Positions 1 to 64,000 of a stretch of DNA of 64,000 nucleotides are shown here, one piece after another. Under the pieces are notes generated by a model. That model ran no database searches, was not told where the DNA came from, and was given only the letters and a program-made list of their open reading frames with translations. The DNA is taken from positions 32,001 to 96,000 of IMG/VR virus record IMGVR_UViG_3300046710_000261; one strand, written 5' to 3'. Origin of the DNA: a virus (Duplodnaviria > Caudoviricetes). Position numbers and translations under genes: made by a program. How positions within the stretch are numbered: position 1 is the stretch's first letter; each line of letters begins with the position of its first letter.

Positions 1-15
1 ATCCCCTATATTATT

Positions 16-44
16 ATTATACCATAATCATAATTGATTGTAAA
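16..44 (-). promoter_or_regulatory. sigma70-type promoter (TTTACA-17-TATAAT, TG extended -10)
   Basis: Reverse complement reads TTTACA-N17-TATAAT, followed by a GGGGA SD for a gene off the left edge. Confidence 0.7.
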
Positions 45-305
45 TGTAGGTGGGAAAACAAAAAGGATAATGAAAAGGGGCCACTGGCTACTCTTTTTAT
101 AAAGAATTGTATTTATCGAGGGGTATGGAGTATTTTTCTATAACTCCATCAGATTTATATGGGATAATCCTGCTTATCAATTTATCTATATGAGACATAG
201 ATAATTTTTGATAAACATACCATAAAGAAACAATCAGAATGGATATTGTTATTTGGCCGAGAATTATTTTGTAGAAAGTTTCTTGTACTTGTTTCATATT
301 ATTTA

Positions 306-380
306 TGGAGCATCCAACGGGAATTGAACCCATATCTTATCCTTACCAAAGATAAATTCTGCCGATTGAACTATGGATGC
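306..380 (-). tRNA. tRNA-Thr(GGT), CCA encoded
   Basis: Cloverleaf: acceptor GCATCCA/TGGATGC, D arm GTTC..GAAT, anticodon loop TT-GGT-AA, T loop TTCAATT, ends T-CCA; C2-G71 Thr identity pair. Confidence 0.9.
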
Positions 381-830
381 TTATCTTATTCTTCTTTTGT
401 TGGCCCTGGATTTCTTTTTTCTACCAAATGAGATATATCTCTCCATATCTCATTGCCCAAAAAACAAAATGCCCAGGGCAAACACCAAATCGGTAAAGTG
501 ATCATTAAGAAAAGTTTCTTATATAATAACTTCCGCATTCTCTTTCTTACATATTTATTGAATATCTCTTTTTTATATTCATCTGATGTTGGTATACCCA
601 AAATAGCTGTCATACATTTTCCTTTCTTTGTTGCAACGTTTTGTCTTTGGTTGTTCTGTATATTACCTTCAACACATCGTCTGAATTTTCCCAAGTAAGA
701 TAATTATAATGACAGGCAGGGCAATCAACGGGTCCTGGCATTTCTTTTTCGAATTCAAATTTACATTTTTGACATTGGTATTTTGATTTTGGTATTTTTT
801 TTATCAATTTGTATATTCCTATTTATGACC

Positions 831-1127
831 TTATTCTATTTTCCATATGCTTTCGGGCAACTTCAGCCCCGTTATACCCTTCAATAAATCTTCAATGGAA
901 GTTTTTGTTTTGATTATTTCTTCATATTTTTCATCGTTAAGACATAATCGAAATTCCGTGTCTGTAATATTATTGAGGTCTTCTACCAGTATAGGATCAT
1001 TATATCTGTTGCTATTTTTCTGCAATCCTACAAGTGCTATTTTACCAGGATTGACTTGCGAAAGAATATGCCAACCATATCCTTTTATATCAAAACAATC
1101 TCCGCGCTTAATATTTTCCATATTCAT
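831..1127 (-). CDS. hypothetical protein with C-terminal LPESIWKIE motif
   Basis: ORF in minus-strand gene run with a GGAG SD; C-terminal motif shared with three other ORFs. Confidence 0.7.
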   Translation of the reverse strand: MNMENIKRGDCFDIKGYGWHILSQVNPGKIALVGLQKNSNRYNDPILVEDLNNITDTEFRLCLNDEKYEEIIKTKTSIEDLLKGITGLKLPESIWKIE

Positions 1128-1132
1128 TACTC

Positions 1133-1846
1133 CTATATCTTCACAAAATACCTTTCCATGGAATTAATATCGGCGAGGCCATACCAATTTGTATTAGAGT
1201 AGTGGCCTTGATAATACTTATGGAAGTGACCAAAAAACCACAGGTCGGGTCTGTATTTCTTCAAGACTTCAGATAACATATATCTACTTGGGTCTGGTAA
1301 ATGATTATCTCTTGTTACTGTGCTAAATTCCATAGGTGCCGTATGAGTTATCATAATATCAATTTTTACATCGGGTAAATTTTCTATGTCTTCATTGGTT
1401 ATTATTTCTTCGGGAAACCAACTTACCCCCTCAATTCTGTATTGCTTATCAATAGATTTTGCTCCACCGATGAACATTACATTTCTACCATCAGGCAAAG
1501 TTAAAACCGATCCTCTCTTCATCCAATAAATATTTTGCATATGCTCTTTGATACCTGCCTCAAAAAGTGTCGGTAAATCTTCGTGGTTGCCCTCACACCA
1601 ATAGATTTTTATGTTCTGGTTGTTTATACCATACTGATCCCATAATCTTTTCCCTCCGCTGGCCCCTGTTCTTATCTGACCTTGAAGTTTAGGCCAGAAA
1701 CCAAAATCGCCCACTTGGAGAACAATATCATATTCGTCTTTCTCATAAAAGACTTCATGCTCTTCTCTATAAGTATGAAGTTTACGGAGAAAGTAATTTA
1801 ATACTGAAAAGTATCCGTGCACATCGCCGAGTATATAGATAGTCAT
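1133..1846 (-). CDS. calcineurin-like metallophosphoesterase
   Basis: GDVHG, VGDFG, GNHE, TH and GHFH motifs. Confidence 0.9.
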   Translation of the reverse strand: MTIYILGDVHGYFSVLNYFLRKLHTYREEHEVFYEKDEYDIVLQVGDFGFWPKLQGQIRTGASGGKRLWDQYGINNQNIKIYWCEGNHEDLPTLFEAGIKEHMQNIYWMKRGSVLTLPDGRNVMFIGGAKSIDKQYRIEGVSWFPEEIITNEDIENLPDVKIDIMITHTAPMEFSTVTRDNHLPDPSRYMLSEVLKKYRPDLWFFGHFHKYYQGHYSNTNWYGLADINSMERYFVKI

Positions 1847-2028
1847 TCTATTCTAAGTATCTCCTTTGGTAAAAAAATAAATTCATTTGTATAAAAAGGA
1901 CACGATCTTCCTTCAAAACAATAACGTTCTCCAGGAAAATCAGAACTGATATTTCCTTGATCATTCTTACAATACCAAACCCTGTTATCCCTTGTGCCTT
2001 TAAATTTTATATAGATACAATCATTCAT
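1843..2028 (-). CDS. small Cys-rich protein (paralog of 2025..2237)
   Basis: DCIxIKFK..WYCK..C..CPFY..PKExLxIE pattern shared with its neighbour. Confidence 0.7.
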   Translation of the reverse strand: MNDCIYIKFKGTRDNRVWYCKNDQGNISSDFPGERYCFEGRSCPFYTNEFIFLPKEILRIE

Positions 2029-2237
2029 TCTATTATAAGCATTTCCTTTGGAATTATAGTTTCTGATTCTGATTTATAAAACGGGCATCTTCTTGAGTCT
2101 CTATCCCAACTATCACAAAACTTTTCTCCCTTCTTTTCGCGGCTGCTCTGAACCCCTCCTATTTTACAATACCAAATATTTGGTTCTATAACGTTCTTAA
2201 ATTTTATATGAATACAATCTTTCATTTCTTTCTCCAT
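2025..2237 (-). CDS. small Cys-rich protein (paralog of 1843..2028)
   Basis: Same Cys pattern and C-terminal motif; apparent tandem duplication. Confidence 0.7.
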   Translation of the reverse strand: MEKEMKDCIHIKFKNVIEPNIWYCKIGGVQSSREKKGEKFCDSWDRDSRRCPFYKSESETIIPKEMLIIE

Positions 2238-3274
2238 ACTCCAGGGTAAAGATAGTAATGATATATCAGCCCGATGATAAGACCAAGTAGTATTCCAGCA
2301 TATAAGATTTCCTTGATGCTAAATCCTTTTGTTGGTATAAAGCAACCCATAATCGTGCCGAAAATAATACCGATAATAAAAAGAATAAGACGATGCTTAT
2401 TGTTTTTCATTTTTCCTCTTTTCAATTGTTATAAAGATAACAGCAATAGTTATTGAAGAAACAATGATTATGGTCCACCATGGCTTAGACATGAATGCGA
2501 CACCATAATATACTTCTATTATATAATCAATAATCGCCCCCAAACAGCCAATGAATAAAAATTGCTTCCAGGATATCATAGCAATTCCTCAATTCGGTCT
2601 TCGTATTCTCTCAAGTTGACAATGAAATCTTCTCCATCTGTTAAGTTAAGGGGTGTTATCACCCATTCCATTTTTGCGCACAAGTCAAGGATTATTCCCA
2701 TAACTTTCCAGGGAAGGTCTTCATCACGCTCATCGTTTGCATAACAAACCCCGCCATCCGAAAAGTTATTTATCGCATTGAATAGTTCTTTCTTGTGTTC
2801 ATCAAATTCAATTTCATCTGTCTCATCATATGTTTCGATCACGATCTCTTTTATTTCGTCTTCGAAATCCTCTGCCGAAAAATCTTGTGGTAATAAAACT
2901 ATATATCCTTTTGTCATTTTGATCTCCTTCTTACATATAAGTTATTGGGCCATTGAAGGGGTCGCCAATCATGAAGTGAGCAACAGTAGAAAATAAATAT
3001 CTCTTTCCTATTTCCATTGTATTCTTATGATATTCTTCAAAAGACAGCGGTTCCTCTGTGGTCCATTCCCATTTATGGTTTCCTTCAATTTTTTTGCAAT
3101 ATTGCTGGTAATAATCTTTTATCATTTCTTCGGATGGAGGCTGCCCATCGTCAAACGTGATATATTTTTCGGGATGTTTCTGTAAATTTTTTGTTGCTTT
3201 TTTCATCCCTTGCAATATTTTCCTGTCAAATGAATATTGTTCTTTGTCGAATAGCCATCTAAAAGGGTTGAACA

Positions 3275-4030
3275 TTATTTGCTCCTTCTTCTTGTTTTCT
3301 TTCCTGGTGAAATGGTCTTGAAACTCATATCATCAAATCCCTTTTCATACATCATTGATTTATCATCTATCTTTGTTATTGGAGGATTGCCTACTCCAAG
3401 CACCCCGCCGAGAAACATCGAAATTTCCTGATATGTAGTATAGGCATCCATTCTCTTGAAGAAACATATATCTTTCAGAGAAGGGTTGATAATTATTTTT
3501 GCACCATAAAATTTCGCTTTGTGTTCCAAAAGAAAAACAGGGGCATTGATATTTCGAAACAGATCAATATCAATTTTCTTTCCTGTAAAAGAGAAAAGTT
3601 TATCGACATAATATTTTTTGAAATTGCTTCCCCATTCTCCACGTTTCCTCTTATCAGGCTCAAGAAAATTTTTCAATTCTTTTTTGAGAAGGTTGATACT
3701 CAACATGCTGATTATTTCACCTGTATTGTAAACATAAAAATCTTTCGTGGTCGCTGGTGTCCCATAATTATATAGATGAACCTTTATTACTGGATACACC
3801 TTCCCGCAAAATCCCACAAGTAACGTGGTAAATTCAATATCATAATTTCCCTTCATGCTTCGTTGAGCATAACCGAATATAGGAATATCTATAAAGGCCG
3901 TCTTATATTTTTCAATCAATAACTTATTTTCTTTTTCTTCTACCAGTTGTCTATTATAGACAAGGGTTTTATCATATCCAAGTTTTTGAACGGTGTCATA
4001 ATAATCGTGAAATTTACTTATAATTCTCAT
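3275..4030 (-). CDS. conserved phage hypothetical protein (MRIISKFHDYYD...)
   Basis: Long ORF; start refined to the ATG at 4030 that overlaps the upstream stop. Confidence 0.7.
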   Translation of the reverse strand: MRIISKFHDYYDTVQKLGYDKTLVYNRQLVEEKENKLLIEKYKTAFIDIPIFGYAQRSMKGNYDIEFTTLLVGFCGKVYPVIKVHLYNYGTPATTKDFYVYNTGEIISMLSINLLKKELKNFLEPDKRKRGEWGSNFKKYYVDKLFSFTGKKIDIDLFRNINAPVFLLEHKAKFYGAKIIINPSLKDICFFKRMDAYTTYQEISMFLGGVLGVGNPPITKIDDKSMMYEKGFDDMSFKTISPGKKTRRRSK

Positions 4031-4208
4031 TTCTTCACTTCCTTTATATCCCAATGGGATGCGGTTCCTTCAATGCTTACCCATCCCATTCCATCAAATA
4101 AATCTCCTGTTACATCCTTCTCATCCAATTCCTTAATGAAACGTCTTAAATCCTTCACGATCCCCTTTCGATCTTTTGCTTTTATCTTTGCTGTGAATAG
4201 TAATGCTT

Positions 4209-4577
4209 TCATTCTGTTTCCTCTGTTATCAGTTTGGTCATAATCCATTTACATTTTTTTGCTCTCTTCAGCATATCCTTTGTGCCTTTGCTCTTTTCTA
4301 TATCATTATGAAATGCCAGGACAACACGAATATCAGTGTTTTCATCAAGCATTTGCTGATTGCGAAGGACACCAGCAGCCTTGCCATATTTTTTCCAGTT
4401 AGCAGGATACGCAAGGGGTTTTTCTGTAAATAATTCTTTGGCAATATCATCAGCCATTAGATCGGCCCCACGACAATTACCATGGACAACAATGGTGTCT
4501 TTGGGAAATTTAGATAGTGCTTCCCGAATAGTTTCCTTTGAAGTCCATTCCCTATCGCCAGTAACAAGAATTTTCAC
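4209..4577 (-). CDS. DUF2493/YspA-like SLOG-family protein
   Basis: ILVTGDR, VHGNCRGAD, AAGVLRNQQML and SKGTKDM motifs. Confidence 0.85.
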   Translation of the reverse strand: MKILVTGDREWTSKETIREALSKFPKDTIVVHGNCRGADLMADDIAKELFTEKPLAYPANWKKYGKAAGVLRNQQMLDENTDIRVVLAFHNDIEKSKGTKDMLKRAKKCKWIMTKLITEETE

Positions 4578-6027
4578 TCGTCTTCCTCTTCCTCTTCATT
4601 CTTACCAAAATATTCTTCCAGTTCCTTGTCAATTTCGGTGGTGGGTTTCCAATTCAGAATTTTTCCTGTGTCCAAGTCAATATCCAATTCAACATCATCC
4701 CCCCCGCCGAGGAATTTAGGAACATATCCATCATATTCTCTATTATCCAATGACATAAAAAAACAATCAGAACAATGCGCTTGAATTTTCAATACTCTCA
4801 TTTATTTTCCTTTTCCTGCTCTTCTTTTTTCGTACATCCTTCATCTGGCTTTGGAAGATATGGTGAGCAGCCACATTCAGGGCATTCACCATCATTATCT
4901 GTAGTTCCTTCCCATCCACAATGACATGTAATTGGAAATTTAAGATGTGGAGCCATTTATTTCTTTTCCCTCTCCATCTCTTCCGCTGCCGTGCTATACC
5001 ATTTATCAAAACAGGCCATGCACATCAGCACTTTTATTTTTGTGTTGCCGATGAACCTTATTCTTGACTGTCCCAGCCCTTTGCCTTTTTCATAATTCCC
5101 TGTAACGGGATTTTTTCCCCATTGTCTCTGTTCTTCAATCATCGTTTTTGTAATGTAGATAGCGGGGCCGTCTTTTATGCTTATCCCGCAATGGATACAC
5201 TCATTTTTTGTTATAGTCCAGAAACCCATTTTTATTCCTCCCTTCTTACTTCATCATGGCCAATTTCAAAAACCTTTTCGCAGAAGAAACAAATATAAAA
5301 TGCTGGCATTCGTAACCTACTTGCCCAATGGGTCAATAAATGAACAAGCTTGCTGCAATTTTTACATAATGATTTTTCTGTTTTCTGTATTACATAATTG
5401 GAGTTCATTTATCTGTTGCTCCCTCCCATATAGTTTTGCCATACAGTTTTATTTTCCATATCCATGTTATGGACACAAGACAGGCAATAAAAATCTTTTT
5501 TCTCATCCCAAACAAAAGCGTCCAGAATATCGCCGATGGGAATTGTTTCGCCGCAACCAGAGCATTTATGTTCCTCTTTGCTGTAACAAATTGTGTCGGA
5601 AATCATTTTTTCCTCTTTTCTTTTACCCAATTTTCAAAGTCTTCAATTCTTTCATCATCTTCTTGAAAATATTCCAACACCATATCCAAAAATTCTGTGG
5701 TTTCGGCATCGGCTTCCTTTTTCCAATCATCCTCTCTACCGTAACTCATTTTTTCCCCTTTCTCAATCTCTATATGGGTCAAGTCTTTTTGCAATCCAAA
5801 AAGCATCCTTTGGGTTTGCCTTCAATTTGAGGGTTTCGGATTCGCCGAAACAGCTTATTTTGATTTCACCCAATTTCTCTTCACCAACAGCCACTTGAAA
5901 AAATCCTGCTGAAGTTGGAGCAAATCCCGCATGACCAATTCCTCTCGCCACATCCTTGTGAGAAAGAACGGGGTCAAAGATAACAGCATTGGTTTCGTTG
6001 AACATAACATACTTCATAAACTCCATT

Positions 6028-7281
6028 TTATTCTTCTCCCATTTTATCTTTCATATTATGGATAGGGATTATTCTATCAAGTATCTTCGCAGTAGGTTCA
6101 ATCGCCACTTCAATAATTTTCGCATCCTTATACGCATCAGGACATTCATCCAAAGTTCCTTGTCCTACAGAAGTTGAAAAAATCCCTTGCATATCAGACT
6201 TGAATTTGTTCAAATCCAATTCCCTTTTCGCTCTTGATCTTGAAAAAAGTCTTCCCGCCCCATGAGGCGCAGAAAAATTCCATTCAGGATTTGACTTTCC
6301 TTCACAAATCAAAAGTCCATCCCTCATATTGAAGGGGAGAATAAAAAATTCCCCTCTGTAAGAGCGAACAGAACCTTTTCTGATAATTTTGTCTTGAGGG
6401 TCAATATAATTATGAATGGTCTCAATTATCTGAAATTTTTTCAGGAAACCAGGAAGTAAGTTCAAAATCTCTTTCATGATATATTCTCTATTTACTTTCG
6501 CATATTGTTGCGCAAAATACATATCATCCAAATATCCTTCCACATTTTCCCCTTCAAGATATTCCAATCCCGTAACCTTTTTGTCAATCTGTAAAGATTT
6601 TTTCAAATCGTAAATTCTTTTTCCAATTTCCGATCCGTTTTTCGCGGTTCTTTTGATTTCTTCAACCCCCGCATCCAATAAAACTTTTCTGGATTTTCCA
6701 TCCCTTCCCGCCGCAACTTTCTGCCAGTATTCGCAAACCTTATACCCAAAATTCCGTGATCCAGTATGGATAGTCAACCAAAGGTCTTCATTGAAATCTG
6801 ATCTTCCGATTTCAATGAAGTGGTTCCCCCCTCCCAAACTTCCGATAGAATTTATCGCATAGGTCAAATCAATTCCAATCTTTTTGCAAGTCTGCTCAAA
6901 CCATTCATAGGAATATCCATCTTTCCATACAAAATCCTTCTTCATATGGATTATTCCCCTTTGATGAACATTCATTCCGAAAGGTACTTTTTGTCTGATA
7001 GAATTATCCAATTCAGGAAAATTGATTTCAACCTTTCCGATATTCGCAGACAACATTCCACACCCAATATCGACACCTACGATTGAAGGAATAATTTTCT
7101 CGCTTGATTTCATGGTGAAACCAATACAAGAGCCTTTTCCAGAATGACAATCGGGCATGATTTTTACGGGGTTCGTAAAAGCACAATGGTTTATCATAGA
7201 AATAATTTGAGCAATACATTCAGGCTCTACATGGTCAATCATTATGTCAGCATTCGTGTATTTTCCATTCAAAGTTATCAT
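6028..7281 (-). CDS. rtcB: RtcB-family RNA 3'-phosphate/5'-OH ligase
   Basis: MPDCH, VGVDIGCGM, GSLGGGNHFIE, HTGSR, HNY, PHGAGR and DECPDAYK motifs. Confidence 0.95.
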   Translation of the reverse strand: MITLNGKYTNADIMIDHVEPECIAQIISMINHCAFTNPVKIMPDCHSGKGSCIGFTMKSSEKIIPSIVGVDIGCGMLSANIGKVEINFPELDNSIRQKVPFGMNVHQRGIIHMKKDFVWKDGYSYEWFEQTCKKIGIDLTYAINSIGSLGGGNHFIEIGRSDFNEDLWLTIHTGSRNFGYKVCEYWQKVAAGRDGKSRKVLLDAGVEEIKRTAKNGSEIGKRIYDLKKSLQIDKKVTGLEYLEGENVEGYLDDMYFAQQYAKVNREYIMKEILNLLPGFLKKFQIIETIHNYIDPQDKIIRKGSVRSYRGEFFILPFNMRDGLLICEGKSNPEWNFSAPHGAGRLFSRSRAKRELDLNKFKSDMQGIFSTSVGQGTLDECPDAYKDAKIIEVAIEPTAKILDRIIPIHNMKDKMGEE

Positions 7282-7282
7282 T

Positions 7283-7705
7283 TCAATATTCTCCTGATGT
7301 TTTCATTCTATGACAATTCGCACAAAGTAAATCGCATTTTTCTGCTTCTTCCAAAATATCTTTCCATCCATATCTCATAAAAGCCGTCAGTCCCAACCAA
7401 AATTTTCTTTCCCCTCTGATATGATGGAAATCAAAAATAGAGGCATTTTTTCCATCGTATTTTATTTTACATTCGGGATTTGAGCATTGTCCACCTTTCA
7501 ATAAAATCAATTCTACTCTTTTTTTATAACCATGTCGTTTTTTGGCTTTTTGTCTTGCTTCTCTGTTTCTATGGTTCCATTCTCTTTTGTATTGCCCAGG
7601 ATCGGAATATTTTCTGCCATTATGCCCGCTTATGTAGAAATGAGGTCTTCCATATTTGTCTGTTTCCTCAATTTCTTTTCCACAACCACAGGCGCAAAAA
7701 ATCAT
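7283..7705 (-). CDS. free-standing HNH (homing-type) endonuclease
   Basis: N-terminal CACGCG zinc motif, FDFHH and LLCANCH; start refined to MIFCACGC. Confidence 0.8.
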   Translation of the reverse strand: MIFCACGCGKEIEETDKYGRPHFYISGHNGRKYSDPGQYKREWNHRNREARQKAKKRHGYKKRVELILLKGGQCSNPECKIKYDGKNASIFDFHHIRGERKFWLGLTAFMRYGWKDILEEAEKCDLLCANCHRMKTSGEY

Positions 7706-7856
7706 ATTTTCCTTCTTACAAATTTTACTTCGCTCCCAATTTTCCTGCACCAATCTTTTATCGTCCTATAATTGGCATTTGAAAAGAAGCAATCCCGAAA
7801 TTGTGAAAAGGTTCCTTCAAATGTATTCCCATTATCAATTATGATTATTACCCTTT

Positions 7857-8027
7857 TCATCCAGTTTCCTTTTCTTTCTCAAGATAGTCTTTGTGATAAT
7901 CAATCGCAGGGTCTTCTTTTTCAACGGTAGCACAATTACATTTTTCACACCAAGGATTTTGACATTCCCCACAGCAAGGGCATAATTCATATTCACACAC
8001 ACTACAATATTGCTTTTCGTTTTCCAT
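7857..8027 (-). CDS. 56-aa Cys-rich mini-protein (not in ORF track)
   Basis: Manual translation MENEKQYCSVCEYELCPCCGECQNPWCEKCNCATVEKED...; preceded by the AGAAAGTGAGGG leader/SD. Confidence 0.7.
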   Translation of the reverse strand: MENEKQYCSVCEYELCPCCGECQNPWCEKCNCATVEKEDPAIDYHKDYLEKEKETG

Positions 8028-8353
8028 ATTCCCTCACTTTCTTACCACGATACGTTAATGAGATATTCCCCCTCATCAAGAATGCCCATGTTCACTAATT
8101 CGGTTAGAATATGAGAGGCCAGATAACGTCCCTTTCCTGTTAGTTTCCATTCATCAAATTCTTTTCTTCCCCACGTATCAAGAGGCTCTTTTTTGATATT
8201 AAAAGTATGACTTGAATCATTACCACATTCTACATCGGCAACAAATTCATAATCATTTCGGCCAAAATGCTTTTCTACCAATTCTTCAAATTCATAATAA
8301 TCCATTTCAATAAAAACCGTTTTTTTCACCCTATTCCCTCACTTTCTTATTAT

Positions 8354-8424
8354 ATTATACCATAAAAAACATATGCTTGTCAATGTTTATTTTCATTGAC
8401 AAGCATAATGAAATCAAGGGGTTA
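8354..8424 (-). promoter_or_regulatory. sigma70 promoter with upstream IHF-like box and inverted repeat over -35
   Basis: TTGACA(8378-8383)-18-TATAAT(8354-8359); AATCAAGGGGTTA at 8412-8424 matches WATCAANNNNTTR. Confidence 0.8.
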
Positions 8425-9010
8425 TAAGATTTTTTAGGGGTTCCTGGCGATTTTTAACTTTTCCTCCATCATTTCTACCGCCCCATCATACCATTTTTGT
8501 GCTCCAGGATGGGATTTACAGACAAGAGTACCATTAAAATATACCCATTGATCAAATTCGGCTCTTGTCCATACCTTTCCACAAATGAAGCAAGGAATGA
8601 CTTTTTCTTTGGTGGGGTCAAACCTGTTGTCTTCGTTCATTTTTTTACCTTCTTCTCTTCCATCGGTGTTCCTTCGAAAGTAATTCTGCCCTCTTTGATG
8701 CGATAATATGCTGGGCAAGTTTCCCGATTAGAGTGTCTGCTACAATACGCATTGCATCTTACTGACGCGGAGCATCTTTCCTGCTCGATCAAATCCTGTG
8801 GTCGGATTTTCTTCGCTCGGCGTTTCTCTTCTCTTTCTTCTCTTTCTTCAAAGTCCATTTTTTCCTCTCTTTCAATCGTCATTTTCTAAATCACCATATT
8901 TTATTGCTCTGATTATTTTTTTGATTGTTACTGATAAGATTATATATACAGCAACGATCAAAGCAAAAAATATAGTATCTGAATCTGTCCAAATTGGTGT
9001 CATTTTATTC

Positions 9011-10321
9011 CTAAAAATAAAGTCTCGCTCTCAATCCGTAAATATCAATCGGTCCCCGCGCGTGGTTACTGGTGGGGTTGACGATGCGCTGGTAGTCGGG
9101 TGTCAGTTGAAAATATTTTCCCATCTGTATTCGATAATATGTCTCATAAACCATTTCATAAAGAGGGTCAAGTCTTCCATCACCAATCAGCATTCCGATC
9201 CCGCCTTTGTCAAGGTATTCTCTATGAATGTCTGAAATTCCATTGACGGCATAAGCGAAACCAAAATAGTCTTTGGGTCTGTTCCAATGAATACCATTAA
9301 GTTGAAATCCCATACTGAAATGTCTATCAACTTCAGCATATGACCATGTTGAAACCTGGCCTTTCTGCCAACCCAATCGCATGAAGGCACCCGTTTCGCC
9401 CTTATCTGCTAACTGTTGCTCAAAGTTTACTGTTGCTCCATAGGTGCTTCTTCCAGGCTGTTCATTCGCGTGAATACTTGGAATTGTATTGGTAGCAGAG
9501 GCGATATTCATTGCATCCTGATACGTTCCCATCCTTCCCTGATTATGATAGAACAAAACCTTTACGGTTCCTGTTTTATATGGTTTGTAGCCGATCTCAA
9601 GATTGTCTCCCCGCGCTCTGTAAACATCAGTGTCCATATTGTAGCCATTGGCAGTTGTCGGTTCCATAAAACTGCCGAAAACTATTCTCCACTTTTCCAG
9701 AACATAGGCAATAGAAACCCCATAACTATATCCCCTTGTGTCAGAAGCATAATCCCATGCGGGGTTGAAAATAAAAGAGTAATTCAGAAATTGGGTTTTC
9801 GTGTTATTTGCGTATCTATTCCAATCCATATCATCGGTCGCTGCAAATTTTCCGAATTTTATATCAACCCTTTCTTTTGCTTCGCGGCCCGGGAGTTGGC
9901 CAATTCCCCTTTCGACTTTTATTGTTTCATTTGATAGAGGAATTGAATATCGTAAATATAATCTGGCAACATAGGGGTCGTCACTAAGTCCTGCCTGTCC
10001 TGCCCTGATAACATCACCATTGGAATACCCACCCAAACCATATCCGTTGCTTACACCCGCTCCCCGAAACATTTCAACGTCCCAATAAGCCTGTAGGTTC
10101 TTTGTTACTTGACTGCCAAGATAAAGGCCATAGGTGTGAGTTATTTTTTGGTCAGGAACAAAACTCTTCTCTCCCTGATATGGATTTTTGAATGAGGGAA
10201 CAGACTGGTATATTCCCGTTGCCTGTGCACCCAAAAGTTGTGGTGTCCAGTCTGGTTTCTTTTCCTCTCCATAAACGGAGATAGGAAATAATATCAGCAG
10301 AAGAAATAATATTTTAGGCAT
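9011..10321 (-). CDS. OprB/carbohydrate-selective (MnoP-like) outer-membrane porin
   Basis: Signal peptide MPKILFLLLILFPISVYG, ARLYLR, AWDYASDTRGY, ETYY, LTPDYQRIVNP, terminal aromatic RLYF beta-signal. Confidence 0.85.
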   Translation of the reverse strand: MPKILFLLLILFPISVYGEEKKPDWTPQLLGAQATGIYQSVPSFKNPYQGEKSFVPDQKITHTYGLYLGSQVTKNLQAYWDVEMFRGAGVSNGYGLGGYSNGDVIRAGQAGLSDDPYVARLYLRYSIPLSNETIKVERGIGQLPGREAKERVDIKFGKFAATDDMDWNRYANNTKTQFLNYSFIFNPAWDYASDTRGYSYGVSIAYVLEKWRIVFGSFMEPTTANGYNMDTDVYRARGDNLEIGYKPYKTGTVKVLFYHNQGRMGTYQDAMNIASATNTIPSIHANEQPGRSTYGATVNFEQQLADKGETGAFMRLGWQKGQVSTWSYAEVDRHFSMGFQLNGIHWNRPKDYFGFAYAVNGISDIHREYLDKGGIGMLIGDGRLDPLYEMVYETYYRIQMGKYFQLTPDYQRIVNPTSNHARGPIDIYGLRARLYF

Positions 10322-12182
10322 TGCCTTGTGGTATAACATTTTCCATAAATTCCTTTTCAAAGTTTTCATTGAAACATCTTTGTTTATAAAACAGTTGGAG
10401 CAAATAGTCAAATTGCAATTCTGTAACCATCTTGCCCTGATTTTTGTCAAGCAAAATACCTTGAAGGGTAAGAATAGTCTTCATAGCAATGAGATTATTC
10501 TCTTTGGCAGCAGCCCTCAATGCATCTCCAAGTTTCTTAAACAGGTCTGTTTCTGTTATCGGATTTTCTGCTTTCGGTTTTTCTTTCTTCTCTAAGGATT
10601 TCCGAAAGATTTTGGTAATTTTGGACAACAGCGTTTCTACAATCATCATATCCTATTCTCCATCCTAATTTAAATGCTCTCACAACAACCAAAATTATGA
10701 TCAAAAAATCAATCATATATGTTGTCATGAGAATGTTAAATGCTAAATGCTTTTGAGCATCAGGCAATTGATCTTTCAAAAAGAAATAAATGAGCAACGG
10801 TATTCCAATTATTAGTAATACCGAAATAATTTTCAATATTGTCAATATTGTCTTTATCATTTCCCCGCTTCCCATCTGTCAATGGTTCCTGAAATTCCCA
10901 TCTCGAATTTTTCAATTCCGATATAAGGAATTACACCACCGACATATTCATTGTCAGAAGTGTGGACATATGGCCGATAGAGGGTGACAAAGGTGGCATT
11001 TTTGTTTATTACAGTTGCCACACTATATGCCGCAATTCCAGTAATACGAACAACATCCTTTACTTGTAAATCCTTGACATCAACCTTTAACCACATCGTT
11101 TTTTCTCCCTTCTTATCGAAGATATTTTACAGGGGTAAGAATAAACCCCAATCTGTGTAGAGTGACAATAATCCCGATGGCAAACATGAAAAAACAAATC
11201 ATTTTTATGACAGTATTAAACCATCCCCTTTTGCTCAAAATAATGGTGAGAAATCCAAAGATGAGCACCGAAATCCCGATAAAATAATTTGTCAACGTTT
11301 CCATTTTTACCACCTTATCTGTTTCAGCCTGAAGGCTTTTGTTAGCATATATCTGATTCGATGATTTTCATCATCAACACAACCATGCTCGAAAATTTTG
11401 CCATCGACACCCCACTTTTTTCGGAGATAGATGCCCTCTTCTAATTCCACAATGGCATCAGATTGTAGGGGGCCGAATAGGGGCGCATCTTTTTCCTCTT
11501 TGATGAGAATTTTTTTGATTTGGTTTTTAGTCATTTTATTCCTTTACGATTTTTATCAATCTAAAAAATTCAATCAGTTTATCTATGGCCCTACAATACA
11601 TTCGTCCCTGATATTTCATCAACTTTCCGTTTTTGTAAATACGTTGAAAGTTATATGTCATTCTTTCTTCAAGTTTCACTTTAAGAGGGACTAATCCTTC
11701 CTCAATTTTTGTTACTATGTAATACCCCTTTTTAAATTGGGGGACACCAGGACTTTTCAAAAAATCAGTCGTATTGTATATGATAGAACCTTCTTTTAAT
11801 CTGAACATTTTACTTTCCGAATTTTCTACCCTTTAGGGTGTAATACATTGATCTTGACAGATCGGTAAAATTCCACGTTTTGCAGGTCACTTCATAACCT
11901 TGTTTCCGTAAATCCCGCGCTCTGCGATTGCGAATTTTCATCGCATCGGGGCCATACTTCGTATCGGAATATCCTTCTTCGATGTACTTCATTATTTCCC
12001 TTCTCCCTTCAAAACGTCAAGAGCCTTTGTTCCCGTCAGCCAATTAAATTCTTTGCGCATCCAATAATTTTTGATCAGTTCCATCGCCTCTTTGACTGTC
12101 GGATATGGGTCTCTCTCTTTCGGTAGAGGCCCATATTTGATATTTCGGGCAAGGTTGAGAGCATCCTTGGCGGTGTATTCCA

Positions 12183-12419
12183 TTATTTTATTCTCCGGGC
12201 ATTCCGCTTGATCTCTGCCACATAAACATCACCCATTTCACCATCAGGGCAAATCGGAGTGACTACATCACAAAACCACCGAGCATACTCATTTTTCGCC
12301 TCTGCCTCTGGCGATTGATATTTCTTCAAAACATTCCAAGTCCAAGAATCACCAAAAGACTGCCATACTTCATATGGTTCATTTCTCTTTCGGGTTTTCG
12401 CACATTCGTTTTTCGCCAT
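12183..12419 (-). CDS. conserved phage hypothetical protein (DUF2958-like)
   Basis: WTWxV...WFCxV...EMGDVY pattern. Confidence 0.5.
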   Translation of the reverse strand: MAKNECAKTRKRNEPYEVWQSFGDSWTWNVLKKYQSPEAEAKNEYARWFCDVVTPICPDGEMGDVYVAEIKRNARRIK

Positions 12420-13001
12420 TTTATTTCCTTTCTTATAAAATCTGTTGTTTCAGATTTTCGGTGAAAAGTGATCTGATAGCATACAATTCACCATCCCCAT
12501 CATGAGAAACATCATTGATCAATGAATGCAATTCAGAAATTTCTCTATTCCAATGATCAATGATAAACTTTAAATCTGGAAGTCTTTTCTCCAGCATATT
12601 CGCGGTTGCTTCGCCCTTCAACCATCCAGCATTATGCTCACGGATGAATTTCATGTCAACTCGCTTTTCGGGGTTTCGGGAAACGTAACCAAGGAATAAA
12701 TCAACCTTGTTGTCATAAGGAATATCTTTTCCCCAAACCGAAAGATGAAGCATTCCATAACGATCTTCGAAATAAACGATATACCCGTCTTTCTCTCCCG
12801 CATTTATCATGATCTTGATAACATCGGTAATTCTCTTTCCTAATTTCTTCCCCTCTTTTTGCTCAAGAATTTCAAACAGGGCAGAAACAATTCGATGATT
12901 TCTCCGTAAACGGATGAGTTCATCCTTGATCTTTTGAGTGACTACCTTGAAATCCAATTTGATTTGATCCATTTTTTTTCCTTCCCTTATTTTCTGATTA
13001 T

Positions 13002-13030
13002 ATTATACCAAAAAATCGGCAAAGTGTCAA
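13002..13030 (-). promoter_or_regulatory. sigma70 promoter
   Basis: TTGACA-17-TATAAT with TG extension. Confidence 0.8.
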
Positions 13031-13856
13031 GAGAAAAATGCATTACATTTGTTGAGTAAATTCAACGAGTTTGCCAGCAGAAAAGATGTAATTGACAGGA
13101 TCATCGGAGGGAACTACCCTAAATTCCTTTGCTCCAAACCACCGAGAAAGTAAATCATTGCCATAGTCTTTGCCCTCTTGATCTGTTCCAAAACGCAGAG
13201 CATTGGCCACAAATTTCGTTTCCCCTACCGCCAAAATTTCGACTTTGAAAGACATTTTTTTCTCCTTTTTTTGTTCGGGTTCATAACCACAATTTAAGCA
13301 TCGGCCACCAAAAGTCATATGTCTTGCTTCGCAGGGTGTTATATGGGATTTCTTCACTTGTTTGTCCATATGCTGTTTATGCGTCATTTTTTTTCTCCTA
13401 TGCGGTCAAAATGTCCGATTAAATGTCCGTATAATCGAAAACAACAACCCATTTTCGATTTTTTGTGGTAAACATGAGAGGCACAAGAATGATAACACCA
13501 TCTTTTCGCTTTTTGAAATCAACGGCGTTCCTAACATCGGAGAAATATTTCCAGGCAAGGCGATTTTTGGGAATTTTCTTTCCCTTGTCTCCTGTCATTC
13601 TGGAAAGGGAAAGTTCGAATCTGGTCATTTTTTTCATGTTAATTAGCAAGAATAATGGAAAGGGTTTTTTGCGCCTTTGAGATCTTTTTTTCTACCGGCA
13701 CCATGATGGTTTTTCCTGTCCAAAACTTAAATCCACCACAAGAGCAATGTAAACCCGGGGCATGATCAACATTTCTACAAGTGAAACAAAGGTAAGTCTT
13801 ATACTCTCTCATTTTTTCCATCGTTTTTTCCTTTCCTTTCCTCATTTTCTGATTAT

Positions 13857-13917
13857 ATTATAACATTTTCTTATAAGATTGTCAAGAAAAATGTTTTTCA
13901 ATGAAATCAGGGGGTTA
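13857..13917 (-). promoter_or_regulatory. sigma70 promoter with IHF-like box
   Basis: TTGACA(13880-13885)-17-TATAAT; AATCAGGGGGTTA at 13905-13917, 19 nt from -35. Confidence 0.8.
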
Positions 13918-14248
13918 TGGGGGGTTTCGATGGTCGTTTTTCCTTCATCATACCAATTTATCGTATAATTTCCCGTAAATGTCTATGAGAAGACTATCCC
14001 ATGCACAATAATAATGCATTGGAAGGACTTTTTTCAGGGCTGGAATATATTCACACCGATTTCCATCTTTTTCTTTGATGGTTTTATTACAAATACCGCA
14101 AATTATCTTCCCCTTGTCAATACATTTACTGGAAAGAATGAAATGTTGCGTTTTTCGGCATCGAGAAAAGCCTTTTTTTGCCTCTTGAATACTATCCGCA
14201 ACGTGATAAGCGCATGCACCATTTTCCCAGGGCTTTCTAAACATTATT

Positions 14249-14737
14249 TTATCCTTTCAGTCTCATGAAAACTTCATCCAAGGGCAGAGGGCAATTTTTA
14301 ATCCATTTAATATCAGATTTTACAATCCATTTCGATAAATCAATTCCTTCAATATCAATCCCTTCAAAAATATTTAGTCTCAGGCTCTTATTTTGCGTTT
14401 CCATCTTCAAATTCAGCTTTTTGAAAGTCTCAACATCTTTTTGTTCATGAAGGGTAAGACAAATCCCATTAATATCATTCAAAACACTCAAAAAATCGGC
14501 TGTATTATCTGTTTTTGCTGTATATAAATAAATTTTAGTGTTTGTCTGGTTTCTAATCTGCCTGACGGTCTGTTTGACAAATTCGGGTCTCAATAAAGGC
14601 TCCCCTCCAGTCAACATAATTTCCGTATATCCAGAAAAATTGTCTGTCTCTGGTAATTCCTTGAGGTTCCAATCTTTATTACAACACCCCACACAATTCC
14701 TATTACAATTTTCAAATAAAAGAAGACGAAGTTTCAT
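14249..14737 (-). CDS. small radical SAM protein
   Basis: CNRNCVGC (CX3CX2C) and LTGGEP motifs. Confidence 0.85.
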   Translation of the reverse strand: MKLRLLLFENCNRNCVGCCNKDWNLKELPETDNFSGYTEIMLTGGEPLLRPEFVKQTVRQIRNQTNTKIYLYTAKTDNTADFLSVLNDINGICLTLHEQKDVETFKKLNLKMETQNKSLRLNIFEGIDIEGIDLSKWIVKSDIKWIKNCPLPLDEVFMRLKG

Positions 14738-15773
14738 ATTTTTTCGATAAAGTCCTTTCCGTCAAATTCAAATTTGCGGAATGCCTTTGATTGTTCGAAA
14801 AGTTCGGGTTCTACACCGTCAATATCCCAGGTTTTTTGTTTATCCCATCCATATCTTTTTCTTTTATATCCACCCAAAGTTCTAATCAATCTTCTCATTG
14901 CTGGCACTATGTCTTTATGCCACAGCATACCCTGTGTTTTATTTACCTTCATAAATAATGTTGGGATTTTCTCACCAAATAAAATAAAGGTCAATAATTC
15001 AGGTTTTCTCATTTTATTCCTTTCCTTATTTCTGTCTTGGAATTTTGACGGTCAAATTATATTGATAATCGGGTGAACCGTCTTCGGAAATAATGTTTCC
15101 CATTTTTTTTATTCGTGTCAGGGAAAGTCTGGGGTGAATTATAGCAAGATTTTCATTGATACTCTTGAGATTATCTTCCATATTACCAGAATGAGAAACG
15201 TCAATCAGGATATACTCATTTTTCGGCCTGATAGCAATGAAAGTCAGGCCAATGCTCCACATGAAAAGGTCGTTTCCCGCGATTTTTTTTGTCGGTCTCT
15301 GTAAAAGAAAAAGCAGGTCTTTATTGGTTGTCTTTTTCATTTCTTTACCTTTTCCTTTCGATTTTCTTGATTTGATTTTTTTTATCTATAATTTGTTTTT
15401 CTAATTGCCAAATTTGACCTTGGATTTCCATGATCTTTTGGTGTTTAGGCAATCTTGCTAATGCTTTTTGCTTTCTCTCAAAATCTTCCGCATCTGACCA
15501 TGATGCTCTACCTTCTGCTTCGGGTGTAAACATTGTTTTTTCTCTCACTTTCCTTTAAACACCATATTTTTGATAAACTTCTCGCTTCAAATTTTTGGCC
15601 AATGTATATTTTCTGATGTATTCAGAAGGGGTGCCGATGAAAGTATTATGGGGATTGTATTTCAAAGTCATAGAAACCGCAATATATAATTCCCGTAACT
15701 GTTTGATTGCTTCTTTTCTGGCTATCGTTTTCACTATCGTATGAATACTCATTTTTCCTCACTTTCTACAATA

Positions 15774-15834
15774 ATTATAACAATTTTGAAGGGTTTTGTC
15801 AAGAAAAATCTTTCAGAATGAAATCAAGGGGTTT
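15774..15834 (-). promoter_or_regulatory. sigma70 promoter with IHF-like box
   Basis: TTGACA(15797-15802)-17-TATAAT; AATCAAGGGGTTT at 15822-15834, 19 nt from -35. Confidence 0.8.
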
Positions 15835-16537
15835 CAGTAAGGGATAAAAAGGGTAAACGGGGATAAAGTAGGGATTTTTTGTATCCAATGTAGACGGGAA
15901 GATAGCGAATACCAATACCTTCGATAAAAGTCATAAGGTGGGCAGCATTATGAGGGTCAGTTTCTCTTTTTCCCTCAAAATCTTTGTTATGATGGCAATG
16001 GGTTTTTCCGAATTTAACTTGATCTGTCCAAAAATATCGTGAATTGTAAAGGTCAACTCCAAAGAGAATCACTTTTTCGTATTTCATCTGATACCACAAC
16101 TCAAAAAGCATTGTGAATGAAATTCCACCCACACAAGTCAAAATATTTTGATCTTTTTGCTCTGGCATCTTGTAATTTGGAACTGGTATTCTGGCATCAC
16201 CCAATTTTATCATTTTATACATGTAAATATCAAAGGCATCGGGACCAATCAGATCAACAATCTCCTGTGAGTGACAAATGAATTTTACATTTCTGTATTT
16301 GTCGGCTCTCTCTAAATGCCGATGTCTCCATATTACTCTATCACGGTTTTTGACTTCCACATGATAGAAGTTTGGGATGAAAGAATGATAATGGAAATTG
16401 TTTGATGTCCAAACATCAAATTTTTTCATCTTACTCCACTCTTCAGTGGTTATATCATTTATACTTTCACCACAACCAAGGAAAATAGCGGTATCAGACT
16501 TTTTTTCTTTGAATATGTCTTGTAATTTGTATATCAT
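15824..16537 (-). CDS. putative sialyl/nonulosonate transferase (GT42/Maf-DUF115-like fold)
   Basis: AIFLGCGESI, xNNF and KVILFGVDLY motifs resemble CstII/Maf GNGPS...IYLxGIDF; ATGA-coupled to neuA; start refined to 16537. Confidence 0.6.
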   Translation of the reverse strand: MIYKLQDIFKEKKSDTAIFLGCGESINDITTEEWSKMKKFDVWTSNNFHYHSFIPNFYHVEVKNRDRVIWRHRHLERADKYRNVKFICHSQEIVDLIGPDAFDIYMYKMIKLGDARIPVPNYKMPEQKDQNILTCVGGISFTMLFELWYQMKYEKVILFGVDLYNSRYFWTDQVKFGKTHCHHNKDFEGKRETDPHNAAHLMTFIEGIGIRYLPVYIGYKKSLLYPRLPFLSLTETP

Positions 16538-17196
16538 TGTAATAATTTTTCGATCATTCGGGCATCTTCGCGTGTATCGACCTGAAAACTCTCCCAATAT
16601 GAAACAATATGATACAACGGCTTCTTTCCTATTCGGCATTTTGACTTCATAAATTGTTTTCTGGTGGTAATGAAGAATGCTCCCGTTTCAATACAATATC
16701 CGCTTGCTCTATTCTGTCTTCGCCCTCTATTTTGAGGGTCATAATTTACCGGTTTGTCTTTATGGAAATCCCATATCAAAATATCGTCTGTTGGCAGAAC
16801 GCTGAAACAACAATCAAATCCAACAGGACGGGTTGTAAATTCATAAATGGCATCATCCAAATCCTTGACATTCAATAGGGGGGAAGTTGCCTGTAAAAGA
16901 ACAATTATGTCATAATATATGATAGAAGAAAAATGCTCCATAACGCTTTCAGTAGTTGAATCATCCTTTGCCAATTGATCAGGTCTGATAATTATATTTG
17001 CTCCTTTATTTCTACAAAAATCATCTATCGCCTGATTATCTGTGCTGACATATGTATTTTCTCTGCCAATATATTTACTATTGAAAGATACATCGAGCAT
17101 ATATTCAATAAGCGGTTTACCATTTATTGGATAGAGATTTTTCTTGGGGATGCCTTTGCTTCCCCCTCGCGCGGGTATGAGAGAAACTATTTTCAT
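16534..17196 (-). CDS. neuA: acylneuraminate cytidylyltransferase (CMP-sialic acid synthetase)
   Basis: IPARGGSKGIPKKN, VSTD, RPDQLAKD, LQATSP and ETGAFF motifs. Confidence 0.92.
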   Translation of the reverse strand: MKIVSLIPARGGSKGIPKKNLYPINGKPLIEYMLDVSFNSKYIGRENTYVSTDNQAIDDFCRNKGANIIIRPDQLAKDDSTTESVMEHFSSIIYYDIIVLLQATSPLLNVKDLDDAIYEFTTRPVGFDCCFSVLPTDDILIWDFHKDKPVNYDPQNRGRRQNRASGYCIETGAFFITTRKQFMKSKCRIGKKPLYHIVSYWESFQVDTREDARMIEKLLQ

Positions 17197-17292
17197 TTAT
17201 TTTTTCTCCTCAAAAATCTGATAAAATCCAAAATCAACCATTTTATATGATAACTTATTCTTTGCTGTTCTTTCCAAGAGTCATATTTTGTT

Positions 17293-17754
17293 TTACTCAT
17301 TTTCTTCTCTTTTATAAATGATTTCCGAGTTAGATGGTTTGAAATCGTCTATATTTCTTTCTTTTTCTTTACAAATTATATGGAAATTAATTAGGAAATC
17401 CTGAAATAAAGGAAAGGTGTTCCATTCTATATTATAAATTTTTTCGCGGATTTCATAGTTGTTTTTATCAATCACGGACCATATATCTATTTCTGTTCCA
17501 AGTTTCCTTTCCCCTCCAGTCAAGGCTAAAACAAATTTTATTTCAGGTATTTTTTTTACTCTTTCAGAAATGAAATTATATAATTTTGTCTTATCATCAT
17601 TTTCTTCTTCATCCTCGACGGGACCATATGAATCAGCATCATGTTTTGCCAACGCATCAAGATATGCTTCTTCTGATTTACTCAATTTTCGATGTTCTAA
17701 TTTATATAAGATAATGTCTATCCATTGTTTCGGATTCCACCATTTATCTTTCAT
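17293..17754 (-). CDS. hypothetical protein
   Basis: ORF in operon; C-terminal half loosely resembles a degenerate minimal nucleotidyltransferase fold. Confidence 0.55.
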   Translation of the reverse strand: MKDKWWNPKQWIDIILYKLEHRKLSKSEEAYLDALAKHDADSYGPVEDEEENDDKTKLYNFISERVKKIPEIKFVLALTGGERKLGTEIDIWSVIDKNNYEIREKIYNIEWNTFPLFQDFLINFHIICKEKERNIDDFKPSNSEIIYKREENE

Positions 17755-18506
17755 TCATCATCCTTCCTGAAATATTCTTTTACCGTTTCAACCAATTCAG
17801 TTATATGCGTTCCGAATATAGGTTCGTATCCCCGTTTTATGTCATTCAATTTTTTTTCGTATTTTTTGAAGCGAATATCTTTTGTTCCCAGTTCGGATTT
17901 ATGCGCACTCCAAATTATCGAAGTGCTATTCTCATGGTGATCCATATATGATCTGTCAAGTTGTAGCCATCTCAATTTTTTTGGTATATATTTCGCATGT
18001 AACTCTGCCAGTTTTGGTTGATCTTTATTAAAGAAGTATTTTCCATCCAGTAGATAAATTTCCCAATCTCGCAAGAAATCTATTGCCAGCGTTGTTGGAT
18101 TTGCTATTATAATACCACCAGCAATCTTTAATGGATTTATTAGTAAACCACCAAGATCATTTTTCATCATTCTATGCTGTAATTCATCGGGTATCGGCTT
18201 TATTAGCATCATGTCTGCATCCAATAAGACATGCAGTTGATATGTATTCATAACAATAGAGTTCAAAAGAAACGATGCTTTATGCGCTATTATCTGCCAG
18301 GACATTTCAGCCCCTTTTATTGGTTCAATTGTGTTTCGTAAGACTGATATTTTATTTGGATAGTTGTAGAATTTTTCCAGTTTATTTACTGGCAAATTTA
18401 TAGCATATGCGTTTATAAAGGCATCATTATGATTGAGAAGAATTGACTCTGATAGCAATTCTGCCCATTTCAAATAAGGTTCATTGAAATATATAGTAAA
18501 TATCAT
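17751..18506 (-). CDS. GT-A nucleotide-diphospho-sugar transferase (GT8/GT77-like)
   Basis: LLDADM DxD motif, AGGII, DQ motif. Confidence 0.7.
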   Translation of the reverse strand: MIFTIYFNEPYLKWAELLSESILLNHNDAFINAYAINLPVNKLEKFYNYPNKISVLRNTIEPIKGAEMSWQIIAHKASFLLNSIVMNTYQLHVLLDADMMLIKPIPDELQHRMMKNDLGGLLINPLKIAGGIIIANPTTLAIDFLRDWEIYLLDGKYFFNKDQPKLAELHAKYIPKKLRWLQLDRSYMDHHENSTSIIWSAHKSELGTKDIRFKKYEKKLNDIKRGYEPIFGTHITELVETVKEYFRKDDE

Positions 18507-19444
18507 GTTATCACTTCCTTGAAAAAATTCAAATACTCATTTGCCATATGTCTTGCTGTCAAAAATTCTGGTAGTTTTACTCTTCGTCTATCCTTATATA
18601 TTATGTCCATTGCTTGCAAAATATTCGTCCGATTTTCTTCTGATAATTTATTATAATCGTCAGTATAATAAGGAGCGGGAGAAATATTATCATAACTTCC
18701 ATCCCCAGAGCAAACAATACATCCTTCTGTCTCTTCTGCCATATCGGTAGCTCCCCCACAAGCATTTGTGGTGATAACAGGAATACCAGCACCAATCGCC
18801 TCAACGACAGTATTTGGGCAAGAATCTTTTTTGGATAGATGCAACGATAAATTTGCTTTCCTGAATATAAGAGCCATTTGATCATAGTACACATACTTAT
18901 AATAACATATTTTGGGGTGGTTGTAAATGGCATTTGTTTCCAGATTTCCCAGGATATGTAAAAAAGCATTGTGTGACTTGAGAAATTCAAGAAACAATTC
19001 TATTATCTCTTTCAGTCTTTTATGTCTTCGCCATATAGAAGAAACCACGATATGGAATGTATTTTTATCGGGTGTATGCTCTCCTGCCCATCCATCATCA
19101 ATTCCGTTGTATATCACTTTTGTTTTAGCATTATGTTTTCTTCCTTCCATATATGAAGGAACCATAATGCTTGAAAATTCTGATTGATAAATTATTCCAT
19201 CGGCTATGGTATGCGCTCTGCTTATTGGGGCATTCCAGGAATTATAATTTGTTTCGGTATTATAATAAATCCCATCCACACGGATAATCTTTGGTAGAGA
19301 AGAATTTCGATGAAACAGAACATATGATAAATGAATATCCGCACTACTTATTTCATTGACAATATCACAATCATTTTGTTTCCAATAAGGCAACATTCTC
19401 CTGGTTACTATGTGGTCGCGACCATTGTCGAGATAAATTTTCAT
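18503..19444 (-). CDS. GT4-family glycosyltransferase
   Basis: IYNG, RRHKR and DSCPNTVVEAIGAGIPVITT (EX7E-like) motifs. Confidence 0.88.
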   Translation of the reverse strand: MKIYLDNGRDHIVTRRMLPYWKQNDCDIVNEISSADIHLSYVLFHRNSSLPKIIRVDGIYYNTETNYNSWNAPISRAHTIADGIIYQSEFSSIMVPSYMEGRKHNAKTKVIYNGIDDGWAGEHTPDKNTFHIVVSSIWRRHKRLKEIIELFLEFLKSHNAFLHILGNLETNAIYNHPKICYYKYVYYDQMALIFRKANLSLHLSKKDSCPNTVVEAIGAGIPVITTNACGGATDMAEETEGCIVCSGDGSYDNISPAPYYTDDYNKLSEENRTNILQAMDIIYKDRRRVKLPEFLTARHMANEYLNFFKEVIT

Positions 19445-20184
19445 CGTTTCAGTCTTCTATATTTGGGTTTGTTATTGAAATATTTGAGTATATCTTCCTG
19501 TTCCCTTCTATGTGTTTTTTCTACTTGTAAAGGGTTTGTATCATTATAGCAATAAAGGACTTTATCTATGTATTGTATTTTGTTCGGGCTTGACATTTCT
19601 AGCATAGGGTAAAGAAGTGCCCTATCATAACTATATTTTGCATATTGGCCATCAGGCCCTTTCAAGTCATTCTTGTCTAAGGCATTCCACAAGAATGCTT
19701 TGAATGTTCGCAAATGGGTGAAAGACCATGTGTGGTTTCTGTAATTTTTGAATAGATAATCATCTTCTGTATATTTCGGTATCCAACTTGACATTGTTCC
19801 ATTTGACATATATAAAAATAATGAACTTGTCATCCAACAGTCTGTCTTTTTATAAACATCATAGACTACATTCAATACATTGTTTGCATAAAGCCAATCA
19901 TCAGCATCAAGCAGAACAATTATATCTTCTTCGCTCTGTATCCATGGGTCTAAATATTTTAGGGCATTGGGTATCCATTTTATATTTTTTTCATTTTGGA
20001 ATACTGCCCGTTGTGGGCCAAGATGTATGGCGGCTTGTATGAATGTATCATCAGTTGAGGCATCATCCACAATTATATGTTGCCAATTCTTGTATGCTTG
20101 AGCATCCACACTTTTTATGTGGGTTGGAATATATTTCTCACAATTATAACCACAAGAGAATATCACAAAATGCAAATCTTCCAT
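19441..20184 (-). CDS. GT2-family glycosyltransferase
   Basis: YNCEKYI..SV..Q, IIVDDASTD and LDADDW motifs. Confidence 0.9.
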   Translation of the reverse strand: MEDLHFVIFSCGYNCEKYIPTHIKSVDAQAYKNWQHIIVDDASTDDTFIQAAIHLGPQRAVFQNEKNIKWIPNALKYLDPWIQSEEDIIVLLDADDWLYANNVLNVVYDVYKKTDCWMTSSLFLYMSNGTMSSWIPKYTEDDYLFKNYRNHTWSFTHLRTFKAFLWNALDKNDLKGPDGQYAKYSYDRALLYPMLEMSSPNKIQYIDKVLYCYNDTNPLQVEKTHRREQEDILKYFNNKPKYRRLKR

Positions 20185-20193
20185 ATGTCACCT

Positions 20194-20436
20194 CTAAAAT
20201 ATTCTTTTTGGATATTTTTTCTTTACTTCTCGGTAGCGTTGTGTTTCGCTATATCCTTCTGCCCTCCAGGATACTTTATCTTTTCGCGGGTCATATTTCA
20301 ATACAAAATTGAAGGTGCCTGGAAAACATTTTTCCATTTTCTTATTACATTTAGGACATACAACAACATCATCATCTTTATGAACAATACGTTCAAGCAT
20401 CATATTACATTTTTTACAATTGAAATCAAATAACAT
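20194..20436 (-). CDS. FmdB-family zinc-ribbon protein
   Basis: FDFNCKKC...CPKC pattern. Confidence 0.8.
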   Translation of the reverse strand: MLFDFNCKKCNMMLERIVHKDDDVVVCPKCNKKMEKCFPGTFNFVLKYDPRKDKVSWRAEGYSETQRYREVKKKYPKRIF

Positions 20437-21274
20437 TTAACGACCTCCCAAAAAATTCTATCATTTTTACTATTGTTTCTGGCTTTGTTTGCTTGTCTGC
20501 TGGATACGCAATACATTTATTATTAAAATTATATATTCCATCTTCTTTATATAAACCAATCGGTCTTCCCCAAGTGAATAGAGGCTTTCTTTGAAGATTG
20601 GCTATTACTGACCAATGACCTGTGGGGCATATGACCATTCGAGCATTATCAATGATTGATATGATGTATTTATACCCATTCTCAAAATAATCCGCGCACC
20701 GCAAGACAACATTTTCTTGATTGAGATATGTTTTCATGTCTCCAACCACGATAAGATCATTCTTATATATATTCGACAATTGCTGATAGATTTCATCTAT
20801 CTTCAATAAATCTTCTTTTATATCGGGAATGAACACAATCTTATTTTTGTAGATTTCTTTTATTTTTATATCTTCCGGCACAACCATTTTTTCAAAGAGT
20901 TTGTTATGGATAGGATAATTATTGTTTGTATTTTTGGTGTAGTTTAGAGAGAAGATTTCGACTTTTCTTTTTCGTGTTTGCTGTATTCTTTCTTTGAACC
21001 GCCTGATCAAAAGACCATAATCTTTGTTATTCAGGCCATCGAAAATATACCCTTCCTGGGACAATTCATTTCTACTAAATTCTCCAAAGATGGGAAATAT
21101 ATTTTCTTTAGGAACCCATTGATATAAGAATGTCCTGTTTGAATGAGTAGAGACATAAACTTCTTTATGTTGTATTACAGATGAAATCCATCTGGCCCAT
21201 GGGCGGAAGGTTATTGTCTCCTGTTCAAAATTTCCTACATACGGTCCCAACAAAAGTGTTGTATCATCTAACAT
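20426..21274 (-). CDS. putative GT-B (GT9-like) glycosyltransferase
   Basis: LLGPYVGNF N-terminus; C-terminal IDNARMVICPTGHWSVIANL..KPLFTW GT9-like segment. Confidence 0.5.
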   Translation of the reverse strand: MLDDTTLLLGPYVGNFEQETITFRPWARWISSVIQHKEVYVSTHSNRTFLYQWVPKENIFPIFGEFSRNELSQEGYIFDGLNNKDYGLLIRRFKERIQQTRKRKVEIFSLNYTKNTNNNYPIHNKLFEKMVVPEDIKIKEIYKNKIVFIPDIKEDLLKIDEIYQQLSNIYKNDLIVVGDMKTYLNQENVVLRCADYFENGYKYIISIIDNARMVICPTGHWSVIANLQRKPLFTWGRPIGLYKEDGIYNFNNKCIAYPADKQTKPETIVKMIEFFGRSLNVI

Positions 21275-21276
21275 TT

Positions 21277-21744
21277 TTAATTGTCACTAATTATTACATT
21301 GCCTGACCATTCTTCAAAAACAGGCTGAAATGCTTTAAATTGATCAGTGCTTAATTCAATAACTTCAACATTTCTCAATAAATCTTTTAAAATATTGGGG
21401 GAGCAGAAAAGATATTCTTTGTCGAGTACATCCAAATTGTTAAAATTTAGCAATACTTTGTTGTTCTTTCGCATGAAAGAAATCAGCATATCTCCTGGTT
21501 TATTGCAGATATAATACTTTTTTGTTGTGGTTTTCAATAAGTTATTATACACTCTTATATTATCACAAACAACAAATCTGTTTGTTTTGTCCCATGTATT
21601 CATCACATTTGCTATTTTTTCTTGAGTAGGGTTTTGAAAATTTAATTGAATTAAATGAACTCTTGGAATGCTTTTTAATGCTGTATCGTTTATGTTCTCT
21701 TCATTGATAGAAATATAATCTGTACCTTTTTGTGTTATTTTCAT
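21277..21744 (-). CDS. hypothetical protein
   Basis: ORF with GAGG SD between primase and the GT cluster. Confidence 0.6.
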   Translation of the reverse strand: MKITQKGTDYISINEENINDTALKSIPRVHLIQLNFQNPTQEKIANVMNTWDKTNRFVVCDNIRVYNNLLKTTTKKYYICNKPGDMLISFMRKNNKVLLNFNNLDVLDKEYLFCSPNILKDLLRNVEVIELSTDQFKAFQPVFEEWSGNVIISDN

Positions 21745-21758
21745 TGTATTACCTCACA

Positions 21759-22766
21759 TTAATTCATTTTCAACTTGACCATGGCATCAAACTTTGAGAA
21801 AGAGTTATCGGAAACAAACTCATAGATGTCTTCAATGCCACATTTTGTAACGAGATCGTTTATATCCTTTATCTCTTTGTATTTATGTGGTGGGATGAAA
21901 TATTTCGTCAAGTGTGAGAACTTTCCTGTATTCATGTATTCAAAGGTTGCCTTCCTACCAGGAGCATCATTATCAAGAGCGAGAATAACACCTTTATCTG
22001 TGCTGTCTAATAACTTTTTGATGAACTCGTCCGTTATTTCTACACCCAAACTTGATGTTCCTTGATTGGGTATTCCATCAGCATCCAAAAGGCCCTCTAC
22101 CACAATGATATATTTGTCTCTTTTGAATTTGTCTAAATTGTATATAATCCGACTTTTTTCTGTTGGTGGATTTTTATATTTTCTTTCTGGATTTGACTCT
22201 AGTGACCTTCCCTGAAAATATATCATATCATTGTTATTGAAAATAGGAATAATCACTCTGCCTTTATAGTCTCCATGGTAGGCAATATAAATTCTGAAAT
22301 TGGGAGAAATTTTTCTTTCATTGGCGAATTTTACCAATGCCTTTTTATGCGCCGTTTGAATAATCCCATCGGGTTCATCGGATAGGCCGATACAATCCTT
22401 CAATATGCTGTTATATAAATTGTAGGGAATGTCTTTGTAAAGGTCTGGTTTATATTTGGGTGCGGAGAGTGCTTTTATAATTCGGTCGGGGTCGTATCTG
22501 TCTAATTCTTTTTTGGCATCATTATATGATAGGCCATTCAATTCTGCATACAATTCGACAAATGATCCAGATCGCCCACAGTTCCAACAATGCCATGCTG
22601 GTAAACCATTTTTATAATCAAGATTGAAACGTCTCTTTGATTTTGATTTTTTGCTATCACCACAGAGGACACATCTGGCCTGAAAGTGGGTGCCGCCTTT
22701 AGTTATGAGCACCTTCTGGAAATGCTGAAAAACAAATTCTCTTACCTGATCTAAAGTAATTAACAT
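21759..22766 (-). CDS. DNA primase (T4 gp61-like)
   Basis: Zn finger CVLCGDS..HCWNC, RVIIP, FQGR, KYKNP, VEGLLD and toprim LDND. Confidence 0.92.
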   Translation of the reverse strand: MLITLDQVREFVFQHFQKVLITKGGTHFQARCVLCGDSKKSKSKRRFNLDYKNGLPAWHCWNCGRSGSFVELYAELNGLSYNDAKKELDRYDPDRIIKALSAPKYKPDLYKDIPYNLYNSILKDCIGLSDEPDGIIQTAHKKALVKFANERKISPNFRIYIAYHGDYKGRVIIPIFNNNDMIYFQGRSLESNPERKYKNPPTEKSRIIYNLDKFKRDKYIIVVEGLLDADGIPNQGTSSLGVEITDEFIKKLLDSTDKGVILALDNDAPGRKATFEYMNTGKFSHLTKYFIPPHKYKEIKDINDLVTKCGIEDIYEFVSDNSFSKFDAMVKLKMN

Positions 22767-23135
22767 TTTTCATTTTGTTATTCTTTCTCAAAAGAATAAA
22801 ATCCTAAAGTATTTAATGCTGTGAGGTATTCTCGCAACAATTTATTGTCCTTTTCAGCCACAAAATAATTTGTGGCCATATGGATACATGCGGTCGGAAA
22901 AATGACACTATCATAATATACATCGGGAATACGAGGAAAATCCCTTTTCATTGAATTTATCAAATCAGACTTTTTCATTTTTCATTCCTACATTTCCGAA
23001 TGAAATTTACATTCGTGATCTATAGGTGTATACATGCGTATTTCTTTCAGCGTTTTGCCTTCAAATTTTCCCTGTATACACCTAATTATTTGTTTCTTTT
23101 GTTTGCAGTAATAACAATCTACACACAATCGAATA

Positions 23136-23468
23136 TTATTCTTCTTCTGCATATTCCAATTCATCCACTGTTCTAATTCTCAAATATTTCTTGGCATCTT
23201 CCATTATTTTACTTCTCAAAATCGGAGGGAAAAGACTATAGAATTTCTTCGCATCTTCGGGTGATTTGATATTGAACATTTCCATCATTTGAGAAGCAAT
23301 TTGAAAAGGTGCAAATTCGGGGTTCATCTTCCTGATCTCATGATACACCTTTTCAAGACTTCTCTTCAGTGTTTGACTGACAGCTTGCCTGCATACCCCT
23401 AACCTTTTTGCTATATCTTCACCGTCCATTGGTGTGGTGAAAACGATAACCTTTTTTGCTCTTTTCAT
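23136..23468 (-). CDS. HTH DNA-binding protein (sigma region-4-like)
   Basis: EDIAKRLGVCRQAVSQTLKR helix-turn-helix. Confidence 0.65.
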   Translation of the reverse strand: MKRAKKVIVFTTPMDGEDIAKRLGVCRQAVSQTLKRSLEKVYHEIRKMNPEFAPFQIASQMMEMFNIKSPEDAKKFYSLFPPILRSKIMEDAKKYLRIRTVDELEYAEEE

Positions 23469-23900
23469 ATGTTTTTCCTTTCTTATGAGAGTTTATCAAG
23501 TTGTTCTTTGAGATATTTTCTTTCTGATCTTGATTCCGAAATTTTACTTCTGATGTATCTTTTTAGTTTAACTTCGGCCTGCTCTTTTGTGGAAGAAATC
23601 CAGTCAGCAGGAACAGTCATCTGTCTTTTCATGAAAATATCATCATATCGCTCTAAAGCAATAACTTCCGCAATTTCAACATGATCATCTATATGTCTTT
23701 CTATTTCAATACAAGGAAAGACCTTAAATCGCATATGGTCGAATGTCCAGTTAAGACTGGGCTGAGAAATGAAATCTTCATATACTTTCTTTGTTTTTTC
23801 TTCCGCTACTTTCTTTCTTTGTTCAAGTATTGTGGTGTTTGCCCAGGGTTTAGACATTTGAAATTCCTTTCATTTCAATAGTTTATCTCCATTATATCTT

Positions 23901-23929
23901 ATTATAGCATATTATGGATTTCATGTCAA
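23901..23929 (-). promoter_or_regulatory. sigma70 promoter
   Basis: TTGACA-17-TATAAT with TG extension, immediately after the mom stop codon. Confidence 0.8.
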
Positions 23930-24579
23930 GAGATTTCTTTTGGGTATGGCAAAACTTTCCATTTCAAGAATTTTCGGTCTTCTTTATCTGTAAAATAGAC
24001 ATATCTGTTCTTTTTAGAACGATAGACAACCCTCATTTTCTCTTTATCTCGTAACTCTTTTGGAATGCTCCTATGGTCTAAATCTCCAAAAGTGTAATCT
24101 TTGAAAGGAATTGATGTTCCTGTAAATATCCAATTAGTGGCCTGATAAACTTTCCCCGAATGCCCATATTTAGTATCGGCATAACTTACGAGAATTGTTC
24201 CTTTAGGAATTGTCCTTAAAACCCATCCGATAAATCGGCTTTCAGAATTTTTGGGACATTCATCTGCCATCCATAAACGATTTAGTTCAAAAACTTTTTT
24301 TGCTCTTTCTTCTCCCGCCACACCTTTAATCAATGTATGAGATGCTGGTTTACCTATGGTAAGAACGCCCACTAATCTATCTTCTAAAAAGGCACCGAAT
24401 GCCCAACTTGTAGGTGCCTTTCGATGAAGGTAGTGTTCTCTTACCACCATTTCCATTGCTACCTTATAATCTATTTGCTTAAATTTTAGTTGGAGCGGAG
24501 AGGTCGGACATGAACCGCCATCTTTCTTCTGGAAGGAAGACTGTTCTACTTGAACTATCACCGCTGTATTATTTTCCAT
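23926..24579 (-). CDS. Mom-family (GNAT-fold) DNA adenine modification enzyme
   Basis: HYLHR, VGVLTIGKPAS, ELNRLW, KNSESRFI and LVSYAD..GHSGKVYQATNW motifs typical of Mom-like proteins. Confidence 0.85.
   Translation of the reverse strand: MENNTAVIVQVEQSSFQKKDGGSCPTSPLQLKFKQIDYKVAMEMVVREHYLHRKAPTSWAFGAFLEDRLVGVLTIGKPASHTLIKGVAGEERAKKVFELNRLWMADECPKNSESRFIGWVLRTIPKGTILVSYADTKYGHSGKVYQATNWIFTGTSIPFKDYTFGDLDHRSIPKELRDKEKMRVVYRSKKNRYVYFTDKEDRKFLKWKVLPYPKEIS
24491..24564 (-). ncRNA. degenerate tRNA-Gly(TCC)-like cloverleaf embedded in the mom coding sequence
   Basis: GCGGTGA..TCTCCGC-T-CCA acceptor; GTTC/GAAC D stem with a GG-less 5-nt loop; TCTTC/GAAGA stem with CTTCCA loop; GGCGG-TTCATGT-CCGACC T arm. 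Confidence 0.75.
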
Positions 24580-24613
24580 ATATCACAATATTTATGTTTG
24601 GAGGTTAAAAAAG

Positions 24614-25750
24614 TTATTTCCATTCTTGATCTAATAATAAATCTTCTCTTCTCAAATCAAAATATTTCTTTGCTATCTCTGGATACTTTTCTTCCATTTT
24701 TTTAAGAGCATTTATTTCGGGATTTCGCTTCGCCTCTGCCTGAATAATACAATACTGTCTGAAACTTTTTTTCATGTAGTTTGGTACAAAATTACACCAT
24801 GTTTTTATTGTTTGATATACATCTCTATAAGGACCATCACACTCTTTATATCGCATAATATAAGGAAGACATCCATATTCCATGAGGATTTTTATTCTTT
24901 CAAATACATCTGTAATATCTTGTTCCCAAAACTCTTCATCGAATCGGTTATTTCTATCAAATCCACAGAAAACATATAACTTCGTTCTGCGTTTGGGATT
25001 TACATATTTTCTCCACATGCGGAGTTGTTTGATTATTGTTTCTTTGTCTTCAATATTATCAAAAGCAAAAATATAATCACCAAGGTATTTACAAGAAGAT
25101 ATAACTTTGGCCTTTTCCTCTGTCATCATTCTAATATCCATGCCTTGTTTGAATTGAAACGGATAACCTGTTTCAATGAGTTCATCGAAAACCTCGCGCC
25201 ATCTTGAATATCCCAAAATATTATCATCCCATAAAGATATTTTCTTTCTTGAAGGATCAAAAAATTCTTTTACATGGGCATGAAAAAACACTTTATCATA
25301 TTTCTTATTGACACAAAATTCACACTTGCGAAAACATCCTCTGGTTGTAAAGCCAATGGAATAGTCTTTATAATATTCAAGGCGTATTCTTTCTAATCCT
25401 TTTGTTTCCATTATTTTTACCCAATTATCATATAGATGATAGTCGGGTATATGATGTTCAATTTCATCAGGCAGATTTGGTGCGCTGTCAAAGAAAAAAC
25501 CTGTTCCACCATGTATTGTTTTTTTCAAAATACTTTCATCGAGAATGGTTCCAGTAAGAATTGTATCTGTGAATGCTTTTGATATATAAACCAAATCATA
25601 ATTATCAATGGTGTTATAATTTAGGAGCAGTTCTGTATTATCCCCCAATTCTTTATGATAACCAGATAATTTCATACAAGCAAGATTAGGAAAAGAATGG
25701 CCTTTTCTTCTTATAAGATCAGCGTCAATGATACCTATGCTTTTACTCAT
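24614..25750 (-). CDS. radical SAM protein (phage-associated family)
   Basis: PNLACMKLS N-terminus, TTRGCFRKCEFC, DDNI and QGMDIR motifs. Confidence 0.88.
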   Translation of the reverse strand: MSKSIGIIDADLIRRKGHSFPNLACMKLSGYHKELGDNTELLLNYNTIDNYDLVYISKAFTDTILTGTILDESILKKTIHGGTGFFFDSAPNLPDEIEHHIPDYHLYDNWVKIMETKGLERIRLEYYKDYSIGFTTRGCFRKCEFCVNKKYDKVFFHAHVKEFFDPSRKKISLWDDNILGYSRWREVFDELIETGYPFQFKQGMDIRMMTEEKAKVISSCKYLGDYIFAFDNIEDKETIIKQLRMWRKYVNPKRRTKLYVFCGFDRNNRFDEEFWEQDITDVFERIKILMEYGCLPYIMRYKECDGPYRDVYQTIKTWCNFVPNYMKKSFRQYCIIQAEAKRNPEINALKKMEEKYPEIAKKYFDLRREDLLLDQEWK

Positions 25751-26676
25751 TTTAAACCATACTTTTTTGAAAGAACAGAATCATTTTTTATGAAACAGAA
25801 AACTTCATCACAAAAATATTCTATATTTTTGGGTATAACTATTTTCGATCTATTGTTTTTGATCCATTTATAATCAATATCAAGTATGCCAAATTTTTTA
25901 CAAAAATTTATTCCTGTAAGGGGTTCTCCAATACCAGTTATGCCCCCCTTACATGCATCCAAGGCTTCTTTATCTGTTTCTGCATCAAAACTGACAAAAT
26001 ATATTCTTGATTCGGTATATCCTTTTTCTTTGCAAATTTCAGAAGATTTTAATAGTTTTTGTCCAACTTCTTTGCCTTTTTCTGTATCAAATTCCGTTCC
26101 TTTCTTAATTTCATAAATATCGGAGGTCATTTTATTATTATCAAATTTTAATAAATCAAGCTCTATGCCCCGCGAAGTTTTATCCCCTTTTATTTTTTTG
26201 AGTATCTTGTAATTAAAATATATTTCTTCATTTTCTTTTACTAATGGTTTTCCCTCTTTCGCGGAATTTTCAAGCCACCCCATTTTCAGGAGTATGCATT
26301 TTACATCAAATACTAAAGCGTCACCTGTCTGTATTTTTGTAAGATGTGTTCTTGACATAAGATTGGCAAGAGATAAAGGAAGAATGTCTATATAAGCACT
26401 TTCTTTTTTGGGTTCATTTTCTGAAATTAATGTCGATATACTTTTTGGTTCTTTTGGCGGTTTTCTTTTTTCCCCTTTCATGGATTTTTTCATTACATCA
26501 CCCCTTGTTTCAGGATCAGGTTCCTGAAAATTTATCTGTTTATTGATTTCTCTTTTTATCTGTTTGCTGATATTTTTTCGGCATTCTTTGCAAAATGTTT
26601 CTTTTCCCTCATCAGGCACTACAAAAAAATATGCCAAACTTTCAGTAAGTGGTTTCTTACAATTATAACAAATCAT
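25747..26676 (-). CDS. Zn-finger plus putative PD-(D/E)XK restriction-like nuclease
   Basis: N-terminal CYNC..CKEC; C-terminal ELDLL...IYEIKKG..FDTEK catalytic-like motif. Confidence 0.5.
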   Translation of the reverse strand: MICYNCKKPLTESLAYFFVVPDEGKETFCKECRKNISKQIKREINKQINFQEPDPETRGDVMKKSMKGEKRKPPKEPKSISTLISENEPKKESAYIDILPLSLANLMSRTHLTKIQTGDALVFDVKCILLKMGWLENSAKEGKPLVKENEEIYFNYKILKKIKGDKTSRGIELDLLKFDNNKMTSDIYEIKKGTEFDTEKGKEVGQKLLKSSEICKEKGYTESRIYFVSFDAETDKEALDACKGGITGIGEPLTGINFCKKFGILDIDYKWIKNNRSKIVIPKNIEYFCDEVFCFIKNDSVLSKKYGLK

Positions 26677-26718
26677 GAAAAGCCTTTCTTTATAGCATTT
26701 CTTCCATTATCTCATACT

Positions 26719-26747
26719 ATTATATCAAAAAAAGGAAACACTGTCAA
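26719..26747 (-). promoter_or_regulatory. sigma70 promoter heading the nuclease-radical SAM-mom operon
   Basis: TTGACA-17-TATAAT with TG extension. Confidence 0.8.
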
Positions 26748-26768
26748 GAAAAATATTATATAATAATT

Positions 26769-28511
26769 TTACAGGGTTGCGGGGTTTTTAATATCACACA
26801 GTCCCTTACACTCGATATCTTCCGCTGACATGAAATCTTCAGATTTTTCTTTTTTCAAAACTTCAATAGTTTCTTCTTTGCTCAATTTATTATATATTTG
26901 ACCTTCCCGTGATCCTTCAGTATAAACAGTTACGCCCTTGAGGTCACGCAAAAATTCTTGGAGTAAAATATCCAATTGTTGGGGTGTAGTTTTGGCGGGT
27001 AAGTTAATCGTTTTTGAAACGGCTCCGTCCACGTATCGTTGAACTATCGCTTGAACTTCCAAATGTTCTTTCGGAGTTAATTCTGACGCATCCACAAACC
27101 AATCTGGAATGGGTTGTTTGTTGATAAGCAATTCTTTGTATTTTGGGTGAATATAAATTCTTTCTCCAACTCTGTCTTTTCTTCTGTAAGATTTATATGG
27201 CAATGGCTCAATTCCTGATGATACTTCGGGCAATAGGCTTATCGTCCCTGTGGGTGCGATTGATAATCCAGTAACACAACGCACACCTTTATTTTTTATG
27301 TCGATGCGTAACTGGGCAGGAAGTTTTCTAACAAAAGATGCGTTGCCATAAGCAACAGGATCGAATTTTGGGAATGACCCCTTTTCTACTGACAACTCAA
27401 TAAGAGTTTCGTATACGACATCCCGGATAAAACGCATTAATTTTTCTATTTCCAATATGCTGTCTTTTGAGCCATATCTGATTTCTTTAGCAAATAGATA
27501 TTCTGCTAAACCCATTATTCCAACTCCAATCCTGCGAGAATTGTGTGCTTTAATATCTATTTCCTTCAAAGAATATCTGTTTACATCTATTACATCATCC
27601 AAAAATCTAACGGCAAGTTTTATTGTTCCTTCCAGTTTTTTCCAGTTCGTATTTATATTGCCTGTAATGAAATTGGGCAATACCAGTGAGCCTAAATCGC
27701 AGGAGCCATAATTTTCCAGAACGGCCTCACCGCACGGATTTGTGGTCACGACGGGGTCATAATAATACGAGTTGTTCTTAAACAGATTTGTGCTATTCAA
27801 TAATCCTGGTTCTGCGACAGTAACCATATTTTTGATAATCATGTTCCATAGGTCTTTTGCCTTTACATGACCATATTCTTTCTGTTTGAATTTGAATGTC
27901 CATTCACCATTGCTCTCTACTGTCTTCATAAATTGTTCATTGACTAATACTGAAATGTTAAAGTGGGATATTTTCTTGTCTACAAGTTTGGCATTGATGA
28001 AGTTTACTATTTCGGGATGGGATACATCACAACATGCTAATCCAGCGGCTCGTCTCTGGCCTCCGCTTTCTATTGGTTTGGCAACCGCATCAGACATTTC
28101 GATAAAAGAAACCATTCCGCTTGAACTTCCGCCTTTGCCCGATATTGGGTCTCCACACGGGCGCAAGGGTGAGAAATTACATCCAACTCCACCACCTTCA
28201 GACCATAAAACAAGACAGTCTGAAAGAAATCGTCCTATTTCCTCAATGCTGTCTCCAATAGGCAACGCATAACAATTTAGCAGGCTGCCCTTTTGCTTTC
28301 CCGCGTTTCGCAATATTCTTCCAGCAGGAATAAAATCCATGTTATATATCATCTCATGGAATTTTTCGGCATATAACTTCTTATCTTTTTCTACGCTTGC
28401 TATTGCGTCTGCCACCCTGACTGTTGCTGTTTCCCAATTCTCACCATTATTAAAATATCGCGCCATTGCCACTTCTTCCGCATTTGCTGATAATTCTATC
28501 TTCTTCGACAT
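26769..28511 (-). CDS. nrdJ: class II (adenosylcobalamin-dependent) ribonucleotide reductase
   Basis: PAGRIL, LLNC, GGGVG, TNPCGE, CDLGS, IAPTGTIS, VSKTINLP and C-terminal Cys pair; no beta subunit adjacent. Confidence 0.9.
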   Translation of the reverse strand: MSKKIELSANAEEVAMARYFNNGENWETATVRVADAIASVEKDKKLYAEKFHEMIYNMDFIPAGRILRNAGKQKGSLLNCYALPIGDSIEEIGRFLSDCLVLWSEGGGVGCNFSPLRPCGDPISGKGGSSSGMVSFIEMSDAVAKPIESGGQRRAAGLACCDVSHPEIVNFINAKLVDKKISHFNISVLVNEQFMKTVESNGEWTFKFKQKEYGHVKAKDLWNMIIKNMVTVAEPGLLNSTNLFKNNSYYYDPVVTTNPCGEAVLENYGSCDLGSLVLPNFITGNINTNWKKLEGTIKLAVRFLDDVIDVNRYSLKEIDIKAHNSRRIGVGIMGLAEYLFAKEIRYGSKDSILEIEKLMRFIRDVVYETLIELSVEKGSFPKFDPVAYGNASFVRKLPAQLRIDIKNKGVRCVTGLSIAPTGTISLLPEVSSGIEPLPYKSYRRKDRVGERIYIHPKYKELLINKQPIPDWFVDASELTPKEHLEVQAIVQRYVDGAVSKTINLPAKTTPQQLDILLQEFLRDLKGVTVYTEGSREGQIYNKLSKEETIEVLKKEKSEDFMSAEDIECKGLCDIKNPATL

Positions 28512-28580
28512 TTATTCTCCATAAAGTAATAAAGGACAATAAATGTCCTCTATCACAATCAATATTATTATGTTATATAA

Positions 28581-30737
28581 TTATTTTGTTTCTAAAATAG
28601 TTCTAAATTTTGATGGTTCTTTTACTGTAGGTTTCAATATTTCAGCCCAATCATCTTTTTCTTCTTCTTCCAATATTAGTCTATTGAGAAGATTGTTCAA
28701 TTCAATGCTTTCTTTCTTTGCTTTGCCATATATTTTTTCGTCTGCTTCTTTCATTTTATTGGCAAACCTTTTATCAATATGCATCATCAAATCAAAGTTT
28801 ACCGTTCCCGAACCGTGACCGATGATTTCAAGTTTGCTGATAGGAATAACTTCCTTTTTGGTTTTTGTCTGATATCCAATATATGGCAGTCTTTCAGAAT
28901 GTATCAGAACCAATCTTTCGGTTATCTCATTCCAATTCGATGTTCCAAATATTTCTTTGGATGTGTTTTTATCAAAAGATATATCACCGACCACCATTGG
29001 TTCTGACCCATCCAATGCTGATGCTATAGGCAATTCATCGGTTATCTTTTTCATCAACCCTTTTTTAAGTTTTGGGTTCTTAGCCAATTCTTCATAACAT
29101 GGAAGTCTGAAATCTCTTTCATCTTGTGCTATTCCTTCTAAGAATTTCTCAGCATTTTTATCCTTCAATGCTCTGATTGCCAAGATAGCACCCTTCATTA
29201 TTGGTCTGTTTTTTGGATTTGTAATATCATCAAATTCCAGCCCCTCTTTTTCCATATGGGCCTTTACATCTTCGTCTTTTTCCATTGCCTTCTTTACTTC
29301 TTTTTGATGTTTCAGTAGATAATCTCTTACTTTGGCTTTCTTTTTGTTTATAAATTCTGTCTGGTCGAATTTCTTATTCAGTTTTTCGTCCCATTTCTTC
29401 AATTCTCCCAAACCACCAGTTTTCAGTTTGGCATCAGCACTTTTCTTCAAAGATACTTCTTCTAATCTGACACCTTCTTTCGTTTTGATTTTGTAGAATA
29501 CATCTGCTGTGTCTTCAACATTGGAAAGAGGGTTTTGAAGACCTATTGCTTCTAGGTCTTCTGGGAAATCCCACGCGCCCGCTATAATATCTTTATCAGG
29601 ATCAAATCCCTTATTATCATATTTCCATCTTTTATGATTTGCTTCTCTATTCTTGACTGCTGCAATTAACCATGACCTATCAATAAATCCATGGTTGCCT
29701 TCTCCCCTTTCATCAAGTTTTTGTTCTACCCCTCTTTGAAATTCTGCTACTTCAGTATCATTCATACATGTTGCCATCAAAGACATTAATTCACCAGGAA
29801 GAGATGCTTCTGCTCCCTTTGGTGCCCTTCCTGTATCAGGCCCTAAGATATGAGAGAAAGTTACACCACCTTCAGTCTTTGTGTTCATCAGTCTTTCAAA
29901 TATTTGAGCATATCTTTTCGGTATCTTTCCTTTTTCAATACATGCCATTTTAGGAAATACATATGGCTTTCCTGGCATATTCAAGTTTTTCCCGCTGAAG
30001 TTGTTGTTTCGTTCTGTAAATTCTTTATTTGATTCTTTTAGATTTCTTGTATATTCTTTTTCTTTTGCAGTATCAACTTTGACAAGAGTTTTATTTTTGC
30101 CTTTGATTATTCTTTCTTCTGTTTCATATTTTGGTTTTCCAACTGCTGTTTTTACTTTTGAGGGTTTTACATTCCCTTTGGTTTCGGCATTTCCTTTGAT
30201 GGCCCCTGCCTTTTGATCGTTACTGCCGGCTTCTTTATCTGACTTGGATTTTGTGGTTTCTCCACGTTGTTCTTGTTCGGTCCCTTTCCCTGATTTGACA
30301 TTTTTCTCCCCTCCTGGAACTTCTTTTTCCAATGCTTTTTTAACCTTTGATGGTTTTTCTTCTTCAGGTTCCTCTTTTGGCACTTGCCCTGGTTTCAACC
30401 CTTTTTCTTTTTCAATCTGTTTGATTTTTGCTTCTTTTTCATCATTTTCCTTTTTCTTTGCTTCTAATTCACCCTGGCCCTTATCGCCACCACCTACAGC
30501 TTTCTTTACCTTTGATTCCCCTGGTTCTTTTTCCTTTCCTGATAATTCTTTCCCTGCTTCTCCTGCCTTTTTGGTTACTTTTTTATCTGTTCCCTTGTGG
30601 GTTTGAAGATATTCTTTTTGGGCATTGAAACTAAGGTCAGTCCACCATGCAGGATATTTGGGGTCGCTCTTTGACCTTTCTGCTTTCTTGAATGGTGCCT
30701 TTACTTTTTCATTTAGCAAGAAATTTCTTATTTTCAT
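28581..30737 (-). CDS. 718-aa putative internal virion protein with Lys/Glu-rich linker and nuclease-like C-terminal domain
   Basis: MKIRNFLLNE tag, WWxxLSxxxQxxYLxxH motif, TAD...EVSLKK PD-(D/E)XK-like motif. Confidence 0.6.
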   Translation of the reverse strand: MKIRNFLLNEKVKAPFKKAERSKSDPKYPAWWTDLSFNAQKEYLQTHKGTDKKVTKKAGEAGKELSGKEKEPGESKVKKAVGGGDKGQGELEAKKKENDEKEAKIKQIEKEKGLKPGQVPKEEPEEEKPSKVKKALEKEVPGGEKNVKSGKGTEQEQRGETTKSKSDKEAGSNDQKAGAIKGNAETKGNVKPSKVKTAVGKPKYETEERIIKGKNKTLVKVDTAKEKEYTRNLKESNKEFTERNNNFSGKNLNMPGKPYVFPKMACIEKGKIPKRYAQIFERLMNTKTEGGVTFSHILGPDTGRAPKGAEASLPGELMSLMATCMNDTEVAEFQRGVEQKLDERGEGNHGFIDRSWLIAAVKNREANHKRWKYDNKGFDPDKDIIAGAWDFPEDLEAIGLQNPLSNVEDTADVFYKIKTKEGVRLEEVSLKKSADAKLKTGGLGELKKWDEKLNKKFDQTEFINKKKAKVRDYLLKHQKEVKKAMEKDEDVKAHMEKEGLEFDDITNPKNRPIMKGAILAIRALKDKNAEKFLEGIAQDERDFRLPCYEELAKNPKLKKGLMKKITDELPIASALDGSEPMVVGDISFDKNTSKEIFGTSNWNEITERLVLIHSERLPYIGYQTKTKKEVIPISKLEIIGHGSGTVNFDLMMHIDKRFANKMKEADEKIYGKAKKESIELNNLLNRLILEEEEKDDWAEILKPTVKEPSKFRTILETK

Positions 30738-30738
30738 A

Positions 30739-30957
30739 TTAATTCCTTAATAATCTATGAATTATATCATCATATTCTTTTTTAAGATTTAGTATTTTAG
30801 AAAGCACACTTTCAGCATAATCCAATTGTCTTTTATTTTTTGCATCAGTAATAACATCTATTTTCTTATCTATTATATTGATTTCTGCTATAGTAACTTG
30901 ATAACTATTCTTTTCAAATTCTGTATTTTTTTCATTTATGAATATGTTGAATTTCAT
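30739..30957 (-). CDS. small protein with capsid-targeting-like N-terminus
   Basis: MKFNIFINE. Confidence 0.6.
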   Translation of the reverse strand: MKFNIFINEKNTEFEKNSYQVTIAEINIIDKKIDVITDAKNKRQLDYAESVLSKILNLKKEYDDIIHRLLRN

Positions 30958-30965
30958 ATTTTATC

Positions 30966-31853
30966 CTAATATAACATCATCAATTTATTTTCTACTTTAT
31001 CATACTCATCCAAAAAACCTTTGAATTTATTCCTGCTAAAGAATTTATACATATTACTTGGATTGGGTAATTCGTATGTTTCATATTGGTTCAAAATCCT
31101 CTTTCTTATTACTTGAGGGATTTTTCTAAAATCAACTAAAATTTTATTTGCCTTATATCTTTCTACAAGGTTGTTATCTTCAATCCACTTTTCAACACCT
31201 TCCGCCATAACAACTCGAAGCATTTTATCACCAAATGATGGTTTTCTCTTTCCTGCTGGCCAATCTAAAGGTGTTCTTATATTGAATATATCGTCTTTCT
31301 TCTGCCCCATCAAACATAATTTAGCAATAAATTTTTCTGTATTTTCTTCCTTTATATATGTCTCTTCATTAGGGCAAAACAATTTTACATTTGGCAATCC
31401 TGTCAGTTGAAGAAAATCTTCATCATTGGAAATAATGACATAATCATTCTCTGGTTTATCCATACATAATATAGCGATTATATCATCTGCTTCTGCCGAT
31501 TGAATTTTTATTGTTTTGAACGGCAAATTTTCTCGTAACTCATCTGTAAAATTATTCAATTCATCAAAAAATACTTGCCAGTTGACACCTTTTGTTTTAT
31601 CTCTTTGTATTTTCCTGGATTCTTTATATCTTTTCCAGTACACTTTTCTCCAAGAGATAAAATCATCAACCGCCAGAACTACACCAGAGACATTATTCGC
31701 CTTATATAAAGAACGATATACATTATTGATAATCATGTATTTCCATAACTGGAAGTTTGGTTCCGCTTGTTCCAAACTTACTTCTTTTGTGAAAAATACT
31801 CTGTATACAAGATTGTTGAAATCAACCAAAATTACATTTTTTCTATCCAACAC
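30966..31853 (-). CDS. rnh: T4 RNase H-like 5'-3' exo/flap endonuclease
   Basis: LVDFNN, WRK...YK..R, EADDII, ISNDEDFLQL and GQKKDDI motifs. Confidence 0.9.
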   Translation of the reverse strand: MLDRKNVILVDFNNLVYRVFFTKEVSLEQAEPNFQLWKYMIINNVYRSLYKANNVSGVVLAVDDFISWRKVYWKRYKESRKIQRDKTKGVNWQVFFDELNNFTDELRENLPFKTIKIQSAEADDIIAILCMDKPENDYVIISNDEDFLQLTGLPNVKLFCPNEETYIKEENTEKFIAKLCLMGQKKDDIFNIRTPLDWPAGKRKPSFGDKMLRVVMAEGVEKWIEDNNLVERYKANKILVDFRKIPQVIRKRILNQYETYELPNPSNMYKFFSRNKFKGFLDEYDKVENKLMMLY

Positions 31854-31865
31854 AATATCAAACCC

Positions 31866-32087
31866 CTATTCCTTTGCTTCAAGTCTTTTTTTAAGTTGCT
31901 CTATTTTTTCTTTTTTTGCCTTCACAAGATAATCATCATAGGGCTTCCAATCTCCCTTCCTGCTTTTTTTCATTGTTGCTATATCTTTTTCTAACTCTTT
32001 TATTTGTATTCTTATTCCCTCTTTTTTATCATTGCCTTCATTTAGAAAATTGTCAATTTTTTCGGTTATATTCATTACTTTCTCCAT
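31866..32087 (-). CDS. small coiled-coil protein with capsid-targeting-like motif
   Basis: EKIDNFLNE near the N-terminus; promoter at 32094-32122. Confidence 0.6.
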   Translation of the reverse strand: MEKVMNITEKIDNFLNEGNDKKEGIRIQIKELEKDIATMKKSRKGDWKPYDDYLVKAKKEKIEQLKKRLEAKE

Positions 32088-32135
32088 CCTACTATTATAC
32101 CATAAAACTTGTCAATTGTAACCATCAAATTATTG

Positions 32136-32774
32136 TTATTTTATATGTCTTTTTTGCTTCCCTTCCATATAAACCATTTGATTTGCTCTGAATATTGGAG
32201 AGCCTTTACAGATCATTCCCCAATGCTCATACTTCTCCCCTGTATCGTCTTGATCGTGCCATCTGTCGTTTAATAATTGATAACTTAACCATGTTCTGCG
32301 GGGATCAGATGGGTCTTCAAAATAAAATTTCTGGTCATCATATCCTATTGCCACAACATAATGTCCCTCATTCCATATATCATTATATGTAAATCCTATT
32401 TGATGTCTTTTATCATAATCTGCCCATGCTTGTAAAGTTATTATGACAGGCCAACCATTATCAATAGAATTTTTAAGGTCATCTATTGTCAACCCACTTC
32501 TTGTTTCTACATCTATACCATAATATGTTGCCCCCACAATTAAACTTGTAACGGGTGTCCCATGCTCGGGTGATGATCCTAATTGTTTCATTATCATCTC
32601 TTCTCTCATATCCAAACCATAATATGCCAGAACAGATTGTAATGATAATGCTCCACAGTCATAATCATATGCTTGGCGCAATTCGGGGAAGTCCAAAACT
32701 TTTGCTGTTTTGGGTATTACTCCAACTGCCCCTCCGCCAATTTGTTCATCTACTATATATTTTTTTAGGCGCAT
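32136..32774 (-). CDS. C39-family cysteine peptidase
   Basis: QxxxYDCG, GHYVVAIGYD and FEDP motifs; MRLKKYIVDE N-terminal tag. Confidence 0.88.
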   Translation of the reverse strand: MRLKKYIVDEQIGGGAVGVIPKTAKVLDFPELRQAYDYDCGALSLQSVLAYYGLDMREEMIMKQLGSSPEHGTPVTSLIVGATYYGIDVETRSGLTIDDLKNSIDNGWPVIITLQAWADYDKRHQIGFTYNDIWNEGHYVVAIGYDDQKFYFEDPSDPRRTWLSYQLLNDRWHDQDDTGEKYEHWGMICKGSPIFRANQMVYMEGKQKRHIK

Positions 32775-32777
32775 TGT

Positions 32778-33110
32778 TTATACCGTTATTGCTCTATTGA
32801 TTTTGTTGATAGCATCTTTAACACTATTTACTGTTGTCTTACGAAATTTTATTCTACCTGAAATATATTCTATAATACCAGCATATGAATAGTGGAGTTT
32901 TACATAGTTAGAATTTTCTATTATTCCACTAATCCATTTTTCCTTTGGGTCAAGAGATATAGTTATCAATATTGATGTACGATGTTCCCCACCAAGAGTG
33001 CTTTTATATACCTTGACATAAGGTGCTTTTATTCCTGTTTTCAGTTTTTCTATTGCTGAATCCGCTTCTTCTGGCGTAAATGATTCGGTTATATATTTTT
33101 GTAGTCTCAT
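32778..33110 (-). CDS. hypothetical protein with capsid-targeting-like N-terminus
   Basis: MRLQKYITE; start refined to 33110. Confidence 0.65.
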   Translation of the reverse strand: MRLQKYITESFTPEEADSAIEKLKTGIKAPYVKVYKSTLGGEHRTSILITISLDPKEKWISGIIENSNYVKLHYSYAGIIEYISGRIKFRKTTVNSVKDAINKINRAITV

Positions 33111-33111
33111 T

Positions 33112-33288
33112 TTAATTCCTCTCTTCAATGAGATATTTGTCTACTAATTGGTCTATACTTTCCTTTTTCATCATTGGTTTCATTCCCTTCATTCCACACT
33201 TTGGACAACTGCTTCTATATGATGAAAATTCAGATTGTAATGTATGACCGCAATGACTACATTTAAATTCATTTTTATGTGTTTCCAT
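33112..33288 (-). CDS. 58-aa zinc-ribbon protein with C-terminal DKYLIE tag (not in ORF track)
   Basis: Manual translation METHKNEFKCSHC...CPKC...KKESIDQLVDKYLIEERN; TAATG-coupled to cca. Confidence 0.65.
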   Translation of the reverse strand: METHKNEFKCSHCGHTLQSEFSSYRSSCPKCGMKGMKPMMKKESIDQLVDKYLIEERN

Positions 33289-34730
33289 TATCGTGATTCT
33301 CCATTTTTTACTAATTGATGAGAATAATAGTCTATAATCAGTTTGTCAATTTCCTTTTCATCGGTAATGCCGTGATCTAAAACATATTCGGTTACATACT
33401 TTATTATCTCACCGACCTGTTTCCCTGGTTTCATTCCAGTAAGTTTCATGACATTATCGCCACTTACTATCTTCACCGTATTATTTATGACTTTCTGCCC
33501 AAACTTTTCCTTCGTCTCTATTGCCTTGTTCACGATTTCTTCAAATTCGTGACTATCCATAAATTGCTCACCACGGGATGCCCAGTCTGCTTTAGCAACA
33601 GCAACCAGAACGTCCCAATTCTTATCTGTGGCAATCTTGAAAATTTTGCTTGGTTTCATATCCATTATTTTATGAAACTTCATATGATTAGCAACAGCAA
33701 AGAAAAGTTTTTCTTTTTCATCATTGCTGAACTTCAATCTATCACCAATCTGGTTGACTAAATCTATACCCTTCTCTTCATGCTCAAGGTATGTTGGTGT
33801 TCCATCTGGTTTTCGAGCAAATGTAATACCCTTGCCTACATCATGCAATAAAATTGCTATATTGATAAGAGGGTCTTTGAGTTTGTTTGCTTTCAATGCT
33901 GATAAAATATGTTGCCAAACATCACCTTCGGGGTGATGTTCTATTTTCTGTTCCATTCCTTTCAGTTTGGTAATTTCGGGAAGTATCAATTCCAATATTC
34001 CCATTTCATCAAGATAGATAAGATACTTTGCAAATTTATCTCCTGTCTGTCCCGCTGCTTTCCATATTTCGTCCTTTACTCTTTCCACAGAAAGTTTCAA
34101 TATGTTTGGTGCTAAATCTTTAACTGCTTTGCTTGTTTCGGGGTCTATTTCTAAATCAAATCTGGATGCAAATCGCGCTGCCCTCATCATACGAAGATGG
34201 TCTTCACCAAATCTGTCTCTTGGATTTCCAACAGTTCTCAAAACTTTATTTTTTATATCCTTCTGCCCGTCAAAGTAGTCAATGATATTTCCATCTTTAT
34301 CAACTGCCATTGCATTGATAGTGAAATCTCTTCTTTTTGCATCTGCTTCAAATGACACAGCGACCTTCACGCTCTCGGGTCGTCTGCCATCGAGATATTC
34401 TCCATCTTCTCTAAATTGAGCAACTTCAAAACTATGCCCCTCTTCTCTGACAACTACTATACCAAAATCTTTTGATTTACCTATGTCATATGTTTTGTAT
34501 AGTTTTTGAAGTTCTTCAATGGGCATGTTGGATGCTATATCAATATCATGTGGATCTATGCCCAAGATAATATCTCGCACACTTCCGCCCGTTATGTATG
34601 CTTCATAACCTTTAGCAGTAATTTTTTCTAAGACTTTGATGGCGGCACGGAGCATAGAATTAGATTTGACATATGCTTGCCATTTTTTGAGTTGTTCTGC
34701 TTCAAATAGATAAAATCGTCTGAAGTCCAT
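33288..34730 (-). CDS. cca: class II CCA-adding tRNA nucleotidyltransferase with HD domain
   Basis: GGSVRD, DIDI, RRDFTINAM, EDHLRMMRAARF, HHPEGDVWQH and LLHDVGK; flexible loop DGEYLDGRRP; lacks the PAP signature. Confidence 0.9.
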   Translation of the reverse strand: MDFRRFYLFEAEQLKKWQAYVKSNSMLRAAIKVLEKITAKGYEAYITGGSVRDIILGIDPHDIDIASNMPIEELQKLYKTYDIGKSKDFGIVVVREEGHSFEVAQFREDGEYLDGRRPESVKVAVSFEADAKRRDFTINAMAVDKDGNIIDYFDGQKDIKNKVLRTVGNPRDRFGEDHLRMMRAARFASRFDLEIDPETSKAVKDLAPNILKLSVERVKDEIWKAAGQTGDKFAKYLIYLDEMGILELILPEITKLKGMEQKIEHHPEGDVWQHILSALKANKLKDPLINIAILLHDVGKGITFARKPDGTPTYLEHEEKGIDLVNQIGDRLKFSNDEKEKLFFAVANHMKFHKIMDMKPSKIFKIATDKNWDVLVAVAKADWASRGEQFMDSHEFEEIVNKAIETKEKFGQKVINNTVKIVSGDNVMKLTGMKPGKQVGEIIKYVTEYVLDHGITDEKEIDKLIIDYYSHQLVKNGESR

Positions 34731-35359
34731 TAGTATATAAACTCCCCCACCTGATGAACCGTTATATTAAAGGTGCTAAAAAGAATGAGAACTTCTTTCA
34801 GGCATTCATTCTTTCCACCACCACAAATATAAGACCCCTGCCATTGCTTTAGAAAACCAATATTTATTTCTCCTGGAAGAAAAATGGGTTCACTATACCA
34901 GACACTACTTTCTTTACGCCATGGTGCAATATGTTTTGGTGTTCCTCCAGATTCGGCATCTAAATTGGGTATTGCTTTTCGCCAATCTTCTTCTTCTATA
35001 TCTCTGGAATCGGTAACTCTTTTTTCCAGCATAAAACGAATTGCTTTCTTCAATGTTCCTGGTTCTATACCTATATCCATCCAGCCCCGAAAGAAACCAT
35101 ATCCCTTATCTATATATTCAGCATCTTCTACTTTGGCTTCATTCATATCATAATCATATAACCAATTTTTTATTGAGTCTTTATTATCTTCTGAACCAAC
35201 GGTTTCCCCATTATAGAAAAACAGAAGATTTCGCTGAACATTCAAAAATTCAACAAAGGCATTCATTTTAAAGTGAATATATTTTTTATATTGAGGTTGA
35301 ACGTCAACGATGATAACATTATTTGTTCTCTTATCTGAAATGAATTGTTGAAGTCTCAT
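34730..35359 (-). CDS. isochorismatase/cysteine-hydrolase-like protein
   Basis: VIIVDVQP and CGGGKNECL; MRLQQFISD N-terminus. Confidence 0.55.
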   Translation of the reverse strand: MRLQQFISDKRTNNVIIVDVQPQYKKYIHFKMNAFVEFLNVQRNLLFFYNGETVGSEDNKDSIKNWLYDYDMNEAKVEDAEYIDKGYGFFRGWMDIGIEPGTLKKAIRFMLEKRVTDSRDIEEEDWRKAIPNLDAESGGTPKHIAPWRKESSVWYSEPIFLPGEINIGFLKQWQGSYICGGGKNECLKEVLILFSTFNITVHQVGEFIY

Positions 35360-35360
35360 T

Positions 35361-35585
35361 CTACCACCTTGGCATTTTGCCTGATGCTTCTTTCTTCAAA
35401 TAATCAATGGCAAATTTCATTAATGCCTTATTTACACTTCTTGTTCCTGGTGGATGAAGGATTTTGTTCATTCTCGCAAATATTTCATCAAGTTCTTCAT
35501 CTATTGCTTTTTTTATAAACTCTTTCTTTTCTTCGTCCGATGCTTCAACTTCATCATATTCTGTTAGATATTTGTTTAGCTTCAT
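35361..35585 (-). CDS. small protein with capsid-targeting-like N-terminus
   Basis: MKLNKYLTE. Confidence 0.6.
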   Translation of the reverse strand: MKLNKYLTEYDEVEASDEEKKEFIKKAIDEELDEIFARMNKILHPPGTRSVNKALMKFAIDYLKKEASGKMPRW

Positions 35586-35642
35586 TTCACTTCCTTTTTC
35601 GAAAATGCATTCACAGCTTTTAGCACTTTTATTATTTTATTA

Positions 35643-35942
35643 TTATTTCGTTGGAGTTGTCGTTGTTGGTTGTGATAGTGTACCGCTTGCTACACCATTT
35701 AAGAATTTGTAGCCGAATTCTGCTCCTGCAACAGACAAACCACCAATGATCACGAAATGCACCCAATTAAACGGTGTTGTATTGTATCCTGTTTCAGCAA
35801 GGGCCAAAAGAACAGTTATAAGACCAGCCGCCGGCTGTACTGCCCAACTTGGCAACCATTTCTTTATATATTGAGTAACTAAAATCGTGAACGACCCGAT
35901 TTCCAATATAGCATTAATATCTATAAAACTTGGTAGTGGCAT
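35643..35942 (-). CDS. multi-TM membrane protein, possible holin
   Basis: About three hydrophobic segments and VTQYIKK motif; same region as the GH108 endolysin. Confidence 0.45.
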   Translation of the reverse strand: MPLPSFIDINAILEIGSFTILVTQYIKKWLPSWAVQPAAGLITVLLALAETGYNTTPFNWVHFVIIGGLSVAGAEFGYKFLNGVASGTLSQPTTTTPTK

Positions 35943-37525
35943 TTTATCACCTCACTATACTTTCGATTTAATCTTTGATATAATATTCTCAATAAAAGTC
36001 TTTGCATCCCCTGCCAATTGAGAACTGATTTTCTCTAAATCTGGAATAGTATCTAAAATCAAATGATTTTTTATTGTTTCGATCTCTGCACCAACTGTTA
36101 ACCATTGGTTGTCAAAATATGTTTTGACTGATTTATTTTGAAAATAGTTGACAACAATTATTATAACACCAATTACACCTACTGCTCCCAAATATAAAAG
36201 TTCCATTGTATTTCCCTCCTACAATTATTTTATGTGGTTTACTACATTGTTAATATAATCACTCTCTCCTAAAAGGTCAAATTATTTTACTTTTCTCATA
36301 TAATTTCCATCTTTTGTTCTTACCCAAAATGGACGGTTATATCTTGTTTTCTGCATATATTGAGTTATTGCATCACTTGACTTAAATCTCAATCTCTGTC
36401 TGTCTGCTCGCAAATTGTTATAAAAATCATCTGTCTCTACATCAAATACAGGAAGATCTTGTTTCATACCATCTGCAAAAATATCATCTACATCTGTTGC
36501 AATCTTTCCGGGCTCAACACTTCCCTTATCATGTGTCGCCACCGTCGCGTCTTGCTCCGGTGATGTTCCTGTTCCATATCCTAATTCACCCATTTTATTT
36601 TCCTCCAATTCTTACATATCTATCATGAAAATCTGCCAAATCTTTAGCAGTATGTTCTCGCCTTCCGATCTTCTTCTTATCTTTATCTTTTGGTTTCTTT
36701 CCGAAGATTTTTTTAACAGTATCTTTTATTCCTTCATTCGTGCTTCCTAATAAGAATTTTTCTATTTTTCTTTCTATTGTTTCACTCACTCCAAATATTG
36801 GGTTGTCTTCATATATTTCCTTTACCAATTTCATGATTATCTCATGAACTTCATCTGGTGTCTTAACCTTATATTCATCTACCATACTGGTTAATCGGGC
36901 AAGGGCCATCCAATATAAACGAGCACTCTCGTCCCCATTTGTGGCTAAATCGCCCACAATCTTGAATGTCATGTTTTTTATCTCTTCTGTTATAATCATA
37001 ACTACATTCTTTTTATGAGAAATACATCAACAAGATAACTAAAATTGTTCCTACTAAACCTAATCCCAACATATCATTATCTCCTATAAATAAAATTTAT
37101 AAATCAAACCAAGTGCTACAAAAAGAATTATCGTTCCGACTAATAGTAATAATGGTTTACTCATTTTTCCTGTTTCTCCATTGTAATAATATTTTTTATA
37201 TGTTTCAAAATTCTGCCGATGATGCCTATCTTTTCATCTTTAGGCGCATCGTCTTTTCTGATTTCAATCCAATGACCTATCTTTGATGGATTATGGGGCC
37301 TAAACACATTTCTCATCATTCTGTATCTTACTCTCATTTGTGGATTTGCTTTAACATAATACCATAGGAGAGCAGACCTAAATCCTCTTCTCTTCATTAT
37401 TTCAGCAATAGCATTGAACTTTTCTGCATATTCAGGCGGTTCAACTTCCTCTGGATGTTGTAATTTATCCAATAAAAAGAACAAACAAAAATCTGCAAAT
37501 TCTGATGCTGAAAGTGTAAGTTTCA

Positions 37526-38062
37526 TTATGCCAATCCTTTTATATGTTCTGGTCGAACCACTTTAAAAAATTCTTCCATATCAAAAAATTCTGCTCTAAT
37601 TAAATCTTTATAAGTTACTGTAAGGCTTTCTGGTAATTCTATTTGTTGACTTAATGAATTTACAGTAATAACATCAACTGCCAGAATTATATTCTTACCT
37701 TTCTTTTTAAATATCAACATTCCTCTTTTTTCTGCTTTAGTTGCATCTCTTGTGCATTGCTTCCAAAACTCTTTTATTTCATCATTCTTTAAACTTTTAA
37801 AATGTTTCCAGAAATCTGCTTGCGGGTATCCAGTTTTTACTTCAATGCTGAATTTATCAGTCAAAAATTCTGCTTCTGGTGCTAACGAAATTATATCTCC
37901 CGAAGTATTTTCTCGTTCTTTTGATATTGTCTGTAATACACCAGAGCTTGGTGAACGCCAATATAAATAAGGCGATTCTTTGCCTGATACCCACTTTGTT
38001 AAAATCTTTGCAATCTTCCGTTCAAATTCACTACCTTTTGCTTTACCATTTGACATATACAC
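37526..38062 (-). CDS. Holliday junction resolvase-like PD-(D/E)XK nuclease
   Basis: GKAKGSEFER, RSPSSG, GDI, SIEVK and WxQ motifs. Confidence 0.8.
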   Translation of the reverse strand: MYMSNGKAKGSEFERKIAKILTKWVSGKESPYLYWRSPSSGVLQTISKERENTSGDIISLAPEAEFLTDKFSIEVKTGYPQADFWKHFKSLKNDEIKEFWKQCTRDATKAEKRGMLIFKKKGKNIILAVDVITVNSLSQQIELPESLTVTYKDLIRAEFFDMEEFFKVVRPEHIKGLA

Positions 38063-38065
38063 CTC

Positions 38066-38413
38066 TTAATCGTGTCTTTCAGAACTTTTTTCTCTTTTTA
38101 TGGATATTATCTTGAACCCGTGTTTGGTCAATTCATCTCTCACTTCTTTTTCTGTTTTCCTTCCTGTTCTTGTGTCTTTCAGCTTCTGCCCGTATTTATC
38201 TTCATATTCTACTTTCCAATCAGGCTCTTCTTTTTTCTGCTCTGGTTTTTCTCCCTGTTCTTTAGATGGTTTGTATGTTGACCTGGAAGCCGCTTTAATT
38301 GCACTATGACTATATGGGCTTCTTTTACTTCCAGAATATGTTGCTCCTCCTCTTCCACCACGGGGCTTCCAATCTGCTTCGTTCAAATATTTTTCTATAA
38401 TTTTATCTATCAT
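38066..38413 (-). CDS. basic protein with capsid-targeting-like N-terminus
   Basis: MIDKIIEKYLNE. Confidence 0.6.
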   Translation of the reverse strand: MIDKIIEKYLNEADWKPRGGRGGATYSGSKRSPYSHSAIKAASRSTYKPSKEQGEKPEQKKEEPDWKVEYEDKYGQKLKDTRTGRKTEKEVRDELTKHGFKIISIKREKSSERHD

Positions 38414-38422
38414 AATATTCTC

Positions 38423-39016
38423 CTAAAAATTTACATCTTGATATGAATTTTCATCGGCATATCCCAATTTTGTCCACATTTCATCTTCTGCTTTTGAAAG
38501 TCCTTTATATGAACCCATTTTTTTACCATCCATATAGAAATCGACTTCTTTGCCATATTGATGAAATGGTGAATCACTTACCAGTTCTATTAGATGCTTT
38601 CTCTTATTTCTATCATATAATTCCTTGAAATTTACATATGGGTCATTACTTGAATATTTTCTTTCCTTGAATGCTTCTCTTCCTGGCATCCAAGTATCTT
38701 TCGATCTTCTCTCGCATAGTAGAAATTTATTCATTCTTATTGTTATATCTTCCTTTTTGACTTTCTTGGGCTTATCTGTTGCGTGCATACATTGAGGGCA
38801 AAGTTCTCCGCGAGGCCACCTATTAGGGTTGGCCTTATCGCCCAATGGTGTATCGGGCAAATTGGGATCGGGCACAAATATATCTTTCATTAATCTCTTA
38901 CACTTCTTACATCTTTTAGGCCCAGGATCTTTATTTGACAAGTCTTGGAAACTGGAGATATCATCTACCGCGCCCATAAATTCTTCGTTTGTCAACATAT
39001 GCTTTTCTCTATACAA
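38423..39016 (-). CDS. Zn-binding hypothetical protein with internal NKFLLCE motif
   Basis: CKKC..CPQC; KKEDITIRMNKFLLCE. Confidence 0.55.
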   Translation of the reverse strand: MYREKHMLTNEEFMGAVDDISSFQDLSNKDPGPKRCKKCKRLMKDIFVPDPNLPDTPLGDKANPNRWPRGELCPQCMHATDKPKKVKKEDITIRMNKFLLCERRSKDTWMPGREAFKERKYSSNDPYVNFKELYDRNKRKHLIELVSDSPFHQYGKEVDFYMDGKKMGSYKGLSKAEDEMWTKLGYADENSYQDVNF

Positions 39017-39248
39017 GACTGTCTACATCCTTATCATACATTACTTGTTTAGTAGTCATCATTTTCTTTAAGTCTTCAAGATGTTTTCGAAAAGAGTCAA
39101 TCTCCACCTGAATTTTTTTCGGAACAACTACATTATTGAATTGTTCTTCCTCATGAAAGAAAGTGGATATATCCTTATCTGAATTGGGATATGTGAAATT
39201 GAACTCCGCACTACTCAATTCTTCTTTTAAAAACTTATTTAATCTCAT
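39009..39248 (-). CDS. small protein with capsid-targeting-like N-terminus
   Basis: MRLNKFLKE. Confidence 0.6.
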   Translation of the reverse strand: MRLNKFLKEELSSAEFNFTYPNSDKDISTFFHEEEQFNNVVVPKKIQVEIDSFRKHLEDLKKMMTTKQVMYDKDVDSLV

Positions 39249-39262
39249 ATGTAAATCTCCTA

Positions 39263-40129
39263 TTATAATCCATATCTTGCTTTCGTTGCATTGTAAAGTT
39301 GTTCTCTGGTCATTCCTGAATAAGTTCCATAGGCGTTAAACCAAAGTGTTTCTCCAAGAATACCATCTAAAGATCCTGTCCCCGCAGGTGCTTGTGCTCC
39401 TATATAAAATAATTGTGAGTTTGGCTCAGAGGGAGTATATAAAGTACCCGCTGGAACGTCAAGGGCTACTCCATCAATAGAAATAACCGCTCCAACATTT
39501 CTGTCAATTTCGTACCCAAATAAACGCCAACCTGTTATTGAAGTTGGAGTATTACTTACAAAATAACGAAGTCCTGGTGGTGATGGTGCTGGAAATATGT
39601 TGTTTTCCGCAAATACAGCACCTGTAGAAAAATTAGGAGCCATAAACATAAACCCGCCTGATAATGATGGGGATGAGAATGGAAAAATATTAAACAAAAT
39701 CTGGGAACTCCCATTATTCGTAAGATTTGCCCAAAAGAAATAAGCAAAGTCACTGGCTCCAAATTGTAGAGAAGGAGCAAGGGGTACTGAAACATACTTC
39801 CCAGTTGTCCCATCAAATTCTAAACCTAAAAGTCCAAATGTAGCCACATTGACTGTTCCATTATTTCTATAACTAGAATGATCTATTGCTGTCCCATCCC
39901 AGTAAGCATGATAGAGAACACAATCCGAATCTACTGGAAGATATGGTGAAACAATAATTTGTTCCAATTGATTATGAACAATTTCTTTTGCCAATATTTG
40001 ATCATTTCCAGAAAGCCCACTAAGATTATTATGAATAATTTTATCAGCTAAATCTTTTTCATTTGCTGGAACATTCCAAATATTATTATGAATAATATCA
40101 TCTGCTAAATTTTTATTTGTATATGACAT
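39263..40129 (-). CDS. LamG/concanavalin-A-like domain protein with three N-terminal repeats
   Basis: DHSSYRNNGT, LEFDG, FFWAN, IDG and IGA..G.LGE pattern; repeats LADDIIHNN/LADKIIHNN/LAKEIVHNQ. Confidence 0.7.
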   Translation of the reverse strand: MSYTNKNLADDIIHNNIWNVPANEKDLADKIIHNNLSGLSGNDQILAKEIVHNQLEQIIVSPYLPVDSDCVLYHAYWDGTAIDHSSYRNNGTVNVATFGLLGLEFDGTTGKYVSVPLAPSLQFGASDFAYFFWANLTNNGSSQILFNIFPFSSPSLSGGFMFMAPNFSTGAVFAENNIFPAPSPPGLRYFVSNTPTSITGWRLFGYEIDRNVGAVISIDGVALDVPAGTLYTPSEPNSQLFYIGAQAPAGTGSLDGILGETLWFNAYGTYSGMTREQLYNATKARYGL

Positions 40130-40330
40130 TTATTCTTTCTCCCTGCACGTTGTGCATTTTCTGTTTGGCTCGTCTGGATGAAATGATTGAAATGTTTTTC
40201 CACATCCAGGACATTTTACTTGCTTTGATTTTACTGCTCCCCGATTTTTTATTGCTATCATTGAACCTTTAGACATTCTTGGTTTCAATCCTTCTATTAA
40301 ATATTTATCTATTATTTTGTTTATATCCAT
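40130..40330 (-). CDS. zinc-ribbon protein with capsid-targeting-like N-terminus
   Basis: MDINKIIDKYLIE; CPGC..CTTC. Confidence 0.6.
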   Translation of the reverse strand: MDINKIIDKYLIEGLKPRMSKGSMIAIKNRGAVKSKQVKCPGCGKTFQSFHPDEPNRKCTTCREKE

Positions 40331-40857
40331 ATTATTTGTCCTTTTTTGAACATCATATATAACCTGAAATATATTTCCCACTGGGTTCTATTATGATTTA
40401 CTTTCAGATTATCTTTCAGGCATAGTGTAATTAAATTGTTTGGATGGCAATGTCTCTTATTATAATCAATATGATGAACAATATTTCCATATTCCATACA
40501 AAGTTGACAAGTATAATTGTCTCGTTCACGAATTTGAGTTTTTAATTTATGGTCAAATTCTTGTGGATATTCATCAAAAGAAACGCCACCTTTCCAATTT
40601 GAATTATTTTCTCCTTTTGTTTTTTCTTTCATTAATGCTGAATGTTCGGGTCTTTTCTTTCCAAAAAATGGATGTTTTTGCCCTATTCTTTTTTTATTTC
40701 TTTCCGATACATCAGGTCTTTTCTTTCCTGTATTCCATGGGATTTGTCCTTTATGAGCAATGCTTAAATTTTTTATATGCTCTTCTGAAAACACTTTCCC
40801 CATATGTGCTATACTTAACTTTCTTTTATGCTCTTCTGTCACTATTTTCCTTCCCAA
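40321..40857 (-). CDS. NUMOD3-HNH homing endonuclease
   Basis: Repeated EEHxxxLSIAHxG, NWKGG, RERDNYTCQLC, VHHIDYNK and NLITLC. Confidence 0.88.
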   Translation of the reverse strand: MGRKIVTEEHKRKLSIAHMGKVFSEEHIKNLSIAHKGQIPWNTGKKRPDVSERNKKRIGQKHPFFGKKRPEHSALMKEKTKGENNSNWKGGVSFDEYPQEFDHKLKTQIRERDNYTCQLCMEYGNIVHHIDYNKRHCHPNNLITLCLKDNLKVNHNRTQWEIYFRLYMMFKKGQIIWI

Positions 40858-41390
40858 ACAAATTGGTATTGTTGTATTCTATGCATCCACCCTCGCGCCC
40901 ACTGCGCCTGTGATGGCTTGTTAGCAATTATTTCTTTATAATGTATATATTTTTCACAATTGATCGTTGTGAAAAAGGCCCTTCTATCTTTTTGGCCCCA
41001 TTTGTTTATCAAATTGATTGTTATCGGGCCAATAGCACCATCTACTGTAATGATTTCTTCTAAATGAACTAATGCTTTTTGCGCTATTTTTCCAGGGGCA
41101 CCCTGACCCATATTTACACAACAATCAAAAAGTGTTGCTGATATATACTTGTCGCTTATCAAATCAAGTTTTACATCTTGATAATACATGACAAAATAAA
41201 TTTGTTTTGCTTCATCTGCTGTAAGGTTCTTTACAACATTATGAGAAACAATTCCTCTTCTATATGCTTCATCAAGAGTTATATGAGTAATTCCAAACTT
41301 TGTTTCCCCGCCCGGGTCTCCAGGATCATTACTATATCCACCTTCTAAATCCAATGTCTGTGATACAGCATAATTGAAATTCTCCGTCAT
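40842..41390 (-). CDS. GH108 endolysin with peptidoglycan-binding domain
   Basis: EGGYSNDPGDPGGETKFGIT, FDxxVNMG, VDGAIGPIT and GWxxR motifs. Confidence 0.92.
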   Translation of the reverse strand: MTENFNYAVSQTLDLEGGYSNDPGDPGGETKFGITHITLDEAYRRGIVSHNVVKNLTADEAKQIYFVMYYQDVKLDLISDKYISATLFDCCVNMGQGAPGKIAQKALVHLEEIITVDGAIGPITINLINKWGQKDRRAFFTTINCEKYIHYKEIIANKPSQAQWARGWMHRIQQYQFVWEGK

Positions 41391-41465
41391 AATATTCTCC
41401 CATGGACATTATATTTCTCTATTATTTATAAAAATTATATAAGAATGGTGGGGAGAATGGTAGTA

Positions 41466-41521
41466 AAAAGAAAGCCCCCAGAGGTTGTAAAGGGTAAATA
41501 CAATCTGTGGAGGCTGTTTTT
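41466..41521. terminator. long hairpin downstream of the SSB gene
   Basis: GCC..CCAGAGGTTGTA / TACAATCTGTGG.AGGC imperfect inverted repeat flanked by A and T runs. Confidence 0.55.
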
Positions 41522-41537
41522 CGAGAGAGGTTGGAGA

Positions 41538-42539
41538 TTAAATTTTATCTAATTCTCTTAGAAGTTCTTCATCTGTCTGTGTTCTTTCTGCGCCTTTCTT
41601 TGGAGCATCTTTCTTATTTTCCATTTTTGCTTGTTGAACAACTTCTTCTATTTTTTCTGGCGGGGTCAAATTAGGAATATCTTCTTCCTGACTTGGGGGT
41701 ATTTGTTCTTTGACGGGTTTGGCTGCTTCTGCTCGACCCATATTTGCAGTCCAATCGCTTTCAATCATATCCCACAACATTTCTGTTTTGAGAGCCGTTA
41801 TCAAATTCTCAATGGGAATTTTCAGGCTTTGAATATATTCATCAAGGTCGAATGTTGTTTCCATAATTTTCTTTATATCAGCATCAGAACCAAGTGCCGA
41901 TGCTTTTCTTGAAAATACGGAATCACTATAATCAGGATATGTCTTTCCTGACTGATCTGGTTTGGTTGACTTTACTTTCAGGATGAAATTATATCCTTCT
42001 TCACCTGGGTCAAATATCTTATAACCAAGACCTTCTCTCTTATCGGTAATTTCCATCTTGACTTTAGATTCTACTTTATCAGGGAACTCATAAATCCTTA
42101 AGGTATTGGCCACTTTATGATTTGGTTCTTTTGCTTCAGCATCTCTGGGGTCATCAATAATATAAAAATTTCCTGCGTGTTTCACCTTTCTCTTGTAGTT
42201 ATTCGCTGCTGTTTTGTCTTTCTGTGTTCCCATATATAACTTTGAAGTTATTGAGCACATTGGGCACCAGTGGGAAAAGTTTTCGGTTTTTGGGCATAGA
42301 TAATGAACCCATGTTTCGCCTGTCCTGAACATATGATAGTAATACTTTTTCGTGAAATTTCCTTTCTTGTCAGGAAGAAATCTTCCTTCATAAACTTTCG
42401 GTTTGTCTACTGTTCCCGCCTGTGGTGTTCTCCATACCATATTGCTTCGGAACATCCCTCCTGGCTTCTTCTCTTCTTCCTCCTTTTCTTTAGTTTCTAC
42501 ATACTTGTCAAATAGTGCTTTGTTTACCCATTTCGTCAT
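41538..42539 (-). CDS. single-stranded DNA-binding protein (T4 gp32-like)
   Basis: RFLP, H..CPxT....CPxC, NFYIIDDP, FDP..GYNFILKVK, PDYSDSxF and acidic C-terminus. Confidence 0.88.
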   Translation of the reverse strand: MTKWVNKALFDKYVETKEKEEEEKKPGGMFRSNMVWRTPQAGTVDKPKVYEGRFLPDKKGNFTKKYYYHMFRTGETWVHYLCPKTENFSHWCPMCSITSKLYMGTQKDKTAANNYKRKVKHAGNFYIIDDPRDAEAKEPNHKVANTLRIYEFPDKVESKVKMEITDKREGLGYKIFDPGEEGYNFILKVKSTKPDQSGKTYPDYSDSVFSRKASALGSDADIKKIMETTFDLDEYIQSLKIPIENLITALKTEMLWDMIESDWTANMGRAEAAKPVKEQIPPSQEEDIPNLTPPEKIEEVVQQAKMENKKDAPKKGAERTQTDEELLRELDKI

Positions 42540-42637
42540 TATTTTCTCCTTGATACTATTGGCCCGTTTGTTTGATTTGTTCTATTGTGGTTTGTTTTTG
42601 TATAAGTTTTGATGCCAAAGTATCTATATATAAATTT

Positions 42638-42666
42638 ATTATAACAGATACAGAACGTATTGTAAA
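42638..42666 (-). promoter_or_regulatory. sigma70 promoter of the gp32-like gene
   Basis: TTTACA-17-TATAAT with TG extension. Confidence 0.75.
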
Positions 42667-42757
42667 TGTATGATATTATTGTTATATTATATGTGTAATT
42701 CGTTGATGGTTGAAAAATTTACGATCTGTGCATTTGATGAGTTATCATTACAGGACA

Positions 42758-43630
42758 TTATCTCTTTGCAAAAGGAAGATTTTTTATCACCATTCCTGCT
42801 GCACCTTTATGGCCCCCTGCTGATATTGCACCTTTTTCTTCCCCTAATTTTTTTGCTAGTGCTGACACATCAATTATCTCCGAATAGAACGAGAGGGAAT
42901 AATTTGTTCCATCAAAAACATAGGATGCTACAAAATTATATTTTTTTAATAGGTCTCCAAATCCTTGAGAACCAAATCGGTAAAGATTGACTGCAAATCC
43001 TTTATGACCATAAACATCTATTTCATATCCATAAGATTTGATCATATCGTTGCAATAGTTGTTTCGATATTTTATACACGTATCTCCTGTTTCTACTATT
43101 TCATTTACCAAATCCTTTGCAAAGAATTGGTCGGTTTCCAGGAGCATTTCCCATATTTTCGCTTTTGGTTCTGTATTTGCCAATTTTAATCCTTCATAAA
43201 ATTGGAAACATCGTGGAGCAAATTTCAATGCCCATTTATCATAATCCCCAAGTAATTGTATTGCTTCAGGAACGGGTTCTGCCGCCACAATATATTTCCA
43301 TGTCAATTCACATGCTGCATTCATTTTGTCTCTGAAATCTCTCTTGCCATTTATAAAATTATTATATGGATAATCTTTTGCTGTTGCATGATGGTCAATC
43401 CAGGTAATATATCCTGTCTTCTTTGAGACAGCATCCATTACTTCTGGTTTGAAAGAAAAATCAACAATTATTACTTCTTCATTTTTTCTTATATTATCAA
43501 CATTGATTGGGTCTTTATAATCGGCTTCTATAAATTCACATCCTCTTATTCCAGTTGCTTTTATTTTATAAATATAAATGATGGCGGCTGAACATCTTCC
43601 ATCCAAATCGTTATGAAAGAACACTTTCAT
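42758..43630 (-). CDS. DHH/DHHA1 phosphoesterase
   Basis: HNDLDG, IVDFS, WIDHH and GGHKGAAG motifs. Confidence 0.9.
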   Translation of the reverse strand: MKVFFHNDLDGRCSAAIIYIYKIKATGIRGCEFIEADYKDPINVDNIRKNEEVIIVDFSFKPEVMDAVSKKTGYITWIDHHATAKDYPYNNFINGKRDFRDKMNAACELTWKYIVAAEPVPEAIQLLGDYDKWALKFAPRCFQFYEGLKLANTEPKAKIWEMLLETDQFFAKDLVNEIVETGDTCIKYRNNYCNDMIKSYGYEIDVYGHKGFAVNLYRFGSQGFGDLLKKYNFVASYVFDGTNYSLSFYSEIIDVSALAKKLGEEKGAISAGGHKGAAGMVIKNLPFAKR

Positions 43631-43772
43631 TTTTTGATCTCCTTTTTCTCATTCAGATTATTTTCACTATAACCAATTTTATATATTTTGGGATAATCTT
43701 TATCGTGCAACAATTCTGCTCCACTTGGAGTTTGTGTTCCCCATAGTTTATTCCCTTGCTTTATTTTTTTGC

Positions 43773-44396
43773 TCACTTATTCAATTCCTCCTCCAACCAT
43801 TTCACGATGTCTGGTTGGCTATAAAGTTTTGTATGATAGAGATTGTAATTTTGAACTATAAGAGGCACAACCATTCTTTCTTCATCGGTAAGAACAAGAT
43901 AATGCTTTCCTATAAGCCAAGATACTGTAAATTTGTCTATATTGTTTTCAATGAAATGTCTGATAGGCATACTTTCCCCTTCTCTGAAAAGACAGTATTG
44001 TTTTATCATTGATAGGTCTTCTCTATGGGGTCGTATTCTCATATACCCTTTTATAAATTCGATAGATTTTTTTATACCAATCAAATTCAAATCCCATTCC
44101 CGTTTAATTATCTTATCCCTTTCGATATACAACCGCAATATCCTGCGGTCAAAGAATTTTGTGTAGGTGAAATTCTTTTTGAACAATTCAAAACCGCATT
44201 GGAAAAATCTTTCAGGGGCTATGTTTCTCCAAATAGTATTGAAATGCCCTGTTGCCATTTCCAATGCTTCCCTGTTTCTTGGGTTCATTTTGGTTTCAAG
44301 ATAATTGTCAAAATCTTTGGGAATACGATATGGCCTGTTCAAACAATCTGATTGTGCTATTCTGAATAATAAATAAATATCATATGTCGATAACAT
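43773..44396 (-). CDS. probable helicase loader (T4 gp59-like)
   Basis: Size, basic/aromatic composition and position upstream of gp32; weak similarity by eye. Confidence 0.4.
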   Translation of the reverse strand: MLSTYDIYLLFRIAQSDCLNRPYRIPKDFDNYLETKMNPRNREALEMATGHFNTIWRNIAPERFFQCGFELFKKNFTYTKFFDRRILRLYIERDKIIKREWDLNLIGIKKSIEFIKGYMRIRPHREDLSMIKQYCLFREGESMPIRHFIENNIDKFTVSWLIGKHYLVLTDEERMVVPLIVQNYNLYHTKLYSQPDIVKWLEEELNK

Positions 44397-44403
44397 ATTA
44401 CCT

Positions 44404-44706
44404 CTATTCTATTTCAAATAATTCTTTTGGAAGTTTAAATTTTTCTGGTTCTTCTTCTTTAGTCACCGTATGCTTCATTATCTCTCTAACAAAATATTCA
44501 TAATCAATCTGCTCAAAATTTCTAATAGGAGGTGGGGATGCAAGCTCTTGCATCCTTCTGTTTTTTTCATATTCTTCCACCTTTCTTTCCAATTCAAACA
44601 TACGGACTTGAATGCGGTCGTAAATGCGCGCCACTTCCTGTGCTTTTTGCCCTTTTCCGCCGTCGTTCATTATTATCCGATTTTCAAAATCTTCCCATGT
44701 TAGCAT
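44404..44706 (-). CDS. hypothetical protein with C-terminal LPKELFEIE motif
   Basis: C-terminal motif shared with ORFs at 0.8-2.2 kb. Confidence 0.6.
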   Translation of the reverse strand: MLTWEDFENRIIMNDGGKGQKAQEVARIYDRIQVRMFELERKVEEYEKNRRMQELASPPPIRNFEQIDYEYFVREIMKHTVTKEEEPEKFKLPKELFEIE

Positions 44707-45008
44707 ATCTTCCCGCCATGTCTATATGGTCTTGTTTTGTTGAACTCATGTTTCTTATTTACTTCAACGATGATGTCAATCCCATTTGCTTCCGCCGTAT
44801 CAAATATTCTTATTATACAATCTGCGAGTTCCTCTCCTATCCATCCTTTCTCTCCAGGAGAAATTTGTTTTCTATGTGCTTCCATTGCTTCTGCCAATTC
44901 AGTTACCATAAGCATCAATACTTCTGGTATAGGTCTTTCTCTATCATACCATCCTTTATCTATTGCTAATTGATGAATTTCTTTCGGTGTTACTATATCA
45001 ATCATCAC
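44700..45008 (-). CDS. MazG-like NTP pyrophosphohydrolase
   Basis: ELAEAMEA..EELAD..IRIFD, KHxxNxxRPYRHGGK. Confidence 0.85.
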   Translation of the reverse strand: MMIDIVTPKEIHQLAIDKGWYDRERPIPEVLMLMVTELAEAMEAHRKQISPGEKGWIGEELADCIIRIFDTAEANGIDIIVEVNKKHEFNKTRPYRHGGKIC

Positions 45009-45536
45009 TTCCTCTCTCTTTTACCACCACTTCATACTTTTGCAATAAGGCTCGTTTAAGCATTCGTCCTATTTCTTCTTTTATCCAATCTTCTAAAGGT
45101 TCTGGATCGCCATAAAAACGTCTGTCCTTAAATCCCTCTTTTACAATCGTTATAATCGTGTTCAAAATCTGTTGTTGTAACCATTTGCTGTTGAGCATTC
45201 CTTTCAATTCTTTCTCAACACATTTTTCAATATGCTCACGGACAATATCAAAAATCACTTCACGGTTTATCTTTTCTGTATTGATAATATAGTTTTTTAT
45301 TGCTCGGTATTCGGGTGTTTTGCGGGTTGACATTTTATTCTCCCTTTTCCCAATTTGGGCATCTTGTTATCATCATATCAACATTGGATAATCGGGAAAT
45401 ATTTGAAAATAGAACTGACCATTGGCATTTCTTAAATCTTATGCCACAATTCCAACAAAGGCATTCTTCTTCAGTCAATGGATAGGTATCATTATTCGCC
45501 CAAATTTTGTTTTTTCTTTTGTAGTATTGTTCTGGT

Positions 45537-46094
45537 TTATGTTTCATAGTTTATTATTTTATCTATTTCTAGCCAATCGTATACTCGTGTGATATTACCA
45601 TGAATGCTTCCTTGATTATATGATTTGTCGATAAGATATACTTGAATTCCCTTTGATGCTATCTCATTTGCGAAGTCAAGACGATCCTCAATAAAAATCT
45701 TCACGGCATTATTCAATAATGATTTTCCTTTTTCGGCCTGGGAGGTAAATATAACATCAAAAGGAACAGTTATATGTTTTTCTAAGAGATCAAGAGTACA
45801 ACGAAGATGTCTCATATCTCTTCCAGTTACAAATAATACAGTATCCTGTGTTCTTTTGTGATATTTTTCAATAAAGGATATTGCCTCTGGATATGGTTTC
45901 AGCATATCAATATCTGCCAATGCGGCATCAATACATTCATCAACAATTTTTCTTGATACACCCAATTCTTTTTCAAGATTATAACTTTTCCATAATCCAG
46001 GAAATTTTATTCCATGGAGTTTGTCGAAATAATGAAAAAGGGCAGGATTCATATCTACAACACAGCCGTCAATATCATAAGCTATTTTTTTCAT
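45537..46094 (-). CDS. HAD-family 5'(3')-deoxyribonucleotidase
   Basis: DIDGCVVD, VTGR, K and FIED motifs. Confidence 0.85.
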   Translation of the reverse strand: MKKIAYDIDGCVVDMNPALFHYFDKLHGIKFPGLWKSYNLEKELGVSRKIVDECIDAALADIDMLKPYPEAISFIEKYHKRTQDTVLFVTGRDMRHLRCTLDLLEKHITVPFDVIFTSQAEKGKSLLNNAVKIFIEDRLDFANEIASKGIQVYLIDKSYNQGSIHGNITRVYDWLEIDKIINYET

Positions 46095-47206
46095 TCTAAT
46101 CTCTTTCCAAATAAACTCAAATATGCTTCAATATATTTTCTAATATTATTGTTATCTTCCCAATAAAGTTGATCTTTTATTGTAGCATAATCCTTCTCAA
46201 ATGTCAATTTCCTCAAATCTACATCTTCAACTAATCGTTCTATGTTAGATATAAATTCATCTTCTGTCTCTGATACCAAATAAGCATCTTTATATGGCTC
46301 GGCTTTGGAATATACTCCGGGACAACCAATAGCAGTAAATTCAAGCATCTTAATATTGCTTTTGCTGTCATTAAAAACTCCTGACATTAAAGGAGCAATG
46401 CATATATCCATCTCTAGGCTTTTCAAAAATGCAGGATAATGGAGAATATCTGTCCATCCATGATATTCAATTCCATTATTCTTTAGATCGTCTAATTCAC
46501 TGGGGAACCCGCCACAAATAACCCATTGATAATCATTTATTGTTTTCCTTATGAAGTGAATTAATTTCTGACCGAAATCACCGCCTTTGATGCCTTTCTT
46601 TATCAATTGCTTTGTAGCAAAATGATTTTCGCTCCCAGCATAAAGTATTCGTGGTCTCTTCCTTTTTAAAAATCCATCAAGATCAGTAACAGAACAAGTA
46701 TTGCCCCAAAGAAATTTAGGAAGATGATTGGGAATGACTACAATGTTCTTATTAAATTCAGAATAGATTTTTTTCAATGTTTCAGTTGATGTTGTTATTC
46801 CATCACTGATCTTCATCATTTCTTTGATATAGACAGAATTTTCTTTGTAATAATCATGGGCATAATTCCATTCGGGTATGTTCATAAGTAGATCATCTAT
46901 TTCATAGATAATAGGAATTTTGCATTGCTTTCTAATATTATCATGGAAATACTTGAATACCTGATAATGGGAACTAAGGGCAGAACGTTGGAATTGAACA
47001 AACGTGAAATTCTTATAGAACCGCGCATCAAGGACAAAATTCACGGAGTACAATGCCACAAAACGATAATTTGGAATACGGGCAAGATTAAGAAGCATGG
47101 TAGGAAAAACAACACGGATATGTCCACAACCTTGCAATTACAAATCCCCAGCATACGAAAAAAAACTAATCGAGGTTGGGGATTTGATGGGAGTTAAACC
47201 ATTCAC
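46091..47206 (-). pseudogene. GT-B glycosyltransferase with in-frame TAA at 47138-47140 (or restart at TTG 47137)
   Basis: Frame reads SFFSYAGDL*LQGCGHIRV...FQR..YEIDD..IAPL..FNDSKSNIKMLE; GT call strong, disruption status uncertain. Confidence 0.6.
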
Positions 47207-47299
47207 TTTGGCATCACCACCTTTTTCCTCTCTCACAATTTTATTGTGTTTGATAAAATTTTAAAACAAGGGGGCCATTGTTGACCCCCCAAGCATGGA

Positions 47300-47875
47300 T
47301 TATATCAATCCATATTCTTTCAATACACCATCCAATCCCAATCTCTGAATTTGGATAAGCATAAATTCATGAATGGTTGGGGCAAAGGGGCGTTTCTTCA
47401 GAAACATTCCTGCCTTTTCTGGTGTTCTGTTATCCTTTTTGTTGTTACATGGGAAACATGCTGTTACCACGTTCTCAAAGGTAGACTGTCCACCTTTTGA
47501 TCTTGGGGTAACATGATCCAAAGACAAACGTGGATGTTTCACTCCGCAATAGCAACAAGTAAACCCATCTCTGATGAAAACGTTTCTCTTGTTGAAAGGA
47601 ACCCGCTGTCTATATAGCATACGGACAAACTTCAGCAAACGGATTAACTTCGGTACAAGAAAAGTAATTGTTCTTGAAACGGTATGGATAACCTTTTCAG
47701 AATATTTTAGTACCTCTGCTTTTCCTTTCATAACCAAACGAATAGCCCTGCGCCAATTGATAACACCCATTGGGCGATAATCTGCGTTAAGCAAAATTGT
47801 TTGATCAACAGTTAGTGTAGCAACTGGCCTGAAAGGTAATTCATCCAGAATTTGCTTCTGCTCTTGTGATAACAT
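47300..47875 (-). CDS. HNH endonuclease (McrA-like)
   Basis: LLNADY, RDGFTCCYCG, DHVTPRSKGG and ENVVTACFPCNNKK motifs. Confidence 0.9.
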   Translation of the reverse strand: MLSQEQKQILDELPFRPVATLTVDQTILLNADYRPMGVINWRRAIRLVMKGKAEVLKYSEKVIHTVSRTITFLVPKLIRLLKFVRMLYRQRVPFNKRNVFIRDGFTCCYCGVKHPRLSLDHVTPRSKGGQSTFENVVTACFPCNNKKDNRTPEKAGMFLKKRPFAPTIHEFMLIQIQRLGLDGVLKEYGLI

Positions 47876-48178
47876 TGTCTTTTCCTTTCTTTAAATTACT
47901 AACTTCTTTGGGATTTTATCGCTTTTCCCATGCGCAGTGTCTTTGAGAATGTCTTGTTTTTCTCTCAACATTCTCATAAATTTCTTATACTCTTCAATTA
48001 TATCTTGTCTTGTTGCTCGTAACGATTTATTTTTTCCATACCTGATTTCGCCTATATTGTTCATACAAAAAATACACATCTTGTCTTCGGGATGTTTTGG
48101 AACCTCATCTACAAAATCAGGAGGGAAAAATGCATTACATTTCACGCATTTCGGCATATTTCACTCCTATATTGTCTT

Positions 48179-48207
48179 ATTATATCATAAACAGAATAAT
48201 CTGTCAA
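48179..48207 (-). promoter_or_regulatory. sigma70 promoter
   Basis: TTGACA-17-TATAAT with TG extension. Confidence 0.75.
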
Positions 48208-48221
48208 TACTTATTTATAAA

Positions 48222-48743
48222 TTATCTATGGCCTCCGCCGTGTCCTCCACCATGAGAACCACCACCACCATGACCACCACCATAACCACCGCCGTGTCCA
48301 CCGCCATAACCGCCACCGTGACCTCCCCCTCTTGGAGCATACCCTCTATGGAATCCATAACTATGTCCAGGGAAGGAACGATGTCCCCATGATCCGCTTA
48401 TTCCGCGTCTTCCATACCAACCTCCATTATAGTATCTATAATAGAAACCACCATACCAGAAATAAGGATATGAACTATATGGATAATAATAATATCCTGG
48501 ATATCCTGGATATGCTTCAAATTCAGATGGGGGAATCTGACCTTGAACGTCTTCCATATCTGGTGGAGGAATTTGTGATTGAACTTGGGCGACAACAACT
48601 GGTTGTTGAACAACAACAGCGGGTCTTAAGACTTCTGTTGCAATGATAGTGCCTGCTATCCCACCAAGGATAAATGGTGCGGCTCCTCTACACCCGACTA
48701 ATGCTAACACCAAAATCAAAACCAAAAAAATTGTTCTTTTCAT
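48222..48743 (-). CDS. Tyr/Gly/His-rich lipoprotein
   Basis: Lipobox LVGC; Tyr-rich core; GGG(H/Y) repeats. Confidence 0.75.
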   Translation of the reverse strand: MKRTIFLVLILVLALVGCRGAAPFILGGIAGTIIATEVLRPAVVVQQPVVVAQVQSQIPPPDMEDVQGQIPPSEFEAYPGYPGYYYYPYSSYPYFWYGGFYYRYYNGGWYGRRGISGSWGHRSFPGHSYGFHRGYAPRGGGHGGGYGGGHGGGYGGGHGGGGSHGGGHGGGHR

Positions 48744-48758
48744 AGTAATTCCCCTTTT

Positions 48759-49127
48759 TTATAATTGGTTCATTAAGTAACTAAACCCGACAATGGGTTC
48801 TAGTCCCAGTTTTACAATAGGTTTTAAATACCCATGTTCTGTAATAAATTCTGCTACAACAGGTGAATGTTTGTAATATTCATCTGTTAGGAATGTACCA
48901 ACACTATTTGTCAATAGGTATTTATCCCTGAACTCTCTCAAAATCATCACATGAGGATGATTTACATCGTCATAGGTTGCGGTTGCAATAAAGCACCATA
49001 TTCCAGGCCCACGACCACCGTGACCACCACGGGCATATGGGGTAAGACTTGTCTGACAATCTGCAATCACTACACCCAAGAATGAGATACATAAAAATAA
49101 ACACACCGCATACATCAGTTTTTTCAT
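48759..49127 (-). CDS. CFI-box-CTERM domain protein
   Basis: Signal peptide then CFIATATY..HPHVMILREFRDKYL..G...YYKHSP..A. Confidence 0.85.
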   Translation of the reverse strand: MKKLMYAVCLFLCISFLGVVIADCQTSLTPYARGGHGGRGPGIWCFIATATYDDVNHPHVMILREFRDKYLLTNSVGTFLTDEYYKHSPVVAEFITEHGYLKPIVKLGLEPIVGFSYLMNQL

Positions 49128-49142
49128 TTTACTTCCTCCTGT

Positions 49143-49292
49143 TTACCAACAAATTAAGGTCACGCCCTGCCATTGTCTTTCTGTGTCCCTTTCAATTATA
49201 GTAATTGTATTGTCGGGGCATCGAAGAGTTTTGACTGTCGCGCAACCAGTAAATAAAACAATCATTATCAGAAATATAATCATCTTCTTCAT
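49143..49292 (-). CDS. 49-aa lipoprotein (not in ORF track)
   Basis: MKKMIIFLIMIVLFTGC lipobox; GGAG SD; promoter at 49310-49338. Confidence 0.7.
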   Translation of the reverse strand: MKKMIIFLIMIVLFTGCATVKTLRCPDNTITIIERDTERQWQGVTLICW

Positions 49293-49309
49293 ACTCCACT
49301 CCTATGTAT

Positions 49310-49338
49310 ATTATACCATATCTGTAAGGAAATGTCAA
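49310..49338 (-). promoter_or_regulatory. sigma70 promoter
   Basis: TTGACA-17-TATAAT with TG extension. Confidence 0.75.
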
Positions 49339-49343
49339 TAAAC

Positions 49344-49375
49344 AAAAAAAGGGAACTGATTTCTCAATTCCCTTT
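49344..49375 (-). terminator. rho-independent terminator
   Basis: AAAGGGAA..TTCCCTTT hairpin with U-tract on the minus strand. Confidence 0.65.
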
Positions 49376-49402
49376 CAGTTTCTCTACTATGATCCTTTTC
49401 GT

Positions 49403-49978
49403 TTACCTTTTCTTTTGAGGAACTGGTCTCGGAGCAGGTCTTGCTGGCGCGGATTGTGGCGCAGGTCTATTGTGAATTTGCGGTGCTGGCCTTTGAGCAG
49501 GCGCGGGTCTATTGTGAATTTGCGGTGCTGGCCTTGGGGTATTATGTAGTGGTTCATGATGAATACCGGGACCGCGATTTATTCCTCCACGATGTTCATT
49601 TCGATAATTTGGATGATCATGATGAAATCTTTCAAAATGTCCACGGTGTCCATTATTCCAATGATCGTGATAAAAGCCTCTTTCACCAAATGGAACTCTG
49701 TGATGGAAATAATATGCTCCACTTCCTCCAATCGTGAAAAACGCTCCATCATAATAGAACACTGAAACTCCATCGACAATAAACGGCCCGTCATAAAATA
49801 TTTCGGGGGATGCTTCAGGTCCTGGTGCACCAATTGCCAAATCAACTTCTACTGGTTCGGAAACTGCCACTTCTCCTGTGGGGCCTGATACTTCAACACT
49901 TGATGGGCGAACCGACATGGCGCAACCCATAAAAACAAAAATTCCTGCTAACAAACCAAAAATCAAAATTTTTTTCAT
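49403..49978 (-). CDS. His/Pro-rich lipoprotein
   Basis: Lipobox FMGC; tandem RPAPQIHNRPAP repeat (42-bp spacing, ~49461-49535). Confidence 0.75.
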   Translation of the reverse strand: MKKILIFGLLAGIFVFMGCAMSVRPSSVEVSGPTGEVAVSEPVEVDLAIGAPGPEASPEIFYDGPFIVDGVSVFYYDGAFFTIGGSGAYYFHHRVPFGERGFYHDHWNNGHRGHFERFHHDHPNYRNEHRGGINRGPGIHHEPLHNTPRPAPQIHNRPAPAQRPAPQIHNRPAPQSAPARPAPRPVPQKKR

Positions 49979-50039
49979 TTTATTTTACCTCTTTTTTATT
50001 TTACGATATTGAAATCATTCCTTCTATTTAAGGAACTAT

Positions 50040-50630
50040 TCAATTCTTTTTTACTCTCTTCTTAATGAAGGGAACAATACCAACCATTCCGATACCAAGG
50101 AGCATCATAGTTCCTGGCTCAGGGACTGATTGATGGACAAGGAATTCTTGGGCAGTACCTCTGGTATCTGTTAGAATAGTCCATCCAGACCCATTGAATG
50201 TACCATAATTGTTTTGGGCAAGTGTAACATAATATAGGGTGTCTGAATCAGCATAATGGCCACCACTAAAATTCCAAATGGCTTGTTGAATAGAAACCTG
50301 ATTCCCCCCATTGTTATAAATGGAAGCAAGATAGCCCATCTCCAGGTATGCCATTGGATTTTTCAGATATGTTAAATCAAATGAGCCAGAATAGGTAGTG
50401 GTATTTGCCAACCATGACGTATTCAGATAGGATTCATGGTTGAAGTCAACACAGAAAGCATAAACATTTGAAATTCCATTTACTGTAAGGTAGTATGGGG
50501 CAATATAGTATTGTCCATTGTTAACCCCTCCTACTCCTGTCAGGGTAACATCTACCTGATCGGCTGGGGCAGCCATCGGCAGTAAAAATAGTGAAACCAA
50601 TGCAAGAATACAAATCAGAAAACGTTTCAT
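50040..50630 (-). CDS. PEP-CTERM exosortase-sorted surface protein
   Basis: Signal peptide, AFCVD..Q.AIW core, VPEPGTMMLLGIGMVG followed by basic tail. Confidence 0.92.
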   Translation of the reverse strand: MKRFLICILALVSLFLLPMAAPADQVDVTLTGVGGVNNGQYYIAPYYLTVNGISNVYAFCVDFNHESYLNTSWLANTTTYSGSFDLTYLKNPMAYLEMGYLASIYNNGGNQVSIQQAIWNFSGGHYADSDTLYYVTLAQNNYGTFNGSGWTILTDTRGTAQEFLVHQSVPEPGTMMLLGIGMVGIVPFIKKRVKKN

Positions 50631-50653
50631 CTCACTCTCCTTTTTTAATTTTT

Positions 50654-50680
50654 AAAAGGTGGGGACTAAATCCCCACCCT
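50654..50680 (-). terminator. rho-independent terminator
   Basis: GGTGGGGA-ctaaa-TCCCCACC hairpin with U-tract on the minus strand. Confidence 0.7.
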
Positions 50681-50697
50681 AGATTATGGTTGTCTGT

Positions 50698-51945
50698 TTA
50701 CTTAGGGCAACAATCTACGCCGGCGTCTCGTCCATCACAGATTTGATGCTGTACTTCTGTCTGGCCCTTTTCCGTCTGGAAGAAAACCACGATCATCGTG
50801 GCATCGTATACACGAGATCCCCATGAGTGCGCAATACCAGTACCACCGCCACCCGTAAGGCCATTCTCTTTCTCAGATCCACTTAATTGACTTTGCGTAT
50901 AGGCCAGTCCTAAACCAACCGTAGTTGAACTTGGCTCAGTCAGTTCGTTTTGGGTCAGGATAACAAATGCATTCCGACCACTCTGCATGGTAAGAAGTGC
51001 TGCTGTACCTACTAAATCGTCCGTAACTCCAGGCTCTCCAAAAAGCCATGGTTGCTTTGTGCGTAAATAGGCACGACCAATCAGCTTTGCATCCACAGGA
51101 ATATAGCTCAAGCGATTCACATAGTCAAACTCATACTTAAGCTCAACCGTCATTCTAACAGTAGACTGCACTGTACCCTTAACCAGCATCTTCGCATCTG
51201 CTTGGCAAAACTTTGTAGGAATACCAGAGGCATCCATCAATTCTTTCGGAAGAATAACCCAACCCTTGCCAGTGCCTTCATGTCTCTGAGTATTCATGGG
51301 ACCAGGCATCTCCAGATTATTCGTGAACTGTCTTCCCGTCCCAGGAGCAACCGCTGCCACGTTCTGAGTCAAAGACTGCTGAGGGGCAATCGTCTGGCCA
51401 TTATTCTGACCTTGAACTAAAGTAGGATTCATCGTTTGGGTATTGGTTTGTGTAGGTTTAACGATATTTACATTTTTAACATCGTTCTGTACGGCACCCG
51501 CTGCAATTGTGGAATTACCACTACCAACAATAGCTTGTCCCTGTTGCTGCTGTTGCTTCTGGCCCTGTTGCTGACCCTGAATATTGGTCATCTTCGGGTC
51601 AACGGTAATTTTCGGGTCAACGGTAACGGTGTTCTGCACTGCACCCTTCTGAATTGTAGCAGAAGGTGAAAAGTTCCCAATTCCATTACCAATATTATTG
51701 GTAGAGTTCCCGCTATCCCTTACAGAACCCCCTGTTGCTGATGCGTTTCCGCCTGTTAAGGTGTTAGTATTGGTAACGCTATTATTAGAATCCCCACCCT
51801 GGCCACCATTGCCGCCCTGGCCACCGTTGCCGCCCTGGCCACCGTTGTTTACTCCCCCATTGCCGATACCATTATCAGTAGCCAATGCAGGAATTGCGAA
51901 AATCAGCATTAACGCAAAAACCAATAAAACAATTTTCTTCAACAT
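50698..51945 (-). CDS. secreted Gly/Asn/Gln-rich protein
   Basis: Signal peptide MLKKIVLLVFALMLIFAIPALA; GGQGGN x3; poly-Q; start refined to 51945. Confidence 0.75.
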   Translation of the reverse strand: MLKKIVLLVFALMLIFAIPALATDNGIGNGGVNNGGQGGNGGQGGNGGQGGDSNNSVTNTNTLTGGNASATGGSVRDSGNSTNNIGNGIGNFSPSATIQKGAVQNTVTVDPKITVDPKMTNIQGQQQGQKQQQQQGQAIVGSGNSTIAAGAVQNDVKNVNIVKPTQTNTQTMNPTLVQGQNNGQTIAPQQSLTQNVAAVAPGTGRQFTNNLEMPGPMNTQRHEGTGKGWVILPKELMDASGIPTKFCQADAKMLVKGTVQSTVRMTVELKYEFDYVNRLSYIPVDAKLIGRAYLRTKQPWLFGEPGVTDDLVGTAALLTMQSGRNAFVILTQNELTEPSSTTVGLGLAYTQSQLSGSEKENGLTGGGGTGIAHSWGSRVYDATMIVVFFQTEKGQTEVQHQICDGRDAGVDCCPK

Positions 51946-52054
51946 GTTTTTTCTCTCCTTCATATTTTTTTTCGGGTTATTTTTATGTCTTACCCTTGAC
52001 AAATTTTACTATTGGTGACAATCAAATAATCACCCTTTCAATTATTCAATAACC

Positions 52055-52083
52055 ATTGTAGCATATTCTGATTGTATTGTAAA
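52055..52083 (-). promoter_or_regulatory. sigma70 promoter of the surface-protein island
   Basis: TTTACA-17-TACAAT with TG extension. Confidence 0.6.
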
Positions 52084-52114
52084 CATATTTTTTCAAGAAT
52101 TTTACAATTCATTA

Positions 52115-53110
52115 TTATTCTTCATCTTTCAATAAATAGTCGTTATTCAGAATCTTTACAGATAATCTTCTCTTCAAGGCTTCACTGAAGCGATTTATGG
52201 TAGGTCGAATGACAATTCCTTCCCTTCTGTTTTGCGTTCCCTGATAAACACCTTTTGCCATTTCCAAAAGTTGTTCAATCGTGTGATTAAAAATAAAAAT
52301 GTCGGCAAGAGGAACCATTGGTATCTCATATCTGGTACAGAAATCCCTTAATTCGGGAAAGTCAAAGTATTCTTGTTTGTCAATATCCCAAACATCGAAT
52401 ATAAAAATTTCATGGCTGGTAAGTTGCATTCTGTTTTTCTGAATTGAGGGACCGCAAATTTCGCCCTGGATAGCAATGTTTCCGGCATCCTTTAATACGT
52501 CTTCGATGTTGAATTTTTTTGCTATCTGCCAGTAAAGCAATTCGTTTGTTTCTTTGTATCCCCAATTGCGAGAGCAAATCCAAATGTCTCCATCTTTGTT
52601 TATAAATGAACTGCTTGTTCCATCACACTTTACGGTAGAATAACATTCCACCCCTCGAAATTCTTCAATTACACCAGGATAACTTTGAATCCGTGGTTCA
52701 TCGGTCCTGGAAACATAAGCAGGGAAATTGCCTTTGATCTGTCCACGTAAGGAAGCAGGAATGGGTTTCTCATAATGAATGATGCCAAGAATTTCTGAAA
52801 CGTCTGTGTCTTCCAGAAATAATACGTTATCGGTTTCAGGAAGAATAGACATAGGAAAGACAATTCCTTGAGATAGATTTCCGCGAAGTTTTACTGTTTT
52901 TATCCTGAATTTCTTGTTTCTCAAAAATTCAAATGCAGGATTGCTGTCAGGCAGAAGACTATCAATCTCCACAAAGCAAATCAAATCCCCCACAGAGAAT
53001 TCGTTTCTTTTCGTGACGATCTGCCATCCCAAAACTTTGACAACATCTAAGTTATCAGAATTTTCAGCGGGACGAGTATCAAGAATTTTTTGGATTGTTG
53101 CTTCTCTCAT
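52115..53110 (-). CDS. ATP-dependent RNA ligase, DRB0094/Rnl5 family
   Basis: N-terminal OB domain (EIDS, KLRGNLSQG), TDEPRIQ, KCDGTS (motif I), QGE, FD, REGIV and SVK. Confidence 0.92.
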   Translation of the reverse strand: MREATIQKILDTRPAENSDNLDVVKVLGWQIVTKRNEFSVGDLICFVEIDSLLPDSNPAFEFLRNKKFRIKTVKLRGNLSQGIVFPMSILPETDNVLFLEDTDVSEILGIIHYEKPIPASLRGQIKGNFPAYVSRTDEPRIQSYPGVIEEFRGVECYSTVKCDGTSSSFINKDGDIWICSRNWGYKETNELLYWQIAKKFNIEDVLKDAGNIAIQGEICGPSIQKNRMQLTSHEIFIFDVWDIDKQEYFDFPELRDFCTRYEIPMVPLADIFIFNHTIEQLLEMAKGVYQGTQNRREGIVIRPTINRFSEALKRRLSVKILNNDYLLKDEE

Positions 53111-53533
53111 ATCTTAAACACACTTTTAGGAATTTCTACTTTGAATGGTTTATATTCAACACATTGGGCATCGGCCCCGACGGGAGCAAAACTACAATTC
53201 CCTGGTCCCCATCCCCCACCCCACGGTGCGGGTTGTTTGCCCCTTCAGTCTTTATGAAAGCAGTCACCACTGACTTCTGCACTACATATGAACAGTTTTT
53301 CTTCTTTCACAATTATCCTTCTTTTATTTCTTCTGTCTCTGACAATTCAATCCAGTCTCCATAATCACCACATCTTCGAAGATAATCATGACCGCCATCA
53401 GCAGAAACCATACCACACTTGCAAGTTTGGAAATCGTGACGATGCTTGCTCTCAATAACATCGTCACAAAACTTACATTGTATCCTGTTACGGATAATTT
53501 TCATTTTCATTTTGCTACTAAAACATCCTTTCT

Positions 53534-53749
53534 TTAGACTTTCTGATAATCAAAATTGTCTTTGATCTGCTCATTGAAAAATACTCCAGCGGATTCTGAA
53601 AACATAAACTCTGTTACCAATCCCTTCGGAACATCAAAGTATTGGTAAGTGTCTCCGCTCTGGAAACTGATTTCCAAAGTCTTGTTTTCTACATCATAAC
53701 CCACATCTTCAATCAATGAAGAATCCATTTCATAACTAACATTAATCAT
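53534..53749 (-). CDS. KTSC-domain protein
   Basis: SSLIEDVGYD..LEISF.SG..YQY.DVP...ESAGVFFN. Confidence 0.9.
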   Translation of the reverse strand: MINVSYEMDSSLIEDVGYDVENKTLEISFQSGDTYQYFDVPKGLVTEFMFSESAGVFFNEQIKDNFDYQKV

Positions 53750-54534
53750 AACGTCCTCCTATATTTTTTCTTTTGTTCTTCTTCCTTTATTCCTTCTTGG
53801 ATTTTGAACGCCTCTATTGCTTCATTACATTCATTTTCAGTCTTCCCGCACGGGCAAGCCCATTTTCTTTTCAATTCTTCTCTCGCGCGATTTCTTATTT
53901 TGTTTCCCCAAAGTATGTTTATCAATTCAAATATCATTTTATTCCAACTCCATAGGTATTTCTGCAAGGTCTTTTTCTACATCTTTTATTCTATTCTTGG
54001 GTAATTCCTTATTCTCATCAAGATATTTTTTTATAGCACCCGATATTGCACTTCGAGTTTTTTGGGAAGGAAAAGAAACTCTGCTCGCCTCTCGGGGAAT
54101 TTTGAAAAAGGTCAACCCAACAGAAAAACCAATTCTCTGTTTTGTCTCTCGTATCTCTGCTGCGTCTCCATTTCTGCCATTTTTAAGTTTGAAAGAAATA
54201 GTTGCCTGACCAGCATAAGTAAATCGTTTATATGTCTCATACCCGATGCCTGAAAATATCAACATACTCTTTTCATCTATCGGTATATATGGTATGCCTG
54301 TAACAGAATATTTTATCATTTTACACCATCACGATATTCTTTTATTTTTTCATCAGCAATTATTCTTGCTTTTGTATCATGGAATGTTCTATTGCTTTTA
54401 CATCGTGAGCATCCACCATGGTTACAGCAGGAACTATCAAAATTTCTGCTATCAAAACCAGGATAGGCCGTTCTCCAATCTTTTCTGTTAGGATATAAAT
54501 TGTAAAAACCCATATACTACCTTCCTATTTTATT

Positions 54535-54563
54535 ATTATACCATAAACAAAGTAAATTGTAAA
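54535..54563 (-). promoter_or_regulatory. sigma70 promoter
   Basis: TTTACA-17-TATAAT directly after the tRNA-Ser CCA. Confidence 0.7.
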
Positions 54564-54650
54564 TGGAGGAAGAGGCGGGATTTGAACCCGCAAAGGTTTT
54601 ACCCCTGACAGTTTTCGAAACTGTTTGGCCTACCAAATGCCCACCCTTCC
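54564..54650 (-). tRNA. tRNA-Ser(CGA), CCA encoded
   Basis: Acceptor GGAAGGG/CTCTTCC, anticodon stem ACAGT/ACTGT with loop TT-CGA-AA, long variable arm, GCGGG-TTCAAAT-CCCGC. Confidence 0.9.
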
Positions 54651-54873
54651 TTAATTTTTCAGGGCCAACGCTTGGCCGATCTTCAATTCTTTGATGAGAA
54701 TGATTTGCTCCCAAGTAAAATATTCTGAGAGTTCTTTTCGATGAACAATAATGTTTTCAATTTCTCGGCACTCGCTATCAATGGTGCGTTTCCAAAATTC
54801 ATCTTCTCCATGTCTTCTTACAGTTCTTCTTCTGTTTTCTGGTATCATTGTCTTTCTCCCTCTCCTATTTTAT

Positions 54874-55095
54874 TTATATCTCTGAAGTCAATTTTTCAAT
54901 TTCTTTCTTGAAATCATCAAATGGGTCAACCAAAGACCTTTTCGTCTTTATGAATTGGATATGTTGACACTCTATCCGCTTGAATATCCATTTCGGACAG
55001 GAACACCCATAATTACCATTACGGTCAATAGCAACGGTCCGGATGCTATCTGTACCTTCAACTTGCCACCTTTGTACCCATCTATCTCTCCGCAT
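54874..55095 (-). CDS. SWIM zinc-finger protein
   Basis: CSCP.W....C.H motif. Confidence 0.75.
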   Translation of the reverse strand: MRRDRWVQRWQVEGTDSIRTVAIDRNGNYGCSCPKWIFKRIECQHIQFIKTKRSLVDPFDDFKKEIEKLTSEI

Positions 55096-57410
55096 TTTTT
55101 TCTCTCTTACACTTTAGCATTCTGATGAACTGCACTTCAAAGAATGCATTTCCCGCCGTTTTCATATCTTCGGTCATATAAATCTTGAGTGATCTATCAC
55201 GGAGTTTTTCTATACCCCATTTCTGCTTTCCGAAAACATTGTATAAAAGAAACATTTCCAGAAATCTCAGCCTCTTTGCTTTGGGTATTCTTCTGATCTG
55301 TTTTCGATCTAATAAATTTCGTGAGATAAACATTTTATTTTCCTTCCTTGGTTAGAATGTTATTCCAGGCTCTTGCTTTTTCCATTCTTTCCTGGATTTC
55401 ATATCGCGTGATTTCGAGAATTTTCTCACAAGTCTCTTCTGCCAGACAAAGATTGCCGCCCAATAATCCCAAAAGATATTCAATCTTCAACTCTGACACC
55501 ATGGTGTCTTTATTGGTGAGATTGGCCTCTCCAAAATCATCGACAAGTTTACATGTGCAGATGGCCAGTTGATTTATCGCTATTTGCAAGCGGGAAATTC
55601 GAGCGTGAATTTTTATTGGATTTTTCTTGGATATTCGCATTTTATTACTTCCTCCAAAATCAAATTATTTCGCTCTGCCAGATCATTCCGAAATTGGTCA
55701 AGGTCAATTATGTTATTCTTTGAATCGCGGAGTACCCATCGACCAGCCATGTCATTTCCATTGGGTGTTTGGCCAAATTCTCGGCGCATTATAGTCAATC
55801 CACTATCTGAAGTATATATGCTGTCGGATACATGCTTCAAAATTATTTTATCCATATTTCCTTCCTTAAATGTAGTTCAATGCCAGCAACCAAGAGGGCA
55901 AACCGTGTTGGCAATGTCCATCAGGTTCGACCTTGCAACCATCAAGGGCCTTTGCCACACCGTCAAAGGACCATTTTTCCAGGGTCTTGAGGGTAGGCGG
56001 CTTCTTACAAACAATGGGTTTCACGGCGAAGGCATGCGCCACGGCGTATTGTTCAAGGGTAACATCTTCTTTCAACTTCCTGACACCGCGTTCAGCAGAA
56101 TAAACGTACATTTTTATTTCCTTTCATTCCATTTCAATAATGCTTCCATTTCCATATGCTCTTGTGTTCCTTTGGCATAAATCCAAGGGCCACATGCGCC
56201 ACATTCAACACAAATTACATTGACGGGTGTTCCTTCTCTGTCTGGGGTGCCAAATTGATAATCAATATTGGTTTTTTTACAAAATGGACATTTTTTTACT
56301 TTCATTTTTACCTTCTCTCCCATCCAATTCTTTTTGAGGCAGCGACATAGGCATCATTATCTTGATCTCGGAGTTCAGACAGCCTTTTCAGCCAATACGG
56401 TCCTGTCTCTCCCATAAACCATTTATCACCCACAGGGGCGAAGCGAACACGGCCAAGAAGTTGTTCAACGTCAAGGCTGTCAATATATTCCTTATTTTCT
56501 TTAGTCAAGTCCATTTTTACTTTCCTTCCTTTACACAAAATTGATCTGACAAATACCATCCACTATTTACAAATTTGACCAGGCCGAAAATTTCAGCCTC
56601 CCGCAGAGAACCATGAGAATTTGGCCTCCAGCCTTTTCCTTTCAGAGCAATGGCATCAAGACCAGGATTTTTACTTATGATGGAGAGCATCTTTTCATAT
56701 TGAATTTTGTATTCCCATCGGCCATCACGCTTACCCCATAAATTAAGCAAGGTCTGAAGGTCTTTGTGAGTATGGCAAAAAATTCTCTGAACACCCGAAT
56801 CACCCTTTACGGTATGTTTCCAAGTATAGAAAAATTCTCGCAGACTTAATTCGAGTGCTTCCCTTTCCAAGAAAGTGTAGGTCACTCCAGCTTCGATGTA
56901 ATGTTTTTCGTACATTATTTTCCCCTACTTTTGTTTTCGTTTATAATTGCCATGTATCCTTCAAACATCGCATCTTCGGGAGTAGATATTCTTTCACCCA
57001 CACAAAATTCCTTCAACCACCACCAAATCAATCCGGAAATCTTTTTCACTTTTTTCTCCTATTCAATCCGCGCATCGAAGGCCATGCTGATAACTGGCTC
57101 GGTATAACTGACAGATACTTTCTTTCCTACAATGTCTTCTTTCTTGAAATCAATGAGACCAGGCTCATCAAAGAAACTGAATTTGATGCGTTCATCCATC
57201 CCATCTTCATCCACGCAAACATGAACATCTTCTTCCTTGTCATATTCTTTCACGAAAAAATACTGTCTCATTTTATTCATTCCTTTTCAAATATGCTTTG
57301 TGACAAATCTTTTTGTGTGATTGCCATTCCCATTTGGGAATGAATTTTCGACAACCTTTACACCACCATGTATATTTTCTTTTCAGCCCTTTGCCTTGCA
57401 TTTTTTTCTC

Positions 57411-57749
57411 TTATCTGTAAATGACAAATTCTTTTTCTGCTAAAGGAACCAAACCAAATTGTTTCATGACTGATTTCCACGGCCTTCCATGTCCCCAATA
57501 TTTTCGGTCAATCCAAGTTTTACAATGGGCAACTTCATGGGCAATTGTGTCTTCGATTTCTTCGGGATGAAGTCTAAGATGAAATCTTGAGACCTGGATA
57601 GCAAGAAAATTTCCAATTTTCCAGGTTGTTCCCCATGCATGGGGAAGTTTTCTGGTAATTCCAAAACGGATTCTTGAAAGGGGAAGTCCTGCGATTTCCA
57701 TGTACTCTTCAAAAGCCTTTTCGATTTCCTTGTCAATTGTCATTTTCAT
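57411..57749 (-). CDS. SprT-like zinc metalloprotease
   Basis: TIAHEVAH and HGRPWK motifs. Confidence 0.85.
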   Translation of the reverse strand: MKMTIDKEIEKAFEEYMEIAGLPLSRIRFGITRKLPHAWGTTWKIGNFLAIQVSRFHLRLHPEEIEDTIAHEVAHCKTWIDRKYWGHGRPWKSVMKQFGLVPLAEKEFVIYR

Positions 57750-57755
57750 ATATAG

Positions 57756-57816
57756 ATTATAACAAATTTTGAAAGTATTGTCAAGAAAAATCTTTCATAA
57801 TGATTTCAAGAGGTTG
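57756..57816 (-). promoter_or_regulatory. sigma70 promoter with IHF-like box
   Basis: TTGACA(57779-57784)-17-TATAAT; TTTCAAGAGGTTG at 57804-57816, 19 nt from -35. Confidence 0.8.
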
Positions 57817-58067
57817 GATAGTAAAATAGGTAGGTAATTTTATTGAGGTTTTTTGTATTGTGGGGTAATGGTTTTGTATTACCCCACCAAGAAAGTCCAG
57901 CCACAGGGCAATTTTGAGCGATTTTTGGTATCTTTAAGGGAAAACCATGCATGACCCGATCAAATAGAGTATACCGAAAATAACCAAACCTAAAAAACAT
58001 CCCCACAAAAATTTTAGGCCACTTACACCGTTTGCCATTTTTATCCTTTTTACCTTTTCTGCCCTTT

Positions 58068-58679
58068 TTATTCAAACCAGACTGAAAGTACCAGATTTTT
58101 CTCTTTCTCCAATGTTTCGGCTTTCGGTGAAAAATCCTCTTTCCAGTTGTTTTCTTTCTTTCCAAAAAAAGTTTCGGGATTTGGTTTCCTTTTCCCATTT
58201 GTCAGGGCAATTTTTAAACTCGTTTCTCCATGTTCCAATTGTGTCAGGATGCAGCAACCCAAGAGAAATTTTTTGACAACCCTTTTCAGAACGGTAAAGG
58301 TAATATTGTACCCGAAGAAAAAAGTGTAACCACGTTCAAAGTCTCCCCTCTTATCGGTGATTGAAACTTCCAAGCAAAGAGGAAAGCCGATGGTATTTGC
58401 ATAACTTGCACGAGAAGACCATGGACCTTTCAATACCTTTTCGCCCTCTTTGGTTTTGATGGTAAAAGAAGAACCACCAAATCCATTGCGATTTTTATCA
58501 CTCCCGTCATGGGAATAAAATTTCACCCATCCCTCTTTGTTACGAGCAAACCAAAGACCTTTATTATACCGATAAAGAAAATCGGCATTGTTAGGAAATT
58601 CATCCACCAGAAGCATGAGCCGTGGGGAATTATCCCATTTCTCTGCCCAATCCATTTTTGCATCAAGAATTTTTGCCAT
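58068..58679 (-). CDS. conserved phage hypothetical protein
   Basis: GFGGSSF..LKGPWSS motif; GGAG SD. Confidence 0.65.
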   Translation of the reverse strand: MAKILDAKMDWAEKWDNSPRLMLLVDEFPNNADFLYRYNKGLWFARNKEGWVKFYSHDGSDKNRNGFGGSSFTIKTKEGEKVLKGPWSSRASYANTIGFPLCLEVSITDKRGDFERGYTFFFGYNITFTVLKRVVKKFLLGCCILTQLEHGETSLKIALTNGKRKPNPETFFGKKENNWKEDFSPKAETLEKEKNLVLSVWFE

Positions 58680-58693
58680 TATTTTTTCTCCTA

Positions 58694-59125
58694 TTATCTC
58701 ACCTTTTCGGAAGTATAATTTCCCCTGATTTCCCGATGGTAAAAACTACCAGCAGAAGAGGCGGAAAGTAAATCTTGGGCAAGGTACAAGGGAACATCTG
58801 AATATTTGTAAGATGCACCGCTGATGAAATTGATAATCAATTCAACTTTGGGAGAATCCACATTGGGTTGTGGCCTGTCATCAAATTCCACTGATTGAAT
58901 GTTAGACGACTCGACTCCATAAATCATCCTTCTCGGCGTTCTCTGTGCTTCAGCAATGGTCAGGCCAGTAATTAAAGCGAAAACACTATCCGATTGCGTT
59001 TTGATCCCCCCAATGATGTTCCTGAGTTTTTCATCATCATTTATTGGGGTATTATCCAATTCATCCAAAAGACTTCTGATGGTTTCCGATACGTTGAGAA
59101 TTTTTCCAGCTTCTTTGATCTTCAT
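58694..59125 (-). CDS. KTSC-domain protein with N-terminal helical extension
   Basis: VESSNIQSV..LIINF.SG..YKY.DVP...ASSAGSFY..IRG. Confidence 0.85.
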   Translation of the reverse strand: MKIKEAGKILNVSETIRSLLDELDNTPINDDEKLRNIIGGIKTQSDSVFALITGLTIAEAQRTPRRMIYGVESSNIQSVEFDDRPQPNVDSPKVELIINFISGASYKYSDVPLYLAQDLLSASSAGSFYHREIRGNYTSEKVR

Positions 59126-59560
59126 TTTTATCCTTTCTTATTCACCGATCTGAATGTTTTGGTTCAATGACAGGAAGGTACGCAACATCTTATCATTATC
59201 GGTAAGAATTTGAAATTGCGTATATCTATTGCATCCACCAGTATAATCCTTCATATTCGTGATCGTTCGATAGAGAATATTGTACTGTGGATTGCTGTGG
59301 AACTGATCTTTGTTCATCGTGATATAAATCCCATTGCCTTCACTCCACATACCCATAAGGGTAAGATCACCAGAGCAGGCAGGGCCAGCATGATTGAAAC
59401 GAACATCAAATTCCTTCAATTCCAGCACAGAGGCCAATTCCCGCATGGCCTTTTTGCCCGTCCGGCAAAATCTTCGCTTCAATTCAGAATTGTGGTAGGG
59501 GTCTTCATTACTCAACATCAGGGCAGATAATTTTTTCAGACTATCCATCATTTTCCTTTC

Positions 59561-60112
59561 TTATGAAAGAATTTGTGAAAGAACCTTTGCGGTCCTTTTA
59601 TCGGTTTTTTTGCTGAATTGCATATTGGTTATGCTGATAGGTGAAGAAACATTTTTTTGGGTATTTTCAAAGGGCTTATTCCAATGACCGATGTTCAGAT
59701 GCATGTAGAAATTGCAATTGAAATAATCGGTTTGAATATCAGACTTGTCCCAATGATATTGACCGATAATCGCGTATGTCCTTCTCATTGCAGTCCAGGC
59801 TTTATGGGTTAGTGGAGTACCATTACAAAATGGATCATGTTCATCATACTCATCCCTTAATTGGTATTGGTTCAATTGAGCATATCCTTTTTCTTGGAGG
59901 TATTCAATAGTCTTTTTGTGATCTTCACTGGTAGGATTGAATCGGGAAATGTCATACCGAAACACATCAAAGGGGGCTTTCATCAAGGAAACATGAAGAG
60001 ATTGACCCATAGAGTATCTTTGAATGGTAACAGAAAACGTGGCTTTCGGAAATTCCCTTTTGAGTTGATTTCTGACTTTCAGCGCGATTTCTTTGATGCC
60101 TGTGTATTCCAT
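59561..60112 (-). CDS. LPD29-like (large polyvalent protein-associated) domain protein
   Basis: A..VR..LK..FP...FSV...YS.G.S and D.SD.QTDYF motifs. Confidence 0.6.
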   Translation of the reverse strand: MEYTGIKEIALKVRNQLKREFPKATFSVTIQRYSMGQSLHVSLMKAPFDVFRYDISRFNPTSEDHKKTIEYLQEKGYAQLNQYQLRDEYDEHDPFCNGTPLTHKAWTAMRRTYAIIGQYHWDKSDIQTDYFNCNFYMHLNIGHWNKPFENTQKNVSSPISITNMQFSKKTDKRTAKVLSQILS

Positions 60113-60296
60113 TTTTTACTCCTTCACGATTTCAAATTGAATGGCAGATACTTCGCGTTCATCATATTGCCCAGCAAATAAAAACTCTCCGGTATTAGCA
60201 ACAGAAAAACCATCCTTCTCCAATTTTTCTCTTACGATTTTTTCTACTTCTTCGATAGACAATACGATTTTCATTTTTTCCTCACTTTCTAAATTT

Positions 60297-60325
60297 ATTA
60301 TACCAAATTTTGGTTTCTGTGTCAA
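60297..60325 (-). promoter_or_regulatory. sigma70 promoter (duplicated cassette 1)
   Basis: TTGACA-17-TATAAT then AGAAAGTGAG leader. Confidence 0.8.
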
Positions 60326-60593
60326 GTCTTTTTTTTAGATATTTTCCCCCGCTCTCATTTCTATAATTTCATTGTCAAGATTATCAATTTTTTTTTGTTG
60401 TTCATCCACCAATTTTTTGAAAGATTTTCTTAACCTATTGATTCTTTTATCTAATATTTCAATGTCTCTTACTTCATTTCCAGAAAATTCGGAAATTGAG
60501 GTGATTGTTTCTTGCCTGTAATCTTCTAACAACATATTGTATTTATTCATCAATTTTTTGTTTATGTCCACTTTTCCCTCACTTTCTAATATC

Positions 60594-60622
60594 ATTATAC
60601 CAAAATTTTGCTTGCCTGTCAA
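60594..60622 (-). promoter_or_regulatory. sigma70 promoter (duplicated cassette 2)
   Basis: TTGACA-17-TATAAT then AGAAAGTGAG leader. Confidence 0.8.
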
Positions 60623-60659
60623 GTCTTTTTTTCATTTTTCTTCAAATTATTTTGGGGTA

Positions 60660-60720
60660 TAACTTCTTGAAATCATTATGAAAGATTTTTCTTGACAAAA
60701 TATTCAATTTTTGGTATACT
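60660..60720 (+). promoter_or_regulatory. rightward sigma70 promoter with IHF-like box
   Basis: TAACTTCTTGAAA(60660-60672)-19-TTGACA-17-TATACT then AGAAAGTGAG. Confidence 0.8.
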
Positions 60721-60813
60721 AGATAATAGAAAGTGAGAGAAAATGTTTTTAGAAATTATGTTTTATTGCTTTTTGATCAATGTAATATTTTTTGAAATTG
60801 GCAAAAAAATTTC

Positions 60814-60842
60814 TTGACATTGCATTTTTTGTATGGTAGAAT
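60814..60842 (+). promoter_or_regulatory. rightward sigma70 promoter
   Basis: TTGACA-17-TAGAAT with TG extension. Confidence 0.75.
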
Positions 60843-61504
60843 AAGAGAAAATGGAGGGAAGAAATGAAAGTGAATATGGAAAATGTGGTTGTTCCTTTTT
60901 GGGCAAAATTTGCAGTTTTATTTGAAGATTGTTCTTTTGTCTTCTTTGGTTCAAAACGTGGAACTGCTGAAAGTGTTTCAAATCATTGGAATGCCAAAGG
61001 CTGGAAGAATGAAGTTAAACCCGTAAATCAAGATGAATCAGTGAAATAAATGGAAGTCAAAAGAGATAGAATTACTTTTTGGTTTGGTAAGTTGACATTT
61101 GAAGTCTATTGGATAGATTTTCAATGGTCAAAAACAACCAAGGGATTTTTTGCCCCCACAATGCTTTTGTATCGTCCCAATAAGAGTTGGGAATGGCAAT
61201 GGGCAGTTGTGGCAAGAGTTTTAGGTTTCGGTTTCGGTTTGTCCTGGATGCATGTTAGTAACCCAAACATCAAGAAGGAAAGTAAATAGTGTTTTTCATT
61301 GGCAGCAAACATATAATCACAAAGCAATGGTTTGATTTTTTCAATCCTGATGCCAAAAAATTGAGGGATAATGAGGCAAAGAGATTGAAGAAAGAGGGAT
61401 TTAAAGTCAAAAAAGAAAACTGGAATTGCAGTATTGAACGTGGAAGCAAATGTTTCAAACTTCGGGCAGAAAGACCCATATCTTTCAAATAAGGAGAATA
61501 AATA

Positions 61505-61963
61505 ATGTTACTGGAAAAAGGAACACTCTGTATCGTCAAGCGTGGATATAAATGGTATCGTGCCCGTTTCGGTGGAAAGCGTGATGCGTTTTATGGCATG
61601 GACAGAATTTCCTCTTTATCCGAAACGAGAGGTAAGAAATTTGTCACTCTCGCGGCTTATCTTCGCCTGAATAAAATCAAAGAGAATGAGGAAAAAATTC
61701 TCAAGGGATTTGCTGTTGAACGGCTTTACATCAAATTTAAGAAACCCGTCAGGGTGAAGAAGGCGAAGAGGGTAAAGGCAGTGAATAAGGAAACACTCAA
61801 CCCTGGTGAGAAGATTTCCGACAAAAAGGTCGAAAAACATTGGTGGTCAGCATCGAATGAAATTTGTTTATCCTGCACCAAGTCTTGCAAACAGAGTGGT
61901 TTTGTTACCATCGTTCAATGCAAGTCATATACCAAGAAAGCAAAAGAGGAAGCGAATGCTTGA
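61505..61963 (+). CDS. basic hypothetical protein with C-terminal Cys cluster
   Basis: AGGAG SD; CLSC..C..C pattern. Confidence 0.6.
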   Translation: MLLEKGTLCIVKRGYKWYRARFGGKRDAFYGMDRISSLSETRGKKFVTLAAYLRLNKIKENEEKILKGFAVERLYIKFKKPVRVKKAKRVKAVNKETLNPGEKISDKKVEKHWWSASNEICLSCTKSCKQSGFVTIVQCKSYTKKAKEEANA

Positions 61964-62146
61964 TTTAGGATCATATGTTTGTTGCAAAAATTGCAAGAAT
62001 TATGAGAGTTACCATAACGGATATTCCCATCGTTGTCCTGCCCTTCGCCATGAAATTGATATTGACATTGGTGGAGATGGATACGTAAGGGAAGTTGAGC
62101 CTTCCGATGAGAATACCTTTTTCTGCCGATTATTTGAGAAGGTATA

Positions 62147-62788
62147 ATGCCAGCCATTACAACAAAAGAATTTTACATAATGCTGATCAAGCGGGTTCAT
62201 CCTGACAGAAATCCAAATGTGCCTGATGCTGTCAGGAAAACCCAAGAAGTAAATTCAGTAAAAAATAATTTGAATGCCCTCATACGATTAGCAATACGAT
62301 GGGGATTCATGAAGGGAACACCGCCACCCGAAAGAACGAGAACAAGAACGAGAGAAACACAATATTGGGAAACCATAACCGATTTGAGGTTTGCAACATA
62401 TGTAATTTTCAAAATGGGAAGTTACAAAGTTTTAGGAAAAACGGGTGTGGTTATATTGGTTCAAAACATCAATGGCGGGAAATTTAACGGGGAGAAAAAA
62501 TACACGATTTATGTCAGGGGTGTAGGTCTTTTTGAATTGAAAATAAGAAGGAAAGACTTGCCGAAATTTTTCAGCAAAATTTATCATTCTGGAATGGTTT
62601 ACAACCCCTTATATAATGAGGGTGTTTTATACTTCAATAATATAAAACAAAGGACGTTGGATAGGGAACATGAAAAAGTAAAAAATATAGTGAGAGATAT
62701 TCATAGAGATATAAAAACGAAAAAGGAATATTGGGAAACGAAACAAGCGGAAGAGGAAAAGAAAAAATGGTGGCGAAAAAGAAAATGA
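62147..62788 (+). CDS. J-domain-like (HPD) protein
   Basis: Y..LIKRVHPDRNP....A..KTQEVN N-terminal J-domain core. Confidence 0.65.
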   Translation: MPAITTKEFYIMLIKRVHPDRNPNVPDAVRKTQEVNSVKNNLNALIRLAIRWGFMKGTPPPERTRTRTRETQYWETITDLRFATYVIFKMGSYKVLGKTGVVILVQNINGGKFNGEKKYTIYVRGVGLFELKIRRKDLPKFFSKIYHSGMVYNPLYNEGVLYFNNIKQRTLDREHEKVKNIVRDIHRDIKTKKEYWETKQAEEEKKKWWRKRK

Positions 62789-62949
62789 AAATGAAAAGGA
62801 TAAAAAATACAAACAGAATAAAAATTCGTATTCCTCTTTCAACAAGGTCAGGGCATCGCATTGGAACAAAGAAGGGCAAAAAAGGATATGATAGGAAAGG
62901 GGGAAAGGAACAAAGAAAATTCTATTGGGATTATGGTGATGATTTTTGA
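62785..62949 (+). CDS. small basic protein with ArfA-like KKGKKGYDRK motif
   Basis: ATGA-coupled to the upstream gene; 54 aa; Lys/Arg-rich. Confidence 0.5.
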   Translation: MKMKRIKNTNRIKIRIPLSTRSGHRIGTKKGKKGYDRKGGKEQRKFYWDYGDDF

Positions 62950-62971
62950 AAGGGGGCCAGAAGGCCCCCGC
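62948..62971. terminator. hairpin between convergent genes
   Basis: GGGGGCC-agaa-GGCCCCC. Confidence 0.65.
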
Positions 62972-62985
62972 ACTACCTTTGCTGA

Positions 62986-63189
62986 TTATCTGGGAAGATA
63001 ATCATGGAGAGGGGTAATCCATTTGTTGACAAAGACACCCTTTGATTCAGCATTCATCAGACGATCATATGTTCTTTTGTTCACATCATAATAATCATAT
63101 GTTCTTCCGCCGTGACGAAACGTGATGGATAGTCTCTGACTTTCCACATCATACTTCACATTACTTATTGCATTTGACTTTACTCTCAT
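62986..63189 (-). CDS. KTSC-domain protein
   Basis: VKSNAISNVKYD..LSITF...YDY..V...AESKGVFVN; own promoter at 63223-63252. Confidence 0.88.
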   Translation of the reverse strand: MRVKSNAISNVKYDVESQRLSITFRHGGRTYDYYDVNKRTYDRLMNAESKGVFVNKWITPLHDYLPR

Positions 63190-63355
63190 CGAAATTCCTC
63201 CTTCTTGAGATTTATTACTCTTATTATAGCATATCAAGAATATAATTGTAAACATTTGATTTCAAAAATTTTTTCTGGTTTTGAAAAAAGTGTTTACTCA
63301 TAATATTTATTTCATTTCAAATATTTGTAAGTCATTATTTGAATAATATCCGATG

Positions 63356-63384
63356 TTTACAATTCGGATTGGATAGTATATAAT
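63356..63384 (+). promoter_or_regulatory. sigma70 promoter of the HU gene
   Basis: TTTACA-17-TATAAT. Confidence 0.7.
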
Positions 63385-63432
63385 AATGAGTGAATATGGC
63401 AATTGCCTTATAAAATTATAGGAGGAAAGTAT

Positions 63433-63750
63433 ATGAATCGAGCAGATTTAACAATTGATTTGGCCGCTGAATTGGGAATTTCCAAAAAGCAAGCGAAAGA
63501 CGCTGTAACATTAATCTTTGATCAGATTGCAAAAGGAATGGTATCAGAGGGAAAAGTTACAATAGTCGATTTCGGTTCTTTCATGGCAGTTCACAAACCA
63601 GCCCGACCAGCCAGAAATCCAAGAACGGGTGAAGCAGTAACCGTTCCTGCAAGGATTGTTCCCAAATTCAAGGCTGCAAAAGCATTGAAGGCACTGGTAA
63701 GAAACGCCGATGTTCCTGAAGAATCCGCGCCAGAAGAACCAACAGAATAA
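63433..63750 (+). CDS. HU/IHF-family DNA-binding protein
   Basis: MNRADL, FGSF, ARNPRTGE and PKFKA motifs; AGGAGG SD. Confidence 0.93.
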   Translation: MNRADLTIDLAAELGISKKQAKDAVTLIFDQIAKGMVSEGKVTIVDFGSFMAVHKPARPARNPRTGEAVTVPARIVPKFKAAKALKALVRNADVPEESAPEEPTE

Positions 63751-63755
63751 TTATG

Positions 63756-63783
63756 ATGGGGGCTGAAAGGCCCCCAAATAATT
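63756..63783 (+). terminator. hairpin after the HU gene
   Basis: GGGGGC-tgaaag-GCCCCC. Confidence 0.55.
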
Positions 63784-63795
63784 TCCAGGAAAAAC

Positions 63796-64000
63796 ATGAT
63801 GACAAATGAATTTGATAGCACAGAAATGTGGCCCTTCAAGCATGAACCAGTTTCTCTTGACGAAATGGTTTTGAGTAATGATATACGAGAGAGACTGAAA
63901 AAAATTATAAAAACTAGACCCAACATATTATTAATCGGTCCTGCGGGAGTTGGTAAGGGAACATTCACCAATATATTTCTGAAAGAAACAGGATTGGATA
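63796..64000 (+). CDS. clamp-loader AAA+ subunit (T4 gp44/RFC-like), partial, runs off the window
   Basis: Manual translation ..WPFKHEPVSLDEMVL..PNILLIGPAGVGKGT (RFC box II plus Walker A). Confidence 0.85.
   Translation, partial: MMTNEFDSTEMWPFKHEPVSLDEMVLSNDIRERLKKIIKTRPNILLIGPAGVGKGTFTNIFLKETGLD

Follow-up and report, generated by a model that had tools for sequence, protein, structure and literature searches.

A conserved tRNA-Gly-like RNA family at the 5' ends of phage mom genes: a candidate glycyl donor for a DNA-modifying enzyme

Introduction

Why would a phage carry the likeness of a glycine tRNA, in frame, within the opening codons of the DNA-modification gene mom? To our knowledge, Mom is the sole enzyme so far shown to modify DNA with an aminoacyl-tRNA. 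The enzyme of phage Mu takes its glycine from Gly-tRNAGly, as the sequence-only reading of this DNA had correctly stated, and every isoacceptor works (Silva et al. 2026, PMC13219725). The locus joins a member of this enzyme family to an RNA that resembles its glycyl donor, and the question is whether the resemblance is real, whether it is under selection, and what it might do for the gene that holds it.

The window, the whole stretch of 64,000 nucleotides that was analysed, comprises bases 32001-96000 of a 155,948-base IMG/VR virus record that is ~70% complete. ARAGORN finds 36 tRNA genes in the record, canonical tRNA-Gly(GCC) and tRNA-Gly(UCC) among them, and the same phage also codes for a CCA-adding enzyme, RtcB, a ribonucleotide reductase and a primase. 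Within the window, ARAGORN called only a tRNA-Thr and a tRNA-Ser, and the Gly-like element in mom was not called.

The mom gene and its cloverleaf

The gene and the parts of its element are located in Table 1. Residues 31-214 of the ORF match the Pfam family PF25680 (Mom) at 142.9 bits against a cut-off of 27.1 (1.4e-41), and the ORF matches the solved Mu Mom structure 8bv8 at E 1.5e-16. R101 and S114 are invariant in 51 Mom homologs and, in the alignment to 8bv8, fall on its ELNR and NSE(S/A)R motifs; from a 9-residue offset in numbering, we infer that they are the counterparts of Mu Mom R111 and S124. The gene starts at an ATG at 24577-24579, 15 nt 5' of the first nucleotide of the element (G1), with an in-frame stop another 6 nt upstream, and the Mom domain begins one codon past the element's CCA. 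The AlphaFold model agrees with this boundary, giving a pLDDT above 90 from residue ~31 on, with the first strand at residues 32-35, and a pLDDT below 50 for residues 1-26, which are predicted to be disordered. A gap of 34 nt on the minus strand separates mom from the genes upstream, with which it is apparently co-transcribed, and neither a promoter-like nor a terminator-like site was found in that gap.

Table 1. Positions of the mom gene, its product's domains and its tRNA-like element in the window
Feature	Position	Strand	Basis
Mom-family ORF, 217 aa	23926-24579	-	ORF list; Pfam PF25680; start/stop scan; 8bv8 match
Mom GNAT domain, aa 31-214	23938-24489	-	Pfam envelope; AlphaFold; invariant columns; 8bv8 alignment
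N-terminal 30 codons (MENNTAVIVQVEQSSFQKKDGGSCPTSPLQ)	24490-24579	-	AlphaFold; L173 frameshift; clade frame differences
tRNA-Gly-like element, 74 nt	24491-24564	-	sequence; Rfam tRNA; family model R2
Acceptor stem	24558-24564 paired with 24495-24501	-	sequence
6-nt anticodon loop CUUCCA	24530-24535	-	Rfam alignment: one loop position deleted
Bulged A, T stem, between pairs 51:63 and 50:64	24504	-	Rfam alignment: insertion
U73	24494	-	sequence
Encoded CCA	24491-24493	-	sequence

The element occupies nucleotides 16-89 of the mom ORF, codons 6-30, in frame, where the sequence-only reading had drawn a cloverleaf whose bases stand as first noted. Read 5' to 3', it consists of the acceptor strand GCGGUGA, the linker UA, a D arm (GUUC and GAAC around the loop AAGUA), AG, the anticodon arm (UCUUC and GAAGA around its loop), AAGAU, a T arm (GGCGG and CCG(A)CC around the loop UUCAUGU, with the bulged A in brackets), the second acceptor strand UCUCCGC, U and CCA. 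The anticodon loop holds the glycine anticodon UCC at 24531-24533, and the stem that closes it covaries in the family. The glycine identity nucleotides G1-C72, C2-G71, G3-C70, C35, C36 and U73 are all present. Alongside them the copy fails a series of canonical tRNA features: the 7-nt anticodon loop, G18G19 in the D loop (which has 5 nt and no GG), T54-Psi55-C56 and A58 in the T loop (which has no A58 equivalent) and a regular 5-bp T stem. The fifth acceptor pair is a U5.U mismatch.

Taken alone, the window copy is borderline, since the generic tools hardly see it. The Rfam tRNA model RF00005 aligns to it over model positions 1-70 with 17.8 bits, whereas gathering requires 29 (across all families, E is 0.11-0.56), ARAGORN misses it, and although the cloverleaf is the minimum-free-energy fold, it is only weakly better than shuffles (z -1.49). 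Matches to serC-leader, CRISPR-DR and mir-1249 on the same bases lie far under their gathering scores and were disregarded. By generic tRNA tools alone, the window copy would have been dismissed.

A covariance model built from its relatives gives a different answer. Model R2, made from 44 gapless 76-nt copies with the window copy and those of loci L173 and L091 left out, scores the window copy at 75.4 bits (E~1e-16), and the window's true tRNAs at 43.1 bits (tRNA-Thr) and 19.2 bits (tRNA-Ser). On the family model R1, whose training included the window copy, that copy outscores the phage's own tRNA-Gly genes by more than 30 bits. By the measure of these relatives, the resemblance of the window copy to a tRNA is more than chance.

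A family of elements tied to mom

The relatives were recognized through the protein. In an alignment of 50 Mom homologs (47-91% identity), the N-terminus is near-invariant and reads 'GD-S..VEQ..FQ..DGGS-IPTSPLQL', which resembles GGSxPTSxLQ, in line with the GGSxPTxxLQ likeness that had been anticipated for such homologs. Back-translated, this conserved peptide is the D arm, the anticodon loop, the T arm and the N73-CCA end of a tRNA. Retrieval from viral, genome and metagenome collections gave 170 homologous Mom loci, or 171 with the window, and the element stands at the identical place in 141 of them, as 52 distinct sequences with the window counted; the 91%-identical relative L173 was added afterwards as the 53rd distinct copy. 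Among the 134 loci found by a strict pattern, the offset from CCA to the Mom domain is identical in 119. The tRNA finders do see many of these copies: ARAGORN labels them tRNA-Gly(tcc), or gives them a two-base 'tc' anticodon that reflects the 6-nt loop, and 10 of 20 representatives reach the Rfam tRNA gathering score, at 29.5-44.7 bits. The glycine-specific matches that the sequence-only reading had proposed to look for at the 5' ends of other mom genes were found.

In a quick maximum-likelihood tree of 116 Mom domains, the genes that bear the element are spread over several clades, with ~5-6 state changes; Mu, a Firmicutes pair and a clade of Acidobacteriota prophages are without it. One locus, L094, was scored as lacking it, but its contig is cut and the 3' end of the element is still visible. 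No tRNA-like match was obtained in Mu mom or in the mom region of Exiguobacterium phage vB_EauM-23, and Moms without the element begin directly at the domain. The 292 Mom matches from cultured phages begin between query residues 30 and 35, save for a single one that begins at residue 21. By these matches the element is essentially absent from isolated phages, which explains how it escaped notice.

These comparisons make the window element a member of a conserved tRNA-Gly-like RNA family that is physically tied to the 5' ends of mom genes. An attP site or a decayed local tRNA was also considered and was ruled out, since all the copies belong to a single covarying family that was inherited along with mom in divergent Mom clades.

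Selection on the RNA

The substitutions among the copies point to the RNA as the conserved object. When the 53 distinct copies are aligned with MAFFT, standard pairs make up 95.9% of cells, a share that drops to 46-52% once the partners are displaced by 1-3 columns. The same displacement lowers the covariation score from 0.47 to ~0.1, and none of 500 shuffles matches the observed values. Both sides have changed in 16 of the 22 pairs and all four helices covary; the anticodon stem has been rewritten repeatedly around a fixed loop (UCUUC/GAAGA, CCCCU/AGGGG, GAUGGC/GCUAUC, CUAAC/GUUAG and others). At four-fold third codon positions the mean entropy is only 0.61 bit for the element, compared with 1.80 bit for the Mom domain that follows it in these sequences (Mann-Whitney p=2e-4), and the synonymous sites that do vary in the element change jointly with their pairing partners. 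The minimum-free-energy folds of the relatives are cloverleaves with the bulge and the 6-nt loop, mostly at z -2.2 to -4.3. As judged from these patterns of substitution, the element is a structured RNA under purifying selection.

What is kept within the fold is specific to glycine. The GCG/CGC acceptor ends are found in 52-53 of the 53 distinct copies, an encoded CCA in 51, and U73 in 48, with A73 in the other five. Every anticodon loop contains CC, 44 copies have the loop N-U-U-C-C-A, and all 53 have NCC in a 6-nt loop, so that the anticodon-like triplets are solely UCC, GCC, ACC and CCC, all of them glycine, rather than the random isotypes that had been named as the mark of a decayed tRNA. 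These conserved positions match the glycine identity elements listed in PMC9976931, and the identity set and CCA end first read in the window copy hold for the family. A GG in the D loop is present in only 15 of the 53 copies and occurs together with U55, and copies without it mostly have G55 (Fisher 3e-8, with kinship ignored), an association that suggests a co-adapted elbow.

The deformities fall into two classes. All those listed by the sequence-only reading are present in the window copy, and two of them, the 6-nt anticodon loop and the bulged purine of the T stem (53 of 53 copies), are family traits. The lack of a D-loop GG and the U.U mismatch are not; the mismatch, the 5-nt D loop and the odd T loop are confined to the window and L173. 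The window copy is the family's most degenerate at the elbow, where the D loop is short and the T loop odd, and its stems are conserved.

This degeneracy raises the possibility that in the window's lineage the element is a decaying relic that now supplies just a start codon and an N-terminal linker, while the phage's canonical tRNA-Gly serve Mom. The generic tRNA score of the window copy is the lowest of the copies checked (17.8 bits, against the range of the 10 passing relatives), its acceptor, D loop and T loop are aberrant, canonical tRNA-Gly(UCC) and tRNA-Gly(GCC) are encoded in the same genome, and the element of L173 carries A33, with 8 nt in its T loop and 4 nt in its variable loop. U33 and the T loop, which are otherwise conserved, have drifted between the window and L173, a hint that this lineage is under looser constraint. 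The same comparison speaks against decay of the fold. The two elements differ at 5 of 74 nt, all in loops. The rest of the gene diverges by 11.9%, a rate that predicts 5.2 changes among the 44 paired nucleotides; there are none, which indicates that the stems are still constrained. With the identity nucleotides, the bulge and the CCA intact as well, and with the high score on the family model, a mere relic seems improbable, although the copy may be partly relaxed or in decay.

Translation through the element

The Mom frame is open through the element in every distinct copy. Most copies have a start codon 7-15 nt 5' of G1, and in eight distinct lineages the sole start is an AUG within the D loop, preceded by GGAGG, GGAGA or GGUGA at acceptor positions 3-7. 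In the window there is no ATG, GTG or TTG between the element and the conserved Mom residues, which rules out an internal start past the CCA, and in the fused forms generally no start codon was found between the CCA and those residues. Because the frame is kept open, ribosomes from the upstream start or from the D-loop AUG can reach the Mom domain, and the passage of translation through the element that the sequence-only reading had supposed is supported on both counts, by the open frame across the family and by the lack of a later start in the window.

Could the peptide itself, with its GGSxPTSPLQL motif, be the conserved unit, the tRNA likeness being incidental or the remnant of a tRNA-derived attachment site? 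Its columns are conserved at 90% or more in 51 homologs. Its synonymous sites, however, are frozen and covary with pairing partners, and the reading frame is not constant. In the window clade, whose elements have 74 or 77 nt, the 5' half up to the D loop is read in another frame than in the clades with 76 nt, each with a start codon in the right frame. In L173 a 1-nt deletion in the variable loop is offset by a 1-nt insertion in the T loop, which turns DGGS into MAVH and then restores the frame. Two lineages do not fuse the element to the protein at all: in L165 a 21-nt spacer with GAGGAA separates it from mom's own ATG, and in L174/L175 it ends 5 nt upstream of that ATG, so that the motif is missing from the protein. 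P0103 (266 aa) supplied an unfused copy. The peptide is also predicted to be disordered, and element-free Moms do without it. As for an attachment site, the copies are far closer to each other than to the phage's own tRNA-Gly. On these grounds, from the frozen, covarying synonymous sites and the local frameshifts to the unfused copies and the disorder prediction, a functional N-terminal peptide motif is ruled out, and the whole reading, attachment site included, is exceedingly improbable. The always-open frame, the two unfused lineages and the predicted disorder together identify the RNA as the selected unit and the N-terminal peptide as a passenger written by the RNA element.

Possible functions of the element

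The conserved glycine identity suggests a role in the chemistry of Mom. In such a role, the element would be excised from the message, charged by GlyRS, kept from EF-Tu and the ribosome, and used to give glycine to Mom. RNase P would cut part of the mom transcripts at G1 and the 3' end would be trimmed to the encoded CCA; the freed RNA of ~74-76 nt would be glycylated by the host GlyRS; the deformed anticodon loop and T stem would hold it off the ribosome and EF-Tu; and Mom would consume the charged RNA as a dedicated glycyl donor for N6-adenine modification. In the fused genes excision would take away the start codon, so each transcript would serve as either enzyme or donor, and the cloverleaf would also restrict the output of Mom, a toxic enzyme. 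EF-Tu reads the T-stem pairs 49-65 and 51-63, where tRNAGly species of S. aureus escape it (PMC9976931), and a bulge between pairs 51:63 and 50:64, together with the 6-nt loop, is suggestive of evasion of EF-Tu and the ribosome. Between autoregulation and an excised donor, the unfused variants and the conserved GlyRS identity set speak rather for the donor.

Several observations stand against such a donor. A donor tRNA need not sit in or against the start of mom, and the tight coupling therefore fits a cis role at least equally well. Excision ruins the message in the fused genes. The phage already has canonical tRNA-Gly(UCC) and tRNA-Gly(GCC), and Mu manages with host tRNA. Moreover, RNase P or GlyRS may handle the window copy poorly, given its U.U mismatch, 5-nt D loop, missing A58, low Rfam score and marginal fold. 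On balance, the excised donor is the best reading, with about an even chance of being right.

The strict coupling to the start codon supports an effect on translation in cis, as the main or a second function of the fold. In its pure form, the fold would stay in the mRNA, neither excised nor charged, as a translational operator that controls Mom initiation. It might hide the Shine-Dalgarno sequence or the AUG, or be bound by Mom, which recognises tRNAGly acceptor ends, or by GlyRS, in the manner of the thrS operator or of the Com-controlled stem-loop of Mu. The position of the element speaks for this: it always abuts or contains the start, whether that start lies just upstream of G1 or, as in the eight lineages, within the D loop behind an SD-like sequence in the acceptor strand, and even the unfused copies finish 5-21 nt ahead of the ATG. 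Mu mom, too, is controlled at translation by a structure in its mRNA (PMC6483171). Nevertheless, a full cloverleaf that keeps a co-varying elbow, the CCA, the discriminator and C35-C36 goes beyond what an operator needs, an internal CCA is not chargeable, and why GlyRS should regulate a phage gene is not apparent. Measured against a thrS-like operator, the position at or over the start fits, but the gene is that of Mom and not of GlyRS. A purely cis-acting operator, the main rival of the excised donor, is accordingly rated unlikely, if far from implausible.

A further possible role would be that of a processing or decay signal, in which RNase P cuts the polycistronic message to tune Mom and the freed RNA has no function. 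The apparent co-transcription of mom with its upstream genes across the 34-nt gap and the conserved cloverleaf with its stacked acceptor and T arm would suit it. RNase P ignores the anticodon arm and the glycine identity, though, and both the conservation of that arm and the strictness of that identity (NCC only, GCG/CGC and U73) would go unexplained, leaving a signal of this sort with little probability.

The excised donor and the effect in cis can also be combined. Each transcript would then have two possible fates, either contributing the disordered N-terminus of Mom or yielding an excised, GlyRS-charged, non-ribosomal glycyl carrier that Mom uses, with the ratio set by the cloverleaf. In some lineages that ratio would depend on a hidden SD or AUG, in others on the loss of the start codon upon excision. 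This arrangement is put forward tentatively, its chances falling somewhat below even; if it is true, the same nucleotides encode an enzyme and its macromolecular co-substrate.

Relation to known systems

tRNA-shaped folds in messages have precedents. The thrS operator of E. coli mimics an anticodon arm only and regulates the synthetase's own gene, and tRNA-like structures are processed from longer RNAs in the case of mascRNA, from MALAT1, and of tRNA-mRNA co-transcripts such as thrU-tufB. Like the mom element, these place a tRNA-shaped fold in an mRNA beside a start, where it may be bound by a tRNA-binding protein or cut by RNase P, but none is known to lie in frame inside the gene of the enzyme that consumes the matching aminoacyl-tRNA.

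The closest precedent concerns mom itself. The embedding itself was already reported in 2011: McMurdie et al. (PMC3146451) noted a 76-bp tRNA-Gly-like 'pseudo-tRNA' in the first 150 bp of a mom homolog in the ssrA islands of Dehalococcoides. According to that paper's description, on which the match rests, it too is a tRNA-Gly-like cloverleaf of ~76 nt that has a DCC anticodon, lies within the 5' end of a Mom-family gene on its coding strand, and is conserved from copy to copy. The report, limited to integrative islands of one bacterial genus and one fosmid, proposed no function, and it appeared before Mom was known to use Gly-tRNAGly. The present element, in contrast, is found in a large, tRNA-rich phage, is widespread in viral mom genes, covaries, and carries conserved deformities. 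The embedding has thus been known since 2011 but has stayed functionally unexplained, and the window element is a further member of that kind.

Two further systems bear on its possible role. For its FemXAB peptidoglycan ligases, S. aureus makes non-proteinogenic tRNAGly that escape EF-Tu through altered T-stem pairs 49-65 and 51-63 and supply these aminoacyl-tRNA-dependent transferases rather than the ribosome (PMC9976931). The Mom-linked element has its bulge in that region of the T stem too, and it likewise keeps glycine identity; the staphylococcal RNAs, however, are free-standing, of canonical length and with 7-nt loops, whereas the Mom-linked element lies in or abuts the ORF of the enzyme that would use it. 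Mu Mom (8bv8; PMC13219725) belongs to the same family, the inferred counterparts of both its essential residues are invariant here, and its donor is tRNAGly, but its gene has no tRNA-like element, relies on host tRNA and is under Com control. Silva et al. 2026 (PMC13219725) mention no phage-encoded donor. In full-text literature searches, no paper was found that links a mom-embedded tRNA-Gly-like element to Mom's Gly-tRNA chemistry, and the link appears to be unpublished.

Implications

The 2026 study assumed that Mom draws on the host tRNAGly pool; a conserved, deformed tRNAGly in or against the starts of many viral mom genes suggests instead that these phages bring a donor of their own, shielded from EF-Tu and the ribosome. 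The loci also carry a warning, that tRNA finders and gene callers mis-annotate them. If the donor role is true, the element would add a second, independent case to the non-proteinogenic tRNAGly and be a rare example of dual coding of RNA and protein on the same strand, and it would explain the 2011 'pseudo-tRNA' annotation, functionless for fifteen years. It would also provide a ready co-substrate candidate for reconstituting the Mom-like enzymes of uncultured phages.

Genomic context of mom

The gene for a radical SAM protein is the immediate 5' neighbour of mom, and because the gap between it and the mom ATG is only 34 nt, the two genes are probably co-transcribed. The neighbouring protein is without a Pfam match at E 0.01. 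In the close relative L173, whose Mom is 91% identical, the 5' neighbour of mom is not the same gene. At the opposite end, window 23901-23929 (-) holds an exact match to the sigma-70 consensus, TTGACA and TATAAT spaced by 17 nt plus a TG upstream; it overlaps the final mom codons and is directed toward the next downstream gene.

The phage also carries genes for a CCA-adding enzyme and an RtcB RNA ligase, and its tRNA cluster includes canonical tRNA-Gly(GCC) and tRNA-Gly(UCC). Another ARAGORN call, at C1:128534-128605 of the phage's own genome record, has a 2-base anticodon, 'tg'.

Coordinates of the radical SAM gene, the CCA-adding enzyme, RtcB and the tRNA cluster
Feature	Position	Strand	Evidence
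Radical SAM protein	window 24614-25750	-	phrog_9298, 5e-51; CxxxCxxC motif CFRKCEFC
CCA-adding enzyme	window 33288-34730	-	
RtcB RNA ligase	window 6028-7281	-	
tRNA gene cluster, >30 genes	own genome C1:124418-139383		

Additional matches and variants of the element

Two homologous loci hold an additional tRNA-Gly-like match to R2, the covariance model of the element family, 210-280 nt 5' of the mom-fused copy: L146:843-914 (49.4 bits) and L159:878-949 (41.3 bits). ARAGORN makes no tRNA call for either. The L146 match is in frame within a 206-aa upstream ORF, where the peptide reads ...ADVVQAEQVTSRDKMPYQIEPSAPI..., and the end of this ORF falls inside the D arm of the copy fused to mom. On a Puniceicoccaceae MAG contig, a weak family-model match of 34-35 bits (L090:3679-3753), with no ARAGORN call there, lies ~250 nt 3' of a distant Mom-like match (31% identity) and may represent an element copy that is displaced or on the 3' side.

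At the discriminator, A73 replaces U73 in five distinct copies of the element (L008, L042, L098, L099 and L100); the L098 element ends in CAA, not CCA; and UCC is replaced by GCC in L100 and by ACC in L159 and L165. These variants may track the GlyRS type of the host.

Follow-up and report, generated by a model that had tools for sequence, protein, structure and literature searches.

An N-terminal leader resembling the T4 capsid targeting sequence on about thirty genes of an uncultured T4-like phage

The window analysed here is a stretch of 64,000 nt (positions 32,001 to 96,000 of the IMG/VR record IMGVR_UViG_3300046710_000261, Caudoviricetes), belonging to a 156-kb contig that is about 70% complete and does not include the head genes. 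Between positions 28581 and 40330, eleven minus-strand genes encode mostly unrelated proteins that begin with a common leader, either in a short form, the nine-residue peptide M-[RK]-[LFI]-x-x-[FY]-[LI]-x(1-2)-E located at the protein start, or in a long form, x-D-K-I-[ID]-x-[YF]-L-x-E. The eleven N-terminal tags listed in an earlier note on this DNA are all present on the minus strand. A megablast search of GenBank phages with the cluster gave no match and thus no close cultured relative. The features are listed below in window coordinates, with scores from a matrix built from the tags of the contig and spanning the 8-residue core only.

28581..30737, minus strand: 718-aa tagged protein, leader MKIRNFLLNE
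30739..30957, minus strand: 72-aa tagged protein, leader MKFNIFINE (matrix score 11.8 at residue 1)
31866..32075, minus strand: 69-aa tagged protein, long-form leader MNITEKIDNFLNE
32094..32122, minus strand: sigma-70-like promoter with extended -10 (GTTACA-17-TATAAT, TG ahead), in the 60-nt gap before 31866-32075
32136..32774, minus strand: 212-aa tagged papain-like peptidase (Peptidase_C39_2), leader MRLKKYIVDE
32778..33110, minus strand: 110-aa tagged protein, leader MRLQKYITE (matrix score 23.3)
33112..33288, minus strand: 58-aa zinc-ribbon protein, long-form tag at the C-terminus, …IDQLVDKYLIEERN
33288..34730, minus strand: 480-aa tagged CCA-adding tRNA nucleotidyltransferase with HD domain, leader MDFRRFYLFE
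34730..35359, minus strand: 209-aa tagged member of a widespread phage family, leader MRLQQFISD, Asp-terminated
35361..35585, minus strand: 74-aa tagged protein, leader MKLNKYLTE (matrix score 20.8)
38066..38413, minus strand: 115-aa tagged protein, long-form leader MIDKIIEKYLNE (matrix score 16.4 at residue 4)
38423..39016, minus strand: 197-aa zinc-ribbon protein, internal RMNKFLLCE, a doubtful copy
39009..39248, minus strand: 79-aa tagged protein, leader MRLNKFLKE (matrix score 20.0)
40130..40330, minus strand: 66-aa tagged zinc-ribbon protein, long-form leader MDINKIIDKYLIE
41423..41430, minus strand: TATAAATA, box resembling a T4-type late promoter, 33 nt ahead of the lysozyme gene

The tagged proteins of the window with a Pfam match are the CCA-adding enzyme and the C39-like peptidase. 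The first matches PolyA_pol (E 8.5e-34) together with PolyA_pol_RNAbd and HD, and its residue 28 aligns with residue 6 of the Geobacillus CCA enzyme 1MIV, so that it has a 22-residue N-terminal extension; the second matches PF13529 (E 2.8e-14) with a domain that begins at residue 27, and has a tagged paralogue at genome positions 105185-105763. In the 110-aa protein, whose true start in the ORF 32778-33110 is an inner ATG, the match to phrog_3308 begins only at residue 29 and the leader is therefore an add-on. The 209-aa protein has 70 homologues, of which 27 reach a matrix score of at least 8; most of those with at least about 35% identity keep M-[RK]-[LF]-x-x-[YF]-[LI]-x-E, and the most distant ones are devoid of the leader and begin directly at the conserved VVDVQP core. 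The cargo list of the earlier note holds by Pfam for the nucleotidyltransferase and the peptidase, while its nuclease, a PDDEXK protein encoded at 37526-38062, bears no tag and its hydrolase is just a lead; for the 209-aa protein there is a weak isochorismatase-like lead.

The N-terminal third of the 718-aa protein is disordered and rich in K and E, and a conserved domain of about 490 aa occupies its C-terminal part. Pfam and PHROG searches of the protein gave no match, the AF2 model was poor (8 homologues, pLDDT 57) and Foldseek against the PDB returned nothing below E = 0.3. In the relative G004, a homologue (28% identity over 467 aa, E 2e-47) is encoded between the portal and the prohead protease and carries a long leader, MNIDDLITNYLCE; further homologues bear different h-x-E leaders, and the short and long leader forms are interchangeable on homologous cargo. 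Among the smaller proteins, no family match was found for those of 72 aa (30739..30957) and 115 aa (38066..38413), and the 66-aa protein (40130..40330), whose inner ATG at 40330 overlaps the 3' end of the upstream HNH gene, matches phrog_5602 weakly. The leader of the 69-aa protein, for which an alternative start is possible at 32087, is almost identical to MNITSKIDEFLSR and MIIDKIDNYLNE on small proteins encoded between the protease and the scaffold of relatives.

Copies of the tag away from the N-terminus had also been proposed. The C-terminal DQLVDKYLIE of the 58-aa protein is tag-like, resembling MDINKIIDKYLIE and MIDKIIEKYLNE by eye, and was not ranked by the 8-residue-core matrix; RMNKFLLCE and IEKFLLG score at background level (5.0 and 5.6, respectively). 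NRLILE at the C-terminus of the 718-aa protein is a bare h-x-E motif that may be a C-terminal site of this type, and the G004 homologue likewise ends in NRLISILTE. The T4 Alt protein is also processed at its C-terminus (PMC9026906).

The tagged cluster is part of a minus-strand run headed by the lysozyme gene (40842-41390). The late expression previously suggested for these genes draws weak support from the one TATAAATA box before the cluster, a sequence that occurs at chance level genome-wide (29 seen vs ~37 expected) and is informative only via its enrichment in relatives, where 19 of 52 scaffold genes and 11 of 42 portal genes have it in the 60 nt upstream. The sigma-70-like promoter within the cluster, a good one, speaks on the other side: by its position, the distal genes at least (those of 69 aa, 72 aa and 718 aa and the RNase H/FEN gene) may be transcribed early too. 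The scan for such promoters barely exceeds shuffled sequences (78 vs 61).

Across the contig the leader is present on about 30 genes, in place of the set of about 14 first described, and these lie at five places: the cluster at 28581-40330 and the groups at genome 104.5-113.5, 140.3, 142.4-145.3 and 147.6 kb. Some of the tagged genes outside the window are paralogues. The tag is missing from genome 1-60 kb and 73-104 kb, in agreement with the earlier remark on the early regions. The motif occupies a strict N-terminal position: the expression [RK][LIFM]..[FY][LIVYM].{1,2}[ED], searched within the first 9 residues, gives 18 N-terminal matches among 298 proteins, where the internal rate predicts 0.55. 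The most conserved positions are Leu/Phe/Ile at 3 and Tyr/Phe at 6, and the tag ends in [LIYF]-x(1-2)-E in ten of the eleven window leaders and in Asp in the other.

Conservation of this kind could also originate in the nucleic acid, from an RNA element acting in regulation or translation initiation or from a recombination linker at gene starts, or be a remnant of paralogy. The tag codons are indeed A-richer than the genome average (AGA 16/19, ATA 11/12, CTA 7/19), and the paralogy of some outside genes points in the same direction. On the contrary, since the Leu at position 3 is encoded by five codons (CTA, CTT, TTA, TTG, CTC) that differ at both the first and the third positions, the leader is conserved as a peptide; its substitutions remain within residue class (F/Y and L/I/M), the strict tag is found in 19 of 298 coding ORFs and in none of 529 other-frame ORFs (Fisher p = 3e-9), and the motif is retained across phages of 24-35% G+C and is found inside the capsid protein too. 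The window proteins have only the tag in common, as had been noted: after tag removal the sole BLAST link is that of the C39 peptidase to its paralogue outside the window. Codon variety, the other-frame ORFs and BLAST after tag removal led to the rejection of both simple paralogy and a signal at the nucleotide level, and this explanation is very improbable.

The peptide is conserved in the relatives of the phage as well. In G001, whose DNA polymerase is 56% identical, the 12 best matches of the contig-trained matrix over 58,264 positions all fall within the first 12 residues of proteins, and the homologues of tagged proteins that it has retain a leader, including RimK (MRLKYYITE, MGIKQYLTE) and a zeta-like kinase. 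A 476-aa tagged protein of G001, considered as a CCA enzyme, was rejected as such and is a RimK orthologue. The gp21-like protease that the earlier note proposed to look for (PF03420) is absent, like the capsid protein (PF07068), from the contig and from G001, and the scaffold was not found on the contig; the protease of this phage is unseen because the contig is about 70% complete, and a gp21-type Peptidase_S77 prohead protease is encoded in five related records. In particular, the head module of G003 has the order Portal_T4, a tagged GNAT (MRYQAFLNE), a tagged 775-aa protein (MKVKDYLINE), Peptidase_S77, a 95-aa protein (MNVETKISKLLKE), T4_CASP and Gp23; the 718-aa protein of the window showed no homology by hhalign to the 775-aa post-portal family of the relatives. 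In relatives, 14 of the 98 ORFs between the portal and capsid genes bear a leader, vs 9 of the 301 outside (p = 1.4e-4).

The capsid protein of G003 contains NKYLTE|GGD, which aligns with the T4 gp23 cleavage site LTE65|AEIGGD, the cut at which the mature gp23 chain in the PDB begins exactly. The motif [YF][LIM]xE is kept at this maturation site across 65 capsid proteins of the clade; the Y-L-x-E half of the tag is identical to the site, and in the 74-aa protein the identity with that of G003 extends to KYLTE.

The capsid targeting sequence (CTS) of T4 internal proteins was reportedly described by Mullaney and Black in 1996. It is carried by IPI, IPII and IPIII and by the N-terminal propeptides of Alt and gp24, and is removed by the prohead protease gp21, which has the cleavage consensus L/I-x-E (PMC9026906, PMC3012670). 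Targeting by the T4 sequence MKTYQEFIAE depends on Y4 and F7, and its processing on I8 and E10 (PMC9026906); to these residues correspond L3, Y/F6, L/I7 and E9 of the tag. Among the N-termini of 210 T4 ORFs, the matrix places at the top ipIII, ipII, gp61.1, gp2, gp55.3, inh and gp24, five of which are known head proteins (p = 5e-6); it assigns a modest 6.5 to T4's own CTS and misses IPI and Alt. The genes ipII and ipIII adjoin the lysozyme gene e and nudE in T4.

With a probability of about 0.7, the shared N-terminal peptide would combine a T4-type capsid targeting sequence with a cleavage site for the prohead protease, as the earlier note had proposed and as the comparison with relatives and T4 supports. 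The match of the leader to the T4 head-loading tag suggests that the tagged proteins are probably protein cargo delivered with the DNA. By analogy with T4, they would be targeted, cleaved, packaged and injected: the leader would bind the tagged protein to the scaffolding core during prohead assembly, as in IPI-III, Alt and gp24, a gp21-type serine protease would cleave behind the final residue of [FY]-[LI]-x-E, its Glu, and the mature protein would remain in the head with the DNA and enter the host cell upon infection. The window cluster may be one of several variable "cargo islands" of the phage, adjoining the lysozyme gene. Against this reading, about 30 cargo species, several of them of 450-720 aa, far exceed the load of T4; virions are not known to contain enzymes such as a CCA-adding enzyme, NUDIX or RimK. 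One tag is Asp-terminated and would not be cut by the T4 protease, Asp at the cleavage position preventing processing and leaving targeting intact in T4 (PMC9026906).

The leader could instead be a propeptide, removed by the head protease or some other protease, which for most proteins would not serve as a packaging address; for instance, the enzymes would be kept inactive until late infection, or few tagged proteins would reach the virion. Only the h-x-E half is directly tied to the protease, via the capsid-protein alignment, the large enzymes and the sigma-70-like promoter suit a cytoplasmic role, and two tagged proteins are themselves C39-like peptidases. This explanation is nevertheless improbable, as the conserved Arg/Lys2, Leu3 and Tyr/Phe6 match the targeting and not the cleavage residues of T4 (PMC9026906), the T4 protease works inside the prohead and the head operons contain tagged genes. 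It is decidedly improbable that the leader serves as a docking or recognition signal for another partner, such as a modifying enzyme, the ubiquitin-like conjugation system of the phage or another sorting route. The genome has a radical-SAM gene and a ubiquitin-like cassette, but no partner gene was seen accompanying the tags, and the leader is devoid of a conserved Cys, Ser, Thr or Lys usable as a modification site; the window cluster gave no Pfam or PHROG match to a leader-guided (RiPP-like) maturase. Moreover, the maturation site of the capsid protein has this motif, which also occurs on head-operon proteins and, as a matrix, selects T4 head proteins.

A broader version of the capsid-targeting reading is tentative and, taken as a whole, doubtful. 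In an uncultured T4-like clade, a portable two-form address would load tens of enzymes (tRNA repair by the CCA-adding enzyme, ribosome-modifying, nucleotide-hydrolysing, peptidase) as an immediate-early kit, with cargo islands turning over fast between relatives. The form of the leader, like a rare copy at the C-terminus, would set the fate of a protein, distinguishing small core-associated proteins from enzymes, or acting on copy numbers or on processing.

The principle is the already known CTS of T4, a matter of textbook biology, and the gain consists in scale, which is unusual, and in cargo rather than mechanism. If the capsid-targeting reading is true, a nine-residue motif predicts from sequence alone the proteins that an uncultured T4-like phage brings into the cell, and metagenomic contigs can be turned into candidate lists of injected effectors and counter-defence enzymes; the T4 loading system would also cope with many large enzymes, which is relevant to heads as protein-delivery vehicles. 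Large CTS arrays in uncultured T4-like phages were not found described in the open-access literature, which is not proof of novelty.

Like the T4 CTS, the tag is a leader of about ten residues on otherwise unrelated proteins, with hydrophobic/aromatic residues three apart followed by (L/I)-x-Glu; its putative cut site is that of the major capsid protein, here from the sequences of relatives, which have a T4-type protease, scaffold and portal, and the cluster adjoins a lysozyme gene as ipII and ipIII do. The tag differs from that of T4 in being shorter by one residue, in having Arg/Lys-Leu at positions 2-3 and in existing also in a longer form. Its predicted cargo comprises about 30 bearers, vs 5-8 in T4, and includes recognisable enzymes (CCA-adding, C39 peptidases, NUDIX, RimK with a Zn protease, a zeta-like kinase) instead of small basic proteins. 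In the giant phages phiKZ, 201phi2-1 and SPN3US, head and ejection propeptides are cut after Glu by the protease gp175 or gp245 (PMC9026906, PMC5694885). As here by prediction, a large cargo is ejected into the host, and dozens of head-internal proteins are cut there by a gp21 homologue; however, the sites are (S/A/G)-x-E, unlike the tag, and the propeptides are long and mutually different, a common short N-terminal address not being known. The virion-packaged polyvalent proteins and the Dar proteins of P1 (Iyer et al. 2017, PMC5512222) follow the same idea of head-borne injected enzymes and anti-defence domains, with many domains in one giant polypeptide in the polyvalent proteins and loading via DarA/Hdf in P1, whereas in this phage many separate genes each carry a short address.

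The main feature of the minus-strand cluster at 28581–40330 is a short N-terminal peptide carried by 11 genes, and all 11 N-terminal tags listed in the earlier note were found there on the minus strand. The cluster is real, but the set is larger than the ~14 proteins proposed: in a simple gene call of the whole contig, ~30 genes are tagged, in five places (60.6–72.4, 104.5–113.5, 140.3, 142.4–145.3, and 147.6 kb). The leader has a short form, M-[RK]-[LFI]-x-x-[FY]-[LI]-x(1-2)-E, and a long form, x-D-K-I-[ID]-x-[YF]-L-x-E. A loose regular expression gave 18 matches in residues 1–9 of 298 proteins versus 0.55 predicted from the internal rate, and three of the nine "internal" matches are close to the N-terminus and are probably real starts of ORFs called too long. 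The strict tag is present in 19/298 coding ORFs versus 0/529 ORFs in non-coding frames, and a position matrix of the 8-residue core, built from 25 tags, placed 22 of its 23 top positions at N-termini (~44,000 positions scored). The window bearers are indeed otherwise unrelated, since the de-tagged window proteins lack similarity to one another and the only link of the window set is that of the C39 peptidase with a paralogue at 105 kb; paralogue families are present among the tagged genes of the 104–113 kb group.

Proteins bearing the tag
Window: CCA-adding enzyme with HD domain
Window: papain-like C39 peptidase
Window: possible isochorismatase-like protein, a lead only
Window: 718-aa protein, no assigned fold
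Window: seven small proteins, including one zinc ribbon
Window, twelfth bearer: 58-aa zinc-ribbon protein, tag at the C-terminus
Elsewhere on the contig: second C39 peptidase
Elsewhere on the contig: zeta-toxin-like kinase
Elsewhere on the contig: NUDIX hydrolase
Elsewhere on the contig: RimK with Zn protease
Elsewhere on the contig: GP88-family protein
Elsewhere on the contig: paralogue families

The nucleotidyltransferase and the peptidase named earlier as cargo are tagged, but the PDDEXK nuclease is not, and the hydrolase amounts to the isochorismatase-like lead. Also untagged within the cluster are a FEN/RNase H gene and two small putative membrane proteins. Two small hydrophobic proteins of 99 and 83 aa are encoded mid-cluster (35643–35942 and 35955–36206, minus strand), and the 161-nt gap at 37000–37160 contains a possible 19-codon membrane mini-ORF; all of these could be holin-like or membrane proteins.

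The tag codons have an added bias to A-ending AGA, CTA, and ATA, a preference that is usual at gene 5' ends and does not suffice to explain the tag pattern. Leu3 is written with five different codons, position 6 varies between Phe and Tyr and position 7 among Leu, Ile, and Met, and the tag is retained in relatives of 24%, 30%, and 33% G+C; the target of selection is therefore the peptide.

The leader is also retained on homologous cargo. The closest large relative is the uncultured phage G001 (189-kb record; polymerase 56% identical); when the matrix trained on this contig was run on its 58,264 positions, none of the 12 top hits lay beyond residue 12. Homologues of tagged proteins common to both keep the leader with changed letters, as in the RimK-like ligases (MRLKYYITE and MGIKQYLTE) and the zeta-like kinases (MRLGGFIDE and MRLDSYIAQD), and likewise in the 104–113 kb paralogue families. 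None of the eleven tagged proteins of the window has a G001 homologue, so the window cargo island turns over fast. The 209-aa protein (34730–35359), whose own tag ends in Asp, comes from a family common among phages. In a comparison of 70 homologues, most of those with at least ~35% identity start M-[RK]-[LF]-x-x-[YF]-[LI]-x-E, 27/70 have a matrix score of at least 8, some carry the T4-like leader MKTFKQLLTE, and the remotest start straight at the conserved VVDVQP core. The 22-residue N-terminal extension of the CCA-adding enzyme relative to the Geobacillus enzyme and the phrog_3308 match of a 110-aa tagged protein, which holds only from residue 29 onward, indicate that the leader is an add-on to diverse cargo.

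The contig (155,948 bp, 35% G+C, rated ~70% complete; the window is bases 32001–96000) encodes a T4-type replication set with a gp43-like polymerase (at most ~29% identity to cyanophage and T4-group polymerases), a clamp loader, and Dda-like and DnaB-like helicases, as well as a gp32-like protein and a class II ribonucleotide reductase, both named by eye from translations. Searches of this ~70% complete contig for T4 protease and capsid-protein families were empty, and no head genes were recognised on it. A T4 head module is held by G003, a further record of the G001 phage (identical terminase) that extends further.

Head module of G003
1: Portal_T4
2: L046:7931-8425, minus strand, GNAT acetyltransferase starting MRYQAFLNE, directly after the portal gene
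3: 775-aa protein starting MKVKDYLINE
4: L046:3295-4965, minus strand, Peptidase_S77 (gp21 prohead protease family) with intein
5: 95-aa protein starting MNVETKISKLLKE
6–7: T4_CASP scaffold, then Gp23

The leader-bearing GNAT is a candidate packaged acetyltransferase. The protease intein is in frame, with a LAGLIDADG domain and a product of 557 aa; the prohead protease genes of the relatives G004 and G006 are uninterrupted (202–218 aa).

In a search against solved structures, NKYLTE/GGD of the G003 capsid protein was aligned to LTE65/AEIGGD of the T4 major capsid protein gp23, cut after Glu, and the deposited mature gp23 chain starts directly after Glu65; therefore, the tag half Y-L-T-E (e.g., MKLNKYLTE, 35361–35585) is the sequence of the relative's capsid maturation site. 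A related-locus search gave 65 clade capsid proteins (45 distinct N-terminal sequences) with the propeptide ...MLEN[EQ]xx[YF][LIM]xE/[AST]G, the predicted cut being after Glu. The clade proteases start ...KLITE, and T4 gp21 has an LIE site near its N-terminus (PMC9026906). Strict-leader ORFs make up 14/98 between portal and capsid genes versus 9/301 in the remainder of these loci (p = 1.4e-4), and both leader forms are found in that interval. The G004 homologue of the 718-aa protein (28% identity, 467 residues, E 2e-47), whose gene has the portal and protease genes as its immediate neighbours on either side, has the long leader MNIDDLITNYLCE and the window protein the short one, so one form can stand in for the other on homologous cargo. 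A trio of PrkA kinase, DUF444 (YeaH-like), and SpoVR genes adjoins the large terminase gene in relatives (L019:10093-16622, minus strand; G004 12027–16836); in G001/G003, HNH and GIY-YIG homing endonucleases are interspersed among its genes.

Among the internal or C-terminal copies that the earlier note had added, only IDQLVDKYLIE stands, at the C-terminus of the 58-aa zinc-ribbon protein: to the eye it resembles the leader's long form (the matrix, which spans 8 residues, gave it no rank), and T4 Alt is trimmed at the C-terminus too (PMC9026906). RMNKFLLCE and IEKFLLG have background matrix scores. A C-terminal hydrophobic-x-Glu site on the 718-aa protein (...NRLILE...) and on its G004 homologue (...NRLISILTE...) hints weakly at C-terminal trimming.

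A TATAAATA box stands 33 nt ahead of the lysozyme gene with which the minus-strand run opens. In relatives, it is found upstream of 19/52 scaffold genes and 11/42 portal genes, so T4-type late promoters are in use in this clade. Similar boxes lie ahead of three other tagged groups; genome-wide, TATAAATA is not commoner than chance, and a good sigma-70-like promoter with extended -10 is present in the gap ahead of 31866–32075. Judged from these promoter-like elements, late expression of the cluster is plausible. The box also precedes the gene of a 518-aa protein (genome 125367–126923, plus strand), which has a repeated N-terminal motif (…NLADDIIHNNI.N.PA…) in common with a 288-aa protein inside the cluster (39263–40129, minus strand; weak laminin-G/concanavalin-like match), and the two may be tail-fibre paralogues. 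An HNH-type homing endonuclease-like gene (40321–40857, minus strand) separates the first tagged gene from the lysozyme gene, and many such endonucleases occur in the relatives' head and replication modules.

As a control, T4 itself was scored with the matrix, on the N-termini of 210 ORFs from the initial 135 kb of its record: the top seven were ipIII, ipII, gp61.1, gp2, gp55.3, inh, and gp24, and five of these are already known to be internal to the head or cleaved by gp21 (hypergeometric p = 5e-6). The third-ranked gp61.1 (hypothetical, 54 aa; L053:18966-19130, minus strand) starts with the CTS-like leader MKTFKEFIKE. The T4 capsid targeting sequence (CTS) MKTYQEFIAE scored a modest 6.5 and IPI and Alt were missed; the clade tag and the CTS are relatives, not one identical peptide. 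In the CTS, which has been dissected by experiment, Y4 and F7 serve targeting and I8 and E10 processing (PMC9026906), and these residues correspond to tag positions 3, 6, 7, and 9, with the register off by one residue. The lysozyme gene e and nudE are neighbours of ipII and ipIII in T4, and the window cluster comes after a gene that was named lysozyme-like by eye. The best reading, drawn wholly from comparison, is that the tag is probably (about 0.7) a T4-type capsid-targeting/prohead-protease leader. Reviews have already suggested that T4-like phages can use the CTS to load a variety of proteins (PMC9026906, PMC3012670), and the principle belongs to established biology of T4. New are its scale, the enzymes among the cargo, and the occurrence of two leader forms in an uncultured clade.
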